A stretch of 64,000 bases of DNA from Candidatus Lustribacter sp. (GCA_965277805.1 OZ255842.1:960001-1024000), one strand, 5' to 3'. Counted from the first letter of the stretch, positions 1 to 64,000 are shown. Made by a program: numbers and translations. The notes: a model not told the origin generated them from the letters alone.

Positions 1-657
1 GGTGTCGGCGGGATCAGCAACTCGTACGAACCGGCGAATGCGAACGCGGTGATCGGCCGCCGCATGGACTTCGTCTGGGGCAAACGCGAGATGGAAGAGA
101 CGATCGAAAACGTTCGTTTCCGCGTCTCGCCGGCGTCCTTCTTCCAGATCAACGGTGCTATGGTGGCGTCGATCTTTCGCGCGCTCGCACCGCTGATCGC
201 GGGCACGCCGCGCATCGTCGACCTCTATTGCGGGGCCGGGACGTTCGCGATCTACTTCGCCTCGCGCGGCGCCTCCGTCGTCGGGATCGAAGAGAACGCG
301 TCGGCCGTAACCGAAGCGCGCGGCAACGCTCGCCTCAACAAAGTCGAAGACCGCGTGCGATTCGTGCAGGGCCGCGTCGAGGGCGCGCTCGCGAACGAAG
401 AAGGCCGCAAGGCATTGCGTGAGGCCGAGATCGTGTTCTTGGATCCGCCGCGCAAGGGCAGCGACGAGGCGACGCTGGCCGCGCTTGCCGATGCGAAGGT
501 GCCGGCGATTTGGTATCTCTCGTGCAATCCGGCGACCTTGGCGCGCGACTTGCGTTACCTCGCCGGCCGCGGTTACGGCATCGGTTTGGTCCAGCCGTTC
601 GATATGTTCCCGCAAACGGGGCACGTCGAGACGCTGGTGACGCTCACTCGAAAATGA
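1..657 (+). CDS. rlmD: 23S rRNA (uracil-5)-methyltransferase RlmD/TrmA family, C-terminal part (truncated at window start)
   Basis: Frame open from base 1; motifs SFFQIN, DLYCGAG, LDPPRKG, YLSCNPATLARD, DMFPQTGHVE. Confidence 0.9.
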   Translation, partial: GVGGISNSYEPANANAVIGRRMDFVWGKREMEETIENVRFRVSPASFFQINGAMVASIFRALAPLIAGTPRIVDLYCGAGTFAIYFASRGASVVGIEENASAVTEARGNARLNKVEDRVRFVQGRVEGALANEEGRKALREAEIVFLDPPRKGSDEATLAALADAKVPAIWYLSCNPATLARDLRYLAGRGYGIGLVQPFDMFPQTGHVETLVTLTRK

Positions 658-1114
658 CGTCGTAAGCGAACGTCATGCGCCCGCCGGGCACAAGCGGTGC
701 CGGCGCGCTCCAGCGAATCGCATCGAATTCCGACGGCAGTGCGCGGCGCAGCGTCGTGGCGCCCCCGGGATTCGTCACGCGCACCATCGGCGCGGCGGCC
801 CACGTTTTGCCGCCGTCGACCGAATACTCGGCGTTTGAACCGGCCGTACCGTCGACGTAGCGTTCACCGGCCGGAATCTTGACGACCGGTGAGAGGTTCG
901 CCGCGGGGCGGTCGCCGGCGTTGTGTGCTACGATCGTGTAGCGCACGCGCTGGCCGGGTTTGGTGATACCGCTCACCGGCTTTGATACGAGATTGCCGCT
1001 TTGCGCTTCAATCAACGATGCCGACTGCACGAGTTCGACGAGCGCAGCTGCGCGTGCCGCGCAGGGAATCAACCCGAACATTAAGGCGGCGAACGCAATC
1101 GCTATCGATTTCAC
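644..1114 (-). CDS. Small secreted DUF11 (conserved repeat, Ig-like) domain protein
   Basis: Signal peptide; PGQRVRYTIVAHNAG...IPAG.RYV...IRW...LVPGG..TFAYDV pattern; divergent from the larger DUF11 genes. Confidence 0.75.
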   Translation of the reverse strand: MKSIAIAFAALMFGLIPCAARAAALVELVQSASLIEAQSGNLVSKPVSGITKPGQRVRYTIVAHNAGDRPAANLSPVVKIPAGERYVDGTAGSNAEYSVDGGKTWAAAPMVRVTNPGGATTLRRALPSEFDAIRWSAPAPLVPGGRMTFAYDVIFE

Positions 1115-1156
1115 TGCAACTTGTTTCCGCGATTAACGCTCGCGTTCTTTTGCAAC

Positions 1157-1185
1157 GTGGCACGTGCCACCGGACTTTACGTAAA
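1157..1185. promoter_or_regulatory. Two perfect palindromes in the divergent promoter region (possible operators)
   Basis: GTGGCACGTGCCAC at 1157-1170 and TTTACGTAAA at 1176-1185. Confidence 0.35.
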
Positions 1186-1299
1186 CCATGCATTCGTTTG
1201 CTTTGAATAGGGTGGACAAGCGAGTGCTGGTCACCTAGCATAGCCGAGTGCCCGAATGCTCGATGCATCTCAGGCGCGCGATTCACGGAGGAGTCCTGG

Positions 1300-3723
1300 T
1301 TGACGGCGTTTTTACGTCGTCGAGTTTATGTTGTTCTCGCGATCGCTTGTATCGCGATGCTCTTCGTCTTTGCCGGCGAGACCGTCGCGCGAGCCGCGAC
1401 GGCAGCCGGCACGACGATCAACAATTCAGCGAGCGCGACCTATGTCGACCCCGCCGTTCCAGGAACGACTCTTTCAACGACGTCGAACGTCGTTACCATC
1501 CGCGTTGCGGAAGTCGCGGGCATCACCGTCGTAGCGCACGCGATCGGCGCGGTCGGCGGCGGCGTGATCGTGCCGGGCGGACAGGTGAACTTCGACTTCA
1601 CCGTCACCAACACGGGCAACAACACCAATAGCTTCTCGATTCCCAACACCGCGCTCGTCAGCGGCACGGCCGGTTCGACAATTGTCGGAACGCCGCAGAT
1701 CAGTTACGACAACGGCGTGACGTGGACGCCGCTCGCGACCGCCGCCGGAACGTTCAGCGGCAGCGGCACCACCGCGCGTCTGCAGACGACGCCGATCGCG
1801 CCCAACGGCACGGTGCTCGTACGCATCGTCACGAGCGTTCCGGCCGGTGCGACGCAGTCGTCGACGATCAACGTACAGCTCGGCAATACGGGGCCGAACG
1901 ACAACAGCGCCGCGACGCAAAATCAGAATTACAACGCGGGCGACGCGGGCAACGTCTTCACGACCAACAACGCCGGGACGCCGCCGCCGGGGCCGCCGCT
2001 CAACGGTCAGCGCGAAGCGGCCGCGCTCTCGTCCACGACCGTCACCGCGCGGCCGCAGGCGTTCGCCCAGATCCTCAAGAGCGGCGCGATCGCAACCGCC
2101 AATATCAACCCGCAACTGAGCACGGTCACCTACTCGCTCACGCTCAACGTGCTCGCGAGCTACCCGAGCGCCGGGCCGGCCTATATCGCCGCGCCGTTGA
2201 CCGGAACGCCGATCTTGCTCAATGGTGCCGCCGCTACGCGCGTGCTCGTTTCCGACGTCGTGCCGGCGCAAACGGTGCTGAGCGCGGTCGCGACGCCGCC
2301 GCCGGGCTGGACCGTCATCTACTCGACCGACATCACCAGCGTTGCGAACGTCGCATCGTTCACGAGCACCGCGCCGCCGAGTTTGAGTACGGTGAAACGC
2401 ATCGGCTGGATCGCGCCCGGACCGGTTCCGCTCGGCGCGTCGGTCACGGGATTCAACTTCACCGTTCTCGCGAGCGGCGTTCCGTCCAACGCGTCGAGCA
2501 CGCTGCTCAACTTGGCGCAAGTGTTCGGTCAATCGCAGGGCGATGCGACGAATCTGCTGGTCTACGATCAGTCCGGCGATCAGGAACCGAGCCAATTCAC
2601 GGCCGGTAACGGCACGCCCGGTTCGAGCACGCCGCTCGGCACGGCGCCGTCGAACGGCGTTGCCCCGGCATCCGGACCCAACGATCCGGGCGCGAATACC
2701 GGCGGCGCCGGCGGCGACAACAACGTCGTCCCGCTCAACCCGCAGACCTCGCTCGTCAACGGACCCAACGGCGTGCCGGGCGCGGTCGGTTCCGACGGCA
2801 CGACGACGACCGACGTCACGTATCAGTCGGTGACGGTGCCGCAGGGTTTGGCGCCGGCATCCGGGCTGCCTAGCCCGCTCCAATCGACGTTCACCAATAG
2901 CGTCGGCAACCAGGGCACGGTGCCGCTCCAAAACGTGACGCTCGTGCCGCAATCACCGGCCGTCGCAAACGCGCTGCCCAACGGCACGACGGCGGCGATC
3001 TCGTGGGGCGGTCAGTCCGTTCCGGCGCTCTACACCTACACGGCATCCGGCGGCTGGGTGCTCACGAGCGGAACCGCGATCTCGATACCCACGATCGCGG
3101 CGAGCGGCGTACAGAACTACACCGTCGTCGTCACGCTGCCGGCGGGCACCGCGCAATCGACCAACGGCGGCGTCGCAGCCGGCGGATTCGGGATCCCGAT
3201 CCTGGCTGCGTCGACCACCGGCTTTGGTGCGAGCTCGAACCTCACGACCGATACCGTCTTCACCGGCTTCGTCAAGCTCACGAAACTCGCGCAGGTGTTC
3301 AACGCCGACGGCTCGCCGTGCGACGTCGCGCCGGTGGCCGCACCGAATCCGGCGTGCGTCGTCGCCGGTAATTTCGTGCAATACACGATCCAGTACTCGA
3401 ACATCATCCCGGCGGCGAGCGGTAGCGGCAGTTCCGCGCCGAGCGCGCTGCGGATGGTGATCACCGAGGACGGCGCCGCGGCTCCCAACACGTTCGCGAC
3501 GCTGCTCGACGGCGTGGTCGTGACCAGTCACGTCAAGGGTTCTGCGACGGATACGCTCGCGGCTAACGTCATTACGTTCTTCAACGCGGTTGGGCAGAAC
3601 GTCGGCGACATCGCGGGCAGCGGCACCGCGACGGGCGACGTGACGAAGTACATCGACACGTTCGCCGCGCCGCTCGCGCCGGGCGCAACCGGCACGTTCA
3701 CCTTCAAGCGGAAGATCAACTGA
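1300..3723 (+). CDS. Secreted multi-DUF11/Ig-like protein, candidate major pilin-like subunit
   Basis: GGAG RBS and TTG start; signal peptide; N-terminal GTTINNSASATY strand; repeated FxFTVTNTGN, LK...TYSL...DVVP...NLAQ motifs; ends TFTFKRKIN. Confidence 0.75.
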   Translation: MTAFLRRRVYVVLAIACIAMLFVFAGETVARAATAAGTTINNSASATYVDPAVPGTTLSTTSNVVTIRVAEVAGITVVAHAIGAVGGGVIVPGGQVNFDFTVTNTGNNTNSFSIPNTALVSGTAGSTIVGTPQISYDNGVTWTPLATAAGTFSGSGTTARLQTTPIAPNGTVLVRIVTSVPAGATQSSTINVQLGNTGPNDNSAATQNQNYNAGDAGNVFTTNNAGTPPPGPPLNGQREAAALSSTTVTARPQAFAQILKSGAIATANINPQLSTVTYSLTLNVLASYPSAGPAYIAAPLTGTPILLNGAAATRVLVSDVVPAQTVLSAVATPPPGWTVIYSTDITSVANVASFTSTAPPSLSTVKRIGWIAPGPVPLGASVTGFNFTVLASGVPSNASSTLLNLAQVFGQSQGDATNLLVYDQSGDQEPSQFTAGNGTPGSSTPLGTAPSNGVAPASGPNDPGANTGGAGGDNNVVPLNPQTSLVNGPNGVPGAVGSDGTTTTDVTYQSVTVPQGLAPASGLPSPLQSTFTNSVGNQGTVPLQNVTLVPQSPAVANALPNGTTAAISWGGQSVPALYTYTASGGWVLTSGTAISIPTIAASGVQNYTVVVTLPAGTAQSTNGGVAAGGFGIPILAASTTGFGASSNLTTDTVFTGFVKLTKLAQVFNADGSPCDVAPVAAPNPACVVAGNFVQYTIQYSNIIPAASGSGSSAPSALRMVITEDGAAAPNTFATLLDGVVVTSHVKGSATDTLAANVITFFNAVGQNVGDIAGSGTATGDVTKYIDTFAAPLAPGATGTFTFKRKIN

Positions 3724-5159
3724 TGGCGCGCATCGTTCGCAGCGCGCTGGCGCTGATCGCCGCTCTCACGCTCGCAACGGCCGCACCGTTCGTGGTCTCG
3801 GCCGCGCCGACGCTGGTCAATGCCGCTTCGGCTTCGTACGATCCCGGCAACGGGACGCTCGTGCAAGTGCAGTCGCCGAGCACGCTGACGCAGGCGAACC
3901 CCTCGCTGACCGTCACCTCCGCGATCACCGCGTGTCAGGGCGGACCGCTCACCGATTACACCGGCTGGAGCATCGGGCTCTACAACGCCGATGCGCTGGG
4001 CAATCCCACCACGGCGCTCGCGCTGACGCGCACACAGCTGCCGGTGTTGCCGGCGGTTCCGCTGCCGGCCGGCATCGCGCCGAACAACCAGAACCTCGAC
4101 CCGTTCACGGTGACGAACGGTAACGTCGGGATCTACGCGTTCCTGCTCGACACTGCGACCGGCGAAACGGCACCGCAAACGTTCGTCTTGATCACCAACG
4201 CACCGGCGACGTCGTCGCTGCCGAAGCGCCGCGTCAAGATCGTGCTCGGCGCGACCACCGGCGCAAATGTGGCGTATACCGCGACCGCGCTCGACAATAT
4301 GGCCGTCAATGCCCTCTCGCCGGCGCAAACGGTCACCGGCACGTTCCCCATCGTGCGCACGAGCGCGAACGGAAACTTCGCGGTCTTCCAGCTCGCCGTG
4401 AGCGAGTGCCCGAGCAACGCCATCGGCATCACCAAGACGGCGAACGTCACGACGGCGCAGGTCGGCGATACGGTCGTCTATTCGGTTGCGGTCACGAACC
4501 AGTCGCTGAGCGCGATCACGGCGCCGACGATCACCGACATTCTGCCGCTCGGTTTCGTCTACGTCAACGGCTCCGTCCGCGCCGGCCTTGCGAATTCGGC
4601 CGTGCCGGCGACCGCGACCGTCGCTGGCGGCCGTCTCGTGATGACGACCACGGCCTCGATTCCCGCGGCGTCGGTGCTGACGTTCGTCTACGCGACGGTG
4701 CTCTCACCCGACGCTCTCAAGGGCACGGGGCAGAACGTCGCCGTCGCCGACGGCACGCTCGGCTCATCACCCGTGCACGGCGGGCCCGCGACGTTCACGC
4801 TCAAGGTCGATCCCGGCTTGTTGAGCGACTGCGGCACGATCATCGGCCGCGTGTACGTCGACAAGCCGCTGCAGGGCATCGACCGGCGTCAACAGCCCGG
4901 CGTTCCGGATGCGGTCGTGTTCTTCGACGACGGCGTGCGGGTGAAGACCGACAAGAACGGGCTCTATCACTATCCGGGCTGCGCGCATCCGGGCTGGCGC
5001 ACGGCGGCGCTCGATCTCACCAGCGTGCCGGGGATGACGCTCGCGCCGAACATCTACATCGCGGCGCGCAACGGCCAATCGCAGTGGGCACATCTCGAGC
5101 CGAGCGGTTTGGTGAAGATCAACTTCGCCGTCGTGCCGGCCAAGGGCGCCGCGAAGTGA
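3723..5159 (+). CDS. Secreted DUF11-domain protein with C-terminal SdrD/CnaB-like domain
   Basis: Signal peptide; ITKTANVTTAQVGDTVVYSVAVTN...TDILPLGF...NVA; IIGRVYVDK...GVP...TDKNGLY; TGATG coupling to previous gene. Confidence 0.75.
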   Translation: MARIVRSALALIAALTLATAAPFVVSAAPTLVNAASASYDPGNGTLVQVQSPSTLTQANPSLTVTSAITACQGGPLTDYTGWSIGLYNADALGNPTTALALTRTQLPVLPAVPLPAGIAPNNQNLDPFTVTNGNVGIYAFLLDTATGETAPQTFVLITNAPATSSLPKRRVKIVLGATTGANVAYTATALDNMAVNALSPAQTVTGTFPIVRTSANGNFAVFQLAVSECPSNAIGITKTANVTTAQVGDTVVYSVAVTNQSLSAITAPTITDILPLGFVYVNGSVRAGLANSAVPATATVAGGRLVMTTTASIPAASVLTFVYATVLSPDALKGTGQNVAVADGTLGSSPVHGGPATFTLKVDPGLLSDCGTIIGRVYVDKPLQGIDRRQQPGVPDAVVFFDDGVRVKTDKNGLYHYPGCAHPGWRTAALDLTSVPGMTLAPNIYIAARNGQSQWAHLEPSGLVKINFAVVPAKGAAK

Positions 5160-8100
5160 CGCCGTTTACGCGGCGCAGCCTCGCGCTGATTGCCATGCTT
5201 TCGCTCGCGCCCGTGGCGTTCGCGCGCGCCGCGGACAACCCGCCGGCGGCCGGTGTCGCGCTGGTTGCGGCCGCACCGCTGATTGTCGAACCGGCCACCG
5301 GTTCCGTGTTGGACAAACCGTCGACCGACGTCGTCGTGCGATCGGCGCCCGGCGATAAGGTGCAGTTGATGGTCAACGGCGTCGCCGTCAAAGACGATCA
5401 GATCGGTGTCCTCGGACGTGCCGATGACGGCAGCCAGGTTGAAACGTGGATCGGCGTGTCGCTCGATTCCGGCCGCAACGTCATCAGCGCGCGCGTCGAT
5501 CGCGGCACGGGCGCGTCCGCTCCGGTCGAGAGCATCGTGAACGTTCGCGGCAGTGCGAAGAAGCTGGTGCTGAAGGCGAGCCGTATGTCGGCGCCGGCTG
5601 ACGGCCGCACGAACATCTCGATCAGCGGTCAGCTGATGGACGGCAACAACCTGCTCGCCGCGCGCGACGGCATGGTGCGCCTGGCCGCGACCGCGGGCGA
5701 CTTCGTCGGCGATAGCGCGCAACCCGAAATGCCGGGCTTCTACGTGCGAGCCCATGACGGGCAATTCAACGCCGTCCTGCGCGCGCCGCTGCATTCGGGC
5801 ACGGCCCACATCACGGCGTCGATGGCGAACCTCACGGCGACGCTCGACCTCGAGATGACGACGGAACTGCGCCCGAGCATCGCGACCGGCGTAGTCGACC
5901 TGCGCTTCGGCGCGCGTCAGTCGGACTTCTACAAAAGCATCTCGACGTTCTTAGACGGCGATCCGAGTTTCAAACCGGAACTGCAGACGTCTGTCTTTGC
6001 CACCGGGAAGGTCGGCAACTACCTGCTCACAGTGGCCGGCGACAACCTTTATCCGATCAACCCGCCGTGCGACGGCCGGATCGGCGTCACCACGTACGAA
6101 CAACAAGCCGCCTGCACCCCGCAGTACCCGATCTACGGCGATGAGTCGACGTCGACGCGTCTCGCGCAGTCTAGCGACAACGTGTTCTTCCGGCTCGAGC
6201 GCGAGCGGACGTACGCGATGTGGGGCGACTACGACACCAAAGAGTGGGCGTCGGCCACGCAGCTCTATTCGGCAACGCAGATGAACCTGCACGGCGCCAA
6301 GCTCAACTACGAGCCCGGCAAACTCGAAATCGCGAGCTTCTACGCCAACAACATCCAGGCGTTCCAGCGCGATTCGATCGCACCCGACGGCACGAGCGGC
6401 TACTACTACCTCTCGCACCAGCTGGTCGTTCCGGGCAGTGAAACCGTGTTCGTCGAGGCGCATCTCTTCAATCAGCCCGGCGTCATCGAAACGGTCACGC
6501 CCTACGTGCGCGGCATCGGCTACGACATCGACTACGATAACGGCCAGATCTTGTTCCACAACCCGATCGTGCGCACCGACATCGACCCGCAAGGCCGTGT
6601 GATCGTCAACGTGATCGTTGCGACGTACGAATACGACGGCGGTCAAGGTTCGGGCGACATGGTAGGTGGGCGCGTGCGCTACCGTTCGTTCATTCCGCAA
6701 AACGATACGCAGACGCCGTTCTCGATCGGCGCATCGGTCGTGCACGAGAACATGGGCGACGCGTCGTTCACGCTCAACGGCGTCGACGCCGGCGCGCCGC
6801 TCGGCAAGATCGGAAAGCTGATCGCAGAGTACGCGCAATCGAGTAACGACGCGAGCGCGTCGGGCGCGGTCACCGGCAATGCCTATCGCCTCGAGGCCGC
6901 ACTGCAGTCCGGGAAGACGACCGGTAACGCGTACTACCGCACCACGACCGCCGGGTTCTCGAACAACGCGACCACGAGCTTCACGCCCGGCGAAACGCAG
7001 CAAGGCCTGAACTTCGATACGCCGGTAGCCCATCACACGAGCGCGTTCCTCACTTATGATCGCGAACGCGAGAACGGCATCGCGCCGGAAGTCCTCACCG
7101 ATCCGGAAGATCTGCTGCTGCCCGGCAACGCGCAGGTTCCGGGCGCGCCGGTCAACACCGACTACATGACGCTCGGCGGCGGCGTACGGCAACTGATCGG
7201 CACGGGCAAGCTTTCGCTCGAATATGACGTGCACGAGCAGACCGACTTCAACGAGCCGCTGGTCGACACCAATTCCTCGCAGCTCATCGCGCGCTACTTG
7301 CAGCCGTTCGGCAAACGCTTCACCTTCTTGGCCGAAGACGACATCAATCTGCGCTCGCAGGTCGATCCCTTGTATCCCAGCCGCTTCGCGCTCGGCCTCG
7401 AGTACAGCGTGGCTCCGGGCGTTGCCGTCGCCGCGACCCATCAATACATGAAAGACTTGCAGAGCGGACCGCAGACCTTCAACACGATCGAAGCCATGGC
7501 CGATGACAAACTCGACGCGAACACGTCGTTCACCGGGCGCTATGCGATTCTCGGCGGCCTCGACGGGTACGATGCGACGAGCGCCTTCGGCCTCAAGCAT
7601 CTGTTCAGGATCGCGAAGGGCGTGAGCGCGAGCGCGGCCTACGAATACCTCAACGGCAGCGTCTTCGATCTCACGCCGTCCGGCATGCAGTTCGCACAGC
7701 CCTACGCGGTCGGCCAGCAAGGTACGACGGCGCTCGGGATCAGCGGCGGTACGAGCCTCAGCCTCAGCACGACCTATGCCGGCAGCCAGTACCTCAAGGG
7801 CTCGGCACGCTACGAGCACCGCGTCTCCGACCAGGGTTCGAATACGACGTACAGTTTCGGCGGCGCGGGCAAGCTCTCCGACGCGGTGTCGCTCTTGGCG
7901 GGCTTCGATTCCGCCGGCGGCGCCAATCAAACCTTGGGCGGGCTCGCGGCCAGTTCCGATTTCCGCGTTGGTGCCGCCTATCGCAATCCATACACAGATA
8001 CGACGAACGCGCTCTTGCGCTACGAGATCGACGTCAATCCGGGCATCACGCCGGCCACATTGCTGCAAGGCGCGGGCACCTGGACGAAAGACAATACGCT

Positions 8101-8557
8101 CGCGCTTGAAGTGCTGCACGACCCCTCGCAACGGCTCGAACTCTACGGCAAGTTCGCCTTCCGCGCAACGACGGCGTATCTGTCGGGTGATTTCTCCAAT
8201 GCCACGTACACGTCGCTTGCGCAGGCGCGCGCTACGTACCGCGTCGGACGGCGCTGGGATACGACGTTAGAATTGCGCTGGATCGCGCAGAACGTCACCT
8301 ACTACAGCGCCATCGGTGAAGTGGCCGAAGCCGGTTACGCGTTCGGTGACGATCTGCGCGGCGCGATCGGCTGGTCGTTTGGCCAGACCAACGATCCGGC
8401 GTTCTTCGGCTCAAACGGCCGCGGCGGCATCTACTTCGACGTCACCGCGCGTATTCACGAACTGTGGCCGGGCTTCGGCCTGCAGAAGGCGCCGCTCGCC
8501 GATCTCACCGCTACCGGCGTTCCCGCCGCAGCCGCCGTACCTGTGGGGCGCAAGTGA
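5156..8557 (+). CDS. Large secreted protein: N-terminal Ig-like domains plus probable outer-membrane beta-barrel
   Basis: GTG at 5156 overlaps the upstream stop; signal peptide; C-terminal part is alternating aromatic/Gly amphipathic strands ending GGIYFDVTAR; GYDIDYDNGQILF motif. Confidence 0.65.
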   Translation: MTPFTRRSLALIAMLSLAPVAFARAADNPPAAGVALVAAAPLIVEPATGSVLDKPSTDVVVRSAPGDKVQLMVNGVAVKDDQIGVLGRADDGSQVETWIGVSLDSGRNVISARVDRGTGASAPVESIVNVRGSAKKLVLKASRMSAPADGRTNISISGQLMDGNNLLAARDGMVRLAATAGDFVGDSAQPEMPGFYVRAHDGQFNAVLRAPLHSGTAHITASMANLTATLDLEMTTELRPSIATGVVDLRFGARQSDFYKSISTFLDGDPSFKPELQTSVFATGKVGNYLLTVAGDNLYPINPPCDGRIGVTTYEQQAACTPQYPIYGDESTSTRLAQSSDNVFFRLERERTYAMWGDYDTKEWASATQLYSATQMNLHGAKLNYEPGKLEIASFYANNIQAFQRDSIAPDGTSGYYYLSHQLVVPGSETVFVEAHLFNQPGVIETVTPYVRGIGYDIDYDNGQILFHNPIVRTDIDPQGRVIVNVIVATYEYDGGQGSGDMVGGRVRYRSFIPQNDTQTPFSIGASVVHENMGDASFTLNGVDAGAPLGKIGKLIAEYAQSSNDASASGAVTGNAYRLEAALQSGKTTGNAYYRTTTAGFSNNATTSFTPGETQQGLNFDTPVAHHTSAFLTYDRERENGIAPEVLTDPEDLLLPGNAQVPGAPVNTDYMTLGGGVRQLIGTGKLSLEYDVHEQTDFNEPLVDTNSSQLIARYLQPFGKRFTFLAEDDINLRSQVDPLYPSRFALGLEYSVAPGVAVAATHQYMKDLQSGPQTFNTIEAMADDKLDANTSFTGRYAILGGLDGYDATSAFGLKHLFRIAKGVSASAAYEYLNGSVFDLTPSGMQFAQPYAVGQQGTTALGISGGTSLSLSTTYAGSQYLKGSARYEHRVSDQGSNTTYSFGGAGKLSDAVSLLAGFDSAGGANQTLGGLAASSDFRVGAAYRNPYTDTTNALLRYEIDVNPGITPATLLQGAGTWTKDNTLALEVLHDPSQRLELYGKFAFRATTAYLSGDFSNATYTSLAQARATYRVGRRWDTTLELRWIAQNVTYYSAIGEVAEAGYAFGDDLRGAIGWSFGQTNDPAFFGSNGRGGIYFDVTARIHELWPGFGLQKAPLADLTATGVPAAAAVPVGRK

Positions 8558-11500
8558 AACTCCGCCGCGTTTTCACGGCCTTACTCGTGCTCGTCCTTTT
8601 CGGCTCGATGCTGCAACGGCCGCTACCCGCGCTCGCCGCACCGCCGTTGCTCGACGTGATCACGCTCGATCCGCTCGCTGCGGGCTCGAGCGGGCAAACG
8701 GGCACAGTTCCGTTTGATGCGACCTCGTTCAACCCGGGCGGTGGAACAAATCCGGGCACCGATAGTTCGGCGACCGATCACATCGTGCGCACCAACGACA
8801 CGATCGCTTACGATTTTCAGTACAGCGTCAACAGCGCGCCCGGACTCAACATCACGCTGACCAGCGTCCTTGGCCAGTACCTCGGCGCCGACGTCGCTGA
8901 CTGGACGACCATCCCGGCCGGATGCGGCGCCGGTTCATCGATCAGCGGCGACGGGCAAACGCTCGTGTGCGACATCGGGGCCGTTGCACAGGGCAGCGCG
9001 CAAGACGTGATCGCTTCGGCGAAGATCCGCGTCACCGCACCCAACGGCGCGACGATCGCGCCGAGCATCACGGTCGATGACCCGGGCAACGTTGGCACGG
9101 TTCCCGTGACCAACGCCGGCTATTGGATCAACCAGTCGACGCCGTCGACGACGACGATGGACACGATCACGTCGGTCGGCAAGTACAATGCGATGAAGCA
9201 GTCAGCGGTCGCGAAGCCCGTCATCGAGCCGTACACCTACTTCGGTGACGGCGGCGTGCAAGGGTACTACATCGATTTCCCGGTCCTCGTTCGCGAGGGC
9301 GACGGTACGGCCGGCGGCAAGTACGGCATCGCGCCGGCGGGCTCGCCGATCACGATCACCGATACCCTCTCGCCCGGCCTCAACTCGACCCTTGCCCTGA
9401 GCAATGCGTGCGGCATCAACGGCAGCGGGATCACGATCCAGAACGAGCCCTACGGCGCGATCGGCGTCACCGGAAGCGCCACCTCCGCCAACAGCGTCGT
9501 GAATTCTGGAACGATCACGTGCACGCAGGCCGGCGGTGCCGGAACCCCCGTGACGATTACGATCACCGGTGCCAACACCAGCGGCTCATCGTTCCCGGTG
9601 AACAAGGCCGGCAGCGCGGGCATCGACAACCTCACCTACGTCGTCGCGGGCTACCTGCGCCTCTGGGTTCCCGACACGACCGGAAACCTCGGCGCGACCG
9701 GCAACGTGCAAGGTTTCTCCGACACGTATACGGGCATCGACCCGGGCGAACCGGACGAGCTTCCGGCCAATCTCACCGCAACGACGAACCTGACGGCCGA
9801 AGGCCCGGCGGGCGCGAGCGGTAACGGCGGCAAGGCATTCTTCCAAACGACGAGCGAGAACGGGTTCCCGTTCAACAACTCCAACGGACCGGCGCTGACC
9901 GCGGGCAGCCCGCTCGTCTCGGTGTTCGAATTCAACAACACCTCGAGCGCGTCGACGGGCTCGGTGACGATCAATAGTCTCACCGCGTGCGACACGATCG
10001 ACACGGCCCACATCTTGGTCACGCCGTTCAGCGGAGCGGCCGGATTTGCGACCGACTCGCTGTGGGGCGGCGCGGTTCACCTTTCGAACCTGAACGGGGG
10101 ATCGTTCACCGATGGTTCGCCGCCGGCCGGGTTCACCGTTTCTTACGGCGATTCGAGCACCGCGGCCGATTGCACGACCGGAACGTTCAAGGCGTCGGCA
10201 AGCGATGCATCGTTCACCGCGCTCAACCCGATCGCGCGCGTGAAGTTCACGATGACGTCGCTCGCTCCCGGGCAAGAGTTGCGCGTGCAGCTGTCTCAGA
10301 CCGTCAACTCGGGTCTGGCTGCCGGTACGATCGTACACAATACCGTAACGGCAACCGGGACGGCGAGCACCGGCGGGCCGGCGTTCTCGCGCACGGCGTC
10401 GACCACCGGTCAGATCTTCACGACGAACCTCGGCATCACGAAGTACCTCTTCAAAAACGTTGCGGGCGCCGGGGTGTTCAATGCGAACGGCACGCAACCA
10501 CCGGGCGCGAGCGGCCGTTCGTCGGGCACCGCCGGTCTGGTGGATACCAATCAGGAGATCGTCGCGGCGCTCGACGATGACGGATCGCAAGGCACGCTGC
10601 CGTCGAGCAACGTCGTAACGTGCGACATCGTGCCGCCGAACATGTCGATCAAAGACTTCGATCTGGTCACGAACACGACGCCGGTAACGGGACCGGTCAC
10701 GTTCCTGACGGTCAGCGGAACCGCGCCGTCGTCGGAACTCGTGGAATATTCCACGGTGCCGACCTTCGGCGGCGACTCGTGTACCGATGCGGGCGGCGGC
10801 TGGACGTCGACGGAGCCTTCACCGCGCAGCGCGATCACCCGCGTTCGCGTGACCTACACGTTGCCGGCCGAAACGCGCGAACGTATCTTCGTGAACTTCC
10901 AAGTCGCATCGTCCGCGGCTCCGAACACGCTGATCACCAACAATACCGTCACGACCGTCGGCGGCGTGAACCTGCAAACTGCAACGCAGAGCGTAACGGT
11001 TGAACCCGAAACGGTCTCAGTAACGAAGACCGGCCCGAGCGGCTCGGTGACGGCGGGTACGCCCGCATCGTTCACGATCCAAGGATACGTGCAGGGCCCG
11101 GGATCGCCGCAATCGGGTACGGTGACGGTCGTCGATACGCTGCCCGTCGGCCTCACCTACGTGCCGAGCTCGACCGTGCTCACGAACCCGCCCGCGCCGA
11201 CCACCTGGCAGAGCGGCAGCGATAATGCCACGCCGGTGATCACGATGAGCGGACCGAATCAAGTCTTGACCTGGACGCTCGGCACCGCGACCGCCAATCC
11301 GGGCGTGTTCATCCAATTGCCGACGATCACGTTCTCGACCAATACCGACATTTCACTGAGCGGCGGAACGCTGATGAACTCGGCCACGATCGTCGATACG
11401 GCTGACGGCAATCCCGGCGGGCCTAATCACACGGCCACCGCGTCGGTGCTGGTCTCCAATCCGGGCGCGTTCCATATTTCGAAGACGACGACGACGCCGC

Positions 11501-12426
11501 AAATCAACACCGGCGGCACGATCACGTGGCAGTTGAACTACGCCAACACGGGAACGACCGCGGCGACATCGACCGACTTCATCGACATCCTGCCCTACTC
11601 GGGCGACACGCGCGGCAGCAGCTTCCACGGAACGATCACGCTCGTGTCGGCAGCGGGCACCAACGGCGAAACGCTGCAGTACACGAAGCAGCCGCCAGCG
11701 CAAATCAACGAGGATCCGGGCTGCACGTCCAACGGCGGCGTCGTGACGCCGCCGACCGGTGGCTGTCAGAGCTTCAGCGCCGCGACCTGGTGCCCGGCGC
11801 TGAGCGGCGGCGCGTGTCCGTCAACGCTCGCGCAAGTGACGGCGATTCGGATCGGCGGCGGCGCGTTGCCGGGACCGTCCGGAACGCGCACGATCACCGT
11901 GCAGGCGAGCACGAGCGGTAACGTCTTTACCGATGTGTACTGGAACACGTTCGGCGCCCGAACGAGCATCTTGACCCTCGGCGTGCATTCGCCGCCGGTC
12001 GAGACGATCGTGCCGACGCCGCCGACGGCATTCCTCACGCTCGTGAAGTCGTGCCTCGCGCCGCCGACCTGCATCACCGCATCCCAAGCGCCGGGAACCG
12101 ACATTACCTACGGCATCTCCGCGACCAACACCGGCGGCCACGCATCGGCGCAAGTGGTGATCACCGATCCGATGCCGCCGAACATGGACTTCAAACTCGG
12201 CACGGCGTCGGCCACGTTCCCGGGCGGCGTGACGATCGTGATCTCCTATAGTTCCGATCCGGCATTGTCCACGTTCACGTACGCGCCGGTCAGCGGCGGC
12301 GGCGGCGCGGCGACGGGATACGATCGCAACGTCACCGGCGTGCGCTGGACGATGACGGCCGGGCAACTTGCTGCCGTCGGCGTGAACGATTCCGGCAGCG
12401 TCCAATTCACGGCGGCAATTCGATGA
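8554..12426 (+). CDS. Large Cys-rich multi-DUF11 surface protein, candidate tip adhesin
   Basis: GTG at 8554 overlaps the upstream stop; signal peptide; tandem VTK/ISK...D(T/I)LP...N-x-A domains; paired cysteines; ends SVQFTAAIR. Confidence 0.75.
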   Translation: MKLRRVFTALLVLVLFGSMLQRPLPALAAPPLLDVITLDPLAAGSSGQTGTVPFDATSFNPGGGTNPGTDSSATDHIVRTNDTIAYDFQYSVNSAPGLNITLTSVLGQYLGADVADWTTIPAGCGAGSSISGDGQTLVCDIGAVAQGSAQDVIASAKIRVTAPNGATIAPSITVDDPGNVGTVPVTNAGYWINQSTPSTTTMDTITSVGKYNAMKQSAVAKPVIEPYTYFGDGGVQGYYIDFPVLVREGDGTAGGKYGIAPAGSPITITDTLSPGLNSTLALSNACGINGSGITIQNEPYGAIGVTGSATSANSVVNSGTITCTQAGGAGTPVTITITGANTSGSSFPVNKAGSAGIDNLTYVVAGYLRLWVPDTTGNLGATGNVQGFSDTYTGIDPGEPDELPANLTATTNLTAEGPAGASGNGGKAFFQTTSENGFPFNNSNGPALTAGSPLVSVFEFNNTSSASTGSVTINSLTACDTIDTAHILVTPFSGAAGFATDSLWGGAVHLSNLNGGSFTDGSPPAGFTVSYGDSSTAADCTTGTFKASASDASFTALNPIARVKFTMTSLAPGQELRVQLSQTVNSGLAAGTIVHNTVTATGTASTGGPAFSRTASTTGQIFTTNLGITKYLFKNVAGAGVFNANGTQPPGASGRSSGTAGLVDTNQEIVAALDDDGSQGTLPSSNVVTCDIVPPNMSIKDFDLVTNTTPVTGPVTFLTVSGTAPSSELVEYSTVPTFGGDSCTDAGGGWTSTEPSPRSAITRVRVTYTLPAETRERIFVNFQVASSAAPNTLITNNTVTTVGGVNLQTATQSVTVEPETVSVTKTGPSGSVTAGTPASFTIQGYVQGPGSPQSGTVTVVDTLPVGLTYVPSSTVLTNPPAPTTWQSGSDNATPVITMSGPNQVLTWTLGTATANPGVFIQLPTITFSTNTDISLSGGTLMNSATIVDTADGNPGGPNHTATASVLVSNPGAFHISKTTTTPQINTGGTITWQLNYANTGTTAATSTDFIDILPYSGDTRGSSFHGTITLVSAAGTNGETLQYTKQPPAQINEDPGCTSNGGVVTPPTGGCQSFSAATWCPALSGGACPSTLAQVTAIRIGGGALPGPSGTRTITVQASTSGNVFTDVYWNTFGARTSILTLGVHSPPVETIVPTPPTAFLTLVKSCLAPPTCITASQAPGTDITYGISATNTGGHASAQVVITDPMPPNMDFKLGTASATFPGGVTIVISYSSDPALSTFTYAPVSGGGGAATGYDRNVTGVRWTMTAGQLAAVGVNDSGSVQFTAAIR

Positions 12427-13478
12427 ATCGCATACAACGGGTCTTGATCGTTCTCGGCGCAAGCGCCGCGCTCGCAGCGTGCGGCGGCGGCGGTAACACG
12501 TCGTCGTTCGGCGGCACGACGTTCACCGTCTCCGGATCGGGCGGCCCGGCCCCGGCGCCGACCGCGACGCCGATTCCCGGACCGGTCACGGTGACCGGAA
12601 CGATAACGCAAATTACGAACACCAGCTTTGGCCCCACCGCACCCCAGTTGCCGCTCGGCGGTGCGGTGGTCGTCATCGGTCCGGCGCTCGTGCCCGGTGC
12701 AACGCCGCCGCCGGTTCCGCCGGCCGGCGACGTGCAGGTAACGACGTCGGCGAACGGCACGTACAGCGCGACGCTGGCGTCCGGTCCCGCACCCTCGTTG
12801 TCCGCGCAAGCCTCGTACGATTTTCCCTTGAACAATCTCGCGGGCGTGACGCCGCCGGCAAGCGGTTATTACATCAGCGTGTTCGCAGCGGGCAGCGACG
12901 GCAAAACTGCCGGCGCGCCGCTGCCGGTGCACGCATTTTCGGGACTCGGTGCCGGCAACGTTCTCGCGACGCAACGCGTGACGACGGCGACGCCCGATGA
13001 AGCGAACTTCCTCGCGCTCGTCAACACCGATCGCACGACGGCGAACCCGCTCGCGCTGCCGATGATCTTCGATGAGTACGCGGAGGAAGCAGCGCGCCTG
13101 CACGCCACCGACGAAGCGACGAACAACTACTACTGCCACTACGATACGCAGAACCGCGGCCCCGGTTCGCGCTATCTTGCGCTGCTGGCCCTCGGGCAAG
13201 ACAACGAGAACATCGGCAAGACCTCCGGCACCGATGCGGTTGGTTCGTACACCGTCACCGAAGCCGCGTTCATGGCGGAATCTTCGACGAACGGCGGCCA
13301 CTACACGAACATCATCGATTCGACGCACGCTTGGGCCGGTGTCTCGACGGTCGTGGCCGGCCCCTCCGCGCAGTACGTCGACCAGGAATTCGTGTCGCCG
13401 CACGGCACCGACCCCTACGTCTACCCGAATTTCACCGGCTCCGCGTGCCCGCCCGGCGTGGTCCCGAACAACTCGTAG
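12423..13478 (+). CDS. Lipoprotein with C-terminal CAP/SCP-like domain
   Basis: Lipobox LAACGGG; LVNTDR...AARLHA...HYD...ENIG...GHYTNII CAP signature. Confidence 0.75.
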   Translation: MNRIQRVLIVLGASAALAACGGGGNTSSFGGTTFTVSGSGGPAPAPTATPIPGPVTVTGTITQITNTSFGPTAPQLPLGGAVVVIGPALVPGATPPPVPPAGDVQVTTSANGTYSATLASGPAPSLSAQASYDFPLNNLAGVTPPASGYYISVFAAGSDGKTAGAPLPVHAFSGLGAGNVLATQRVTTATPDEANFLALVNTDRTTANPLALPMIFDEYAEEAARLHATDEATNNYYCHYDTQNRGPGSRYLALLALGQDNENIGKTSGTDAVGSYTVTEAAFMAESSTNGGHYTNIIDSTHAWAGVSTVVAGPSAQYVDQEFVSPHGTDPYVYPNFTGSACPPGVVPNNS

Positions 13479-13528
13479 ATTCCCCCGTACGGGGACGGTG
13501 ACGGCCCTTTATCGAAATAGCTGGGGTT

Positions 13529-13825
13529 ATGGCCACGGAACGGATCGATGTGCGCGGGGTCGCGCGTTTGGCGCGGCTCGCGCTCAGTGACGAAGAGATC
13601 GAGCGCTACGGCGCGCAGCTCGAGGACCTGCTCAAGCACGTCGACGACCTCAAGCAACTGGACACCTCCGACGTCGCGGCGACCGCGCAGGTTATCGAGT
13701 CGCGCAACGTCATGCGTCCCGATGTCCTCGCGCCGTGCCTCGATCACGATGCCGTGATGGCCGGCGCGCCGCAGCCGCAGCACGGCTTTTTTCGCGTCCC
13801 GAAGATCATCGCCGAGGCCGGTTGA
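13529..13825 (+). CDS. gatC: Asp/Glu-tRNA amidotransferase subunit C
   Basis: VARLARL...FRVPKII; directly upstream of gatA. Confidence 0.95.
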   Translation: MATERIDVRGVARLARLALSDEEIERYGAQLEDLLKHVDDLKQLDTSDVAATAQVIESRNVMRPDVLAPCLDHDAVMAGAPQPQHGFFRVPKIIAEAG

Positions 13826-15318
13826 TGGATCCGGTTCGCGCTTCCGCCCGCGAGATCGCGCGCGCGGTCAATGCCCGTGAAATTTCGGCGGCCGAAATCG
13901 CCGAGACGATGATCCCGCACGTCGCCTCCGTCGACGAGCATCTCGGCGCGTACCTGACGCTCACGCCCGAGCTGATGCGCGAAAGCGCACGCAAGGTCGA
14001 CGCGCGCATCGCGGCTGGCGAATCGCTGCCGCTGGCCGGGGTGCCCGCCGCGATCAAAGACAACATGTGCCTGCTCGGCACGCGCACCACGTGCGCCTCG
14101 AAAATTCTCGAGCAGTGGATCGCGCCGTACACCGGCACGGCCGTTGCGCGTCTGCTCGACGCGGGTGCCTTGCCGATCGGTAAGACGAACATGGATGAGT
14201 TCGCGATGGGCAGCTCGGGTGAAAACTCGGCGCTCGGCACGACGAAAAACCCGTACGACTTCGACCGCGTTCCCGGCGGCTCGTCGGCCGGCAGTGCGGC
14301 AGCCGTGGGCGGCTACGTGGCGACGATTTCCACCGGCAGCGATACCGGCGGTTCGATTCGCGAACCGGCGGCGTTCTGCAACGTCGTCGGGTTCAAGCCG
14401 ACCTACGGGCGCGTTTCGCGCTACGGATTGATCGCGTTTGCCTCGAGCCTGGATCAGATCGGGCCGTTCGCGCGCACCGTGGAAGATGCGGCGCTGACGT
14501 ACGACGCAATGGGCGGTCACGACGCGATGGACGCGACCAGCGTCGACATGCCGTTCGAGACGACCGCCGGCCACCTGCGCGAAGATCTGCGCGGCGTGCG
14601 CGTCGGCATCGTCAAGGAATTCGCCACCTCCGATCTCGCACCGGACGTTGCCGCAGCGTACGAAGCGGCCTATGCCGATCTCGCAAAGCTCGGCGCCGAA
14701 CTGGTCGAGGTCGAGTTGCCGACGGCCAAGTACGGCCTCTCGACGTACTATCTCATCGCGCCGGCCGAATGCTCGTCGAACCTCGCGCGCTTCGACGGCG
14801 TGCGCTACGGCCTGCGCGTCGACGGCGCCGACGTCGGCGAGATGTATGAGAAGACGCGCGCCGCGGGCTTCGGCCCCGAGGTGAAGCGCCGGATCCTCAT
14901 CGGCACCTATGCGCTTTCGAGCGGCTACTACGACGCGTACTACGTCAAGGCGCAGAAAGCACGCACGCGCATCGCCGACGATTTTCGGCGCGCGTTCGCA
15001 AAGTGCGACGTCATCGCATCGCCCGCTGCGTCCTCACCCGCGTTCACCTTCAACGCCAAGAGCGATCCCTACAGCATGTACCTGATGGACTATTACACGA
15101 TCCCCGTCTCACTCGCCGGCCTGCCGTCGCTCTCGATCCCATGTGGCTCCGCACTGCCCGAAGGCGGCTCGCGCCCGATGCCGCTCGGCCTGCAACTCGC
15201 GAGCCCGCTCTTCACCGAACGCGCCCTCCTCGGCTACGCCCACGCCTACGAACGCGCGACGCAACACGCGACGAAGTTGACCGTATGTCATCCCGAGCTT
15301 GTCGAGGGATCGCGATAA
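13825..15318 (+). CDS. gatA: Asp/Glu-tRNA amidotransferase subunit A
   Basis: Amidase signature IKDN, GKTNMDEFAMGSS, GGSSAGS, GSDTGGSIR, SNLARFDGVRYG; ATG at 13825 overlaps the gatC stop. Confidence 0.96.
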   Translation: MDPVRASAREIARAVNAREISAAEIAETMIPHVASVDEHLGAYLTLTPELMRESARKVDARIAAGESLPLAGVPAAIKDNMCLLGTRTTCASKILEQWIAPYTGTAVARLLDAGALPIGKTNMDEFAMGSSGENSALGTTKNPYDFDRVPGGSSAGSAAAVGGYVATISTGSDTGGSIREPAAFCNVVGFKPTYGRVSRYGLIAFASSLDQIGPFARTVEDAALTYDAMGGHDAMDATSVDMPFETTAGHLREDLRGVRVGIVKEFATSDLAPDVAAAYEAAYADLAKLGAELVEVELPTAKYGLSTYYLIAPAECSSNLARFDGVRYGLRVDGADVGEMYEKTRAAGFGPEVKRRILIGTYALSSGYYDAYYVKAQKARTRIADDFRRAFAKCDVIASPAASSPAFTFNAKSDPYSMYLMDYYTIPVSLAGLPSLSIPCGSALPEGGSRPMPLGLQLASPLFTERALLGYAHAYERATQHATKLTVCHPELVEGSR

Positions 15319-15360
15319 TGGCGACGACTGAGGCGGCCCTTCGACAAGCTCAGGGTGACA
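15286..15360. repeat. Inverted pair of REP-like palindromes (REPIN-like doublet) spanning the gatA/gatB junction
   Basis: TGTCATCCCGAGCTTGTCGAGGGA (15286-15309) and CCCTTCGACAAGCTCAGGGTGACA (15337-15360). Confidence 0.85.
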
Positions 15361-16838
15361 CGGGGCGCGCGGCACTTCGGGAAAAATACGAAGCGGTTAT
15401 TGGGATCGAGTGTCACGTTGAACTGAAGACCGTCAGCAAGATGTTCTGCGGCTGCGCGAACGAGTTCGGCGGGGAACCGAATACCAAAGTGTGTCCGGTG
15501 TGTTTGGCGCTGCCCGGTGCGTTGCCGGTGCCCAATGCGAAGGCGATCGAGCTGATGATCGCGGCGGGGCTCGCGTTCGACGCGGAGATTCCGGCGTTTT
15601 CGAAGTTCGACCGGAAGAACTACTTCTATCCGGACATGCCCAAGAACTATCAGATCTCGCAGTTCGACATGCCGCTCACGCAGGGCGGCGTGGTGCACTA
15701 TTGGCTGCCGGACGGCACGAAGAAGTCATGCCGCCTCACGCGCATCCATCTCGAAGAAGATACCGGTAAGTCGACGCACGCGGGTTCGGGTGACGGCCGC
15801 ATCGCCGGCTCGTCGTACTCGCTGGTCGACTTCAACCGCGCCGGCGTGCCGTTGATGGAGTGCGTCGGCGAACCGGACATCCGTTCGGCCGAAGAAGCCG
15901 TCGGCTATCTCGAGGCGCTCAAACGCACCTTCGTCGAGCTCGGCGTCTCCGACGTCAAGATGGAAGAAGGATCGCTGCGCTGCGATGCCAACGTGTCGGT
16001 CCGCTTGCGCGGCGCGGCCGAATACGGCACGAAGGCCGAGATCAAGAACATGAACTCGTTTCGCAGCGTGCACGATGCGATCGAGAGCGAGATCGACCGT
16101 CAGATCTCGGTGATCGAGGGCGGCGGCCGCGTGATCCAGGAGACGCGCGGCTGGGACGAAGCGGCCGGCGTGACGCATTCGATGCGCTCCAAAGAACAAG
16201 CGCACGACTACCGCTACTTCCCCGAGCCCGATCTCGTGCCGTTGGAAATCGACCGCAGCGTGATCGAGCGCATCCGCGCGTCGATGCCGCCGGTGCCGTT
16301 CGAACGCTTCGAGCGCTATACCGAAAAATTCGGGATATCGGTGAAGCAGACGACGCAGCTGGTCGACAACCCGCCGCTGGCGGCGTATTTCGATAAGGTC
16401 GTGGCGGTGACCAACGCACCCGCGGCAACCCTGAACTTCGTGTTAGGCGATCTTTCGCGCATGGCCAACGAAAGCGGCACGCCGGTCTCGCAGGGGAACG
16501 TGACGCCCGAAGCGCTGGCCGAGCTGATCGCGCTCACCGAAGCGAAGACGATCAACTCCAAGATCGCGAAGGACGTGCTCGCGCGGCTCTGGGCCGACGG
16601 CGGTTCGGCGAAGGCAATCGTGGAGGCCGAGGGCCTGGCGCAAGTGTCCGATCCCGGTGCGATTGCGCAGTTCGTCGACGACGTGCTCGCCGCGAACGCC
16701 GAGAGCGTGACGCAATTCAAAGCGGGCAAGGAGAACGTGCTGAAGTTTCTCGTGGGTCAGGTGATGAAGACGAGCCGCGGTAAAGCCAATCCCGAACTCG
16801 TCGAGACGCTCTTGCGGGAGAAGATCGCGGCGCGCTGA
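15318..16838 (+). CDS. gatB: Asp/Glu-tRNA amidotransferase subunit B
   Basis: YEAVIGIECHVEL, FDRKNYFYPDMPKNYQISQ, RIHLEEDTGK, DYRYFPEPDL; ATG at 15318 overlaps the gatA stop. Confidence 0.96.
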   Translation: MATTEAALRQAQGDTGRAALREKYEAVIGIECHVELKTVSKMFCGCANEFGGEPNTKVCPVCLALPGALPVPNAKAIELMIAAGLAFDAEIPAFSKFDRKNYFYPDMPKNYQISQFDMPLTQGGVVHYWLPDGTKKSCRLTRIHLEEDTGKSTHAGSGDGRIAGSSYSLVDFNRAGVPLMECVGEPDIRSAEEAVGYLEALKRTFVELGVSDVKMEEGSLRCDANVSVRLRGAAEYGTKAEIKNMNSFRSVHDAIESEIDRQISVIEGGGRVIQETRGWDEAAGVTHSMRSKEQAHDYRYFPEPDLVPLEIDRSVIERIRASMPPVPFERFERYTEKFGISVKQTTQLVDNPPLAAYFDKVVAVTNAPAATLNFVLGDLSRMANESGTPVSQGNVTPEALAELIALTEAKTINSKIAKDVLARLWADGGSAKAIVEAEGLAQVSDPGAIAQFVDDVLAANAESVTQFKAGKENVLKFLVGQVMKTSRGKANPELVETLLREKIAAR

Positions 16839-19195
16839 TGCTCGCTGATCCACGGTCGCTCGAAGCGCTGGACTTCGCGCGCGTGCGCGAGCGGGTCGCC
16901 GGGCAGACGCATGCCGCGCAGGCGCAGGCGCAGGCGATCGCCATGGAACCCACCTCGGATTCGACCACGGTGCGCCGGCTCGTCAACGAGACGACCGAGA
17001 TGCGCACGCTCGTGCGCACGCAGAGTTTCTCGCTCTCGCGCATCGAGGACGTCGACGAAGCGCTCGAGATCGCGCAGCGCGGCTCGTCGCTGCCGGCGGG
17101 CGAACTGCGCGCGATCGCCGATGCGCTGGCGGCGGGCGGAGCGGCGGTGCGCGCGATCCGCGAGGCCGAGGGCGTGCCCGCGCTGCGCGATGTGACCTCG
17201 GCGTTCAAAGCCCTGCCCTCGATCGTCAGCCGCATCACCGATGCGATCGACGAGCACGGCAGCGTGCTCGATCGCGCGTCGCCCGCGCTTGCGCGCGTGC
17301 GCCGCCAGATCGCGCAGGCGCAGGACGACGCCCGCGACCGCACGGCCGCCCTCACGCGTTCGGCGAAGTACGCGCGCGCGATCCAAGATTCGATCGTCAC
17401 CGTCCGTAACGGCCGCTACGTGATCCCGATCAAGGCCGAGTTCGCGGGCGAGTTCCCGGGCATCGTGCACGACACGAGCGCAACCGGCGCGACGCTCTTC
17501 GTCGAGCCGCTCGAGACGCTGGAGACGAACAACCGCGTCCGCGCCTTGCGCGCGCAAGAGGAGCACGAGGTCGCGCGCATTCTGGCCGAGCTGAGCGCGC
17601 TGACCGGGGCCGAGGCGCACCAGATCCGCACGAACGTCGCGATCTACGTCGAGCTCGATCTGGCGCTCGCACGGGCTGCGGTGGCCGACCGCATGAACGC
17701 GGTCGAGCCCACGATCGTCGATGCGGCGACGATCGACGTGCACGACGGGCGGCATCCGCTGCTCGACGAGCGCGCCGTGCCGCAGTCGATCACGCTCGAC
17801 GACGACGTGCGCATCACGATTATCAGCGGCCCCAATATGGGCGGCAAGACCGTCGCGCTCAAGATGGTCGGCCTGTTCGTCGCGATGGCCGGCTGCGGCA
17901 TGCACGTGCCGGCCGTGTCGGCCAAAATCGGCCGTTTCACCCGTATTTTCACCGATATCGGCGACGATCAATCGATCGCGCAGAACACCTCGACGTTTTC
18001 CGCGCACCTCGGGCGGCTCGCCGAGATCGTTTCGCAAGCCGACGCGCGCTCGCTGATCCTGATCGACGAGATCGGGTCGGGCACGGAGCCCAATGCCGGC
18101 GCGGCGCTGGCCGTGGCACTGCTCGAGCGTTTTCTCGAAGTCGGCGCGTGCGCGCTCGTCACCACGCATGCCACCGAACTGAAGCTCTTCGGCGCCGAAC
18201 ACGCGCATGTCCGCAACGCCAGCGTGCGCTTCGATCCGCATACCTACGCACCGACCTACCAGCTCGATGTCGGCTCGCCCGGACAGTCGCTGGCGTTCCC
18301 GCTCGCGCGTGCGATGCATCTCGACCTGCGCGTAATCGAACGCGCCGAAGCGCTCCTCTCCGCGCAAGAACGCGATTACGAGCGCGCGCTGGAAGAACTC
18401 GCGCTCGAGCGCACACGCACGACGAAAGAGCGCGAAGTGCTGGCGAACGAGCGCGTGCAACTGCGCACGCTCGAAGACGCGGCCCGCAAGCGTGGCGAAA
18501 ATCTCGAACGCGAACGCCGCGAACTCGCCCAGCGCGCCGAGGCCCAGCTGGCTCAAGCGCTGCGGGGCTTTTCGGCCGAGTTGGAACGGCGCGCGCGCGA
18601 GGGCGGCGAGCGTACGCGCGGACCGCGCGTGACCCGCGGCCAAAGCGAACTGCTCGGCCGCACGATCGACGAGATGCGTTCGGGCCTCGGCATTTCACGC
18701 ACCGCGCCCCCTGCAGCGCCGAATCAGCAAGCGCCGGCGCCGATCGGGGTCGGCGACCGCGTGCGCGTGAACTCGCTCGATACCGAGGGTGTCGTGGTGG
18801 AAGATTTCGGCAACGACGTGATGCTGCAGATGGGTGCGCTGCGCATGACCGTACCGAAGAGCGATGTCAGCCGCCAAGGCTCCGCGGCGCCGCGGCGGGT
18901 CGAGCGCCACGAGCGTGAGAGCGGTTCGGCGAAGCTCGCGGCGGCCACCGGCGCGCGCACCGAACTCGACGTGCGCGGCAAACGGTTCGTCGAGGCCGAG
19001 CCCGTCGTCGAGCAGTGGATCGATGCCTCGATGCTCGCCGGCGCGTCGCCGCTGCGGCTGATCCACGGCAAGGGCACGGGCCTTTTGGGACGCGGCTTGC
19101 AGCAATATCTGCGCGCGCACCCGCACGTCAAAGACGTGCGTTTCGGGACGGCCGAAGAAGGGGGCAGCGGCGTGACGGTGTTCGAACTATCGTGA
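16838..19195 (+). CDS. mutS2: Endonuclease MutS2 / ribosome collision sensor
   Basis: GPNMGGKT Walker A, LIDEIGSGT, coiled coil, KOW domain, C-terminal Smr (LDVRG...IHGKGTG). Confidence 0.93.
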   Translation: MLADPRSLEALDFARVRERVAGQTHAAQAQAQAIAMEPTSDSTTVRRLVNETTEMRTLVRTQSFSLSRIEDVDEALEIAQRGSSLPAGELRAIADALAAGGAAVRAIREAEGVPALRDVTSAFKALPSIVSRITDAIDEHGSVLDRASPALARVRRQIAQAQDDARDRTAALTRSAKYARAIQDSIVTVRNGRYVIPIKAEFAGEFPGIVHDTSATGATLFVEPLETLETNNRVRALRAQEEHEVARILAELSALTGAEAHQIRTNVAIYVELDLALARAAVADRMNAVEPTIVDAATIDVHDGRHPLLDERAVPQSITLDDDVRITIISGPNMGGKTVALKMVGLFVAMAGCGMHVPAVSAKIGRFTRIFTDIGDDQSIAQNTSTFSAHLGRLAEIVSQADARSLILIDEIGSGTEPNAGAALAVALLERFLEVGACALVTTHATELKLFGAEHAHVRNASVRFDPHTYAPTYQLDVGSPGQSLAFPLARAMHLDLRVIERAEALLSAQERDYERALEELALERTRTTKEREVLANERVQLRTLEDAARKRGENLERERRELAQRAEAQLAQALRGFSAELERRAREGGERTRGPRVTRGQSELLGRTIDEMRSGLGISRTAPPAAPNQQAPAPIGVGDRVRVNSLDTEGVVVEDFGNDVMLQMGALRMTVPKSDVSRQGSAAPRRVERHERESGSAKLAAATGARTELDVRGKRFVEAEPVVEQWIDASMLAGASPLRLIHGKGTGLLGRGLQQYLRAHPHVKDVRFGTAEEGGSGVTVFELS

Positions 19196-20412
19196 CGATG
19201 ACCCAACCTCCGAGCGCAGCGGCGCGCGAAGCGGCGCAAGCGTTCGCCGACGGCTGCGATCACGTCGAGACCTTCGACGAACTAGCCGCGCGCATCGCCG
19301 GCGGCAAACGCCTCAACGTCAAGCTCGGCCTCGATCCGACCAGCGCCGATCTGCACATCGGACACGCGGTCGTGCTGCGCAAGCTGCAGCAGTTCGTCGA
19401 TGCGGGTCACAACGTGACGCTGCTGATCGGCGACTTCACCGCGCGCATCGGCGATCCGACTGGCCGCAACGCGATGCGTCCGCCGCTGACCGACGAAGCG
19501 ATCGAAGCGAACATGCAGACGTATGCGAAGCAGGCCGGCAAGGTGCTCGACATGGACCGCATCACGCTGCGCTACAACTCCGAGTGGCTCGGCAAACTCT
19601 CGTTCGCACAACTGATCAAACTGCTCGCGCAAACGACGGTCGCGCGCATGCTCGACCGCAACGACTTCGCGCAGCGCTACGCGGCCGGCACGCCGATTTC
19701 GATGCACGAATTTCTCTATCCGGTCGCGCAAGCGTACGACTCGGTCGCGCTCGAAGCCGACGTCGAACTCGGCGGTTCGGATCAGCTCTTCAACCTGTTG
19801 ATGGGCCGGCCGTATCAGTTACACGCGGGCCAGCCGGCGCAGATCTGCATGACCGTGCCGCTGCTCGAAGGACTCGACGGCAAAGCGAAGATGTCGAAGT
19901 CGGCCGGTAACCACATCGCGCTTACCGACACGCCGAACGATCAATACGGCAAGGTCATGCGCATTCCCGATGAGGCGCTACCGCGCTACGCCCGGCTCGC
20001 GGCCGGCTGGTCGCAGCACGAAACCGACCGTCTCGCTTCGGCCCTTGCCGCCGGCACGGGCAACCCGATGGACGAGAAAAAGCGTATCGCCGAGACGGTG
20101 GTGACGTTGTATCATGGGGCAGATGCCGCCCGGGCGGCGCGCGACCATTTCGAGCGGACGATCCAGCGCGGTGAGATGCCGGCCGAGATTCCCGAACGCC
20201 GATTCGAAGGCGCGCACACCCTGGTGGACGTCATGGTGGCGGCGGGCTTTGCCGAGAGCAAACGCGCGGCGCAGCGGCTGATCGCCGAAGGCGCGGTGAA
20301 AATCGACGGGAGCGTCGTCACCGATCCGAAAACACCCTGGGATACCTCCCGTCCGGCCGTTTTGCAGGTCGGTTCACGTAAATTCGTACGCGTACTCTCC
20401 GAGAAAGGCTGA
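19192..20412 (+). CDS. tyrS: Tyrosine--tRNA ligase
   Basis: KLGLDPTSADLHIGH, KMSKS, C-terminal S4 domain; start GTG 19192 or ATG 19198. Confidence 0.95.
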   Translation: MTMTQPPSAAAREAAQAFADGCDHVETFDELAARIAGGKRLNVKLGLDPTSADLHIGHAVVLRKLQQFVDAGHNVTLLIGDFTARIGDPTGRNAMRPPLTDEAIEANMQTYAKQAGKVLDMDRITLRYNSEWLGKLSFAQLIKLLAQTTVARMLDRNDFAQRYAAGTPISMHEFLYPVAQAYDSVALEADVELGGSDQLFNLLMGRPYQLHAGQPAQICMTVPLLEGLDGKAKMSKSAGNHIALTDTPNDQYGKVMRIPDEALPRYARLAAGWSQHETDRLASALAAGTGNPMDEKKRIAETVVTLYHGADAARAARDHFERTIQRGEMPAEIPERRFEGAHTLVDVMVAAGFAESKRAAQRLIAEGAVKIDGSVVTDPKTPWDTSRPAVLQVGSRKFVRVLSEKG

Positions 20413-20417
20413 CCCCG

Positions 20418-20657
20418 ATGGCCGCCATCACCTACACGCCGCAACAAGGGAAATCCGGGCCGAAGTTCACCTGCCCGCGCTGCCACCGGACCTACCCCTA
20501 TCCCGTTGACTACGATCGTCCGATCCGTTGTGAGTGCGGCTGGTGGTACACCAATGTCGGCCACGGCACGATCGTCGAAGAGTTCCGGCCGCGCATCGGC
20601 GGCTCCGACCCCGACGCTCCGCAATACGGGGAAGGCACGCAGCCCGAACGGCACTAA
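20418..20657 (+). CDS. Small zinc-ribbon-like hypothetical protein
   Basis: GAAAGG RBS; CPRC and CECG motifs; fills the gap between tyrS and hslO. Confidence 0.65.
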   Translation: MAAITYTPQQGKSGPKFTCPRCHRTYPYPVDYDRPIRCECGWWYTNVGHGTIVEEFRPRIGGSDPDAPQYGEGTQPERH

Positions 20658-21538
20658 TCGAGGCGGGCGAGTAGCCCCTCGACGTCGGCGGCGGTGAGCA
20701 CGTAGCGGCGTTTGCAGAAGTCGCACGTCGCTTCCGTCTCCGGCTGTTCGCGCGAAATCTTCAGCAACTCGTCGCGGCCTAAGCCCACGAGCGCCCGTTC
20801 GACCCGCTCGCGGGTGCAGCGGCAGTCGAAGCGCGCCTCGTAGGTGTTCTCGTGGGGGCGTAACTCGAGCCCCGCGGCCAGCCGCTCGATCAGCCCGCGC
20901 GCGTCGGTCCCCTCCGCGATCTGTGTCGTGACCGGCGGCATTGCCGCGGCGTTCGCTTCGAGCTTGGCGATCGTCGCATCGTCGGAGCCCGGCATCAACT
21001 GTGCGATGATGCCGCCGGAAGCGCGGATGCCCGTGGGATCGGCCAAAACACCAAGTGCGACCACGCTCGGGATCTGCTGCGAGTTGGCGAGGTAGCTGGC
21101 GATGTCTTCACCGATCTCGCCCGTTTCGAGCGGCACGATTCCAACGTACGGTTGGCCGATTTCATAGCTCTTGGTGACCTGAAGCTGGCCCTTGCCGATG
21201 ACGCCGGCGACGTCGAATTTGCCGCGCGCGTTGAGCGGCAGATCGGCCAGCGGATAGCGAGCGTAGCCACGCGCCGCGATGACGCCCTCGCCGCCGCTCC
21301 AGGCGTCGGCAACGATCCTCCCGATGGGGCCGTTGCCCGAGATCTGCAGGGTGAGGCGTTCGGGGCCCTTGAGGCTTGCGCCGAGTAGCGTGGCGGCGGT
21401 GACGAGGCGGCCGACGGCGGCGGCGGCGGTGGGTGCCAGGGCATGCCGGAGTTGGGTTTCCCGCACCAATTCGGTCGTCGTTCCGGCGACGAACGAGACG
21501 GTTCCGCTGGCAGCGCTTGCGGTGACGACGCGATCCAT
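20654..21538 (-). CDS. hslO: Hsp33 redox-regulated chaperone
   Basis: MDRVVTA start; SQQIPS, CRC...CDFC zinc centre. Confidence 0.93.
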   Translation of the reverse strand: MDRVVTASAASGTVSFVAGTTTELVRETQLRHALAPTAAAAVGRLVTAATLLGASLKGPERLTLQISGNGPIGRIVADAWSGGEGVIAARGYARYPLADLPLNARGKFDVAGVIGKGQLQVTKSYEIGQPYVGIVPLETGEIGEDIASYLANSQQIPSVVALGVLADPTGIRASGGIIAQLMPGSDDATIAKLEANAAAMPPVTTQIAEGTDARGLIERLAAGLELRPHENTYEARFDCRCTRERVERALVGLGRDELLKISREQPETEATCDFCKRRYVLTAADVEGLLARLD

Positions 21539-21653
21539 ACGCAGGTGGAGAAACCCCGATCCGCTGCGGGCGTTGCAATTGTCGCTTTGGCGGGAGGAAG
21601 GCAACCGTGCCCTGGTATAGGCTCCCCGACAACGTTTTTTGAGGTGCCGTATC

Positions 21654-21956
21654 TTGACCAAAGCTGATCTCGTTGAATCGATCGCGACTGAGTTCGAACT
21701 TTCAAAGCGCCAATCGGGCGAGATCATCGACCTGGTATTGGAAGAGATCAAAGAGGCGCTGCAGAGCGGCGACAAGGTGCAGCTGATTCCGTTCGGCAGC
21801 TTCGTCGTGCGCAATCGCAAAGCGCGCGAGGGCCGCAATCCGGCGACCGGCGCGAAGATCAAGATCCCCGCGCGCCGCGTGCCCGCGTTCACCGCCGGTA
21901 AGGGCCTCAAAGACGCCGTCGCCGGCGGCAAGAAAAAATCTAGCCGAAAGAAGTAG
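21654..21956 (+). CDS. hup: HU family DNA-binding protein
   Basis: GAGGTG RBS and TTG start; FGSF...ARxGRNPATG...PAFTAGKGLK. Confidence 0.93.
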   Translation: MTKADLVESIATEFELSKRQSGEIIDLVLEEIKEALQSGDKVQLIPFGSFVVRNRKAREGRNPATGAKIKIPARRVPAFTAGKGLKDAVAGGKKKSSRKK

Positions 21957-21971
21957 GCTGGTTGTCAGCCA

Positions 21972-22214
21972 CTACGAGCCGAACGAGTACTTCGAGACGC
22001 GCGGCTTGAGCGGTTGGTCGTCGTGCGCCGAGACGGTCTTGCGGAGCGCGGCGATCTCGTCGCCGTCGAGCTCGAAGCCCTCGGCAACAACGGCGGCTTC
22101 CGGGTCGCGCGCGAACGCCATCCGGAACGCTTCATCGTTGAGGTAGCGTTCGACGAGATCGGCTACGGCATCGCGGCTCATGGGATGCCGTAAGAATTCG
22201 CGCGCTCGCGCCAT
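21972..22214 (-). CDS. Small NHLP-clan-like (Os1348/Franean1_4349-type) RiPP precursor candidate
   Basis: LVERYLNDEAFR.AFARDPEAAV...FEL...EIAAL leader-like helix, ending PRVSK-YSFGS; ATG at 22214 overlaps the peptidase stop (alternative ATG at 22181). Confidence 0.65.
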   Translation of the reverse strand: MARAREFLRHPMSRDAVADLVERYLNDEAFRMAFARDPEAAVVAEGFELDGDEIAALRKTVSAHDDQPLKPRVSKYSFGS

Positions 22215-24250
22215 CAGCCTTTCTTTAAAACGTGCCGCGCATGTGCTTTTAATCTCGCGCGCTCGGTCCAAATGTCGTTGCACAGGCGGAAGAGCGCGAG
22301 ACCGCCGACGACGACCGCGAACACCCGGCCGAAGTATGGCACGGCGTCCGGCGGGACGATGCGTGCGACCCAGCCTTGGGCCGTGTAGCGATAGATGAAG
22401 AGCGTCCAGGCCGAGATCGCGCCGATGTACACGACCGCCCCGAGCGCGTAGAGCAGCTCGAACCGGTGGCCGCGCAAGCTAGCGCCGCTTCGCAGCGCGG
22501 GCCACAACCCGGTAGCGATCCAGCCCAGGCTCTTGCCGCGCAGATTCGGCCGCTCCATCGCGTCCATCAGCAGATAGTAGCCGTCGTATTCGAGCAGCGG
22601 GTTGAGGTTGCGCAGTACGGCGATGTACGACCAGAGCGCGAACACCCACGCCACTGCCGCGACCGTCAAGCTGGGCGCAAATAAAGCGAGGTACCCGGCC
22701 GCGCCGGCGAGCACGAGATTCACGAGAATTCCGCCGGCATCCACCAGCATGCGCTGCTCGCGCGTCGCGAGCCAGGCATCCGAGGTGTCGACGAAGAGCA
22801 TGACGCGAAACCAGAACCAGCCGAAGCCGACGCGATCGACGCGCGCGCCCGCGGCCTTTGCCGCCACGCCGTGGCCGAGTTCGTGCAAGATGATCGCAAC
22901 GGCGGCGAGCGGGATCATGAAGAAGCCGACGCGCGCGACCGTTGCGGCGTGCAAGAGCGTGGCGGCGGAGCGCTGCGCCATCGAGATGAACGCCGCAAAC
23001 CCGCCGGCTGCGAGGACGAGCGTAACGATGATGCCGGCGCGCGTAAATGCAAAGCGCCCGACGCTCTGATAGAGTGCGTTGAAGAAACGGTCGCAGCCGT
23101 TGAGGGAAAACGTGTACTCCATCACGCGAAAAACCGCCTCGACGAAACGCCGGTGGCGGCTGCGCGCGGGCGCCGTCGTGTCGAGCCGTTCGAGGTCGAT
23201 GAACTCCTCGCGCGCGAGGTGGCGCACGACGTCCATCACGACGTCCGGCGCGAGCGTTTTGTATTCGAGAAAGAGATCCATCGTGATATCGCGCAGCGTG
23301 TGCACGCCGTCGAGATGGTTCCAGACGAACGCGCCCTCGCGCGAAAGACGGAAATACGTGCCGCGCGCAGGATCTTTTAGCGTCCAGATCGTGGTGCCGT
23401 CCGCGGTCGTGCGATCGTGCAGTTCCACGCCGGGCTTGCGACGCGGCCGGCTGCGCGCTTGCATCAATGCGACCAGGTGTTCGGCGAGTGCGCCTTCGCT
23501 CGCCATCGCTTCGAGCACGTCGTCGCGGCGCAGCACGAGCAATTCGGCGTCGCTGATCACGCGCACGGTCGCGTTGCGCGGTGCGCCCGTCAGCAGCGCG
23601 GCTTCGCCGAAGAGCATCCCCGTGCGGAGCTTGGCTAAATGCCGCTCCGCGTCGCCCGAGGCGTCGACGACCTCGAGTTCGCCGTGCCGGATGAGATAGC
23701 ACTCATCGCCGGGATCCCCCTGACGGATGATGATTTCGCCGGGCGAGGCATGCCGAATCTGCACGCGCTCGGACAAGCGGGCGACTGCCCCGGGCGAAAG
23801 ATCCCCGAGTAGCGTGGCGGATTTGATGAAGCGGCCGACAGCCATCCGCTCGGCTGCCGCCTTAAGTTCCGGCCGGGCGTTGTCATCGTCGATCGCCTGC
23901 GCGAACGAGGCGCCGTCGAGCCGTAGCAGCGTGACCGGGGTGAGTGCGACGACGCTCGCCGTGCGGCGCTCCGCCCCGGCCACGATCGCGACCTCGCCGA
24001 AGAGTTCGCCGGGCCCGAGCACCGCGATCGGCAACGGTCCGCTCTTGCCGGCAATTTGCACTTCGAGCCGCCCGTCGATCACGACGTATGCATCGATGCC
24101 GGCCTCGCCCTCGCGAATCACGACGTCGCCCTTGGCCGCCGTTTCGCGCGTTGCGTTCGCCGCGAGCGTATCGAGCGTGTCCGCCGAAAACGAACGAAGC
24201 TGCCACACGTGCGCGAGGATCGGCGCAGCGAACGAGGGCGTGCTCGTCAT
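22214..24250 (-). CDS. Fusion: two cyclic-nucleotide-binding domains, PqqD/RRE-like domain, M50 (site-2) membrane metallopeptidase
   Basis: FGEVA...RRTASV and FGEAA...PRNATV; LKDP...YFRLS...VWNHLDGVHTL; HELGH and NLNPLLEYDG with transmembrane helices. Confidence 0.85.
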   Translation of the reverse strand: MTSTPSFAAPILAHVWQLRSFSADTLDTLAANATRETAAKGDVVIREGEAGIDAYVVIDGRLEVQIAGKSGPLPIAVLGPGELFGEVAIVAGAERRTASVVALTPVTLLRLDGASFAQAIDDDNARPELKAAAERMAVGRFIKSATLLGDLSPGAVARLSERVQIRHASPGEIIIRQGDPGDECYLIRHGELEVVDASGDAERHLAKLRTGMLFGEAALLTGAPRNATVRVISDAELLVLRRDDVLEAMASEGALAEHLVALMQARSRPRRKPGVELHDRTTADGTTIWTLKDPARGTYFRLSREGAFVWNHLDGVHTLRDITMDLFLEYKTLAPDVVMDVVRHLAREEFIDLERLDTTAPARSRHRRFVEAVFRVMEYTFSLNGCDRFFNALYQSVGRFAFTRAGIIVTLVLAAGGFAAFISMAQRSAATLLHAATVARVGFFMIPLAAVAIILHELGHGVAAKAAGARVDRVGFGWFWFRVMLFVDTSDAWLATREQRMLVDAGGILVNLVLAGAAGYLALFAPSLTVAAVAWVFALWSYIAVLRNLNPLLEYDGYYLLMDAMERPNLRGKSLGWIATGLWPALRSGASLRGHRFELLYALGAVVYIGAISAWTLFIYRYTAQGWVARIVPPDAVPYFGRVFAVVVGGLALFRLCNDIWTERARLKAHARHVLKKG

Positions 24251-24278
24251 GAAACGCCGTTCGTAGAAACGCCCCCGT

Positions 24279-24302
24279 TGTCATCCCGAGCTTGTCGAGG
24301 GA
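24279..24302 (+). repeat. REP-like palindrome copy
   Basis: TGTCATCCCGAGCTTGTCGAGGGA, identical to 15286-15309. Confidence 0.85.
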
Positions 24303-24309
24303 CCGCCAC

Positions 24310-24684
24310 TCAGACGAATTGCGTGAGGGAAAGCGTGTTCCCGTCCGGATCGTTGAACCACGCGACCCCGTCGCCGTTTGGGGTCCACCAGATCCCCGCT
24401 TCGTCCTGTTCGATAACCGGCACGCGCATCGTTGCGATGCCGTGCGCAGCGAGTTCGGCGACGGTCGCGCGAATGTCGGGCACGTCCCACCCGAGCGTGG
24501 TAAACGGATGCGGCTGGAAGTCCGCTACGAGTTGCACCCGCAACATCGTTGTCCCGGCCCGAAACACGAGCGCATACGGGGATTCGTCGACCAGCTTCAA
24601 CCCCAATTGGTCGCGATAGAACACTTTCGCCGCCTCCGGCTGCCGAGTAGCCGTGAACGCAATCACCGTCGCATGAGCAAGCAC
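24310..24684 (-). CDS. VOC/glyoxalase family protein
   Basis: GTG at 24684 after AAAGGGG; AKVFYRDQLGL...AWFNDPDGNTLSL. Confidence 0.85.
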   Translation of the reverse strand: MLAHATVIAFTATRQPEAAKVFYRDQLGLKLVDESPYALVFRAGTTMLRVQLVADFQPHPFTTLGWDVPDIRATVAELAAHGIATMRVPVIEQDEAGIWWTPNGDGVAWFNDPDGNTLSLTQFV

Positions 24685-24698
24685 GCCCGTCCCCTTTC

Positions 24699-24722
24699 CG
24701 TCACCCCGAGCTTGTCGAGGGG
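24699..24722 (+). repeat. REP-like palindrome copy
   Basis: CGTCACCCCGAGCTTGTCGAGGGG, with a compensatory stem change (T-A to C-G). Confidence 0.85.
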
Positions 24723-24771
24723 CAGCCACAATTCGCCGGGAACGCAGTCATCCCGGCAAGAATCCGGGTGC

Positions 24772-25179
24772 ATGCCGGCCCGGCGAATGTTCGGCTTGAG
24801 CATCGTGGCTGCAACGTGTCTAAACGTCGCCGCCTACGTCGTGGCCGCGCGGGCTACGCACCTCGACCGCGCCTGGTTCTGGATTGCGCTCGCCGCCGCG
24901 GCGTTCGTGTGGGCGCCCAAACAACTCCCGAGCGTGCAAGCGTCGACGGCGAGCTCGTCGCTGCTCTCCGCGCCGCGTGCGGCACTGTCCGCAATCGTCT
25001 TGTGGGCATTGTTTTTCGGCAAGGCCGTTGGCTGGAATGCGGTCGTCGAGTACGGCATGGGCGCCTGGCTCATCGTGCTACTGCTGGTCGTGTTCGTTAT
25101 GCTCGGCGTTGTCGCGATTCACTTCGCGTCAGGCGGTCGCTTCTTAGCGTTCAAGTCAAACGAGCGCATCATCAAGTGA
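24772..25179 (+). CDS. Hypothetical membrane protein (about four TM helices)
   Basis: Hydrophobic ORF; start ATG 24772 or 24787. Confidence 0.55.
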   Translation: MPARRMFGLSIVAATCLNVAAYVVAARATHLDRAWFWIALAAAAFVWAPKQLPSVQASTASSSLLSAPRAALSAIVLWALFFGKAVGWNAVVEYGMGAWLIVLLLVVFVMLGVVAIHFASGGRFLAFKSNERIIK

Positions 25180-26197
25180 CGTCGCGCGCGCCGACCGGAA
25201 ACCCGGGCGCGAGCATTGCGCCTGCCTCGAGCGGACGTTCGATCAGCTTGTACTTGTAGGCGAAATCGAGCGGGCGCTGGAGTTCAGGCAACGTGACTGC
25301 AACGGCGCTCGTTGCACGAACCGAACTTCGCACCTGCGACGGGTCTTGACCGGTAAATTTCGCGACCAGGTCGACCGTCGCGTCTTGATGCGCGTTTGTG
25401 TAACGCCCCGCTTGAGCCATGACCGTTTGGAAAGCTTTCACCGCCTGGGGATTCTTCACGATGAAATCGTCGCTCGCGATCCACGCCGAAATGAGGAAGC
25501 GTGGAGCAACGGCGTCGAGCGGCTTGCCCAAGAGACGCGCTTTTCCGCCGGCAAGAGCGACCGAGAGAAACGGCGCCTTGAACACGCCGGCATCGATGCG
25601 TCCGCCCAGCAATGCGGCGAGTTGTTCGGGCGGCGGGATCTCGACCGGCTTGAGGCTTGCGCCGTCGCCGCCGCCGTTATCGACCCAGCCGCGCGTAGCG
25701 AGCGTGTAGAGGTCCTTGAGCGAGTCCACGCCGATGACTTTGCCGTTCAAGTCGCTCGCCGAGCGGATCGGCGAATCGGCCTTCACGAGCAGCACCGAAT
25801 CGGCGTGATCGCTGAGATAGAACGCTTCGGGCGCGATAAACTTCACCGGGATGTCGTGCGCGATCGCAGCGAACGTCGCGAACAGGCTGCCCGCGGCGAT
25901 ATCTGCCGAACCGCCGACCAGCGCCGTGAGGCTCGCCGCGCTGCTGCCGGTGTTGACCAGGTCGATCGCCAGTCCGTGCGCGGCAAACACGTTTTGCTGC
26001 TGCGCCCACAGCAGCGTTTTGACCGCGTCGGTCCGCACCGTGAGGATCCGCAGCGTCTGCAACGCCTGGGCCCGAGCCGGTGCAGCCTGCACGAGCGGCG
26101 CCAATGGCGCTGCAACGGCAAGACGTATGAAGCGGCCGATCGAAAGAGCGCATGATCTGGTTTTATGACGGCTGCCGACGGCGTCCCCTTCTACCAA
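25172..26197 (-). CDS. ABC transporter substrate-binding protein, SsuA/NMT1/THI5-like
   Basis: LLVKADSPIRSASDLNGKVIGV, GRIDA motifs; start codon uncertain. Confidence 0.8.
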   Translation of the reverse strand: MVEGDAVGSRHKTRSCALSIGRFIRLAVAAPLAPLVQAAPARAQALQTLRILTVRTDAVKTLLWAQQQNVFAAHGLAIDLVNTGSSAASLTALVGGSADIAAGSLFATFAAIAHDIPVKFIAPEAFYLSDHADSVLLVKADSPIRSASDLNGKVIGVDSLKDLYTLATRGWVDNGGGDGASLKPVEIPPPEQLAALLGGRIDAGVFKAPFLSVALAGGKARLLGKPLDAVAPRFLISAWIASDDFIVKNPQAVKAFQTVMAQAGRYTNAHQDATVDLVAKFTGQDPSQVRSSVRATSAVAVTLPELQRPLDFAYKYKLIERPLEAGAMLAPGFPVGARDVT

Positions 26198-26201
26198 AGC
26201 A

Positions 26202-26231
26202 GAAGGCCCCGGCGATGATGCCGAGGCCTTC
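26202..26231. terminator. Stem-loop, probable intrinsic terminator
   Basis: GAAGGCCCCGGC-GATGAT-GCCGAGGCCTTC with one mismatch, short T/A runs on both sides. Confidence 0.55.
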
Positions 26232-26245
26232 CTTTGATTATCTGA

Positions 26246-26446
26246 TTATCGTTCGTCCGTATACGTGCTGATGATTCGGTTGCTGTGGATTTCTTCTTTG
26301 TGGTACTCGGCAACAAGGGCGAGCCATCCGTCCCAATCCCGGAACTTTCGCTCGGTTCGGCGGCGCGATTCTTGCGCGTTGTAGACCTGGCCGGGGAACA
26401 TGTAACGCGCGCGACGGTGGTTGCTATCTCTCGGGAGTAAGTTCAT
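26246..26446 (-). CDS. Small hypothetical protein in lower-GC islet
   Basis: ATG preceded by GGAGGGG; ends just before the stem-loop. Confidence 0.35.
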   Translation of the reverse strand: MNLLPRDSNHRRARYMFPGQVYNAQESRRRTERKFRDWDGWLALVAEYHKEEIHSNRIISTYTDER

Positions 26447-26573
26447 CGCTAACGCCCCTCCCTTCGATGCGATTTGCGGAGACGTCAAGGTCCATTTTTC
26501 CACTTGCATGCGTTCCGAAACAGAGAAACGTTAAGCGCTCGAAAGAAAAGGCTACCGCGCTCGATCTGTGGGG

Positions 26574-27194
26574 TCAGTCGTCTGGAGTGAAAGGTTCCAT
26601 CCTCACGTCGTTCATGTTTATCGGAAGCTCATTAAACGTACGTTGAGGGCCGGCAAGTAATTGGAGCGGCAACGAATCGTCAGAAGCGTATTCGGTCTTG
26701 CGATATTCATTGAAGACATTTTTGAACGAAACGGTCAGCATCGAGTTTTGCAGCAGGTTGCCGTCTCGTGCAGCGCTCTTCATGTACGTGACAAATCGAA
26801 CCGGCTCTGATTGTCCGGCAACAAGAGTACCAATAGGTTCCCCTTGGCGGTTGATGTTCAACCCTGGAACACTGAGAAAGACGACACCACTTAGGGCAGG
26901 CGCCGAGGACGTCGGATTTAGTGCCGTTGCCTCGACAATGAGTTCGTGAGTGCCCGGGATGAAGTAAATCCTGGCGTCCGTTAGCACGATGAGGCCGGTA
27001 AGCTGTTGCCGATGGTGCAAATCGTCTTGGGCGGTTTGCCGCGCAGCATCCTCGCGGGCAAGCTTCGCATCCTTTGCCATTGATGACGTTCGGAGTGCAA
27101 GCCAGAATGTGCCGAGTGCTAGCAATCCTGTGCAGACCGCAACATAGAAGTCCGGAGTGTGCCAGATGTCAGGTTCGGGCGGGAAGATGAACAC
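26574..27194 (-). CDS. Hypothetical protein with single N-terminal TM anchor, atypical composition
   Basis: 206-aa ORF, visibly more A/T-rich codons, TM segment VAVCTGLLALGTFWLAL. Confidence 0.6.
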   Translation of the reverse strand: MFIFPPEPDIWHTPDFYVAVCTGLLALGTFWLALRTSSMAKDAKLAREDAARQTAQDDLHHRQQLTGLIVLTDARIYFIPGTHELIVEATALNPTSSAPALSGVVFLSVPGLNINRQGEPIGTLVAGQSEPVRFVTYMKSAARDGNLLQNSMLTVSFKNVFNEYRKTEYASDDSLPLQLLAGPQRTFNELPINMNDVRMEPFTPDD

Positions 27195-27220
27195 GTATAC
27201 CTACAACCAGACGCGTGAGG

Positions 27221-27260
27221 AAAAACGAAAAGGCACTCTACGCTGCGGCGTGAGTGCCCT
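27221..27260 (-). terminator. Intrinsic terminator downstream of tRNA-Pro
   Basis: On the minus strand GGGCACTC...GAGTGCCT stem followed by TTTCGTTTTT. Confidence 0.7.
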
Positions 27261-27265
27261 CTCAA

Positions 27266-27342
<77 letters not shown>

Positions 27343-27400
27343 ACGAGTAGGTGCTTGGGGTTTGGGATGACTCCGGCGCTTTCCCGCCAAGGACGGCCCG

Positions 27401-27802
27401 GTGAAAGCGACGATGTTTGCCGACGGCGGTTCGCGGGGGAATCCGGGCCCGGCCGCGTCGGGAGCGGTGGTCTTCGACGAAGCCGGCGCCGTCTTGCGCG
27501 AAGTGGGTACGTTTCTCGGCGTGGCCACCAACAACGTCGCGGAATGGACGGGGCTGCTTACGGGCCTCGAGGCGGCGCTCGAGCTGGGCGTCGACGACCT
27601 TTCCGTGCGGCTCGATTCCGAGCTCGTGGTGAAGCAGATCAGCGGCGCGTACCGCGTCAAGAACGAGGGGCTGATCCCGCTGCACGCCAAGGCGAAGGCG
27701 CTGCTGCGGAAGTTCGCGCACGTCGAGGTGAAGCACGTGCCGCGCAAGCAGAACGCCGCGGCCGACGCGCTCGTTAACCAGGTACTCGATGCTCACCGTT
27801 AG
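27401..27802 (+). CDS. rnhA: Ribonuclease HI family protein
   Basis: DGGSRGNPG, TNNVAE, DSELVVKQ, PRKQNAAADAL. Confidence 0.9.
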   Translation: MKATMFADGGSRGNPGPAASGAVVFDEAGAVLREVGTFLGVATNNVAEWTGLLTGLEAALELGVDDLSVRLDSELVVKQISGAYRVKNEGLIPLHAKAKALLRKFAHVEVKHVPRKQNAAADALVNQVLDAHR

Positions 27803-27819
27803 CAGCCCCGGCTGACCCG

Positions 27820-28464
27820 ATGCGCCGGTTCCCCGTCACCCTGCTCGTTCTCGTCGCGGTCGTCGTTGCGGTCGTGGGCGGCTGGCTTTTGTTCGCCAAG
27901 AGCGAGCACGACCGGTTTGTCGCCGTCCAAAAAGTCGGCGAGCAGCGCTCCGAAATTCGTCTCACGTATACGCTTTCGCACACCGGCGGCGCCATTGCGC
28001 GCGAAGTGTGGTTCTTTCAGAACATCAACGGTCACTCAACCGCCACCTATACGGCCGTCGACCGGCACGGCAACAAGGCCACCTTCGACGAGCAGATCGT
28101 CAACTACGACGTGACCTTTCTGTTCGACCGGGTCGTGGCCGACGGGATCTGGGAGTTGGAGACCCGCCCCTTCCGCGGTTCGTCCCAAACGCTGCACATC
28201 GTGGAGATCGCGCAAACCGCGGGCAAGGACCACGGTTCGCACCGCTTCCAGTTCAGCGACGCGCATTACATCGCGACCGAAGCCGGCCGCGAATATCATA
28301 TCCATCTCGACCCGCATAAGCCGGTACCGGATTTGATGAGCCTGCAATCGACCTCGACGGCCGATCCGCGCTACGAAAAGATCGCGACCGACTTCGAACA
28401 GTTCGGTTCGCCGCGTTTCAAGGCGACGATCGCCCAGGCGCGGGCCAAGCTCCTAAAGGGTTAG
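27820..28464 (+). CDS. Hypothetical exported/membrane-anchored protein
   Basis: N-terminal hydrophobic segment; normal codon pattern. Confidence 0.65.
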   Translation: MRRFPVTLLVLVAVVVAVVGGWLLFAKSEHDRFVAVQKVGEQRSEIRLTYTLSHTGGAIAREVWFFQNINGHSTATYTAVDRHGNKATFDEQIVNYDVTFLFDRVVADGIWELETRPFRGSSQTLHIVEIAQTAGKDHGSHRFQFSDAHYIATEAGREYHIHLDPHKPVPDLMSLQSTSTADPRYEKIATDFEQFGSPRFKATIAQARAKLLKG

Positions 28465-28491
28465 CTTGGCCTAACGCCGTCGTAAGCTGAT

Positions 28492-30162
28492 ATGGTCGTC
28501 ATCGCGGCGGCGGCGTTCCTCGCGCTCGGGTTGCTTCACTTCGATTTTTCGCGGGAGTGGTGGCGCGGGCAGTCGGTGCGCCTCGTCATCGGGATCCCGC
28601 TGTGTCTGCTCTACGCCTACCTGGTGATGCCGCCGCTCGTGTTCCCGCAGGCCATCACGCTGCTGCTGATCACGCTCATTCCGAACGTTGGGCTCACGAT
28701 CGCCGAAGCCGCGCGCAAGATCGTCGTTTCGCGGCGCATCGTCAGCATTCGCCGCACGCCGATTCTCCCGCCGGCGATCGTGCTCGGCGCGGTGCTGGTG
28801 TTTGCCGGCATCCTCACGATTCTGCCGATCGTCGATGCGAGCGGCTTGCGCGACATCACCGGCGTGACGATCACCTCGGACAAGCCGCCGACGGCCGATC
28901 TGCGACACGTGCGCGTGGTGCCCGAAGAGTCCGCGATCTTCTCCGGCTCGAAAGTGCTCGGACAGCTCGGCGCCTACTATCGCGTCGGCGAGTACAGCGT
29001 GCAGTCGGAGAACGGCAAGCTCGTGTGGGTGGCGCCGCTCGATTTCCAGGGCGTGATTCAGTGGCTCGCGCGCGGCACGAGTCCGGGCGTGATCGTCGTT
29101 AGCGCGGAGAACCCCGACACACCGGCGGAATTGCGCCAGCGCCAGCCGCTGCGTTACATTCCCTCGGCGCTCCTGAACACGAACCTGATGCGCCACGTCT
29201 ACATGAGTTACGGTACCGAGCTGCTGCTCGAAACGACGCTGCAGCTCGACGCGGCCGGCGATCCCAAGTACATCGTGACGCTCGGCCGTCCGACGATCGG
29301 CTGGAGCGGCGAAACCGTTACCGCCGTCGTGATCGTCGACCCCACAACCGGCGCGATGCAGCGCATCCCGCGCGAGCAGTTCGCGAGCTTGCCGGCATGG
29401 ATCAGCCGCGTGTATCCGGCCGACCTTGCGCTGGAGTACAACGATTGGCTCGGGCGCTACGTGCACGGCTGGTGGAATTCGATTGTGACGAAACGCGACG
29501 TGCACTTGCCGGTGCGCGATGAGGTGTTCGGGCTCTTGCTCGACGCGAACCGCTTCGTCTGGTTTGCCGATCACACATCGCCCAATGCGACCGACGATTC
29601 GATGACCGGCTTCACCTACATGGACAGCCGCACCGGCGCGATGACGTACTACACCTCGGCCGGCGGCGAGTTTAACAGCGTTGCGGCCGAACGCTCGGTC
29701 AGCGCCAATCCGATCATCACGCAAGGCCGCCTGATTCCCACCCAGCCGATCCTCTACAATATTGGGCAGAATACATGGGTCGTGCCGGCCGTCGCGAGCA
29801 ACGGAAAGTTCCAAACCCTCGCGCTCGTGCAGGCGGCAGGCGGCCACGTCGTGGTCGGCAACTCGTCGTCGTCGGCGCCGGTGGCGGACGCGTTCGCGCA
29901 GTACCGGGCCTTCCTCGGCGGCAGCACGGAGAATTCGGGCGCCGAGACGACGATCTCGGGCACCATCGATCGCTTCATCGCCACCGGCAACCGTATTCTC
30001 TTCACCATTCGCGGCCGGGCACAGATTTTCACGATCTCCGACCCGTCGGATGCGAGCGCGCTCTTGGCCCGCAGCGGCGACGCGGTCCGGTTTACGGCCA
30101 CCGCCCCGCAGGATGGCACGGCTCTCGTACGGGAGTTCCACGACCGGACCCTGGGTGAATGA
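28492..30162 (+). CDS. Hypothetical membrane protein with large extracytoplasmic domain
   Basis: About four N-terminal TM helices, then a soluble beta-rich region (WVAPLDF, DSMTGF..MDSRTG, PILYNI). Confidence 0.7.
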   Translation: MVVIAAAAFLALGLLHFDFSREWWRGQSVRLVIGIPLCLLYAYLVMPPLVFPQAITLLLITLIPNVGLTIAEAARKIVVSRRIVSIRRTPILPPAIVLGAVLVFAGILTILPIVDASGLRDITGVTITSDKPPTADLRHVRVVPEESAIFSGSKVLGQLGAYYRVGEYSVQSENGKLVWVAPLDFQGVIQWLARGTSPGVIVVSAENPDTPAELRQRQPLRYIPSALLNTNLMRHVYMSYGTELLLETTLQLDAAGDPKYIVTLGRPTIGWSGETVTAVVIVDPTTGAMQRIPREQFASLPAWISRVYPADLALEYNDWLGRYVHGWWNSIVTKRDVHLPVRDEVFGLLLDANRFVWFADHTSPNATDDSMTGFTYMDSRTGAMTYYTSAGGEFNSVAAERSVSANPIITQGRLIPTQPILYNIGQNTWVVPAVASNGKFQTLALVQAAGGHVVVGNSSSSAPVADAFAQYRAFLGGSTENSGAETTISGTIDRFIATGNRILFTIRGRAQIFTISDPSDASALLARSGDAVRFTATAPQDGTALVREFHDRTLGE

Positions 30163-30737
30163 AACAGCTCTCCACACGCCGGCTCGACCTGCTTCCCGTC
30201 GACACGCGCAACGCGCGCGAGTTGTGGCGGATTCTCAACGCGCCCGACTTGCGGAAGTATCAGGACATTCCGCGCATTCCGGCTGAGGATTTCGAGCGCC
30301 AGGTGCGCAGCCGCCCGCGCGCGCTCGACGGCCGTTCGACCGGCCGCTTCGAGTGGCTTTTGCAAACGAACGGCGAACCGGTGCGCGCGATCGGCTGGAT
30401 CTCGTTGCGGGTGAACGACCGCACGCCGCACATCGGCGAAATCGGTTATAGCTTAGTTGAAGACGCGCGCGGCTGCGGCTACGCAACGGAAGCGCTCGGC
30501 GCGGCGATCGATGAGGCGTTCGCGGCCGGCGAACTCGAAGAGATGCAAGCCTGTTGCGTGCCCGAAAATCTGCCCTCACGCGCGGTGCTCAACCGGGCCG
30601 GCTTTTCCGAAGAGCGGACGATTCGCGGCGGTGCCGTGATTCGCGGGCGTCACGTCGACGTCGTGCTCTATCGCATGACGCGGTCTGAATGGCGGCGCCT
30701 CAATATGCCGGCGGCTCGTCGCCAAATGCAATCGTAA
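30159..30737 (+). CDS. GNAT N-acetyltransferase, RimJ/RimL type
   Basis: EIGYSL...RGCGYATEAL...ENLPSRAVL..AGF. Confidence 0.85.
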   Translation: MKQLSTRRLDLLPVDTRNARELWRILNAPDLRKYQDIPRIPAEDFERQVRSRPRALDGRSTGRFEWLLQTNGEPVRAIGWISLRVNDRTPHIGEIGYSLVEDARGCGYATEALGAAIDEAFAAGELEEMQACCVPENLPSRAVLNRAGFSEERTIRGGAVIRGRHVDVVLYRMTRSEWRRLNMPAARRQMQS

Positions 30738-31176
30738 TTCCGGCGTCGAGATAGCCGAAGTACCGCTGCGCCGGGTCGGCGAGATGGGCCACCAGCGGTT
30801 CCCGCACGACGCGCACGTTCAGGACGTTCGCAAGCTCGGCGCGCGGCACCCAGCGGCATTCGCGCACGTGGTCGTCGCCGGGCGGAACGTGCGGCTCGCC
30901 TTCGGCTTCGATCGTGAACACGAACGCGGTGAACTGCGTTTCGGTCGAAGCATCGAACGACTCGGCCACGTAGGCTAAGCCCGTCACGCGCGCCGCGAGC
31001 GAGGTCTCTTCACGCAGTTCGCGCACCGCCGCCATCGCGCAGGTTTCGCGGCCTTCCTGGCGCCCGCCGGGCAAGCCCCATAACAGCTCCGCGTGGTTCG
31101 GGTACGCGCTTGCGACGACGAGGATGCGGCCGTCGCGTTCGAGCAGCCCGTTGCAGAGATGGATGCGCCGGTACAC
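30700..31176 (-). CDS. NUDIX hydrolase
   Basis: Nudix box PGGRQEGRET...AAVRELREET. Confidence 0.85.
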   Translation of the reverse strand: MYRRIHLCNGLLERDGRILVVASAYPNHAELLWGLPGGRQEGRETCAMAAVRELREETSLAARVTGLAYVAESFDASTETQFTAFVFTIEAEGEPHVPPGDDHVRECRWVPRAELANVLNVRVVREPLVAHLADPAQRYFGYLDAGITIAFGDEPPAY

Positions 31177-31220
31177 GAACGCGGAGTTCGACGCCGCGCG
31201 CAGAATCGCTCGCTGCGGCC

Positions 31221-31658
31221 ATGCACGTGGAGTTATTCGATATTCATGATACCGAACGGATGGCGGCGGCGTTCTCCGTGCGCGTGCCGGTATTCGTCGA
31301 CGAGCAGCACGTGCCGGCGGAAGAAGAGATCGACGAACACGACCGCACCGATACCGAAGCGCGTCACGCGCTCGTGCGCGACGGCGACGTGCCGGTTGCT
31401 GCCGGGCGCTACTTCCGCATCGGCACCACGGCGCAGGTCGGGCGCATGGCCGTGCTGGCGGCGTATCGCGGCCGCGGTATCGGGCGGCTCGTGCTGGACG
31501 CCCTCGTCGGCGATGCCCGCGCGCGCGGCTATGCGCGCGTGGCGCTCAACGCGCAAGACCACGCCGTCGCGTTTTATACGAAGGCCGGGTTCACGCCGTT
31601 TGGCGAAACGCTGGTGGAATGCGATATCCTCCACCAGCCGATGGAACTCGCGCTATAA
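31221..31658 (+). CDS. GNAT N-acetyltransferase, ElaA/YjcF-like
   Basis: VFVDEQ.VP, GRMAVL..YRGRGIG, LNAQ...FYTKAGF. Confidence 0.88.
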   Translation: MHVELFDIHDTERMAAAFSVRVPVFVDEQHVPAEEEIDEHDRTDTEARHALVRDGDVPVAAGRYFRIGTTAQVGRMAVLAAYRGRGIGRLVLDALVGDARARGYARVALNAQDHAVAFYTKAGFTPFGETLVECDILHQPMELAL

Positions 31659-32372
31659 GCCGGCGAGATCCGTGACGACGGAGATGATGCCGTCGTGCTT
31701 GGCTTCGGAGAACGCCTTGTCGATTGCGGCTTCGCGCGTTGCCGCGCCGACGAGCGCGATGATCGCATACGCGGCGAAGGCCGGCGTGCTCTTCGCGGTG
31801 CCCGCGGCTTGAAGCCGTTCGAGGTAGCTCGCCATCTGTTCGACGTTCGCTTCGAAACGGCGTTGACGTTCGGCAACGACGGCCCAGTCGTGGTTGCTGG
31901 TGACGTGCCAGGCGCGGAAGAGCCCCGGGCGCAGCAGCACGGCGGCGATCGCTTCGCGCACCCAGGCGACGAGCTTTGCCCGCTCGCTGCCGGCGTCGCC
32001 GACGGCCTCGGCAAAGCGTTCGTTCAGCTTTTCGAGGTTAGCGGTTTCGCGCACCATCGCGTCGCGAACGACGTGAGCCAGGTCGCGAAAATGGCGGTAG
32101 AACGTGCCGTACGCAAGCCCCGCTTCGCTGGCAACCATGCCGGTCGAAATCGACGCCAGCTCGTTGGACTCCAGCAGCCGTTCGACCGCGTCGAGCAGAC
32201 GATCGCGCGAGCTCGGCCGCGCTTTGCGCTCCGGCGAGAGCGTGCCCTCGCCCTCAACGCGTCCCAAGTACGTCCACTTGCCGCGCACGCGCCGGGTCTC
32301 CGGATCGCGGTACGATTCGACGCGATAGCGATAGGCGCGGCCGCTCACGCGCTTGATGACTTCGTATGCCAC
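31653..32372 (-). CDS. TetR-family regulator with extra basic/aromatic N-terminal module
   Basis: RDRLLDA...VASEAGLAYGTFYRHF HTH preceded by YRYRVESYRDP...WTYLGR. Confidence 0.8.
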   Translation of the reverse strand: MAYEVIKRVSGRAYRYRVESYRDPETRRVRGKWTYLGRVEGEGTLSPERKARPSSRDRLLDAVERLLESNELASISTGMVASEAGLAYGTFYRHFRDLAHVVRDAMVRETANLEKLNERFAEAVGDAGSERAKLVAWVREAIAAVLLRPGLFRAWHVTSNHDWAVVAERQRRFEANVEQMASYLERLQAAGTAKSTPAFAAYAIIALVGAATREAAIDKAFSEAKHDGIISVVTDLAGL

Positions 32373-32458
32373 GCCGCAATCCTCCGACAGGCCGGTGAGA
32401 TTTCACTCATTGCGTACCTTCGACAACCCCTTGCCTGCTCGTTCTGGCAAGGAGCGTC

Positions 32459-34339
32459 GTGAAGAATTCTTTACTAAAGACCGGCAAGCTCCAGACCGGC
32501 CTGACGGTGGCCGCCCTCGGCGTGGTCTACGGCGACATCGGGACGAGCCCGCTCTACACCCTCAAGACGTGCTTCACGGCCGCCCACGTCGGCGTGACCC
32601 CGGAGAACGTGCTGGGGATCCTTTCGCTCATTGCGTGGGCCCTGATCATCGTCGTCTGCGTCAAGTACGTGGGCATCGTGATGCGCGTCGACCACGATGG
32701 CGAAGGCGGCATCCTGGCCCTGCTGGCGCTGCTGCTGGCGCGGCCCGAACGCGGCATCCCGCCTAAAGCGACCTGGTTTCTCGTGATCGTCGTGGTTGGC
32801 GCGGCGATGCTCTTCGGCGACGGGGTGATCACGCCGGCGATCTCGGTCATCTCGGCCGTCGAGGGCATCGGCGTCGCGACCAGTGACGCGCAACCCTGGA
32901 TCGTGCCGATTTCGCTCGCGCTGATCGTCGTGCTGTTCTGGATCCAGCGGCGCGGCACGGAGAAGGTCGGCGCCCTTTTCGGCCCGGCGATGTTCGTCTG
33001 GTTCATCAGCATCGCGGCGGCCGGTATTGTGGCGATCGTCGCCCGCCCGGGGGTGCTCTGGGCGATCGATCCGCGTCATGCCGTTCACTTTGCCACCCAC
33101 AACGGTCCCGGCGGCTTCTTCGTGCTGGGCGGCGTCGTGCTGTGCGTGACCGGGGTCGAAGCGCTCTACGCCGACCTCTCGCACTTCGGGCGCAAGCCGA
33201 TCGCGCTGGCCTGGTACGGCCTCGTCTGGCCCGCGGTGACGCTCTCGTATCTCGGTCAGGGCGCGCGCCTGCTCACCGACCCGCACGCCTTCGAGAACCC
33301 GTTCTATTCGCTGGTCTCGGGGCCGCTCTTGATTCCGATGGTCGTGCTCGCTACGGCCGCCACGATCATCGCTTCGCAGGCGCTGATCTCTGGGGCGTTC
33401 ACGCTGACCGAACAGGCCATCGCCCTGGCGTTGTGTCCGCGCATGGAAGTCATTCATACGTCGAACCGCTATCCGGGCCAGGTGTTCGTGCCCGCGATCA
33501 ACCTCACGCTGGGTGTCGGGTGCGCGATCCTGATCCTGACGTTCAAGTCGAGCGACGCGCTTGCCGCCGCCTACGGTCTTGCGGTAGCCGTGACGATGGC
33601 GGCGACGTCGGTTGCGTTCTATCTCGTCATCGTGCGCGTGCGTGGCTGGAACCCGGTGCTCGCGGTGCTCACGCTGGCGTGCTTCCTGCTCGTCGACGGC
33701 AGCTTCATCATCGCGGGCTTGCCGAAGTTTCTCGACGGCGGCTACGTTCCGTTTGCCATCAGCGCCGCGCTCACGACGATGGCGCTGACGTGGCTCGAAG
33801 GACGGCGCTGCATCGCGATCAGCCTGCACGATCAGATGGAACCGGTCGAGCAGTACCTGACGGAAACGCGCGGCCTCGCGCTACCGGCGGCCAACGGCAC
33901 GATGGTGTTTCTCACCGGCGATCCGAACGGCGTGCCGTTCATGCTCAAGCACCGCTGGCTGAAGCGGCGCGCGTATCACGAACGCATCGTGCTGCTCAAC
34001 CTCTCGCGCGTGCAAGGGCCGTATGCAGATCCGAACAACCGCGTGACGATCGAGAAATCCTCGGACCGTCTGGTGCGCGTGATCGCGTACTTCGGCTACA
34101 TGGAACCGCCGCGCATCAAGAGCGTTCTCGAAGCGTGCAGCGAGAACGGCCTGCACATGCAAGACCCGGAGACCTCGTTCTTTTACGCCGACCCGAAACT
34201 CGTGCCGGCCGCGCACGGCATGCCGCGCAGTCTGCGCTGGCTCTTCGGCGTGCTCGCGCGCAACTCGCGCCCGCTACCGGACGACTTGCAGATCCCGGCC
34301 GACCGCCGCGTGGAGATCGGCCTCGAAGTCGGGATCTAG
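32459..34339 (+). CDS. kup: KUP/HAK/KT potassium transporter
   Basis: ALGVVYGDIGTSPLY, GEGGILAL, GDGVITPAISV, EALYADLSHFG. Confidence 0.95.
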   Translation: MKNSLLKTGKLQTGLTVAALGVVYGDIGTSPLYTLKTCFTAAHVGVTPENVLGILSLIAWALIIVVCVKYVGIVMRVDHDGEGGILALLALLLARPERGIPPKATWFLVIVVVGAAMLFGDGVITPAISVISAVEGIGVATSDAQPWIVPISLALIVVLFWIQRRGTEKVGALFGPAMFVWFISIAAAGIVAIVARPGVLWAIDPRHAVHFATHNGPGGFFVLGGVVLCVTGVEALYADLSHFGRKPIALAWYGLVWPAVTLSYLGQGARLLTDPHAFENPFYSLVSGPLLIPMVVLATAATIIASQALISGAFTLTEQAIALALCPRMEVIHTSNRYPGQVFVPAINLTLGVGCAILILTFKSSDALAAAYGLAVAVTMAATSVAFYLVIVRVRGWNPVLAVLTLACFLLVDGSFIIAGLPKFLDGGYVPFAISAALTTMALTWLEGRRCIAISLHDQMEPVEQYLTETRGLALPAANGTMVFLTGDPNGVPFMLKHRWLKRRAYHERIVLLNLSRVQGPYADPNNRVTIEKSSDRLVRVIAYFGYMEPPRIKSVLEACSENGLHMQDPETSFFYADPKLVPAAHGMPRSLRWLFGVLARNSRPLPDDLQIPADRRVEIGLEVGI

Positions 34340-35214
34340 ACGGAGACTTTTTCCGGCGTCTTCAGGCTTAGGCGCGCGATCATGGCCGGGGTCGGCAGTT
34401 TGATGTCGCGGGCCAGGCGCAGCCACGCGAGCACCTTGATCGTGTAATACGTGAAGTCGACTTCGAACCAGCGTAGTCCGTGACGCGCCGAGAACGGGAA
34501 CGCGTGGTGGTTGTTGTGCCAGCCTTCGCCCCACGCGAGGATCGCGACCCACCAGTTGTTGGTCGACTTATCGCCGGTGCGGAAACTCTGATAGCCGGTC
34601 ATGTGGGCGGCGCTGTTGACGAGCCACGTGATGTGATACGTCACGACGCAGCGGACGAAGATGCCCCAGATCAGCCACGACCAGCCGCCGATCGCGAGCA
34701 GCACGAGGCCGAGCGCGACTTGCCACAGCACGTACGTGTTCTCGAGGAACTGATAGAACTTCGAGTTCGCGAGATCGGGCGCGAGGCGCATCTGTTCTTC
34801 TTTGCTCAGCCGCGCGTCGTTGCGGCGGTACAGCCACGCCATGTGGCTCCACCACGCCCCGCGATGGATGTCGTGCGGATCGCCGGCGCGATCGGTGTTG
34901 GCGTGATGCGCGCGATGCGTCGCGATCCATTCGATCGGACCGCCTTGCAGCGCGAGAACGCCGATGATCGCGATCACCGGTTCCAGGAAACGATTCACGC
35001 GCAGGCTGCGGTGCGTGAGCGTGCGATGGAAGCCGAGCGTAATGCCCCAGGCGCCGGTGATGTAGTAGAGCACCAGCATCACGACGACGGCGCTCCAGCT
35101 GAACGTGCCCGGTATCAAGGCGCAGAGTGCGCCCAGGTGGACGACGCCGAGGCCGATGCCCGTGGTAAGGCCTCGCGGATCGAAGGGACGCGCGGAGCTT
35201 GATTTCATCGTCAT
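34336..35214 (-). CDS. Delta-9 acyl-lipid/acyl-CoA fatty acid desaturase (DesC-like)
   Basis: His boxes HRTLTH, HRAHH, GEGWHNNHH; start ATG 35214 or 35208. Confidence 0.92.
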   Translation of the reverse strand: MTMKSSSARPFDPRGLTTGIGLGVVHLGALCALIPGTFSWSAVVVMLVLYYITGAWGITLGFHRTLTHRSLRVNRFLEPVIAIIGVLALQGGPIEWIATHRAHHANTDRAGDPHDIHRGAWWSHMAWLYRRNDARLSKEEQMRLAPDLANSKFYQFLENTYVLWQVALGLVLLAIGGWSWLIWGIFVRCVVTYHITWLVNSAAHMTGYQSFRTGDKSTNNWWVAILAWGEGWHNNHHAFPFSARHGLRWFEVDFTYYTIKVLAWLRLARDIKLPTPAMIARLSLKTPEKVSV

Positions 35215-35334
35215 TGAACGTGCGCTTAGGAGCGGCAAACTCCTGGGTACGGAAGGGTCAATTCTGAGCCTGGAAACGCCCGGCGGGCCGCTCCCCGGTT
35301 TACCGTACGGAATTTTGTGGAAAAGCTGAGTACA

Positions 35335-35532
35335 ATGGATACCTTGATTACGTGCCCCTGCGGCCATACGCTCGCTTCCCATGACACCGAGGGATGCTTC
35401 GGGGAACGGCTCCGTCCGTGCCACTGCCGCCGCGATCGGGCCACCGCGCTGGATGCCGCGGTCAACGTGGTCCGGACGCCCCAGATGCCGGCCGGTTATT
35501 CCGTAGCCTCGCCCAACCGGCTGACCGCGTAA
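35335..35532 (+). CDS. Small Cys/His-rich hypothetical protein
   Basis: CPCGH....H....C.......CHC pattern. Confidence 0.55.
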   Translation: MDTLITCPCGHTLASHDTEGCFGERLRPCHCRRDRATALDAAVNVVRTPQMPAGYSVASPNRLTA

Positions 35533-35574
35533 TCCCCTCGTCTTAAGGCGTCCTCGGCTCGTCGAACGGCGCCC

Positions 35575-35603
35575 TTGACCTCGCTTTCGGGCGGGTGTAA
35601 CAT
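35575..35603 (+). promoter_or_regulatory. Sigma70-type promoter for rpoB
   Basis: TTGACC, 17-nt spacer, TAACAT. Confidence 0.6.
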
Positions 35604-35726
35604 AGACGCCTATGCCAATCGGCGGGTAGCGCGAGAAAGAGCGGGGACCCTCTCCATCGTCATGGGGAGACCTAGCCTTTTTTGCATTTCTGAGGTTGGC
35701 GCGCTCGAATAGGTGATTGTACGGTA

Positions 35727-38700
35727 ATGGCTTCCAAGACGACGGCGGAAAAACCCAAGACTTCCCGGAGTAAAAAAGCAGCGGCACCGGCCGCTGAACC
35801 AGCCGCGAACGGAACCGCGATCAAGGCGCAAAACATCGCAAGCGCCTCTTTCGTCGTTCCCGAAGAGGCGTTCACAGTAGAGCTGCCCGACGATCCGGGC
35901 CCGGCGCGCAAGCGTCATACCTTCGCGAAGATCCCCGATGTCCTGAATCTGCCCGATTTGATCGAGCTGCAGAAGGCTTCGTTCAAGTGGTTTATCTCCG
36001 ACGGGCTGATGGACGCGTTCAACTCGATCTCGCCGATCAAGGACTTCACGGGCAACCTCGTGCTGGAGTTCGGCGACCACAGCCTCGGCGAGCCCAAGTA
36101 CTCGGTTGAGGAATGCCGCGAACGCGACATGACCTACAGCGCGCCGCTGCGCGTCCGCGTCCGTCTTATCACGGCGGAGTCGGGCGAAATCAAGGGTATC
36201 CCCGACCAGGAAATCTTCATGGGCGATTTCCCGCTCATGACCGACAAGGGCACGTTCATGATCAACGGCGCGGAGCGCGTGATCGTGAGCCAGCTCGTCC
36301 GCTCGCCGGGCGTGTACTTCTTGCAGGACGCCGACACCAACAACCGCCCGACGTTCAACGCGACGATCATCCCCAACCGCGGCGCTTGGATCGAATTCGA
36401 AACCGACAACGGCACGAAGAACGACGAGACCGAGGGCACGATCGGCGTCCGCATCGACAAGAACCGCAAGATCTACGCGACCACGTTCATCCGCGCGCTC
36501 TCGCGGCCCGACATGGGCTACGACTGGCAGAGCGATGAAGCGATTCTTGCGCTCTTCGACGGCTCGCCCTTGATCGCGAATTGCCTTGAAAAAGACAAGG
36601 ACATCAAGACCAAGGAAGACGCGCTCAAGGAAATCTACAAGAAGCTGCGTCCCGGCGAACCCGAGAATGCCGAAAACGCCGAGAAGCTGCTCGAATCGCT
36701 GTTCTTCGATGAGAAGCGCTACGATCTCGCCGGCGTCGGCCGCTACAAGCTCTCGGGCAAGCTCGAGAAAGAGTACGTCGCCGCGGGCGTCTCGGTGCCG
36801 CAAGTCGACAAGAAGGCGCTGACGCGCGACGACATGATCGCGGTCATCCGCCGCTTGATCAAAGTCGCCACGGGCAAAGTCCACAAAGACGACATCGATC
36901 ATCTCGGTAACCGCCGCATCCGCTCGGTCGGCGAATTGCTGCAGAATCAGTTCCGCGTCGGTTTGCTGCGTCTCGAGCGCGTCGTGCGCGAGCGCATGAC
37001 CGTGCAAGACATCGAAACCGTCACGCCGCAGGCGCTGATCAACATCCGCCCTGTCGTGGCCGCCATCAAAGAGTTCTTCGGCTCCTCGCAACTCTCGCAG
37101 TTCATGGACCAAACGAACTCGCTCGCCGAGCTCACGCACAAGCGGCGTCTGTCCGCCCTCGGGCCCGGCGGTCTGTCACGCGAACGCGCCGGCTTCGAAG
37201 TCCGCGACGTCCATCACAGCCATTACGGCCGCATCTGCCCGATCGAAACGCCGGAAGGCCCGAACATCGGTCTGATCGGTTCGCTCGCGACGTTCGCGCG
37301 CGTCAACCGCTACGGCTTCATCGAGACGCCCTATCGCGTCGTCAAAGACGGTATCGTCACCGACGAGATCCGTTACTTCACGGCCGATCGCGAAGACGAC
37401 TACATCGTGGCGCAAGCCAACACCACGATGGACGCCAAGGGCAAGATCACCGCGAATACGGTTATCGCCCGGTACGCGGAAGAATACGTCGAGGAGCCGC
37501 CGGACAAGATCCAGCTCATGGACGTTTCGCCGAAGCAGATCGTGTCGGTCGCGACGGCCCTGATTCCGTTCCTCGAACACGACGATGCGAACCGCGCCTT
37601 GATGGGCGCGAACATGCAGCGTCAGGCCGTGCCGTTGCTTCGTCCGCAGTCGCCGATCATCGGCACCGGCATGGAGTATCGCGCTGCCAAGGATTCCGGC
37701 GGTTGCGTGCTCGCACGCGCCAACGGTGAAGTCATCTCCGTCGATGCGAAGGCCATCGGCCTCAAGCACGACGAGGACGGCCTCGATCACGAGTACGACC
37801 TGCTGAAATTCACGCGCTCGAATGCGGGCACGTGCATCAACCAGCGCCCGATCGTCAAGGTCGGCGATCGCGTCGTGCGCGGCCAGATCCTCGCCGACGG
37901 TCCGTCGTCGGATGTCGGTGAGCTCGCCCTGGGTCAGAACGTGTTCGTCGCGTTCATGCCGTGGGAAGGCTACAACTACGAAGACGCCATCCTGATCAGC
38001 GAACGCATGGTCAAGGACGATCGCTTCACCTCGATTCACATCGAAGAGTACGAGTGCGAAGCCCGCGACACGAAACTCGGGCCCGAAGAAATCACGCGCG
38101 ACATTCCGAACGTCGGCGAAGATTCGCTCAAGGATCTCGACGAGAACGGCATCGTGCGCATCGGCGCCGAGGTTCGTCCGGAAGACATCCTCGTCGGCAA
38201 AGTCACGCCCAAGGGCGAGACCGAGCTGACGGCGGAAGAGCGCCTGCTGCGCGCGATCTTCGGTGAGAAGTCGCGTGAAGTGCGCGACACCTCGCTGAAA
38301 GTTCCCCACGGCGAAAAGGGCAAGATCATCGACGTCAAGCGCTTCTCGCGCGAAAACGGCGACGAGCTCTCGCCCGGCGTCAACCATCTCGTCCGCGTCT
38401 ACGTCGCGCAGAAGCGTAAGATTCTGCAAGGCGACAAGATGGCCGGCCGTCACGGCAACAAGGGCGTCATCGCCAAAGTGCTGCCCGAAGAAGACATGCC
38501 GTATACGGAAGACGGCCGTCCGGTCGACATCGTGCTCAATCCGCTGGGCGTGCCCTCGCGCATGAACCTCGGTCAGATCATGGAGACGCATCTCGGCTGG
38601 GCCGCATCGATGCTCGGCTTCCACATCGCAACGCCGGTCTTCGACGGTGCGCATGCGGAAGATATCGCCGAGTGGCTGATGGATGCCGGACTTCCGTCTG

Positions 38701-39617
38701 ACGGTAAGACCTGGCTGCGCGACGGGCGCACCGGCGACCGCTTCGGCCGTCCGATCACCGTCGGCTACATCTACATGCTCAAGCTCGCGCATCTCGTGGA
38801 CGACAAGATCCACGCGCGCAGCACCGGTCCGTACTCGATGATCACGCAGCAGCCCCTCGGCGGTAAAGCGCAGTTCGGCGGCCAGCGGTTCGGCGAGATG
38901 GAAGTCTGGGCGCTCGAAGCGTACGGCGCAGCGTACACGCTGCAAGAACTTCTCACGGTCAAGTCCGACGACGTCGTCGGCCGCGTGAAGACGTACGAAG
39001 CGATCGTCAAGGGTGAGAACGTGCTCGAGCCCGGCGTGCCGGAATCGTTCAAGGTTCTCATCAAGGAGCTCCAGTCGCTGGCGCTCGATGTCAAGGTGCT
39101 CACCGAAACGCGCGAAGAAGTCGAGATCCGCATCGCGGACGACGATATGTCGGAGCGCGCGCAAGAGATCGGTCTGCTCATGGGCGACGAAGATCCGCGT
39201 CTTTCGCAGACGGCACTCGCCGAACGCGAAGCGGAAGTCGAACGCATCCCCGTACCGGGCGTACCGGTCGAGGGCGAAGAGCCGGCCGAAGGCGATGCCG
39301 TCGGTGAAGTTGAGGAAATCGAAGAGGAAGAGGAAGAGCTCGATGATTCGGCTCCGCTCGTGTCGCCGTCGGCGAAGCGCGGCGGTGACGAAGATCTGAT
39401 CCCGACCTCACCGCTGGGCGGACTCCGCGCAACGATGACCGATGACGGCGAAATCGTGGTTGATGAAGTCATCGACGACGAGATCCCGGTCGCCGGCGTC
39501 GTTGAAGAAGAGGAAGAAGACCAGGGTTACGTCCTCGAGGAAGACGACGAAGAGATTTCGGAAGAGGAAGAAGAGGACGAAGGTCCGCTCGCTCACTCGA
39601 CCGACGACGACTACTAG
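35727..39617 (+). CDS. rpoB: DNA-directed RNA polymerase subunit beta with long acidic C-terminal tail
   Basis: [56 protein letters not shown]. Confidence 0.98.
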
Positions 39618-39659
39618 ACTCCAACGTCTAGCAGCAATCTCGAGGGCGGCGTTTGGCCG

Positions 39660-41045
39660 GTGTCGCGACGACGCCGTGCCTACGCCGCCCTCATTTTAGG
39701 CACGATCCTCACCGCGATCGATTCATCGATCGCGAACATCGCGCTCCCCACGATCGGCCGCGAATTGCACGTGCCGCCCGCGCAAACCGTGTGGGTGGCG
39801 AGTGCGTATTTGCTCGCCATCACGATGTCGCTTTTCGCGGTATCCTCGCTCGGACAATCGCGCGGGCCGACGCGCGTGTGGGGACTCGGCGTCGCGCTGT
39901 TCACGTTCGGTTCGCTGCTGTGCGCGATCAGCCACGCGTTTCCGGTCTTGATCGCCGCGCGCGCCGTGCAAGGCTGCGGTGCGGCCGCGATCATGTCGCT
40001 CTCACCCGCGCTCGTGCGCGACGTCTATCCGCGTTCGCTGCTCGGTCATGCGTTCGGCTTGAACGCGATGTACACGAGCATCGCCGCCGCGATGGGCCCG
40101 ACGCTCGGCGGAATGATGCTGGCGGTCTTGCCGTGGCAGTGGCTCTTCGCGATCAACTTGCCGATCGCGTTCGTGATCGTGCTGCTCGCGCGCGGCGCGC
40201 TGCCGAACGTCGGCGGAACGGGCGCGCGCATCGATCCGCTCAGCGCGCTGACGAGCGCCGTCGGTTTCAGCGCGCTGATCTACGGTCTCGACGGCTTCGC
40301 GCGCCACGATCCGCTGCCGCTGGTGCTCGGGGAAATCGCCGTGGGCGTCGCGATGTTCGGCTGGTTCGTGCGGCGTCAGTTCACGCTGCGGGTGCCGATG
40401 ATCTCGCTCGATCTTTTCCATCTGCCGCGCTTCTCCGTGGCCGCGCAGGCGAGCCTCAGCGGCTGGTCGGCGTGGAGCATCGGCGTGATCGCGCTGCCGT
40501 TCTTCTTGCAGTTGGAACTCGGCATGTCGCCGCTGCAGTCGGGCTTGCTCATGACGTCGTGGCCGATCGCAAACGCTGTGGTCGCGCCGATCACCGGCTA
40601 TTGGTCCGATCGCTACGCGGTCGGCTGGATCGCAACCGGCGGCCTCGTCGGCTTCACGCTCTCGCTGCTCGTGTTCTTGTATGCGGTCATGCATCCGAAC
40701 GTCGCGCTGCTGTTCGTCGCCGGTCTCTTGGCGGGCGGCAGCTGGGGCATCTTCCAAACGCCCAACAACCGCGAACTGATGGGCGCCGGACCGCCGGAGA
40801 AATCCGGCAGCACCGCTGCAATCTTCGCATCGCTGCGCGTGGCGGGTCAGACGTTCGGCGCGTCGCTCGCCGCGATCGTCTTCGCCTCGTTCGCTCCGTC
40901 GATCGGCGCGCACGTCGAACCCGCAGCATTGCACACCGCGGTCGTCGCCGCGTTGAGTCTCGCGAGCGCGTTCAGCCTACTCGCAACGTTCGTCAGCGCG
41001 CAGCGCGCATTCCGCGACGGCTTCCACTACCATCCGGTCCACTAG
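39660..41045 (+). CDS. MFS transporter, DHA2/EmrB-like
   Basis: DSSIANIALPTI, ARAVQGCG, WQWLFAINLPI, FQTPNN. Confidence 0.9.
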   Translation: MSRRRRAYAALILGTILTAIDSSIANIALPTIGRELHVPPAQTVWVASAYLLAITMSLFAVSSLGQSRGPTRVWGLGVALFTFGSLLCAISHAFPVLIAARAVQGCGAAAIMSLSPALVRDVYPRSLLGHAFGLNAMYTSIAAAMGPTLGGMMLAVLPWQWLFAINLPIAFVIVLLARGALPNVGGTGARIDPLSALTSAVGFSALIYGLDGFARHDPLPLVLGEIAVGVAMFGWFVRRQFTLRVPMISLDLFHLPRFSVAAQASLSGWSAWSIGVIALPFFLQLELGMSPLQSGLLMTSWPIANAVVAPITGYWSDRYAVGWIATGGLVGFTLSLLVFLYAVMHPNVALLFVAGLLAGGSWGIFQTPNNRELMGAGPPEKSGSTAAIFASLRVAGQTFGASLAAIVFASFAPSIGAHVEPAALHTAVVAALSLASAFSLLATFVSAQRAFRDGFHYHPVH

Positions 41046-41659
41046 TCTTCGGTGTGCGGCTCGCGTGAGATCAGTCGCAGATACTTGCGCCCTTCGAACG
41101 ACGAGTCGGCCTCGATGCGCTTGAACGTCTCCTCGCGCACTTGTCCCGCAACCTCGCGCCGCGCGCGTACGGCCGCTTCGAGTTCGCGGAACGTGCGTTC
41201 GAACTCATCACCCTCGAGCGTGGCGATCGCCGACTTGAGCCGGCTGATGTCGTTGTTGATCTGGCCTTGTAGCTCGCTCGATACCGCGCGCTCGACGCTC
41301 GTGATGCGGCTGAGCAGGCTGTTGAGTTCTTCGACGGTCGGCAAGCCGTAGGCACTGCGCGAGGGTTCCGGACGCCGGGCGGGCACGCGCGCGCCGCGCA
41401 GCGGCTGCGGGGCGTTGAAGTCGGCGTAGAGGCGGATGATCGAGGCGATCTTCTGCGGCCCCTTCGGCGACTGCAGACCCTCGGCCATGCCGGCCATGAT
41501 CAACCGCGAACGCAGCGCCGTATCTTTGATGACGCGCAGATGCTGCGGGTCGACCCCGTGCGGCCGGCGGTGCGCGCCATAGAAGTCACTCTCCGAAGCC
41601 AACGGCAATGCCATGGCTTTTTCCCAAAGTGACATGCGAGCGCGGGCGGTTGTATCCAC
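41042..41659 (-). CDS. Hypothetical protein with C-terminal coiled coil
   Basis: 205-aa ORF converging on the MFS gene; no recognisable motif. Confidence 0.55.
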   Translation of the reverse strand: MDTTARARMSLWEKAMALPLASESDFYGAHRRPHGVDPQHLRVIKDTALRSRLIMAGMAEGLQSPKGPQKIASIIRLYADFNAPQPLRGARVPARRPEPSRSAYGLPTVEELNSLLSRITSVERAVSSELQGQINNDISRLKSAIATLEGDEFERTFRELEAAVRARREVAGQVREETFKRIEADSSFEGRKYLRLISREPHTED

Positions 41660-41705
41660 GTAGCAACGGTTACTCGACTCGAGTTAACTCACCTTTGCCG
41701 GAATG

Positions 41706-43178
41706 TTACGTGGTAGTTGGAAAGATGAGGTAATCGGAGCCGGACGACCGCGCACGGCCCTCGGCGAGCAAGAGTAACTCATCGAAGGTCGCGCCGTCGC
41801 CGGGTGCGTGCGCGACCGCGATCCGGGCGGAAACGTGCACCGACTCCTTGCCCTCGCGGTCGCCGATGCCCATCGGGTCGTCGAACGCGGCCCCGAAGCG
41901 GGCGAGGTGCGCGTCGAGCGCTGCGCGCGACGGAACGTCGGGCAAGAAGATCGCGAACGAATTCCCGCCCGTGCGCGCGATGATCTCACCCTCCTGCGCG
42001 CGGGTCGCCAGCGCCGCCGCAGCTTCGACCAGCAGCGCATCGCCCGTGAGATGACCGTGCCTCTCGTTGAGGTTGTGGAAGCCGGCTAAGTTGACCACCG
42101 CAATCGCGGCGGACTTGGCCGCGCCGAACGCCGCCCGTCCGAGCGAGCGAAAGCGGCTGCGGTTCCACAGGCCCGTCAGCGAGTCGTGCTCGAGTTGATG
42201 GCCCAGCCGCGTCGACTGCCAGCGCTGCTGGTAGTGCGCCGCAAAGAACGACGCCAGCACGTCAATGTAGGCCGTGTCCTGCGGTCCGAACGGCTTGGCC
42301 GTCGCCTGACGCGACGAGAACGCGAGCACGTACGTTGCGCCGCCGGCGGTAAACGACGTCACGATCATCGCGCGCCAGCCGCGCTTTTGCACGAAGTCGT
42401 TGAAGTGTTCGGTCGTTCGGATATCGTCGAATGCGTGCGTTCCGCCGCCGAGTGACATCGTTTGACCGGCCACGGTATCGCTCAGCAGAACGAGCGCGCC
42501 CTCGCCTTCGCGCCGCTCGGCGGGGACGGCGCTCTCGTAACCGACGGCGTCGGCCACCGAGATGAGCCGCATGTGGCTGCCGTTCTCAACGCGCGCGAGC
42601 ACGCCGCGATAGGCCTGTCCGGGGCGAATCGCCGCAGCACCCCGCTGCAGCATCGCGAGCATCAGCTCCTCATCCCGCAGGTTCGGATTGTTGGCGATGC
42701 CCCACAACGCTTCGAGCCGTTCGGCGTGTTCGCGCGAGCGCTCCTCGGAATCCATCAGCGACTGCGCGAGCGAGTCGACCTGTAGCGCGAGTTTCTTCTG
42801 CGCCGAACGGAGCGCCAGCAGCGTCGTCAAACGCGCCACCATCTCGCGGTAGTCGACCGGCTTCTGCAAGAAGTCCGTGGCGCCGGTGTCGAGCGCCTGA
42901 TAGCGCACTTCACGTTCGTGCGCGCCGGTCACGATGACGATCGGCACGTGTGCGAACTCGGGCAGCGCGCGCACGAGCGCGATCATCTGCATGCCGTTGG
43001 GCAGCGGCATATTGTAGTCGAATACGAAGCAGTCGACTTCTTTGCCGTGGTACCAATCGATCGCTTCGGCCGATGAAAGAAACGGATGAACGACGACGTC
43101 CGGAATTTCCGCTGCGATTCCCGAGAACAACTTCAGCGTCAGGTCGTCGTCATCCACGATGACGACGTGTTGGGTCAC
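41706..43178 (-). CDS. Response regulator REC-GAF-GGDEF (degenerate cyclase site)
   Basis: GTG at 43178; VVIVDDD...FDYNMP...KP; HDSLTGLWNR; ARTGGNSF in place of GGDEF. Confidence 0.85.
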   Translation of the reverse strand: MTQHVVIVDDDDLTLKLFSGIAAEIPDVVVHPFLSSAEAIDWYHGKEVDCFVFDYNMPLPNGMQMIALVRALPEFAHVPIVIVTGAHEREVRYQALDTGATDFLQKPVDYREMVARLTTLLALRSAQKKLALQVDSLAQSLMDSEERSREHAERLEALWGIANNPNLRDEELMLAMLQRGAAAIRPGQAYRGVLARVENGSHMRLISVADAVGYESAVPAERREGEGALVLLSDTVAGQTMSLGGGTHAFDDIRTTEHFNDFVQKRGWRAMIVTSFTAGGATYVLAFSSRQATAKPFGPQDTAYIDVLASFFAAHYQQRWQSTRLGHQLEHDSLTGLWNRSRFRSLGRAAFGAAKSAAIAVVNLAGFHNLNERHGHLTGDALLVEAAAALATRAQEGEIIARTGGNSFAIFLPDVPSRAALDAHLARFGAAFDDPMGIGDREGKESVHVSARIAVAHAPGDGATFDELLLLAEGRARSSGSDYLIFPTTT

Positions 43179-44329
43179 GCAGTGCCTTCCTTGAGCGGGG
43201 AGAAGCGGCGGCTGATGTCGTCGGCCGGCGCCGGGCGCGCGATCAGGTAGCCTTGACCGCTGATCGCGCCGCGCGCGACCAGCGCCGCGAGCTGCGCCTC
43301 GGTCTCGATGCCTTCCGCTACGACGTCCATACGAAACGCGCCGGCGAGCGCCAGGATCGCATCGACGATGATGCCGGCGTCTTCCGAGTGCAGCATGTCG
43401 TTGACGAACGACTTGTCGATCTTCAGCGTGGAGAACGGCAGCGAACGCAATTGCATCATCGAGGAGTAGCCGATGCCGAAGTCGTCGATCGCGAGCTTGA
43501 ACCCCTTGAGCCGGATGCGCGAGAGAATGGCCTTGAGCCGCATCGAGTCGCGCGATGTTGCGGTCTCGGTGAGTTCGAGATGGATCTGGTGCGGCTGCAC
43601 GCCGTACTCGCGGCAGAGCTGCGTGAGTTTGTCCGGAAACGCATCGTCGTTGAGGTTGGTCGCCGAGAGGTTGACCGCGATCGGCACCGCGATCGTCTGC
43701 GCCCATCGCGCCGCTTGTTCGACGGCCAGGCGAACGACGGTCCAGGTGAGATCGTCGATCATGCCGCGTTCTTCCGCGAGCGGAATGAAGAAGTCGGGCT
43801 GGATCAATCCCTCGGTGGGGTGGTTCCACCGGACCAGCGCTTCGAACCCGATCAGCTCGCGCGAGGAAAGGCGAATCACCGGCTGATAGTGCAGCACGAG
43901 TTGTCCGCCCGCGATCGCCTCGCGCAACTCGTCCGCGCGGTTGCCGCCGGGCGGCATCGAGTCTTCTTCGAACGTGCGCCGGAGCGTGTCGACGCGGATC
44001 GGCTTGGCCAGGACCCCGCGCATGTTCAAGCCGAGATCGGTGCCCAAGTCGCCGACGGTTCGCAGCACCTTGTCCTCGACGCCGCTCATCAGGATGATCG
44101 GCGCCTTGAGATCTTCGGCCGCCATCGTCCGCAACAGCTCGACGCCGTCGACGTCGGGCATCTGCAAGTCCATCAAGACCAGCGTCGGATGCCAGTCCCG
44201 CGTTTGCTGTAAGAAGAAGTCGGCATCGGTCGTCGTGACGACTTCGTAGCCCGCAGTCTGTGCGATCTCTTGCACGACGGCGAGCAGTCCTTTCTCATCG
44301 TCGATTGCGAGTAGCCGTCGGTCGCCCAC
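43175..44329 (-). CDS. Response regulator REC-EAL c-di-GMP phosphodiesterase
   Basis: FEALVRW, AVNLS, ELTET, DDFGIGYSS, KIDKSF, AEGIET, QGYL. Confidence 0.92.
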   Translation of the reverse strand: MGDRRLLAIDDEKGLLAVVQEIAQTAGYEVVTTTDADFFLQQTRDWHPTLVLMDLQMPDVDGVELLRTMAAEDLKAPIILMSGVEDKVLRTVGDLGTDLGLNMRGVLAKPIRVDTLRRTFEEDSMPPGGNRADELREAIAGGQLVLHYQPVIRLSSRELIGFEALVRWNHPTEGLIQPDFFIPLAEERGMIDDLTWTVVRLAVEQAARWAQTIAVPIAVNLSATNLNDDAFPDKLTQLCREYGVQPHQIHLELTETATSRDSMRLKAILSRIRLKGFKLAIDDFGIGYSSMMQLRSLPFSTLKIDKSFVNDMLHSEDAGIIVDAILALAGAFRMDVVAEGIETEAQLAALVARGAISGQGYLIARPAPADDISRRFSPLKEGTA

Positions 44330-44331
44330 GA

Positions 44332-46392
44332 TTAATGTTGCTCCACAGGGTTGAGTAGGTCGCGCAGACGTTTCGCAAGATCGATCTGCCGGTAGGGTTT
44401 GCTGAGGATGTGTCCCGAGAAGTCGGCCGAGATCGACGCTGCGAGCGTGCTCTCGGTAAACCCGGAGGTGAAGAGAACGTTCAAGTGCGGCCGTAGTTCG
44501 CGCGCGCGCAGCGCCAGCTCGCGCCCGTCGAGTTGACCCGGCATCACGATGTCGGTGAGCAGCAAATCGACGTTGCGCGGCGAGCGCAGCACCTCGAGCG
44601 CGTCGTTCGGGGTGTCCGCAACGATCACGTCGTAGCCGAGCGTGTGGAGTTGTAAAGCGGCGACTTCACGCATCGCGTCGTTATCGTCGACGACGAGAAT
44701 CGTTTCCTTGCCGCGATCGCCGTTCATCGGGGCCGGCTTACGCGGCACGTCGGCCGCGATGGACGCGCCGGCGCCGGCCGGCGGCAAGTAGAGCCGGAAG
44801 GTCGTGCCGATTCCGACCTCGCTGTAGACGCTCACGTGGCCGCCGGATTGCTTAGCAAATCCAAAGACTTGGCTTAAGCCGAGACCCGTGCCGTTCGCGC
44901 CTTTGGTGGTGAAGAACGGCTCGAACACCTTGGCTTGCGTTTCGGGCGGCATGCCGATGCCGGTGTCGGACACGGCGATCATGACGTACTCGCCGGGCTC
45001 GACGTCGACCCGGGTGGTTGCATAGTCCTCGTCGAGCGTCACGTTCGTGCACTCGATCGTGAGCGTTCCGCCGCCGGGCATCGCGTCGCGCGCGTTGACC
45101 GCGAGATTGAGCAGGGCCGCTTCGAGCTGGGAGCGGTCGGCGATGATCTCCTTCGTTTCCGTGTCGACCGAATGCTGGATCTTGATCTTGCCGCCGAGCA
45201 CGCTTTCGAGCAAGCTGACGGTCTTGAGCGAGCGCTCTTGCACGCTGATGCGTTCCGGCTGCAACGGCTGCTTGCGGGCAAAGGCGAGTAGTTGCTTCAC
45301 GAGCATCGCGCCGCGATCGGCGGCTTCGAGCGCGTTCTCGACGAACGTCTGCACGCCGGGAATCTTGCGCGACGCGATGACGTCGAGATTGCCGATGATG
45401 ACGCCCAGCAAATTGTTGAAGTCGTGCGCGAGGCCGCCGGTCAGCTGTCCCATCGCATCGATGCGGTGCGCGTGACGCAATTGCTCTTCCATCTGCAGGC
45501 GCTCGGTCACATCGCGGACGGCGGTGATCACCACCGTACCGTCGGGCGTCTTGTGCGCGCTCTGGGTCGTCTCGATCGGAAACGTGCTGCCGTCTTTGCG
45601 CGTGCCGCACATCTCGGGACCGCCCGGAATCGGCGCCGCGGCCATGTCGATGAGCTTCGCGAACGGTTGACCGACCAGCTCGTCGGGCGTATATCCGAAC
45701 AGCGGCTCGATGCGTTCGCTCGCGAGCACGATCTTCATCGATTCATCGACGACGATCACGGCGTCGGGGCTGGCGGTGAGGAAGCCGCGGAACTTCTCCT
45801 CGGAGAGGATGACGCGGCCTTCGAGTGCGCGCGCATACTCTTCGAGCTTGATCTTTGCCGCCGCCAACTCGGCCCGATGCCGCTGCAGCTCGCGGTTCGC
45901 TTGAACCGTATCTTCGAACGTCGAGATCAGCAGGTCGAGAATCTGTTCCTTTTCCGAAGTAATCGTAAACGTGCGGCCGAGGAACGAAATCTCCACTCCG
46001 AACACGGCCGAACGGGTGCGCAGGCTACGGTTCTGCAAGATCATCCGCGTGCGCGCGACGACCTGTTCGGGTTTGTAGGGCTTGGTGAGGAAATTGTCCG
46101 CCCCGGATTCGAGCCCGCGGATGATATCCATCGGTTCGTTGAGCGTGGAGAGCAACATCACGGGAATCTGCGCATGCTCGCCCGAGCTCTTGATGCGCCG
46201 GCACAAGTCGTAGCCGGAGATACCGGGCATCACGATGTCGGAGATGACCAAGTCGACGGTGTGCTTATCGAGCAGTTCGAGAGCGGTCTCGGCGTCGCGT
46301 GCGACGAGGACGGAGAAGCCCGCGTCCTCGACGGTGGAGCGCAGCAGTTCGGCTTGGGTCGGGCTGTCTTCAACGATGAGCAATTGATTCAT
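44332..46392 (-). CDS. Hybrid histidine kinase REC-PAS-HisKA-HATPase-REC
   Basis: LAHDFNNLL, NARDAM, DTGIG, PFFTTK, GTGLGL; two receiver domains. Confidence 0.92.
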   Translation of the reverse strand: MNQLLIVEDSPTQAELLRSTVEDAGFSVLVARDAETALELLDKHTVDLVISDIVMPGISGYDLCRRIKSSGEHAQIPVMLLSTLNEPMDIIRGLESGADNFLTKPYKPEQVVARTRMILQNRSLRTRSAVFGVEISFLGRTFTITSEKEQILDLLISTFEDTVQANRELQRHRAELAAAKIKLEEYARALEGRVILSEEKFRGFLTASPDAVIVVDESMKIVLASERIEPLFGYTPDELVGQPFAKLIDMAAAPIPGGPEMCGTRKDGSTFPIETTQSAHKTPDGTVVITAVRDVTERLQMEEQLRHAHRIDAMGQLTGGLAHDFNNLLGVIIGNLDVIASRKIPGVQTFVENALEAADRGAMLVKQLLAFARKQPLQPERISVQERSLKTVSLLESVLGGKIKIQHSVDTETKEIIADRSQLEAALLNLAVNARDAMPGGGTLTIECTNVTLDEDYATTRVDVEPGEYVMIAVSDTGIGMPPETQAKVFEPFFTTKGANGTGLGLSQVFGFAKQSGGHVSVYSEVGIGTTFRLYLPPAGAGASIAADVPRKPAPMNGDRGKETILVVDDNDAMREVAALQLHTLGYDVIVADTPNDALEVLRSPRNVDLLLTDIVMPGQLDGRELALRARELRPHLNVLFTSGFTESTLAASISADFSGHILSKPYRQIDLAKRLRDLLNPVEQH

Positions 46393-46402
46393 GATGTTTG
46401 TC

Positions 46403-47419
46403 CTACGACGAGGCGACCGCATCCGCGATGTGGCGTGAGATTGCGTCTAACGGAAGAATGAAATCGACGACCCCGGCTTCGATCGCCGCTTTCGGCATGC
46501 CGAACACGGCGCAACTCGCCTCGTCTTGCGCGTACACCGTCCCGCCCGCTTCGTGAACGGACTCGAGGCCGGTTACGCCGTCGCGGCCCATCCCGGAGAG
46601 GATCACCGCCAGCGTGCGGGCGCCGAAGCGCTCCGCGGTCGATTGGAACATCACGCTCGCCGAGGGACGATGACCGCCGCTCGGCGGCGCGTGACTGATG
46701 GCGATCGCGTAGTCGTCCGCGATCGTGAGATGACCGCCGTCGGGCGCAACGTAAATCGTTCCGTTGCGCAGCGGCTCGCCGTGTTCGGCGATCTTCGCGC
46801 GCAGCGGACCGGCCGCGTTCCACCACGAGACCATGCCCTCGCTGAAGCCGGTCGAGATATGCTGCGTCACGAGTACCGGCGCTTCGAGATCGGCGGGAAA
46901 CGCGGCAAAGATGCCGCGCAGCGCGGCCGGGCCGCCGGTCGACGCACCGATGCTCACGCACGTCGTGCTGCGCCGATTGGGGTGCGCGGGTGCCGGCCGG
47001 CGCGGCGCGTGCGCTTGGCGCTCGGGCCGCCGCCGCACGACTTTGACACCGGCCATCGCGCGGACCAAATCGATCAGCTCGAAGGCGTTGGTGGAAAACG
47101 GCACGGCTGCCAAGGCGCCGGCTTCGAGGGCGCGCTTGCGCACGCGCTGGCGTTCAGCGTCCGTGCTATCCGCATCGAACACTACGATGACCGGCGTCGG
47201 CGCGACGGTCATGATCTCGCGCGTGGCCTCGAAGGCATTGACCCCGAGCACGCTCGCCGAAACGAGAATCGCCTCGGGATGCAGCCGTTTGGTCAACGCG
47301 ATCGCTTGCAGACCGGTCGCGCCGACGCCCGCCAGTTCGGTCGTGGGTTCGTTCGCGATCGTATCCGTCAGCCGCCGCTCGCCGGGATTCTCCACGACCA
47401 GCACGCGCAGCGCGCTCAC
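46403..47419 (-). CDS. cheB: Chemotaxis methylesterase with degenerate receiver domain
   Basis: GASTGGP, TQHI, GMGRDG catalytic triad. Confidence 0.9.
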   Translation of the reverse strand: MSALRVLVVENPGERRLTDTIANEPTTELAGVGATGLQAIALTKRLHPEAILVSASVLGVNAFEATREIMTVAPTPVIVVFDADSTDAERQRVRKRALEAGALAAVPFSTNAFELIDLVRAMAGVKVVRRRPERQAHAPRRPAPAHPNRRSTTCVSIGASTGGPAALRGIFAAFPADLEAPVLVTQHISTGFSEGMVSWWNAAGPLRAKIAEHGEPLRNGTIYVAPDGGHLTIADDYAIAISHAPPSGGHRPSASVMFQSTAERFGARTLAVILSGMGRDGVTGLESVHEAGGTVYAQDEASCAVFGMPKAAIEAGVVDFILPLDAISRHIADAVASS

Positions 47420-49500
47420 GTCAGCGCACCGATGGCGTCGAGCAGTTCTTCCTGGCGGAAACTGCTCTTCACGATGTAGGCATCCGCACCGATCTCGAGC
47501 CCGCGCTGGCGATCGCTTTCGTCATCGCGCGCGGTCACCAGAATGACCGGCAGTTCGCGCAGCGTGGCGGAAGCGCGCACGGCCTCGACCAGCGCGAAGC
47601 CGTTCATGTGCGGCATGTCGACGTCGGTGACGACGAGATCGACGGTTTGTTCGGCAAGCAGCGCCCACGCCGCCGCGCCGTCGGCAGCGGTCAGCACCTG
47701 ATAACCGGCGGCTTCGAGAATGCTGCGCTCGAGCGTGCGCGTCGTGATCGAATCGTCGACCAGCAGCACGCGCTTCACGACCGCTGCATCGCTCGTGGCC
47801 GGCACGGGAATGTGGGCGGAGCGCATCTCGAGCGCGCGGTCGACCACCGCCGACGTGCGCAGGATCAGCGCGATCGATCCGTCGGTGCCGATCGCGGCGC
47901 CGGCCAACAGCGGCAGCCCCCGCAGGCGCGGTCCCAAGCCGTGCAAGTAAATCTCGCGCTCGTCGATCAGGCTATCGACGGCGAGCGCAACCGACTGCGC
48001 TCCGCGGCGCATGATCAGCGCGATCTGCGGCGCTTCCGCGGAGGGCTCCGCCCCGATCACTGCGGCGAGCGGAACCAGCGGAATGACGCCGTTCTCCAGC
48101 AACAGCACCTGCCGTCCTTCAACCGAGGCCAGCGTGCCGAGGTCGATGCGGATCACGCGGTCGATCGAGGTCAGGTTGAGGCCGAACGTGTGGGCTCCGA
48201 TCGACACGAGCATCACGCGGTAGGTCGTGATCGTCAGCGGCAAGTTCAGCACGAACGCGGTGCCGTTCGGCAAGGATTGCACTTCGACGTTGCCGCTCAT
48301 CGCTTCGACTTCGGCGCGCACCACGTCGAGGCCGACGCCACGCCCGGAGAACTGCGTGACGCTCGCGGCCGTCGAAACGCCGGGCAAGAACACCGCCTGC
48401 GGAAGTTCGTCTTCGCTCAGTTCGATGCCGCGTTCGCGGATGCGCTGCCGCAGTTGCTCGCGATTGAGCCCGCGCCCATCGTCGCTGACGCGCACTTCGA
48501 GCGATCGCAGCTTCGGCAGCAGTGCGACCCGCACGGTGCCTTCGGCCGGCTTCCCGTTGCGCACGCGCTCTTCGGGCGATTCGACCCCGTGGTCGACAGC
48601 GTTGCGGATCAGGTGCACCAGCGGATCGCGCAGCCGGTCGGCGATCACGCGATCGATTCCGACCTCACCGCCGCCGATGACGAACCGCACGCGCTTGCCG
48701 GTCGTTTGAGCGACATCTTGCGCGACGCGTTCGAGTCCCGCGCACGCCTCGCCGAAGGGCAGCAAGCGGATCGAGCGGATGCCTTCGTCCAACTCTGCGG
48801 CCGCGCGATGCAACTGCGTGCGTTCGGTTTGCATCTTCGTCGCGATCTTCTCGAGCGCGGCATGCAGTCCGCGCAGCTCTTCGCGGTGGCGTTTGCGGCC
48901 GGCGCCGGCCGGCGCATCCTGCATGCGCTGGATCGCGACCCCGGCTTCGTCGACTTCGCGCACGAGGTCGCTGATGCGATGATGCGATGCCAACAGCTCG
49001 CCGCTCTGTTCGAGCAGCGTGTCGATCGTATCTGCCGCCACGCGCAGCGTGTTGTCGTTCACGTGCACGCGGGTCGATACGGTGCGCGGCATGCCGTTCA
49101 CCGCGGCCGCGACGGGCGACGGCGGCGGGGGCGGTGGCGGCGAGCCGGAAGCGGGCGCAGCCTCGGCGGCGAGTTTGCGGCTCGCATCGCGCAACTCGGC
49201 CGCGGCCGCCGCCAGCATCTCGGTGCGCGCGGCGTCCAGCTCGAGTGCACCGTCGCGCATTTTGGCGAGCACGTCTTCGAGCTGCTGACAGACGCCTTCG
49301 ATCCCGCTCGCACCCACCGACGCCGATGCGCCTTTCAGGCTGTGTGCGCCGCGAAAGAGCCGCGTCACGACTTCGGTGCGGTCGACGCCGGGCGACGGAT
49401 CCGCGAGCGCGTTCAAGTCGGCGTCGAAATCATTCAAACGCTCGTCGAGTTCGCTCAGGAAGACGCGGATCAACCGCGCTGGGACGCCGCTCGTGCTCAC
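47416..49500 (-). CDS. cheA: CheA-CheY hybrid kinase (Hpt-HATPase-CheW-REC), WspE-like
   Basis: AHSLKG, HLIRNAVDHG, SGRGVGLDVV, C-terminal VDDSITTR receiver. Confidence 0.92.
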   Translation of the reverse strand: MSTSGVPARLIRVFLSELDERLNDFDADLNALADPSPGVDRTEVVTRLFRGAHSLKGASASVGASGIEGVCQQLEDVLAKMRDGALELDAARTEMLAAAAAELRDASRKLAAEAAPASGSPPPPPPPSPVAAAVNGMPRTVSTRVHVNDNTLRVAADTIDTLLEQSGELLASHHRISDLVREVDEAGVAIQRMQDAPAGAGRKRHREELRGLHAALEKIATKMQTERTQLHRAAAELDEGIRSIRLLPFGEACAGLERVAQDVAQTTGKRVRFVIGGGEVGIDRVIADRLRDPLVHLIRNAVDHGVESPEERVRNGKPAEGTVRVALLPKLRSLEVRVSDDGRGLNREQLRQRIRERGIELSEDELPQAVFLPGVSTAASVTQFSGRGVGLDVVRAEVEAMSGNVEVQSLPNGTAFVLNLPLTITTYRVMLVSIGAHTFGLNLTSIDRVIRIDLGTLASVEGRQVLLLENGVIPLVPLAAVIGAEPSAEAPQIALIMRRGAQSVALAVDSLIDEREIYLHGLGPRLRGLPLLAGAAIGTDGSIALILRTSAVVDRALEMRSAHIPVPATSDAAVVKRVLLVDDSITTRTLERSILEAAGYQVLTAADGAAAWALLAEQTVDLVVTDVDMPHMNGFALVEAVRASATLRELPVILVTARDDESDRQRGLEIGADAYIVKSSFRQEELLDAIGALT

Positions 49501-49505
49501 AGTGC

Positions 49506-50975
49506 CTACGCGGTTGCTCCCCGGAGTAAGTCCGCAAGCCGCAGGCCCAGCGCATCGAGGTCGCGCGCGGCTTGTTCTGTCTGCCGGGTTGAGGCGAGGC
49601 TCTGAGCGGTGGTGTCGCTGATATCCCGCATTGCCCGCTGGATCTGTGCCATGCCGATACTCTGCTGATTGGCCGACGCGCTGATCTGCGTTGCCGACCG
49701 CGCCGCATCGGCCACGATATCGGTGAGCGCGCGGATCACCTCGTCGGCTTGATGGACCGTGTGGAGCGCTTCGTCGACTGTCTTGGCGCCGTGTTCGGTC
49801 GCGATGACTGCGCTGTTGGTCGCGCGCTGGATCTCGCCAAGAATCTGGCGCACTTGGACGGTCGCTTTCTTCGATTGTTCGGCCAGCGACTTGATCTCGC
49901 TCGCCACGACGCCGAAGCCTTTGCCTTGTTCGCCCGCGCGCGCCGCTTCGATCGCGGCGTTGAACGCGAGGATGTTCGTCTGATCTGCGACGTTGTTCAC
50001 CACCGCAATGATCTCGCCGATCGCTTGCGCTTGTTCGGCCAGCGCCAAGATGCTGTTGGCGATCGACTCGGTGCGCGTCTTCACGTCACCCATTACCGTC
50101 ACGGTGTCTTCGACGGCGCGCCGGCCCGCGACGCCGTTGTCGACCGCGCGCAGCGACGATTCGGCGACGGCTTTCGCGCGGTCGTTCGAGCTCTCGGCGG
50201 TTTGCGAGATCTGTTCGATCGTTGCGACCGTTTCGGTGACCGCGGCCGCGTGTTCCTGAACGCCGGCCGCTTGTTGCGTCGTGCCGGCAAGGATCTCGGC
50301 GCTCGCGGAGGTTAGGGCCGAGACGGCATCTTCGAGCGGGCCATTCACGTTGCGCGTCAGCAGAACGCCGACGACCGTGAGGATCACGACCATGAGCGCG
50401 GTGCCCCACACCGTTATGCCGATGGACCATGAGGCAGCGTTCGCATCTTCGGCGTAGCGCGTCTGCTCGATGCGCCGCTGCTCGGCCAGCGCGTCGTTGA
50501 ACTGGCCGCGAATCCGGTCCATGATCGATTGCCCCCGGTTGGAGCGCACCATCGCAATGGCTGCGGGCAAACCACGCGTGCGCGCAACGTTCAGGGTGCC
50601 GGCTAACTCCGCCAGCTTTTCATTACTCAGCGTGCTGATCGCTGCGGCGCGGCTCTCTTGTTGCGGCTCTCCGGCCACGGCTTTGTTCAATGCCGTCATC
50701 GCGCTGCCGACGGAATGCACAGCCTGCTCGTAGGGCTTCAGGTACTGCGGATTGCCGGTGAGGAGATAGCCGCGCTGTCCCGTCTCGGCGTCCACGAGGG
50801 CTTGCTCGACGCGGTGGAGCGCGTTGCGCACGGCAAACGAGTTGCTGACCACGCTTTCGCTCGCGAGCATCCGGTTCGTGTTGGTGTAGGCGATGAAGCC
50901 GATGATGATCAGCGCGATCGGTCCAAGCGCGAAGCCAAAGGTGATCTTCTGGGCAATGCTCCAGCGCTGGATCAT
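49506..50975 (-). CDS. Methyl-accepting chemotaxis protein with CHASE3 sensor
   Basis: [13 protein letters not shown]; two TM helices; [27 protein letters not shown]. Confidence 0.93.
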
Positions 50976-51487
50976 CGGACATTCTCCTCGTGGGTGAGTC
51001 GCGGGTCGGCAATCAAAGCCGCGCCGTCGATGACGGCGATTCCGTCGGCGGTGATGTGACGTACGATCGGACGCGGTGCGGGCGTCGAAGCCGCGAGCGT
51101 ACCGGCCGGGATCTCGCGCATCTCGATCAGCACTTGCGCGACGATGCCGATCTCCGCCCGCGCCCCGCCGAGAATGATCGCGAACACGGGCTCAGGACAA
51201 GCCGGCGTTCCGAGCAACACCCCGAGGTCGACGAGCGGAACGAGCTGACCGTGGACGTTGACGATGCCGGTGAACTGGCGCGAGGCGCCCGGCAGCGGCG
51301 TCACGCGCGTGCACCGTTCGAGGCGGTAGACGTACGTCACGTCGATCGCATAGCGTTCGTTGCCGGTCCCGAACGCCAGCAACTGCGCCATCGGCACTTC
51401 GCTGACGACGTCGGGCCGCCGCGCCAGCAGACGCGCGCGCTCGGCGAGCACGGCGTCGATCGCAGCGCGATCGGCCACGGCCGTCAA
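50972..51487 (-). CDS. cheW: CheW-like adaptor (WspD-like)
   Basis: L.ERA..LA N-terminus; TPLPG...[15 protein letters not shown]. Confidence 0.85.
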
Positions 51488-52782
51488 GACGGTGCCCCGA
51501 CGAGCAACTCGAACTCAGCCGCAGCAACCGCCGTCAACGTGCCGGCCGACGCGCCGCCCGCACCGCGCACCGCCTCTTCGGGTGCATGCGCTTCGAGCAA
51601 CGCCGCGCCGCGCCGCAACGCGCGCTGCGCCGCCGACCGGCTGCCGGTCAGTCGCAACGCCCGCGCCAACGTCAGATGCGCAACCGCGAGCGAACGGTCG
51701 AGAAACAACGCCCGCCGCGCCGACGCCGCCGCTTGATGCGGCTGGCACGCATCCAAAAACGTCAGCGCCCGCTCGACATAGGCCTCCGCATCCACCTTCA
51801 CCCGCGAAACCGCCCGCCGCTCCAAATGCACGCGAGCCGTCAAGTCACGCGCGACATCGTTGCTGCCGTGAACGACGCGCTCTATGTCATCCCGAGCTTG
51901 CCGAGGGACAGCGATCACCTCCGCGCGCGGCCGCAAAACCGGCGCAACCACAACAGCTTCCGCGGCCGCAACCATCGGCTTGCGGAAAACAACACCCGCC
52001 GGCGTAACGACATGCTCGAGCCCAATGTCCGCCGGCAACGGCGGATCCGTCGGGGCCATCAACAGCCACCCGCCCGGCGCGAGCGCCTCCGCCAGCAAAT
52101 GCGCCGCGCGATCCACGGTCTTGCGGTCGAAATACAACAGCACGTTGCGGCACACGATGAGGTCGAATCCGCCGGTTGCGACGACGCCGGTCGGAGCGGG
52201 CTGCATGAGATTATGCACCATGAACTCGATCCGCCGGTGCGCCGCCGAGATCGTCCAGCGTTTACCGGTGCGCACGAAACAGCGTTCGCGCCAATCCCCC
52301 ACGTCGCGCCGGAACGACCACGCGCCGTACTGCCCGCGTCGCGCCGTCTCGATCGACGTGCTCGACACGTCGGTCGCAAGCAGGACCGTGCGCTGCGAAA
52401 GACCGCAGTCGTTCAGCAGCATCATCAGCGAGTAGGCTTCTTCGCCGGTCGAACACGCGGCCGACCAGATGCGCAGCGGCGCGCCGGCCGGGCGCCGTTG
52501 CAAGATGTCCGGCAGCACGGTCGAGCGGATCGTTTCGAACTGCTCGGCGTCGCGGAAGAAGTAGGTTTCGCCGATCGTCACTTCGGCAATCAGCTTGCGC
52601 AGCAGCGCCGGGTCTTCACTCAAGCGCTCGCGGTAACTCGCGAGGCTGCGTTCGTGCGCGAGACCGAGTGCGCGGCGCATGGCCGCCTCGGCGAAGACTC
52701 GGCGCGCGGGCGGAAACGCAACTCCGAATTCAGCCGTGAGCAGACCGGCGATGACGCCGAATTCCGGGTCGCTCCAACTCAC
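51484..52782 (-). CDS. cheR: CheR methyltransferase with C-terminal TPR (WspC-like)
   Basis: GTG at 52782; TIGETYFFRD, IWSAACSTGEEAYS, DLIVCRNVLLYF; RRALFLD TPR. Confidence 0.9.
   Translation of the reverse strand: MSWSDPEFGVIAGLLTAEFGVAFPPARRVFAEAAMRRALGLAHERSLASYRERLSEDPALLRKLIAEVTIGETYFFRDAEQFETIRSTVLPDILQRRPAGAPLRIWSAACSTGEEAYSLMMLLNDCGLSQRTVLLATDVSSTSIETARRGQYGAWSFRRDVGDWRERCFVRTGKRWTISAAHRRIEFMVHNLMQPAPTGVVATGGFDLIVCRNVLLYFDRKTVDRAAHLLAEALAPGGWLLMAPTDPPLPADIGLEHVVTPAGVVFRKPMVAAAEAVVVAPVLRPRAEVIAVPRQARDDIERVVHGSNDVARDLTARVHLERRAVSRVKVDAEAYVERALTFLDACQPHQAAASARRALFLDRSLAVAHLTLARALRLTGSRSAAQRALRRGAALLEAHAPEEAVRGAGGASAGTLTAVAAAEFELLVGAPS
51885..51908 (+). repeat. REP-like palindrome copy inside cheR
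   Basis: TGTCATCCCGAGCTTGCCGAGGGA, read in cheR as PRQARDD. Confidence 0.8.
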
Positions 52783-53273
52783 GCCGGCACCGCTTCGAAC
52801 ACGGCGTCGGCCTCGCATTGGGCCACAAAAGCGTCGACGTCGTAGATCGTGGTCACCCCGTCGCTGCCCGAGACGACCCCGGCCAAGCTCGAGTCCCCGC
52901 TCACGAGGCCGCCGGAGCTGCTCCACGTCGCGCGGTCGACCGGTGCGAAGGCCTCCACGTCGTCGACCCAGAGCATCAGCAAACGGCCCGTGGCTCGAAT
53001 GACGATCAGCCGGTCGGAGAGTTCCATGGGTCGCGCCGGGAGCCCGAAGCGCACGCGCAGGTCCAGCACCGGCACGATCGCGCCGCGCAGGTCGACGACG
53101 CCGGCGATGTAGGCCGGCTGGCGCGGCAACGGTGTGACGGCGACGGCTGCCAGGATCTCGACGACGACCGCGGCGTCGACGGCGCACGCGCGGTCCGCGA
53201 GCCGAAACAAAGCAATGCTAGCGGGTGCTCGCAGCCCCCGCGCAAGGCCGGCGTCCGCCGGCAATGCGCTCAT
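52779..53273 (-). CDS. cheW: CheW-like adaptor
   Basis: TPLPRQPAYIAGVVDLRGAIVPVLDLR. Confidence 0.88.
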   Translation of the reverse strand: MSALPADAGLARGLRAPASIALFRLADRACAVDAAVVVEILAAVAVTPLPRQPAYIAGVVDLRGAIVPVLDLRVRFGLPARPMELSDRLIVIRATGRLLMLWVDDVEAFAPVDRATWSSSGGLVSGDSSLAGVVSGSDGVTTIYDVDAFVAQCEADAVFEAVPA

Positions 53274-53526
53274 CCTGACCTAAAACGACGGCTGCAAAAC
53301 GGCAGCCGACCCCGTAACCATATCGACACGGGCAACACCCTCACCCTACGCGCTCAATGGATCCTGTTTTTCGTATTATACCCTACCCGGAGTTGAACTG
53401 CGGATGAGGCATCCCACTACAGAATAGAGATACCAAGCAAGCGCTGTCAAGCAGCTGTCACGCAAAGGTATTCCAAACCGTCTATGTTCGAAACCGGGCA
53501 AAAAAGAGTGGTGAGCCCGCTCACAG

Positions 53527-53540
53527 CGAACATACGTTCG
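53527..53540. promoter_or_regulatory. LexA operator (Cheo/SOS box)
   Basis: CGAAC-ATAC-GTTCG, perfect match to the Gram-positive consensus, 2 nt before the alkB-family start. Confidence 0.8.
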
Positions 53541-53542
53541 AT

Positions 53543-54133
53543 ATGCGTCAGGCAGCTCTGTTCGCGAGCCTCGAAGAGCCGGTTCAACTGATCGACGAGG
53601 GTGGCGACGTCACGTTCTATCCCGGCTTCCTCGGGTTCGAGGAAGGCGACGCGCTGGTTACCGAGTTGCTCGCGACCACGCGGTTCTCAGCCGACAGCCG
53701 GCTCATGTACGGCAAGCGCGTCGCTGTCCCGCGCGAGACGGCCGGACGTGGCGATCGCATGTCGCAGCCCTGGTCACCGCTCCTACTGGCCGTGCGCGAG
53801 CGCCTCCAAACGCTGCTCGCAACCGAATTCGACTACGTGTTCGTCAACCGGTACCGCGACGGCCGCGACAGCGTGGCCTGGCACGGCGACCACGAGATCG
53901 ACGGCAAAGTCGTGGCCTCACTCTCGCTCGGCGCGACGCGCGAGTTCGACCTGCGCCCCAAACGCGAGAGCGATCTGCGTCAGCGTACGATCGCGCTCGA
54001 CCTCACCCACGGCGACCTCGTCGTGATGCGCGGAGAAACCCAGCGCTATTGGGAACACCGCGTCCGGAAAGACCCGCTCGTCCACGAACAGCGCATCAAC
54101 CTAACGTTCCGCCAACACCGCGTCCGCCCGTAA
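53543..54133 (+). CDS. alkB: AlkB-family 2OG-Fe(II) dioxygenase (ALKBH2/3-like)
   Basis: NRYRDGRDSVAWHGD, SLSLGATR.F, WEH, RINLTFR. Confidence 0.88.
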   Translation: MRQAALFASLEEPVQLIDEGGDVTFYPGFLGFEEGDALVTELLATTRFSADSRLMYGKRVAVPRETAGRGDRMSQPWSPLLLAVRERLQTLLATEFDYVFVNRYRDGRDSVAWHGDHEIDGKVVASLSLGATREFDLRPKRESDLRQRTIALDLTHGDLVVMRGETQRYWEHRVRKDPLVHEQRINLTFRQHRVRP

Positions 54134-54134
54134 C

Positions 54135-54158
54135 CGTCACCCCGAGCTGGTCGAGGGG
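54135..54158 (+). repeat. REP-like palindrome copy forming the 3' end and stop codon of the TetR gene
   Basis: CGTCACCCCGAGCTGGTCGAGGGG, read on the minus strand as PSTSSG-stop. Confidence 0.8.
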
Positions 54159-54802
54159 CAGGCACAACCCTCGATCGCGAGGCGCAGCAACTCACGCAAC
54201 TCCGCCACCCCTTGTTCAACGTCGCCGTTGGTCGTGTCGCGCAGCCAATTCCGAATCGTTGCGTGGTAGATGGCGAGGATGAGCCGGGCGATCGTACCCG
54301 GGTCCTCGTTCGCGCGGATGTGCCCCTCGCGCTGGTGGCGGCGCACCAGCTCCGTGATGTGCTCGCGCATCGCGAACACGTGCCGGTCGTGCTCCGGATC
54401 GGACGTGGGAACGCCGTTCACATTGGGCTTGATGACGATCTCTTGCAGCGCGTGAAGCGAGAGGTCGGGATGCGTGCTCCCATATCGGTAACGTGCGGCG
54501 AAGATGTAGATCAGCTGATCGAGCAGATCGCCCGGCACGCGGCCGGCCTTCACGTCGGCGATCGTGTCCGCCGTGACCCGGGCCAGATCGTCGTTGACGA
54601 TCCACAGTAAGAGGTTGCGTTTGTCGGGTGCATAGAGGAAGAGGGTGCCCGTCGCGACCCCCGCACGCCGCGCGATCTCGCGCATGCTGGCACTCTTATA
54701 ACCGAACTCGGTGAACACCGAACGCGCCGCTTCATTGATGCGGCGGCGCTTGTCCTGTTTACCGTTTTCGCGCCGGCGGACGACCGCCGAAGCCGGTTCC
54801 AT
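54137..54802 (-). CDS. TetR/AcrR family regulator
   Basis: ATG at 54802; MREIARRAGVATGTLFLYAPDK. Confidence 0.88.
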   Translation of the reverse strand: MEPASAVVRRRENGKQDKRRRINEAARSVFTEFGYKSASMREIARRAGVATGTLFLYAPDKRNLLLWIVNDDLARVTADTIADVKAGRVPGDLLDQLIYIFAARYRYGSTHPDLSLHALQEIVIKPNVNGVPTSDPEHDRHVFAMREHITELVRRHQREGHIRANEDPGTIARLILAIYHATIRNWLRDTTNGDVEQGVAELRELLRLAIEGCACPSTSSG

Positions 54803-54840
54803 CAGCAGGGCTTTGCCGGGGAAAGACTGATTCCCCCGGG

Positions 54841-55473
54841 GTGAACGGTACTGCGCCAGTACTGCTCGTTCCGCACGGTGCGGAAGAAGATGCAGTGCGC
54901 CGGGCAGCGCCGGCCGCGACGATCGTTGGAATTCGTGCCGGCGCGAGCGCCGCGCAACTCCCCGATGCGTTGCCCGCCGGTCCAATCGTCGTCATGGGAC
55001 TATGCGGCGCATTGCGCGGCATTCGCACCGGCGCCATCGTCATCTACACCGGCGCCGTCGATGAAACCGGCCGTTACACGTTCGACGGCGAGCAAGTCGC
55101 GCAACTTCACGCGCGCATACCGCAAGCGACGCTCGTTCACGCCTGCACGATCGATCACGTCGTCACGCGCGCCACCGAACGTGTCGCACTCGCCGCCGCC
55201 TACAACGCCGATGTCGTCGACATGGAAGCCACGCACCTCGCCCGCGCCCTCGCCGCCCGCGGCCGCGCAAGCCTCGTCGTACGCATCGCAAGCGACGACC
55301 CGAGCTTCGACCTGCCGCCGATCGAGTCGGCGTTCACGGCAAGCGGCAAAATCCGCCCGCTCCACCTCGCCCGCGCCTTCATCACGCACCCAAGCGCCGC
55401 CGTACGCTTCATCCACGACGTCCGCCAAGCACTCAACACCCTAGCCCAAACCGCAGCCCACCTAACGCGCTAA
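54841..55473 (+). CDS. Nucleoside phosphorylase superfamily protein (HpnG/MTAN-like)
   Basis: GLCGAL, VVDMEA, VRIASD motifs. Confidence 0.75.
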   Translation: MNGTAPVLLVPHGAEEDAVRRAAPAATIVGIRAGASAAQLPDALPAGPIVVMGLCGALRGIRTGAIVIYTGAVDETGRYTFDGEQVAQLHARIPQATLVHACTIDHVVTRATERVALAAAYNADVVDMEATHLARALAARGRASLVVRIASDDPSFDLPPIESAFTASGKIRPLHLARAFITHPSAAVRFIHDVRQALNTLAQTAAHLTR

Positions 55474-55476
55474 TAA

Positions 55477-55518
55477 TGTCATCCCGAGAAAGCGCCCGGA
55501 GGGCGCGTCGTCGAGGGA
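55477..55518 (+). repeat. REP-like variant with an internal extra hairpin
   Basis: TGTCATCCCGAG-AAAGCGCCCGGAGGGCGCGTC-GTCGAGGGA. Confidence 0.75.
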
Positions 55519-55533
55519 CCGCCCAAATCGATA

Positions 55534-56463
55534 CTATACGCGAACAGTCTCTCTTGACTTACCGGCAGCGTTACGATTCAGTTTGAAAATCTCGCGCGCC
55601 TCATCAGGCGTAGCCGGGCGGCGGTTGAAGAACTTCGCGAGCTCGACGGTGGCGGCAATGAGCTGATGATTAGATTCGGCGGGTTGGCCGTCCGGCAGCA
55701 GCCGATTATCTTCCATCCCGATCCGAAGCACGTCGCATTCCGCAGCCATTCCCAAACCGGCAACGGGAAACTGATGCGGTCCGCAGCCGAACACGCCGAC
55801 CTTAGCTTTCGGGAAAAGCAACTTCCCCTCTTCAATCGACTGCATCATCACGCGCGCCACCGCCGGCGCGTTCGCAATCCCGCCGCCGTGCGTCAGCCAC
55901 AGATAGTCGGCGTTAGCATCGAACACGCCGTCATCGGCCATTTTCTTCAACCGGTACAGCGCCGGAATATGAACGACTTCAAATTCGATCGCCGAGCTCT
56001 TGTCGTGCGCGTTCTTGATCGATTGAATGAGCCAGTCGCGATTGTTGACGAAGGGTTTCTCGACCGGCTGACCGCCATAAACGTGGACGAAGTCAGTCGA
56101 ACCGGTTGCCGCGCCGTACAGATCGGGCGCCGGCGTAAGGTTGAGCAGCGCCAGCCGGTCCGCGTCGGTCGGACGAACCCATTCACCCGTCGCCTTGTCC
56201 TTGCGCGCGCCGATCCCGTTCGTCGTCTGAATCAAGACATCGCTATTCGCGCGGATATTGCGAATGATGTCCTGAAAGACACCGATGTCGCTGGTCGTCA
56301 AACCATCTTCGTCGCGCGCGTGCGTGTGAACGACGGCCGCACCGGCCTCCCGGCAGCGGGCGGCCTCCTCGCCGATCTCCTTCGGCGTGATCGGCACTTT
56401 TGTGACCGCGTCCGAGACCTGGTATCCGCCGTTTACAGCGGCTACGATGACGATTGGTTTCAC
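55534..56463 (-). CDS. Beta-keto acid cleavage enzyme (BKACE/DUF849, Kce family)
   Basis: AAVNG, VPITP.EI, VHTHARD, RIGMEDN, RRPATPDEAR. Confidence 0.9.
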   Translation of the reverse strand: MKPIVIVAAVNGGYQVSDAVTKVPITPKEIGEEAARCREAGAAVVHTHARDEDGLTTSDIGVFQDIIRNIRANSDVLIQTTNGIGARKDKATGEWVRPTDADRLALLNLTPAPDLYGAATGSTDFVHVYGGQPVEKPFVNNRDWLIQSIKNAHDKSSAIEFEVVHIPALYRLKKMADDGVFDANADYLWLTHGGGIANAPAVARVMMQSIEEGKLLFPKAKVGVFGCGPHQFPVAGLGMAAECDVLRIGMEDNRLLPDGQPAESNHQLIAATVELAKFFNRRPATPDEAREIFKLNRNAAGKSRETVRV

Positions 56464-56478
56464 GGGCGTTTCTCCGTC

Positions 56479-57435
56479 TCAGCTGATCAGGTCGCGCGCG
56501 TTGAATTGTTGCGGAATGAACTTATACTTCGCCGCCGCATCGATGTACGGCTGAATCAACCGCGGATCGAGTGAGAGCGCTCGCACCGACGGCTTGTTTT
56601 TCGCAACCACCTCAACCGGCAGGCCGGTGAATTTGGCGGTCAGCGGATAGACCTCGGTTTCGTGATCGCTCACGTATTGCCCGGCTGCGTGAAGCACGTC
56701 CCGAAACGCCTGCAGCTCGCGCTTGTGCGCGCTCGCCCACGCAATGCTCGAGAAGTAGGCTGAGGGCTCGGAGCGGCGGCCGAAGGCCTCAAACGGATAA
56801 CCGATGATGCGCGCACCCTGGGCGACGGCGCCCGACATGATCGGCTCGTACGCGACCATCGCGTCAACGCGTCCCTGCTCGAGCGCCGGGCCCGTCGTGG
56901 TGGGCGGGATCTCGGTAAACTTGACCGACTTGATGTCGACGCCGTTGCGGTCGAGCCACGCCATCGAGGCCAGCGCAAATGAATTGTTGAGCGCGCTGAC
57001 GCCGATAATTTTCCCGCTGAGGTCTTTAGCCGACTGAATCGTTGACGAGCCTTTGACCAGCATGCCGACGTTTTGATTGCTCACATCGTAGAGAAGCGTC
57101 GGAGCCACGATCGTGAGCGGCACGCCTTGCGAATGCGCGAGGATCGGCACCACCACATCCCCGCCGCCGACTTCGAGTGAACCGCCGCCGACGACGGCGC
57201 TCGCGATCTCTGTGCCGCTGCGCATCAGCGTGATCGAAACGTCCAAGCCGGCGCGGCGGAAGAGCCCGGCGTTGATTGCATACAGCAGCGGTGCCACCTG
57301 ATCGGTAGGCCCGGAGGCCACCCGGATGACGGTGAGCTCGGGCGCCGGCTGCGCCTCAACTTTGGTCGCGTGGAGAAGCGACGCCGCAACGACCGCGCCG
57401 ATGGCTTTGCCGCGTGTGATCGTACCAAGTCCCAT
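56479..57435 (-). CDS. ABC transporter substrate-binding protein, SsuA/NMT1-like
   Basis: IQSAKDLSGKIIGV, GRVDA...EP; start ATG 57435 (ORF extends to 57462). Confidence 0.85.
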   Translation of the reverse strand: MGLGTITRGKAIGAVVAASLLHATKVEAQPAPELTVIRVASGPTDQVAPLLYAINAGLFRRAGLDVSITLMRSGTEIASAVVGGGSLEVGGGDVVVPILAHSQGVPLTIVAPTLLYDVSNQNVGMLVKGSSTIQSAKDLSGKIIGVSALNNSFALASMAWLDRNGVDIKSVKFTEIPPTTTGPALEQGRVDAMVAYEPIMSGAVAQGARIIGYPFEAFGRRSEPSAYFSSIAWASAHKRELQAFRDVLHAAGQYVSDHETEVYPLTAKFTGLPVEVVAKNKPSVRALSLDPRLIQPYIDAAAKYKFIPQQFNARDLIS

Positions 57436-57449
57436 GACAAGCCTGCCTT

Positions 57450-58487
57450 TCAGAGTGCCCATGCGATGGCGCGAATCTCGCCCAGCCGCCGGGGAAGTTC
57501 AATCCAACACTCGCCGCCGTCGACGCTGCGATAGAGTTGGCCGAGTGCCGAGGCTGCGAAGACCAGCATCGGGTCGGCGCGATTGACCGCCAGAAAATAC
57601 ACCGAACTCTGGACCTGACCGGGTAGATGAACGTCTTCCCATGTTGCGCCGTGGTCGCGGCTGCGGTAGAGACGGCCGTGCCAGCCCGGCGCCCCGCTGC
57701 CGTTGGTCAGGAACATCACGCCGGTGCGGTCGGGGCGCTCGACGATGCTGCGCACGTATTGCCACGGCGAGTCGATCGTCTGAAACGTCCAGTGCACTCC
57801 CTCATCGTCACTGTGATGGAGACCGAACGCCGTGCTGGCGAACACCGTCCGCTTACCGTTGTTGACCACGACGACGCCGTGAACGTCGGCGATCGCAAGG
57901 CCCTCGCCGCGGCGTTCGAACGTTCGGCCGCCGTCGCGGCTGATCCACGCATCGTCGATTTCAACCGACACGCACACCAGCGCCGGATCGTCCGGATCCC
58001 AGACGATCTGCGTCACGCGCGTCCAGTGCTTGTTCGGGTCGTCGGGACGCGTCGGCTCGACCGTCGCAATCGGGTTCGAACTACTGTCGGTACCATGGAA
58101 ATGCAAGGCGACCGATTCGTTCATCGGAACGTGCAAATCGGTCCAACTTTGTCCGCCGTCTTCCGAGCGGTAGAGATTCGCGGACTGCGTGCCGGCGAGC
58201 ACGACGTTGGGATCGTGGGGCGAATACGCGATCGCCGTGACGACCCGTTTGCCGTCGAGCACGCTGTCGATGTGCTGCCACTGCGCTTCGCCCGGGCGAC
58301 GGCGGAAGAGCCCCAGCTCGGTGCCGCACATCACCTCGCCCGGAATCGACGGGTGACACGCAAGTCCCCACACCTGCGACCCGGAATAGATGCCGGCATC
58401 GGTCCCCGTGCGCAACAGGTTTTCGCCGAAATCGTTGCTCGACCAGAGCGATAAGCCGTTGGTCGCGATATACAGAATGGGCTTCAT
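57450..58487 (-). CDS. BNR/Asp-box beta-propeller protein
   Basis: Repeated S-x-D-x-G-x-x-W/F boxes (SEDGGQSW, SRDGGRTF, SDDEGVHW, SRDHGATW, SVDGGECW); no signal peptide. Confidence 0.85.
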   Translation of the reverse strand: MKPILYIATNGLSLWSSNDFGENLLRTGTDAGIYSGSQVWGLACHPSIPGEVMCGTELGLFRRRPGEAQWQHIDSVLDGKRVVTAIAYSPHDPNVVLAGTQSANLYRSEDGGQSWTDLHVPMNESVALHFHGTDSSSNPIATVEPTRPDDPNKHWTRVTQIVWDPDDPALVCVSVEIDDAWISRDGGRTFERRGEGLAIADVHGVVVVNNGKRTVFASTAFGLHHSDDEGVHWTFQTIDSPWQYVRSIVERPDRTGVMFLTNGSGAPGWHGRLYRSRDHGATWEDVHLPGQVQSSVYFLAVNRADPMLVFAASALGQLYRSVDGGECWIELPRRLGEIRAIAWAL

Positions 58488-58488
58488 G

Positions 58489-59385
58489 TTAGGCCACCTG
58501 TGCGAAGCGTTCGCGGGCCTCGTCGACCGTCGCGGGCGCACGGCCGAAGATCCGCGCGATCTTGACGATCTCTTCGACTTGCCGGTAATTGTGCTCGGCG
58601 ACGCTGCCATCGGGGAGAAAGATGCCGTCCTCGAAGCCCACGCGCACGACGTCGCAGCCCTGCGAAAGACCGAGTGTCGCGATCCAGAACATGTCTGGTC
58701 CCGTTCCGGTAACGCCCCACATCGCCTGTGGATATAGGCGCTGCCCTTCGTCGATCGAAAACTGGATATTGCGCGCGATCGGCGGGGTGGCGCCGAAGCC
58801 GCCGCCGTGCAGCAGCCAAATGTTCTTGCGGTGACGATCGAAGAGGCCTTCCTCGGCCACGCGTAAGAGGCGATGCAGCGAACTTGCCTCGACGACCTCG
58901 TACTCGAGTGCTTTACCGGCCGCGTAGACGGCAGCGATCGTTTGCTTGAGCAAATCGATCGTGTTGACGTAGGGCGTTTCGCCGGGATAGCCGCCGCCCG
59001 GATTGTAGAAGTCCATCGAGCCGGCGGCAATTCCGAACAGGTCTTGCTGCGGTTCGATCGTCAGCAGGCCCAGCCGCTCTTTGTCGGTCGGCCACAGGAA
59101 GCCGCCGGTGTTCGGATCGCGCCGGACGCCGATGCCGTTGGTCGTTTGAATGAGGACCGGACACTTCGCCCGGATGGCGCGGATGATCTCGCTGTAGATC
59201 GCGGGATCGCCGGAATTATTCCCATCCTTATCGCGCGCGTGAACGTGAACGACCGACGCGCCCGCCTTCCAGCACGCATAGGCGGCTTCAGCGATTTCGT
59301 GCGGCTGCTTCGGAATCTTCGCGCCGTCGCGGTCCTGCTGCATACCGCCGTTTAGGGCGACCGTGAGGATGATGTTTTTAGCCAT
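58489..59385 (-). CDS. Second BKACE/DUF849 family enzyme
   Basis: ATG at 59385; VALNG, VHVHARD, RVGFED, RAPATVDEAR. Confidence 0.9.
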   Translation of the reverse strand: MAKNIILTVALNGGMQQDRDGAKIPKQPHEIAEAAYACWKAGASVVHVHARDKDGNNSGDPAIYSEIIRAIRAKCPVLIQTTNGIGVRRDPNTGGFLWPTDKERLGLLTIEPQQDLFGIAAGSMDFYNPGGGYPGETPYVNTIDLLKQTIAAVYAAGKALEYEVVEASSLHRLLRVAEEGLFDRHRKNIWLLHGGGFGATPPIARNIQFSIDEGQRLYPQAMWGVTGTGPDMFWIATLGLSQGCDVVRVGFEDGIFLPDGSVAEHNYRQVEEIVKIARIFGRAPATVDEARERFAQVA

Positions 59386-59492
59386 GGAGACGCCTACCTC
59401 GCTCGCATCCTTGGCAGGGCCGTAGACAAGTCCTTCCTCACGTGGGGAATTATGAAAGAAGACTTCATCAGCGAATCCAGGAAAAATTTGCG

Positions 59493-60182
59493 ATGCCCAC
59501 TTCGGCTCTGCCAAAACGCAAGGCGCCACCTCAGAAAACGCGCCGTTCGCCGGGTCGCCCGCGCCAAGACGCGCTGCGGAATGCCCTCGTGATCGGCACG
59601 ATGCAACTCGTGCAGACGACGCCTCCGTCGGAGCTGAGCCTGCGCGAAATCGCCCGGGCCGCAAACGTCGACCCCGCACTGATCCGCTACTATTTCGGGG
59701 ATAAGTATGGTCTCTTCGCTGAGGTTATCGCATTGATCGCGGATGAAATCGTGCGCGCGGGCTCCGCGGCTCTAGCCAGCCGGGGGACGGCGAAGGAGCG
59801 GTTGATGCGCTTTGTTCGGGTGAACTTTGAGGGCAATATCCGCCACCCGCATTATCACCAACTGATCTTGGACCAGATCACCCACGGGCGGCCCGAGCCG
59901 GTCCGCAAAATTCGCAGCGAGATCAGCCGGGTCTTGCGCAAAGAACTGATCGATCTCATGCGCGACGGTGCGAAGAGCGGCGAATTGCGCGTCGTGGATC
60001 CGGGCTATCTCGGCATCGCGGTCATCGGTATGTGCGAATTTTTCTGTTCGAGCTGGGGTCCGGTCGCGGCCCTCCTTGGAGACTCGACGGAATCGGCTCT
60101 CGACAAATCATCCAAAGCATACGGAAAATTCATCGAAGATTTCGTCGTGCAAGCGTTGAGCCCGGTGATCGCTAAGCGCTAA
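59493..60182 (+). CDS. TetR/AcrR family regulator
   Basis: GRPR, SLREIARAANVDPALIRYYFGDK. Confidence 0.88.
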   Translation: MPTSALPKRKAPPQKTRRSPGRPRQDALRNALVIGTMQLVQTTPPSELSLREIARAANVDPALIRYYFGDKYGLFAEVIALIADEIVRAGSAALASRGTAKERLMRFVRVNFEGNIRHPHYHQLILDQITHGRPEPVRKIRSEISRVLRKELIDLMRDGAKSGELRVVDPGYLGIAVIGMCEFFCSSWGPVAALLGDSTESALDKSSKAYGKFIEDFVVQALSPVIAKR

Positions 60183-61458
60183 CCGTCGCGCGGCACGCGC
60201 CGAATCCGATTGGGACGAAGCCCACCTTGCGAGCCCAACCGCGGAAAATAACCTCGTCACCGTCAAGGAGCCAGACGCGTTCTTCGCCATCGAGATCGAG
60301 CGATTGGGTGCCGCGCGACGTCAACTCGGCTAAGCATGCGCGGCTCGCGTCCTCCGGTCCCGAGGCGGTTCCGCTGCCGAGAAGATCGCCGGGTTGAAGG
60401 TTGCAGCCGTTGCTCGTATGATGCGCGAGCATTTGCGCGAACGACCACCACATCGTGCGAAAATTCGTTCGCGTGACCACGGTCCCGCCTTTGCCGGCAG
60501 CGTGTGCCGACGGAGTAAGAATTGACGCCTCGAGTTCGATCGAGAAGCCGCCGCTCGTGCGCTCGAATTCATTTGTCAGGTGCGCCGGCGCGGGCGGATC
60601 GTTCGTGCCACGCTCGGGGAGCGCGCAGCGAAACGGCGCGAGCGCGTCCGCCGTGACGATCCATGGTGAAACGGTTGTCGCAAAACTCTTGGCTAAAAAC
60701 GGTCCGAGCGGAAGGCTCTCGAACGTCTGCATTCCCCGCGCCGACCAGTCGTTGAGCAAGCAGAACCCAAAGAGCCGGCTGGAAGCATCGTCGATCGCGA
60801 CCGGCTCGCCGAGCGGGTTGGCCGGTCCAACATAGGCGCCGAGCTCGAGCTCAAAATCCAGCGATGGTTCGGGTCCGTACTCAGGCGTTGCGTTTGCATC
60901 GAGATACTGACCCCATGGCCGGCGAACGGGAACGCCGCTGACGCATACCGAGGTCGCGCGGCTGTTGTACGCGATCGGGAGATGGTGAAACGCCGGGGGC
61001 ACGGTACCGCCGCCCATGCGTTTCGTGTGATCGAGAGAGCAGAGAAAGTCCGTGAACGCTCCGACAGCAGCCGGCATGCGCATCTGCACGGCAGCGAGAT
61101 CGTATACGCAAGGCCGAAGGCGGTCGCGGAGCGCGGCGGGCGCGTCGGTCGACAATGCCGTGGAGAGCTGCATGCGCAGTTCGCGAGCCGGACGGTTTCC
61201 AAGCGTAAGCAGTGAATTGAGCGTCGATCCGGTGCACGCGTTTGCGGCAACCTCCGCGGCGCCGGTAAAAATGCCCGCAGCTTGCGCGGCGAGCAGGTCG
61301 ACCACGGCAGAGCCGATCGCCACGCCGCCTCGCGCCGTTCGACCCGGCGTTTCAAAAACTCCGAACGGCAGGTTTTGAATTGGGAACTCGGTTCCGAGTT
61401 CGTTTGCACTTTCGATCCAGCTTTGGCGAGCGGGATCGTGCGTCGCGTCAAGCGTCAT
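60172..61458 (-). CDS. fahA: Fumarylacetoacetase
   Basis: FPIQNLPFG, LDFELE, LLNDWSAR, PLGPFLAKSF, GDLLGSGT. Confidence 0.9.
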   Translation of the reverse strand: MTLDATHDPARQSWIESANELGTEFPIQNLPFGVFETPGRTARGGVAIGSAVVDLLAAQAAGIFTGAAEVAANACTGSTLNSLLTLGNRPARELRMQLSTALSTDAPAALRDRLRPCVYDLAAVQMRMPAAVGAFTDFLCSLDHTKRMGGGTVPPAFHHLPIAYNSRATSVCVSGVPVRRPWGQYLDANATPEYGPEPSLDFELELGAYVGPANPLGEPVAIDDASSRLFGFCLLNDWSARGMQTFESLPLGPFLAKSFATTVSPWIVTADALAPFRCALPERGTNDPPAPAHLTNEFERTSGGFSIELEASILTPSAHAAGKGGTVVTRTNFRTMWWSFAQMLAHHTSNGCNLQPGDLLGSGTASGPEDASRACLAELTSRGTQSLDLDGEERVWLLDGDEVIFRGWARKVGFVPIGFGACRATVSA

Positions 61459-61522
61459 GTGCCACTCCGCTTTCTGCCGCCGCCGGCGGGTAAATTCCTC
61501 GCGGCGAGAATATAGCGTCAAC

Positions 61523-62446
61523 ATGCGTGACGCCGTCGTCTCCAAGCCGAATTTTGCCGTCGAGGTCGTACGCGATCTGTCGATCGGCGCGCCCGGCGGC
61601 TTCGAGCAGCTCGCCGACATCTATCTCCCGCAGAACGTGGCGGGTGCGCCGCCGGTCGTCATTTGGATCCACGGGGGAGGCTGGCGCAATGGCGACCGGC
61701 ACAGCGGACCGGACTTCAGCCGTTTCTTTGCGCGTCGCGGATTTGCCATGGTCAGCATCGAGTACCGTACGAGCGATGAGGCGACGTTTCCGGCCCAAAT
61801 CGAAGACGTCAGAACAGCGATCCGCTGGGTTCGCAGCGTCGCGGCGCAATACGGTTTCGATGCTGGAAGAATCGGCCTCTGGGGATCCTCGGCGGGCGGC
61901 CATTTGGCGGCGCTCGCTGCAGTTACCGATGCCGGCGTGCAAGCGGTGGTTGATGGCTACGGTCCGACCGACATCTTGCTGATGGATGCGCAGCGCGATC
62001 CCGAACGTAAGCCGTCGAGCGACACCGGCTCGCTCTCGATACCCGCGGGCGAATGCTCCGGCGACGCCGATTCCCGCGAGTCGCTGCTGTTCGGCGCGCC
62101 GATCTACACGATTCCCGATCGCGTGCAGGCGGCGAATCCGATCCCTTACGTCAAACCGGGAGCGCCGCCGTTTCTCATCCTTCACGGCACGGCCGACGCC
62201 GCCGTCCCCGACGCGCAAAGCGTGATGCTCTACGAGGCGCTCGCCGCCGCCGGCAATGATGTAACGCTCGGGCTCGTCGAAGGACTCGGCCATGGTTTCT
62301 TCAGCCGGAACCATCTCGATGACGGAGAGCCGCGCACGATCTCAATGCGCATCCACACGTCGGGAGCGGCCGAACAGCAGATTTCGCGCAAGTCGCATAT
62401 TTTTGCGCAGATTGAGGCGTTCTTCCGAACGCATCTGGCCGTCTAG
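61523..62446 (+). CDS. Alpha/beta hydrolase (HSL/BD-FAE-like esterase)
   Basis: HGGGW, GSSAGG, HGTAD, GHG. Confidence 0.9.
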   Translation: MRDAVVSKPNFAVEVVRDLSIGAPGGFEQLADIYLPQNVAGAPPVVIWIHGGGWRNGDRHSGPDFSRFFARRGFAMVSIEYRTSDEATFPAQIEDVRTAIRWVRSVAAQYGFDAGRIGLWGSSAGGHLAALAAVTDAGVQAVVDGYGPTDILLMDAQRDPERKPSSDTGSLSIPAGECSGDADSRESLLFGAPIYTIPDRVQAANPIPYVKPGAPPFLILHGTADAAVPDAQSVMLYEALAAAGNDVTLGLVEGLGHGFFSRNHLDDGEPRTISMRIHTSGAAEQQISRKSHIFAQIEAFFRTHLAV

Positions 62447-63369
62447 CGCGCGACCATCGGGCTCGTGATGTCGTTTTGAATGAGCCCTTGAGCGCGCATG
62501 GCGTCGAGCCACCAGCGCATCTGTTTTCCCGTCAGCCGCGGTTCGATCTGCGAATACCGGGTTTGCTTTACGACCGCCAGCGGCTGGTTGAGGTACTTTG
62601 CGACGTACTGATCGGCGAGGTCGAGATGAGCGAGGGCGAAATTCGCCCCGTCGGTGATGGCCCCGCGAAAAGCATTGACCAGGGCGGGGTTGCTATTTGC
62701 CCAGGCGGTGCTCGAGACGTAGATGACGATCGGCGTGTCGACCGGTGCGGTCGTCAGCACGTAGACCACGGCGGTGCCGCTCTTGTCGTCCAGGCTGCGC
62801 GAGACAAACGGTTCGACGCTGGCCACGGCGTCGACCGTGCCGCGTTTGAGCACGTCGTACATCGTGCTGAAGGGCACTTCGAAATAGTTGACCTGTTTGT
62901 AGTCCACGTGATGTGACGTCAGCCAGGCGTTGACCATCACGTAGTTCGCACTGCCGATCCCGCTGACGCCCACTTTTTTGCCCACCAGGTCTTCCGGCTT
63001 CGTAATGCCGGAGTCCGGCCGAGCGAGGAGCGCCGCGTTTTTGTCGGCCGGCGAGGACGCGGTGCCGCCGGCAATGCCGATGAGACCGATGCCCTTGCTC
63101 ATCGCCTGCAAGAGAACGGGCGGCGTGTTGCACCCGAGCGTCAATGCACCCGCGATGATGGCGGTCGCTTCCGTCGCGGAATTTTGCACCGGCCGCAATT
63201 CGACGCTGAGGCCGCGCTGCTGAAAAAAGCCCTGCTCCTTGGCCGTAAAGAGCGCGACGCAGTCTTTGATCGACCCGTAGCCGATGAGAATCGGTTCGTC
63301 GGCGGCGATGCTTTGGCGCGGCAGACCGCACAAAACCAAGGCCAGGGCGAAGACGAGGGCGGCTTTCAA
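62443..63369 (-). CDS. ABC transporter substrate-binding protein, SsuA/NMT1-like
   Basis: Signal peptide; GITKPEDLVGKKVGV, GTVDA...EPF. Confidence 0.87.
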   Translation of the reverse strand: MKAALVFALALVLCGLPRQSIAADEPILIGYGSIKDCVALFTAKEQGFFQQRGLSVELRPVQNSATEATAIIAGALTLGCNTPPVLLQAMSKGIGLIGIAGGTASSPADKNAALLARPDSGITKPEDLVGKKVGVSGIGSANYVMVNAWLTSHHVDYKQVNYFEVPFSTMYDVLKRGTVDAVASVEPFVSRSLDDKSGTAVVYVLTTAPVDTPIVIYVSSTAWANSNPALVNAFRGAITDGANFALAHLDLADQYVAKYLNQPLAVVKQTRYSQIEPRLTGKQMRWWLDAMRAQGLIQNDITSPMVAR

Positions 63370-63378
63370 CGCCCGCGG

Positions 63379-64000
63379 CTAATCGTTCGTGACCTTGGCG
63401 AAGAGCGAGTCGACGTCCGGAACCTTCTTGATGTAGTTTTGCTTGTGCGCGTAGCGGACGAACGTCTCGACGATATGACGGTTGTGCTTGAGGCCGTGCA
63501 CGTACTGCGTCTCGCCGAACGTGTGCCGGCTCTCTTCGAGACTCAGCACTTCGTCGAAGCCGCTCAGGTATTTCGGCTCGAGATAGGCTTCATCGCAAAC
63601 CTGCTGCGCCTTGCGGAACGCGGCGAGCAGGCTGTCGGCGACCCACGGCGCGCGTTCGATCAGCGCTTCGCTGACGCACACGGTGTGCGTGATCGGCAGA
63701 ATATTCGTCTTCTTGTAGTAGTCGGCCAGTGCGGCGCGCGCATCGGGGAAGAGGCGGCGCAAGCGTTTATCGCCGCTCACGATCCCGGGCAGCGTGCTCG
63801 GGGCGAACACGGCGTCGACCGTGCCGTCGAGAAGCAACTCTTGGAGGTCGGCGTCGGGAGCTACCGAGATGTCCATGCCCTTGGGATACACATAGCCCGC
63901 GCCTTCGCTCGCCATCGTCGAGACCCACGACATCTCTTCGGGCTTGAGCCCGAAGTGGTCTTCGATGATGCCGCGCAGCCAAAGCATCACGGTCAGGCGA
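63379..64000 (-). CDS. 4,5-dihydroxyphthalate decarboxylase-like / periplasmic-binding-fold protein (5' end outside window)
   Basis: WLRGI...FG, LL.G.VDA, RRLFPD...YYKKT.I.PI.H pattern. Confidence 0.65.
   Translation of the reverse strand, partial: RLTVMLWLRGIIEDHFGLKPEEMSWVSTMASEGAGYVYPKGMDISVAPDADLQELLLDGTVDAVFAPSTLPGIVSGDKRLRRLFPDARAALADYYKKTNILPITHTVCVSEALIERAPWVADSLLAAFRKAQQVCDEAYLEPKYLSGFDEVLSLEESRHTFGETQYVHGLKHNRHIVETFVRYAHKQNYIKKVPDVDSLFAKVTND

Follow-up and report, generated by a model that had tools for sequence, protein, structure and literature searches.

Does the six-gene locus near the start of our window, a 64,000-nucleotide stretch of DNA from Candidatus Lustribacter sp., encode a surface fibre whose subunits are joined through domains divided between two chains? 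A preliminary description had proposed such a donor/acceptor fibre, and this reading is supported by the data given below. We consider it fairly probable that the locus encodes a split-domain surface fibre, its subunits probably locked covalently, that is rooted at a giant outer-membrane barrel.

Gene layout and related loci

The gene layout was confirmed as described earlier, with five translationally coupled genes and one divergent gene. The co-directional genes, all on the + strand within 1300–13478, overlap successively by 1, 4, 4 and 4 nt and encode an 807-aa shaft (1300–3723), a 478-aa base (3723–5159), a 1133-aa outer-membrane protein (5156–8557), a 1290-aa tip (8554–12426) and a 351-aa lipoprotein (12423–13478). 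The divergent gene (644–1114, − strand) encodes a 156-aa small secreted protein. Each of the six products has a hydrophobic leader at its N-terminus. The roles of tip, shaft and base were assigned from which half of a split domain, donor or acceptor, each protein carries. In the region upstream of the operon, a consensus scan gave a promoter-like site, TGGACA-17-TAGCAT (1213–1241, + strand), which we count as weak evidence because 3 such sites were found against 1.2 expected.

We observed that the donor/acceptor pattern is kept among homologues, 66 of the shaft and 22 of the base, most of which come from cyanobacteria. It is also kept in two cyanobacterial clusters in which the order shaft–small–base–barrel–tip recurs, one on a plasmid of Synechococcus NIES-970 and the other on a Kovacikia plasmid. 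The cluster had been described as having no sortase, prepilin peptidase or PapD gene, and indeed none of these families was matched in the six proteins; nor were the FimA/Mfa family, a TasA-type family (Pfam) or the C-terminal domain families of type 9 secretion. No match to PF00345, PF04203 or PF00577 came from the genome, searched in full as one contig that is 95% complete; the PF00345 search was positive in its E. coli control. The subunits have no terminal LPXTG, and a single internal LPYSG lies at tip residue 1013. Our literature search turned up no account of a pilus system of this kind.

Domains split between subunits

Behind its leader, the shaft has a donor of two strands and three Ig-like domains, and its C-terminus is an acceptor domain. 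The donor is joined to domain 1, and domain 3 to the acceptor, by linkers of at most 3 residues each. The middle Ig-like domain of the shaft is a DUF7925 CnaA-like domain (PF25546 match at 256–432, E 9e-45), within which lies the whole internal triad K260, D319 and N404. Residues 255–481 resemble BcpA, SpaD and the CLIPPER structure 9ifr (Z 9.7–9.9, rmsd 2.6–2.9, 122–129 aligned). From conservation, model contacts and homology to the base donor, we placed the donor segment at residues 34–72 (nt 1399–1515, + strand), with N42 at codon 1423–1425. The acceptor domain was placed at residues 655–807 (nt 3262–3720, + strand) from the model interface, conservation and its co-loss with N42; it contains K662 (codon 3283–3285) and E723 (codon 3466–3468). 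Shaft homologues numbered 182. In the set of 66, the donor positions were kept in 65 (N42), 66 (A44), 64 (Y48), 66 (S62) and 66 (N63), and the acceptor positions in 65 (K662) and 64 (E723). The protein ends with the strand TFTFKRKIN, and 61 of the 66 homologues stop exactly at the N807 column.

The base has a leader, a donor (residues 28–66, nt 3804–3920, + strand; N33 at codon 3819–3821), an intact DUF11 domain at 230–362 and a C-terminal SdrD_B-like domain at ∼368–470, and no acceptor domain. It matched DUF11 (E 1.6e-8) and TIGR01451 (E 7.6e-13), and its homologues carry PF17210. N33, A35 and the internal-domain triad K238, D272 and N338 are each conserved in 22/22 homologues. The shaft and base donors are homologous (hhalign probability 96%, E 3.7e-9); the second donor strand has S-P in the base of the window and S-N in the cyanobacterial bases. 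Against the end of an intact domain, the donors gave no Pfam match at E ≤10, and E of 0.11–0.48 with a custom HMM and hhalign. The orphan Asn segment that had been described at the mature N-termini of the shaft and the base is thus borne out by the conservation of N42 (65/66) and N33 (22/22), but it comprises two strands and not one.

The tip has a leader, ∼600 residues in which no family was matched, domains of DUF11/CnaA type and, at its end, an acceptor domain; no donor segment or motif was found in it. One of its internal domains matched TIGR04226 (821–946, E 2e-11), enclosing K823, D861 and N942. The terminal domain (residues ∼1158–1290, nt 12025–12423, + strand) contains K1165 (codon 12046–12048) and D1205 (codon 12166–12168). 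Its DUF11 match, at 1175–1219, covers positions 10–55 alone of the 114-position profile, and the protein ends in ...VQFTAAIR. We found 888 representatives of this tip-type domain at E ≤1e-3. Among the best 150 of them, 128 reach the end of the domain, and all 128 proteins stop 0–3 residues later, with K1165 kept in 116 and D1205 in 125 of these. It occurs on very diverse passengers, and two of the 97 full-length holders, P0312 and P0315, are hybrids in which a shaft-type donor N-terminus is combined with a tip-type terminal domain. BLASTP showed no similarity between the acceptor domains of shaft and tip (E 3.7), and a profile comparison was weak (probability 31%, E 5e-4).

The truncated C-terminal domains claimed earlier for the 807-aa and 1290-aa proteins are therefore confirmed, since 61/66 and 128/128 homologue ends agree with theirs. 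The internal pattern of Lys, D-x-[LV]-P and Asn was also recovered; however, a strict N-x-A holds in only 3/5 internal domains, two domains of the tip, ITK628 and ISK975, having N-x-V and N-x-F, respectively. The split-domain pattern at the locus is well beyond chance, and we regard the split and its conservation as established at the level of sequence. As the tip has an acceptor without a donor motif and the base a donor without an acceptor, joining in trans is required at least once.

Predicted donor–acceptor complex, barrel and small protein

We modelled the complex of shaft residues 33–240, i.e. the 208 N-terminal residues including the first domain of the donor chain, with residues 630–807. 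The prediction gave ipSAE values of 0.87, 0.87 and 0.89, against 0.51 for the best of 3 controls. The ipSAE mark was reached in calibration by 58/80 solved complexes and 2/110 mismatched pairs, counts that are only approximate here because a custom alignment was used. In the model, strands 38–52 and 58–70 enter the C-terminal domain of the other chain, even though the first domain of the donor is present; packing of the N-terminal strand within its own chain, which would have spoken against the earlier proposal, was not seen. Strand 44–49 pairs with 716–722 and 61–63 with 660–662, the acceptor interface being formed by residues 655–664, 714–725, 729–732 and 806–807. N42 touches residues 730/731 and lies beside the strand of E723, and the low-error contact listed for K662 is S62 and not N42. 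Repeat runs had at least 94% of contacts in common, with partner pLDDT of at least 88. The model thus supports completion of the shaft acceptor domain by a shaft donor; this was the sole pair folded, and folding of fragments does not separate insertion in trans from insertion in cis. In the AF2 monomer of the shaft (mean pLDDT 85.8, pTM 0.51), the N-terminal strands are formed at pLDDT 67–77, which is compatible with a fold-back in cis.

Conservation across the proposed joint points in the same direction. N42, K662 and E/D723 are retained together in 116 of the 118 full-length shaft homologues, and the remaining two, P0022 (D42, N662, R723) and P0030 (S42, Q662), are the only ones lacking N42 and the only ones lacking K662; both keep N63 and N807. 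This co-loss may represent a single event in two paralogues, as both list the same longest contig, 12601. It lends support to a Lys/Asn lock, a bond that we infer from sequence.

The 1133-aa protein had been proposed to be a barrel, which holds at the fold level. Its AF2 model (mean pLDDT 74.6, pTM 0.65) has two Ig-like domains (residues 42–235, nt 5279–5860, + strand) followed by a very large β-barrel (residues 242–1099, nt 5879–8452, + strand), with 42 strands of at least 7 residues past residue 240 and ∼40 strands in the barrel. Fold matches were FimD (Z 12.4, rmsd 9.7, 332 aligned), SprA (Z 11.8, rmsd 16.6, 500 aligned, a likeness at the fold level only), SlpA, PapC (Z 11.5) and MtrB; with Z of 11–12, ushers are matched no more closely than SprA or SlpA, and PF00577 was not matched in this protein. 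Several of its 146 homologues are annotated at source as TonB-dependent receptors, and the one in NIES-970 has an OmpA-like domain. The host is presumably diderm, and on the model the 1133-aa protein is probably the outer-membrane anchor and probably also a passage through which the fibre would be exported.

The preliminary description had given the 156-aa protein no role. Judged by its sequence, it is a free-standing tip-type terminal (acceptor-type) domain and forms a fifth conserved component. It matched DUF11/TIGR01451 and aligned with the tip-type domain to the final residue of both (hhalign probability 98.2%, E 3.2e-14); its C-terminus, ...TFAYDVIFE, stops after the strand that normally precedes the Asn segment. 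The conserved Lys and Asp are missing from it, and we view it as a candidate for capping or chaperoning donor strands non-covalently. Homologues are present in loci L001, L005 and L006; in the cyanobacterial loci, the gene lies between those of the shaft and the base on the same strand.

Proposed assembly, rival readings and known systems

In the proposed mechanism, tip and shaft would each end in an acceptor, an Ig-like domain of CLIPPER/DUF11 type that lacks its last two strands. The missing strands, with the bond-forming Asn, would be supplied by the protein that follows, shaft or base, as its mature N-terminus. After Sec export, the N-terminus of a shaft would complete the open domain of the tip, each open shaft domain would be completed by the following shaft, presumably in trans and in this order, and the base, a donor with no acceptor, would terminate the chain. 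The product would be a fibre like beads on a string, corresponding to a tandem-repeat adhesin with one loop cut per subunit. Insertion would place donor N42 by acceptor E723 and K662, and a spontaneous Lys–Asn isopeptide, formed with release of NH3, probably locks each joint. The 156-aa protein may reversibly cap the donor strands before assembly.

A donor-strand fibre without the covalent lock, in which Lys, Glu and Asn merely stabilise the fold or the interface, seems to us rather unlikely, as N42, K662 and E723 are near-invariant and jointly lost, a signature of CnaA/CLIPPER isopeptide triads, and as full triads are kept in internal domains of the same proteins (PMC12617251, in part). In its favour, strand insertion has model support and the bond itself does not. 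Complementation without a bond seems viable because the small protein and the P0022 and P0030 shafts are retained though they have no triad, and the N35A mutant of BsaA, described below, still forms SDS-stable oligomers (PMC11580942, in part).

We consider it improbable that the N-terminal strands of the shaft instead complete the C-terminal domain of their own chain, making a closed, perhaps cyclised monomeric adhesin, with tip and base pairing only with each other and no polymer. The fragment fold, in which cis and trans are inseparable, and the N-terminal strands formed in the monomer model fit such a clasp, and AgI/II adhesins, among the fold matches (4tsh), have intramolecular locks from N- to C-terminus. 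However, trans joining is needed anyway for a tip without a donor and a base without an acceptor, and the monomer pTM is only 0.51. Ring closure would also be strained, given the short linkers and the probable exit of the last strand opposite the first in tandem CLIPPER arrays. A still more doubtful reading takes the always-terminal domain as a sorting domain of some other secretion system, a signal for export or attachment that the giant barrel would recognise, by analogy with SprA and the C-terminal domains of type 9 secretion; the N-terminal motif would then be unrelated. That the domain is terminal in every full match on such varied passengers, and that the barrel aligns with SprA over 500 residues, agrees with this; but no type 9 C-terminal domain family was matched, and a signal alone leaves the donor/acceptor model, the N42/K662 co-loss and the donor-only base unexplained. 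A sorting signal and a split domain are not mutually exclusive.

Among known systems, the proposed covalent fibre comes near to BsaA (TasA family) of Clostridium perfringens. According to the part of the preprint available, each BsaA monomer places its N-terminal segment in the sheet of the following one, and an Asn–Lys isopeptide then forms spontaneously with catalysis by an acceptor Glu (N35, K74, E56; supported by mutants), a mechanism named ‘donor-strand exchange and lock’ (PMC11580942). The conserved donor Asn and acceptor Glu and Lys, with their co-loss, would fit a similar joint here. BsaA differs in its Gram-positive host, single domain, lack of an outer-membrane component and TasA fold, whereas the domains here are Ig-like CnaA/CLIPPER types and not TasA/camelysin-type. 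Those of fibrillar adhesins, CLIPPER (DUF11) and DUF7925, are of the same type with the same Lys/Asp/Asn triad, and a Nostoc protein of the shaft's own family, Q8YS00 (K264, D326, N415), served to define DUF7925 (PMC12617251, in part). At our locus the triad-bearing matches are PF25546, TIGR04226 and PF01345 (above the cut-off in base and tip), and shaft residues 251–480 align to 9ifr with Z 9.7 (rmsd 2.6, 122 aligned). The adhesin triad is confined to a single chain and stabilises only the domain, and the available part of that paper makes no mention of split domains, donor strands or an operon (PMC12617251). Here, internal domains keep the one-chain triad, but the terminal domains have Lys and the acid at the C-terminal end of one protein and the Asn strand at the N-terminus of another; with one domain per subunit split between two chains, the same isopeptide chemistry would join subunits.

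Chaperone-usher pili (Fim, Pap) likewise have an acceptor-only tip protein, a last subunit unable to accept and a fibre rooted at an outer-membrane barrel (PMC11821415, in part), the last proposed here from genes and models; completion of a subunit by the N-terminal extension of the next is predicted here by the shaft–shaft model. The differences are that PapD chaperone and usher families are absent from locus and genome, that two strands and not one are donated to another type of fold, that the subunits are multi-domain and 478–1290 aa long, and that the acceptor is CLIPPER-type with a Lys/Glu pair. The usher barrel has 24 strands, against ∼40 here. In sortase-assembled Gram-positive pili, CnaA/CnaB-type domains form a covalent fibre, but no sortase was matched in this genome and the subunits carry no LPXTG at the C-terminus. 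CnaA/B domains split at the last strand re-form and ligate spontaneously in isopeptag/pilin-C and SpyTag/SpyCatcher; unlike in these engineered pairs, the split here is natural. Archaeal threads (Sulfolobus Saci_0406) combine donor-strand complementation with a proposed intermolecular isopeptide, from Asn57 to the N-terminal amine of subunit n+2, without sortase (PMC9715654, in part), but differ in fold, in their archaeal hosts and in having no outer membrane.

Type V pili (FimA/Mfa1), built from lipoprotein precursors of the FimA/Mfa fold that proteolysis activates, differ in that the subunits here are without a lipobox and without a FimA/Mfa match. The only lipobox among the six products, LAAC, is that of the 351-aa protein. 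The two cyanobacterial loci have no homologue of it; in L006, none follows the tip gene. The protein has a CAP/YkwD-type domain (PF00188, E 4.5e-5; TIGR02909, E 8.5e-7), and a homologue is present in the close relative L001.

Gene organisation and genomic setting

The locus is formed by one divergent gene and five co-directional genes that overlap by 1, 4, 4 and 4 nt. The divergent gene (644-1114, reverse strand) encodes a small protein of 156 aa with a weak DUF11 match. On the forward strand follow the genes of the shaft (1300-3723, 807 aa), which matches PF25546 (DUF7925) with an E of 9e-45, and the base (3723-5159, 478 aa), with DUF11 and TIGR01451 matches. Next are those of the barrel (5156-8557, 1133 aa), whose sole family match is a weak one to invasin-D3, and the tip (8554-12426, 1290 aa), which matches TIGR04226 (RrgB-type isopeptide domain, E 2e-11) as well as DUF11. 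The last gene (12423-13478) encodes a 351-aa protein with a CAP/YkwD-type domain. N-terminal leaders were found on all six products, with a lipobox in the 351-aa protein, and a weak promoter-like site lies at 1213-1241. Through its 4-nt overlap the CAP lipoprotein gene is coupled to that of the tip; it is kept in the related locus L001, is absent from the cyanobacterial loci examined and is a lineage-specific accessory.

The window is part of a single-contig genome of 5.53 Mb (95% complete), in which the acceptor domains described below are single-copy. Among the sequencing runs listed as containing the sequence, none was an RNA run. The preliminary description had reported no sortase or PapD chaperone in the cluster; family searches of both the locus and this whole genome, which also covered ushers, agreed with it, giving no match to the PapD, usher or sortase families. 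The nearest public relatives of the locus, L001 and L002, are labelled Vulcanimicrobiota / Candidatus Eremiobacteraeota, and their shaft proteins are 88% and 98% identical to ours, respectively. An rRNA-methyltransferase-like gene is located on one side of the locus and gatCAB on the other. From reading the translations, these housekeeping flanks consist of the C-terminus of the rRNA methyltransferase-like protein (1-657) upstream and gatC, gatA and gatB (13529-16838) downstream, and flagellar export genes, FlhB- and FlhA-like, are present further upstream in L001 and L002. A 1564-aa ORF of L001 (12316-17010), in which base and barrel appear fused, was rejected as an artefact of an N run; the DNA itself has an intact stop/GTG junction.

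Split Ig-like domains and their predicted complementation

According to the available text of PMC12617251, DUF11 (renamed CLIPPER) and DUF7925 are CnaA-like domains with a predicted or shown intramolecular Lys-Asn isopeptide catalysed by Asp, and the DUF7925 seed is a Nostoc protein of the same family as the shaft. We observed that the triad of Lys, D-x-[LV]-P and Asn, earlier ascribed to the internal domains, is indeed present, but the strict N-x-A form occurs in only three of the five. All 22 sequences of the base family keep K238, D272 and N338. The other two sequence claims were borne out. The shaft and the tip, and also the small protein, break off right after the strand that an intact domain has just ahead of its Asn strand; of the 114 positions of the DUF11 profile, the tip's last domain covers just 10-55. 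The mature N-termini start with an orphan segment (shaft ..TINNSASATYVDP..TSNVVTIRV; base ..TLVNAASASYDPG..). We refer to this two-strand segment with its Asn as the donor (shaft residues 34-72, N42; base N33), and to the incomplete C-terminal domain as the acceptor (shaft residues 655-807, K662 and E723; tip K1165 and D1205).

The shaft and base donors are homologous to each other (hhalign probability 96%, E 3.7e-9). A Pfam search with the donor segments of 48-49 aa returned no DUF11 match at E <= 10, an HMM built from the intact base domain failed to detect the donors, and hhalign comparisons of donors with intact domains were non-significant (E 0.16, 0.48 and 0.11); in the last of these non-significant alignments, N42 falls on the N404 strand of DUF7925. 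A sequence profile search of the PDB gave no match for the shaft. Both acceptor loops have a Cys pair after the Lys strand (shaft C678...C689, 3334-3369; tip KSC...C, 12052-12072), which could form a disulfide.

Shaft homologues numbered 182 at E <= 1e-3, and all the named ones are cyanobacterial (35-43% identity). In an alignment of 66 homologues, the donor residues N42 (65/66), A44, S62 and N63 (each 66/66) as well as the acceptor residues K662 (65/66) and E723 (64/66) are conserved, and the C-terminus lies at the N807 column in 61 sequences. The last residue itself, N807 (3718-3720), is Asn in 60 of the 66, within an R-K-I-N end. We then counted joint losses after re-aligning the 120 listed of the 182 homologues, 118 of which included the N-terminus. 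N42, K662 and E/D723 were all kept in 116 of these 118. The two exceptions, P0022 (D42, N662, R723) and P0030 (S42, Q662, E723), are the only ones without N42 and the only ones without K662, and both retain N63 and N807. N42 and K662 are thus lost jointly though 620 positions apart, which argues that they work together. As the two proteins list the same longest contig (12601), this joint loss may represent one evolutionary event; they may stand for a naturally occurring form of the fibre that is not covalent. Both are 798 aa long.

The predicted complex was obtained by folding shaft residues 630-807 with shaft residues 33-240, alignments being supplied for both. The ipSAE values for donor and acceptor were 0.87, 0.87 and 0.89, as against 0.00, 0.51 and 0.00 for three controls. 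In the tool's calibration, which applies only approximately to a fold made with our own alignment, 58 of 80 solved complexes scored this high, as did 2 of 110 mismatched pairs. At least 94% of the contacts agree between runs, and the partner pLDDT is at least 88. The predicted interface comprises donor residues 33-35, 38-52, 54, 58, 60-70 and 72 and acceptor residues 655-664, 680-699, 712-725, 729-732 and 806-807. Here the donor strand 44-49 is placed against 716-722, the strand bearing E723, residues 61-63 rest on the K662-bearing strand at 660-662, and N42 contacts 730/731. The final residues 806-807 contact the donor in this model. Packing of the orphan strand within its own chain had been named as the outcome that would speak against complementation; in the fold, both strands entered the open C-terminal domain despite the presence of the donor's own first domain. 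Donor-acceptor complementation is therefore well supported in silico, and we regard it as very probable on the predicted models.

The fold of these fragments is compatible with insertion in cis as well as in trans. In the AF2 model of the shaft monomer (mean pLDDT 85.8, pTM 0.51), the N-terminal strands were formed at pLDDT 67-77, and the linkers flanking the split domain are very short on both sides; Foldseek with the whole model gave TM values of about 0.2, as expected for a multi-domain chain. The tip carries only an acceptor, lacking the donor motif, and the base carries only a donor, so that their halves need another chain. On this architectural argument, a fibre made by joining in trans, as a tip-shaft(n)-base chain, is the probable arrangement. 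That the joint is also locked covalently between K662 and N42 is a reading we favour by a smaller degree.

Terminal acceptor domains, the small protein and the barrel

A search with the tip's terminal domain returned 888 representatives at E <= 1e-3 (415 at E <= 1e-10). In 22 of the best 150 (out of the 888), all long DUF11 proteins with many repeats, the match is limited to the first half. The remaining 128 reach the domain end, and in every one the protein stops 0-3 residues later (at 0 in 106). K1165 is conserved in 116 and D1205 in 125 of the 128, and most of these domains end in [KR]-I-R. The passengers ahead of the domain are highly varied. Pyrinomonadaceae, a family of Acidobacteriota, is the name on 2 of the 10 holders looked up. 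Two of the 97 full-length holders, P0312 (1704 aa) and P0315 (910 aa), have a shaft-type donor N-terminus and the tip-type domain at the far end. These hybrids connect the tip-type acceptor with the donor motif, and therefore the stalk in other lineages uses a terminal acceptor of the tip type. BLASTP showed no significant similarity between the shaft acceptor and the tip-type domain (E 3.7); by hhalign they are only weakly alike (probability 31%, E 5e-4), co-linear through the last residue.

In the small protein, a homologue of the tip-type terminal domain stands on its own (hhalign probability 98.2%, E 3.2e-14), and the two align through to their last residue. The small protein is kept in all the relatives examined, namely L001, the Kovacikia locus (L005) and the Synechococcus NIES-970 locus (L006). 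Its gene is upstream and divergent here and in L001; in L005 (16580-17146) and L006 (16195-16758) it is placed between the shaft and base genes and shares their strand. Across the four small-protein sequences, neither the Lys nor the Asp position is conserved. Judged from its sequence, it is a putative non-covalent acceptor, cap or chaperone for donor strands.

Homologues of the barrel (n = 146, 35-42% identity) are mostly cyanobacterial, with one Methylacidiphilales protein, and several carry the source names TonB-dependent receptor or invasin domain 3-containing. The ESM Atlas offered automatic names only (TonB-dependent receptor, outer membrane protein, DUF11 protein). Several barrel and shaft homologues share a listed contig size (e.g. 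44859, 28457, 5736946), and the NIES-970 homologue has an extra OmpA-like domain. In the PDB sequence profile search, only residues 68-236, the Ig part, were matched, by GH2 C-terminal Ig-like domains. The AF2 model (mean pLDDT 74.6, pTM 0.65) has two Ig-like domains at 42-235, a beta-rich insert at 402-476 and, past residue 240, 46 strands, of which 42 are of at least 7 residues and 32 lie from residue 482 on. The top Foldseek matches were SlpA/SDBC, PapC, MtrB, SprA and LptD, with TM values of about 0.2 for the whole model, as expected for a multi-domain chain. VIA-align gave FimD (Z 12.4, 332 aligned), SprA (Z 11.8, 500 aligned) and SlpA (Z 11.1, 493 aligned). These matches therefore point to an outer-membrane barrel of unusual size without a specific relative, and we consider this assignment of the 1133-aa protein highly probable. 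Its adjacency, translational coupling and size are consistent with an exporter or conduit, for which we put the chances as even.

A candidate pilus class and its distribution

The system is similar to chaperone-usher pili in polarity and logic (available text of PMC11821415) and to the BsaA 'donor-strand exchange and lock' in its proposed chemistry (available text of PMC11580942); another parallel is offered by archaeal threads (available text of PMC9715654). It is a member of none of the three. By its domains it belongs to the CLIPPER/DUF7925 superfamily, and in each subunit one of these domains is divided between two chains. In its available text, the sole paper found that names DUF7925 regards it as an intramolecular domain (PMC12617251). 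A full-text literature search found nothing on the operon, split CLIPPER domains or such a barrel; two papers on DUF11/cyanobacteria (PMC13297417 and bioRxiv 2025.08.19.671072) have no bearing on the system.

We tentatively propose, at somewhat less than even odds, an unpublished and widespread class of diderm pili with self-ligating split CLIPPER subunits, a barrel root, a small chaperone and a general plug. The subunits would be natural split CLIPPER domains that ligate head to tail via Lys-Asn isopeptides, needing no sortase, chaperone or usher, and the fibre would thread through, and root at, a barrel formed by one chain with about 40 strands. The small triad-less acceptor domain would act as a reversible chaperone for donor strands, and the always-terminal acceptor module as a general plug by which very different passengers could be mounted on the same stalk.

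If true, diderms would have an additional pilus-building route beside the chaperone-usher, type IV, type V and curli routes, and Gram-negative-type cells would own a covalent, sortase-free equivalent of Gram-positive pili. A function would be provided for many cyanobacterial "beta strand repeat-containing", DUF11 and DUF7925 proteins and for mis-named "TonB-dependent receptors" in cyanobacteria. The barrel would be among the largest single-chain outer-membrane barrels, and the split domains would offer natural orthogonal tag/catcher pairs usable in protein engineering.

The taxa concerned are Cyanobacteriota and Eremiobacterota; source names of single proteins add Acidobacteriota (tip-type terminal domain) and Methylacidiphilales (one barrel homologue). 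PF25546 was above the cut-off in 1 of the 301 genomes sampled from the phylum, that of the window itself. Thus the system is rare in the phylum and common in cyanobacteria, which suggests that it was acquired laterally long ago.
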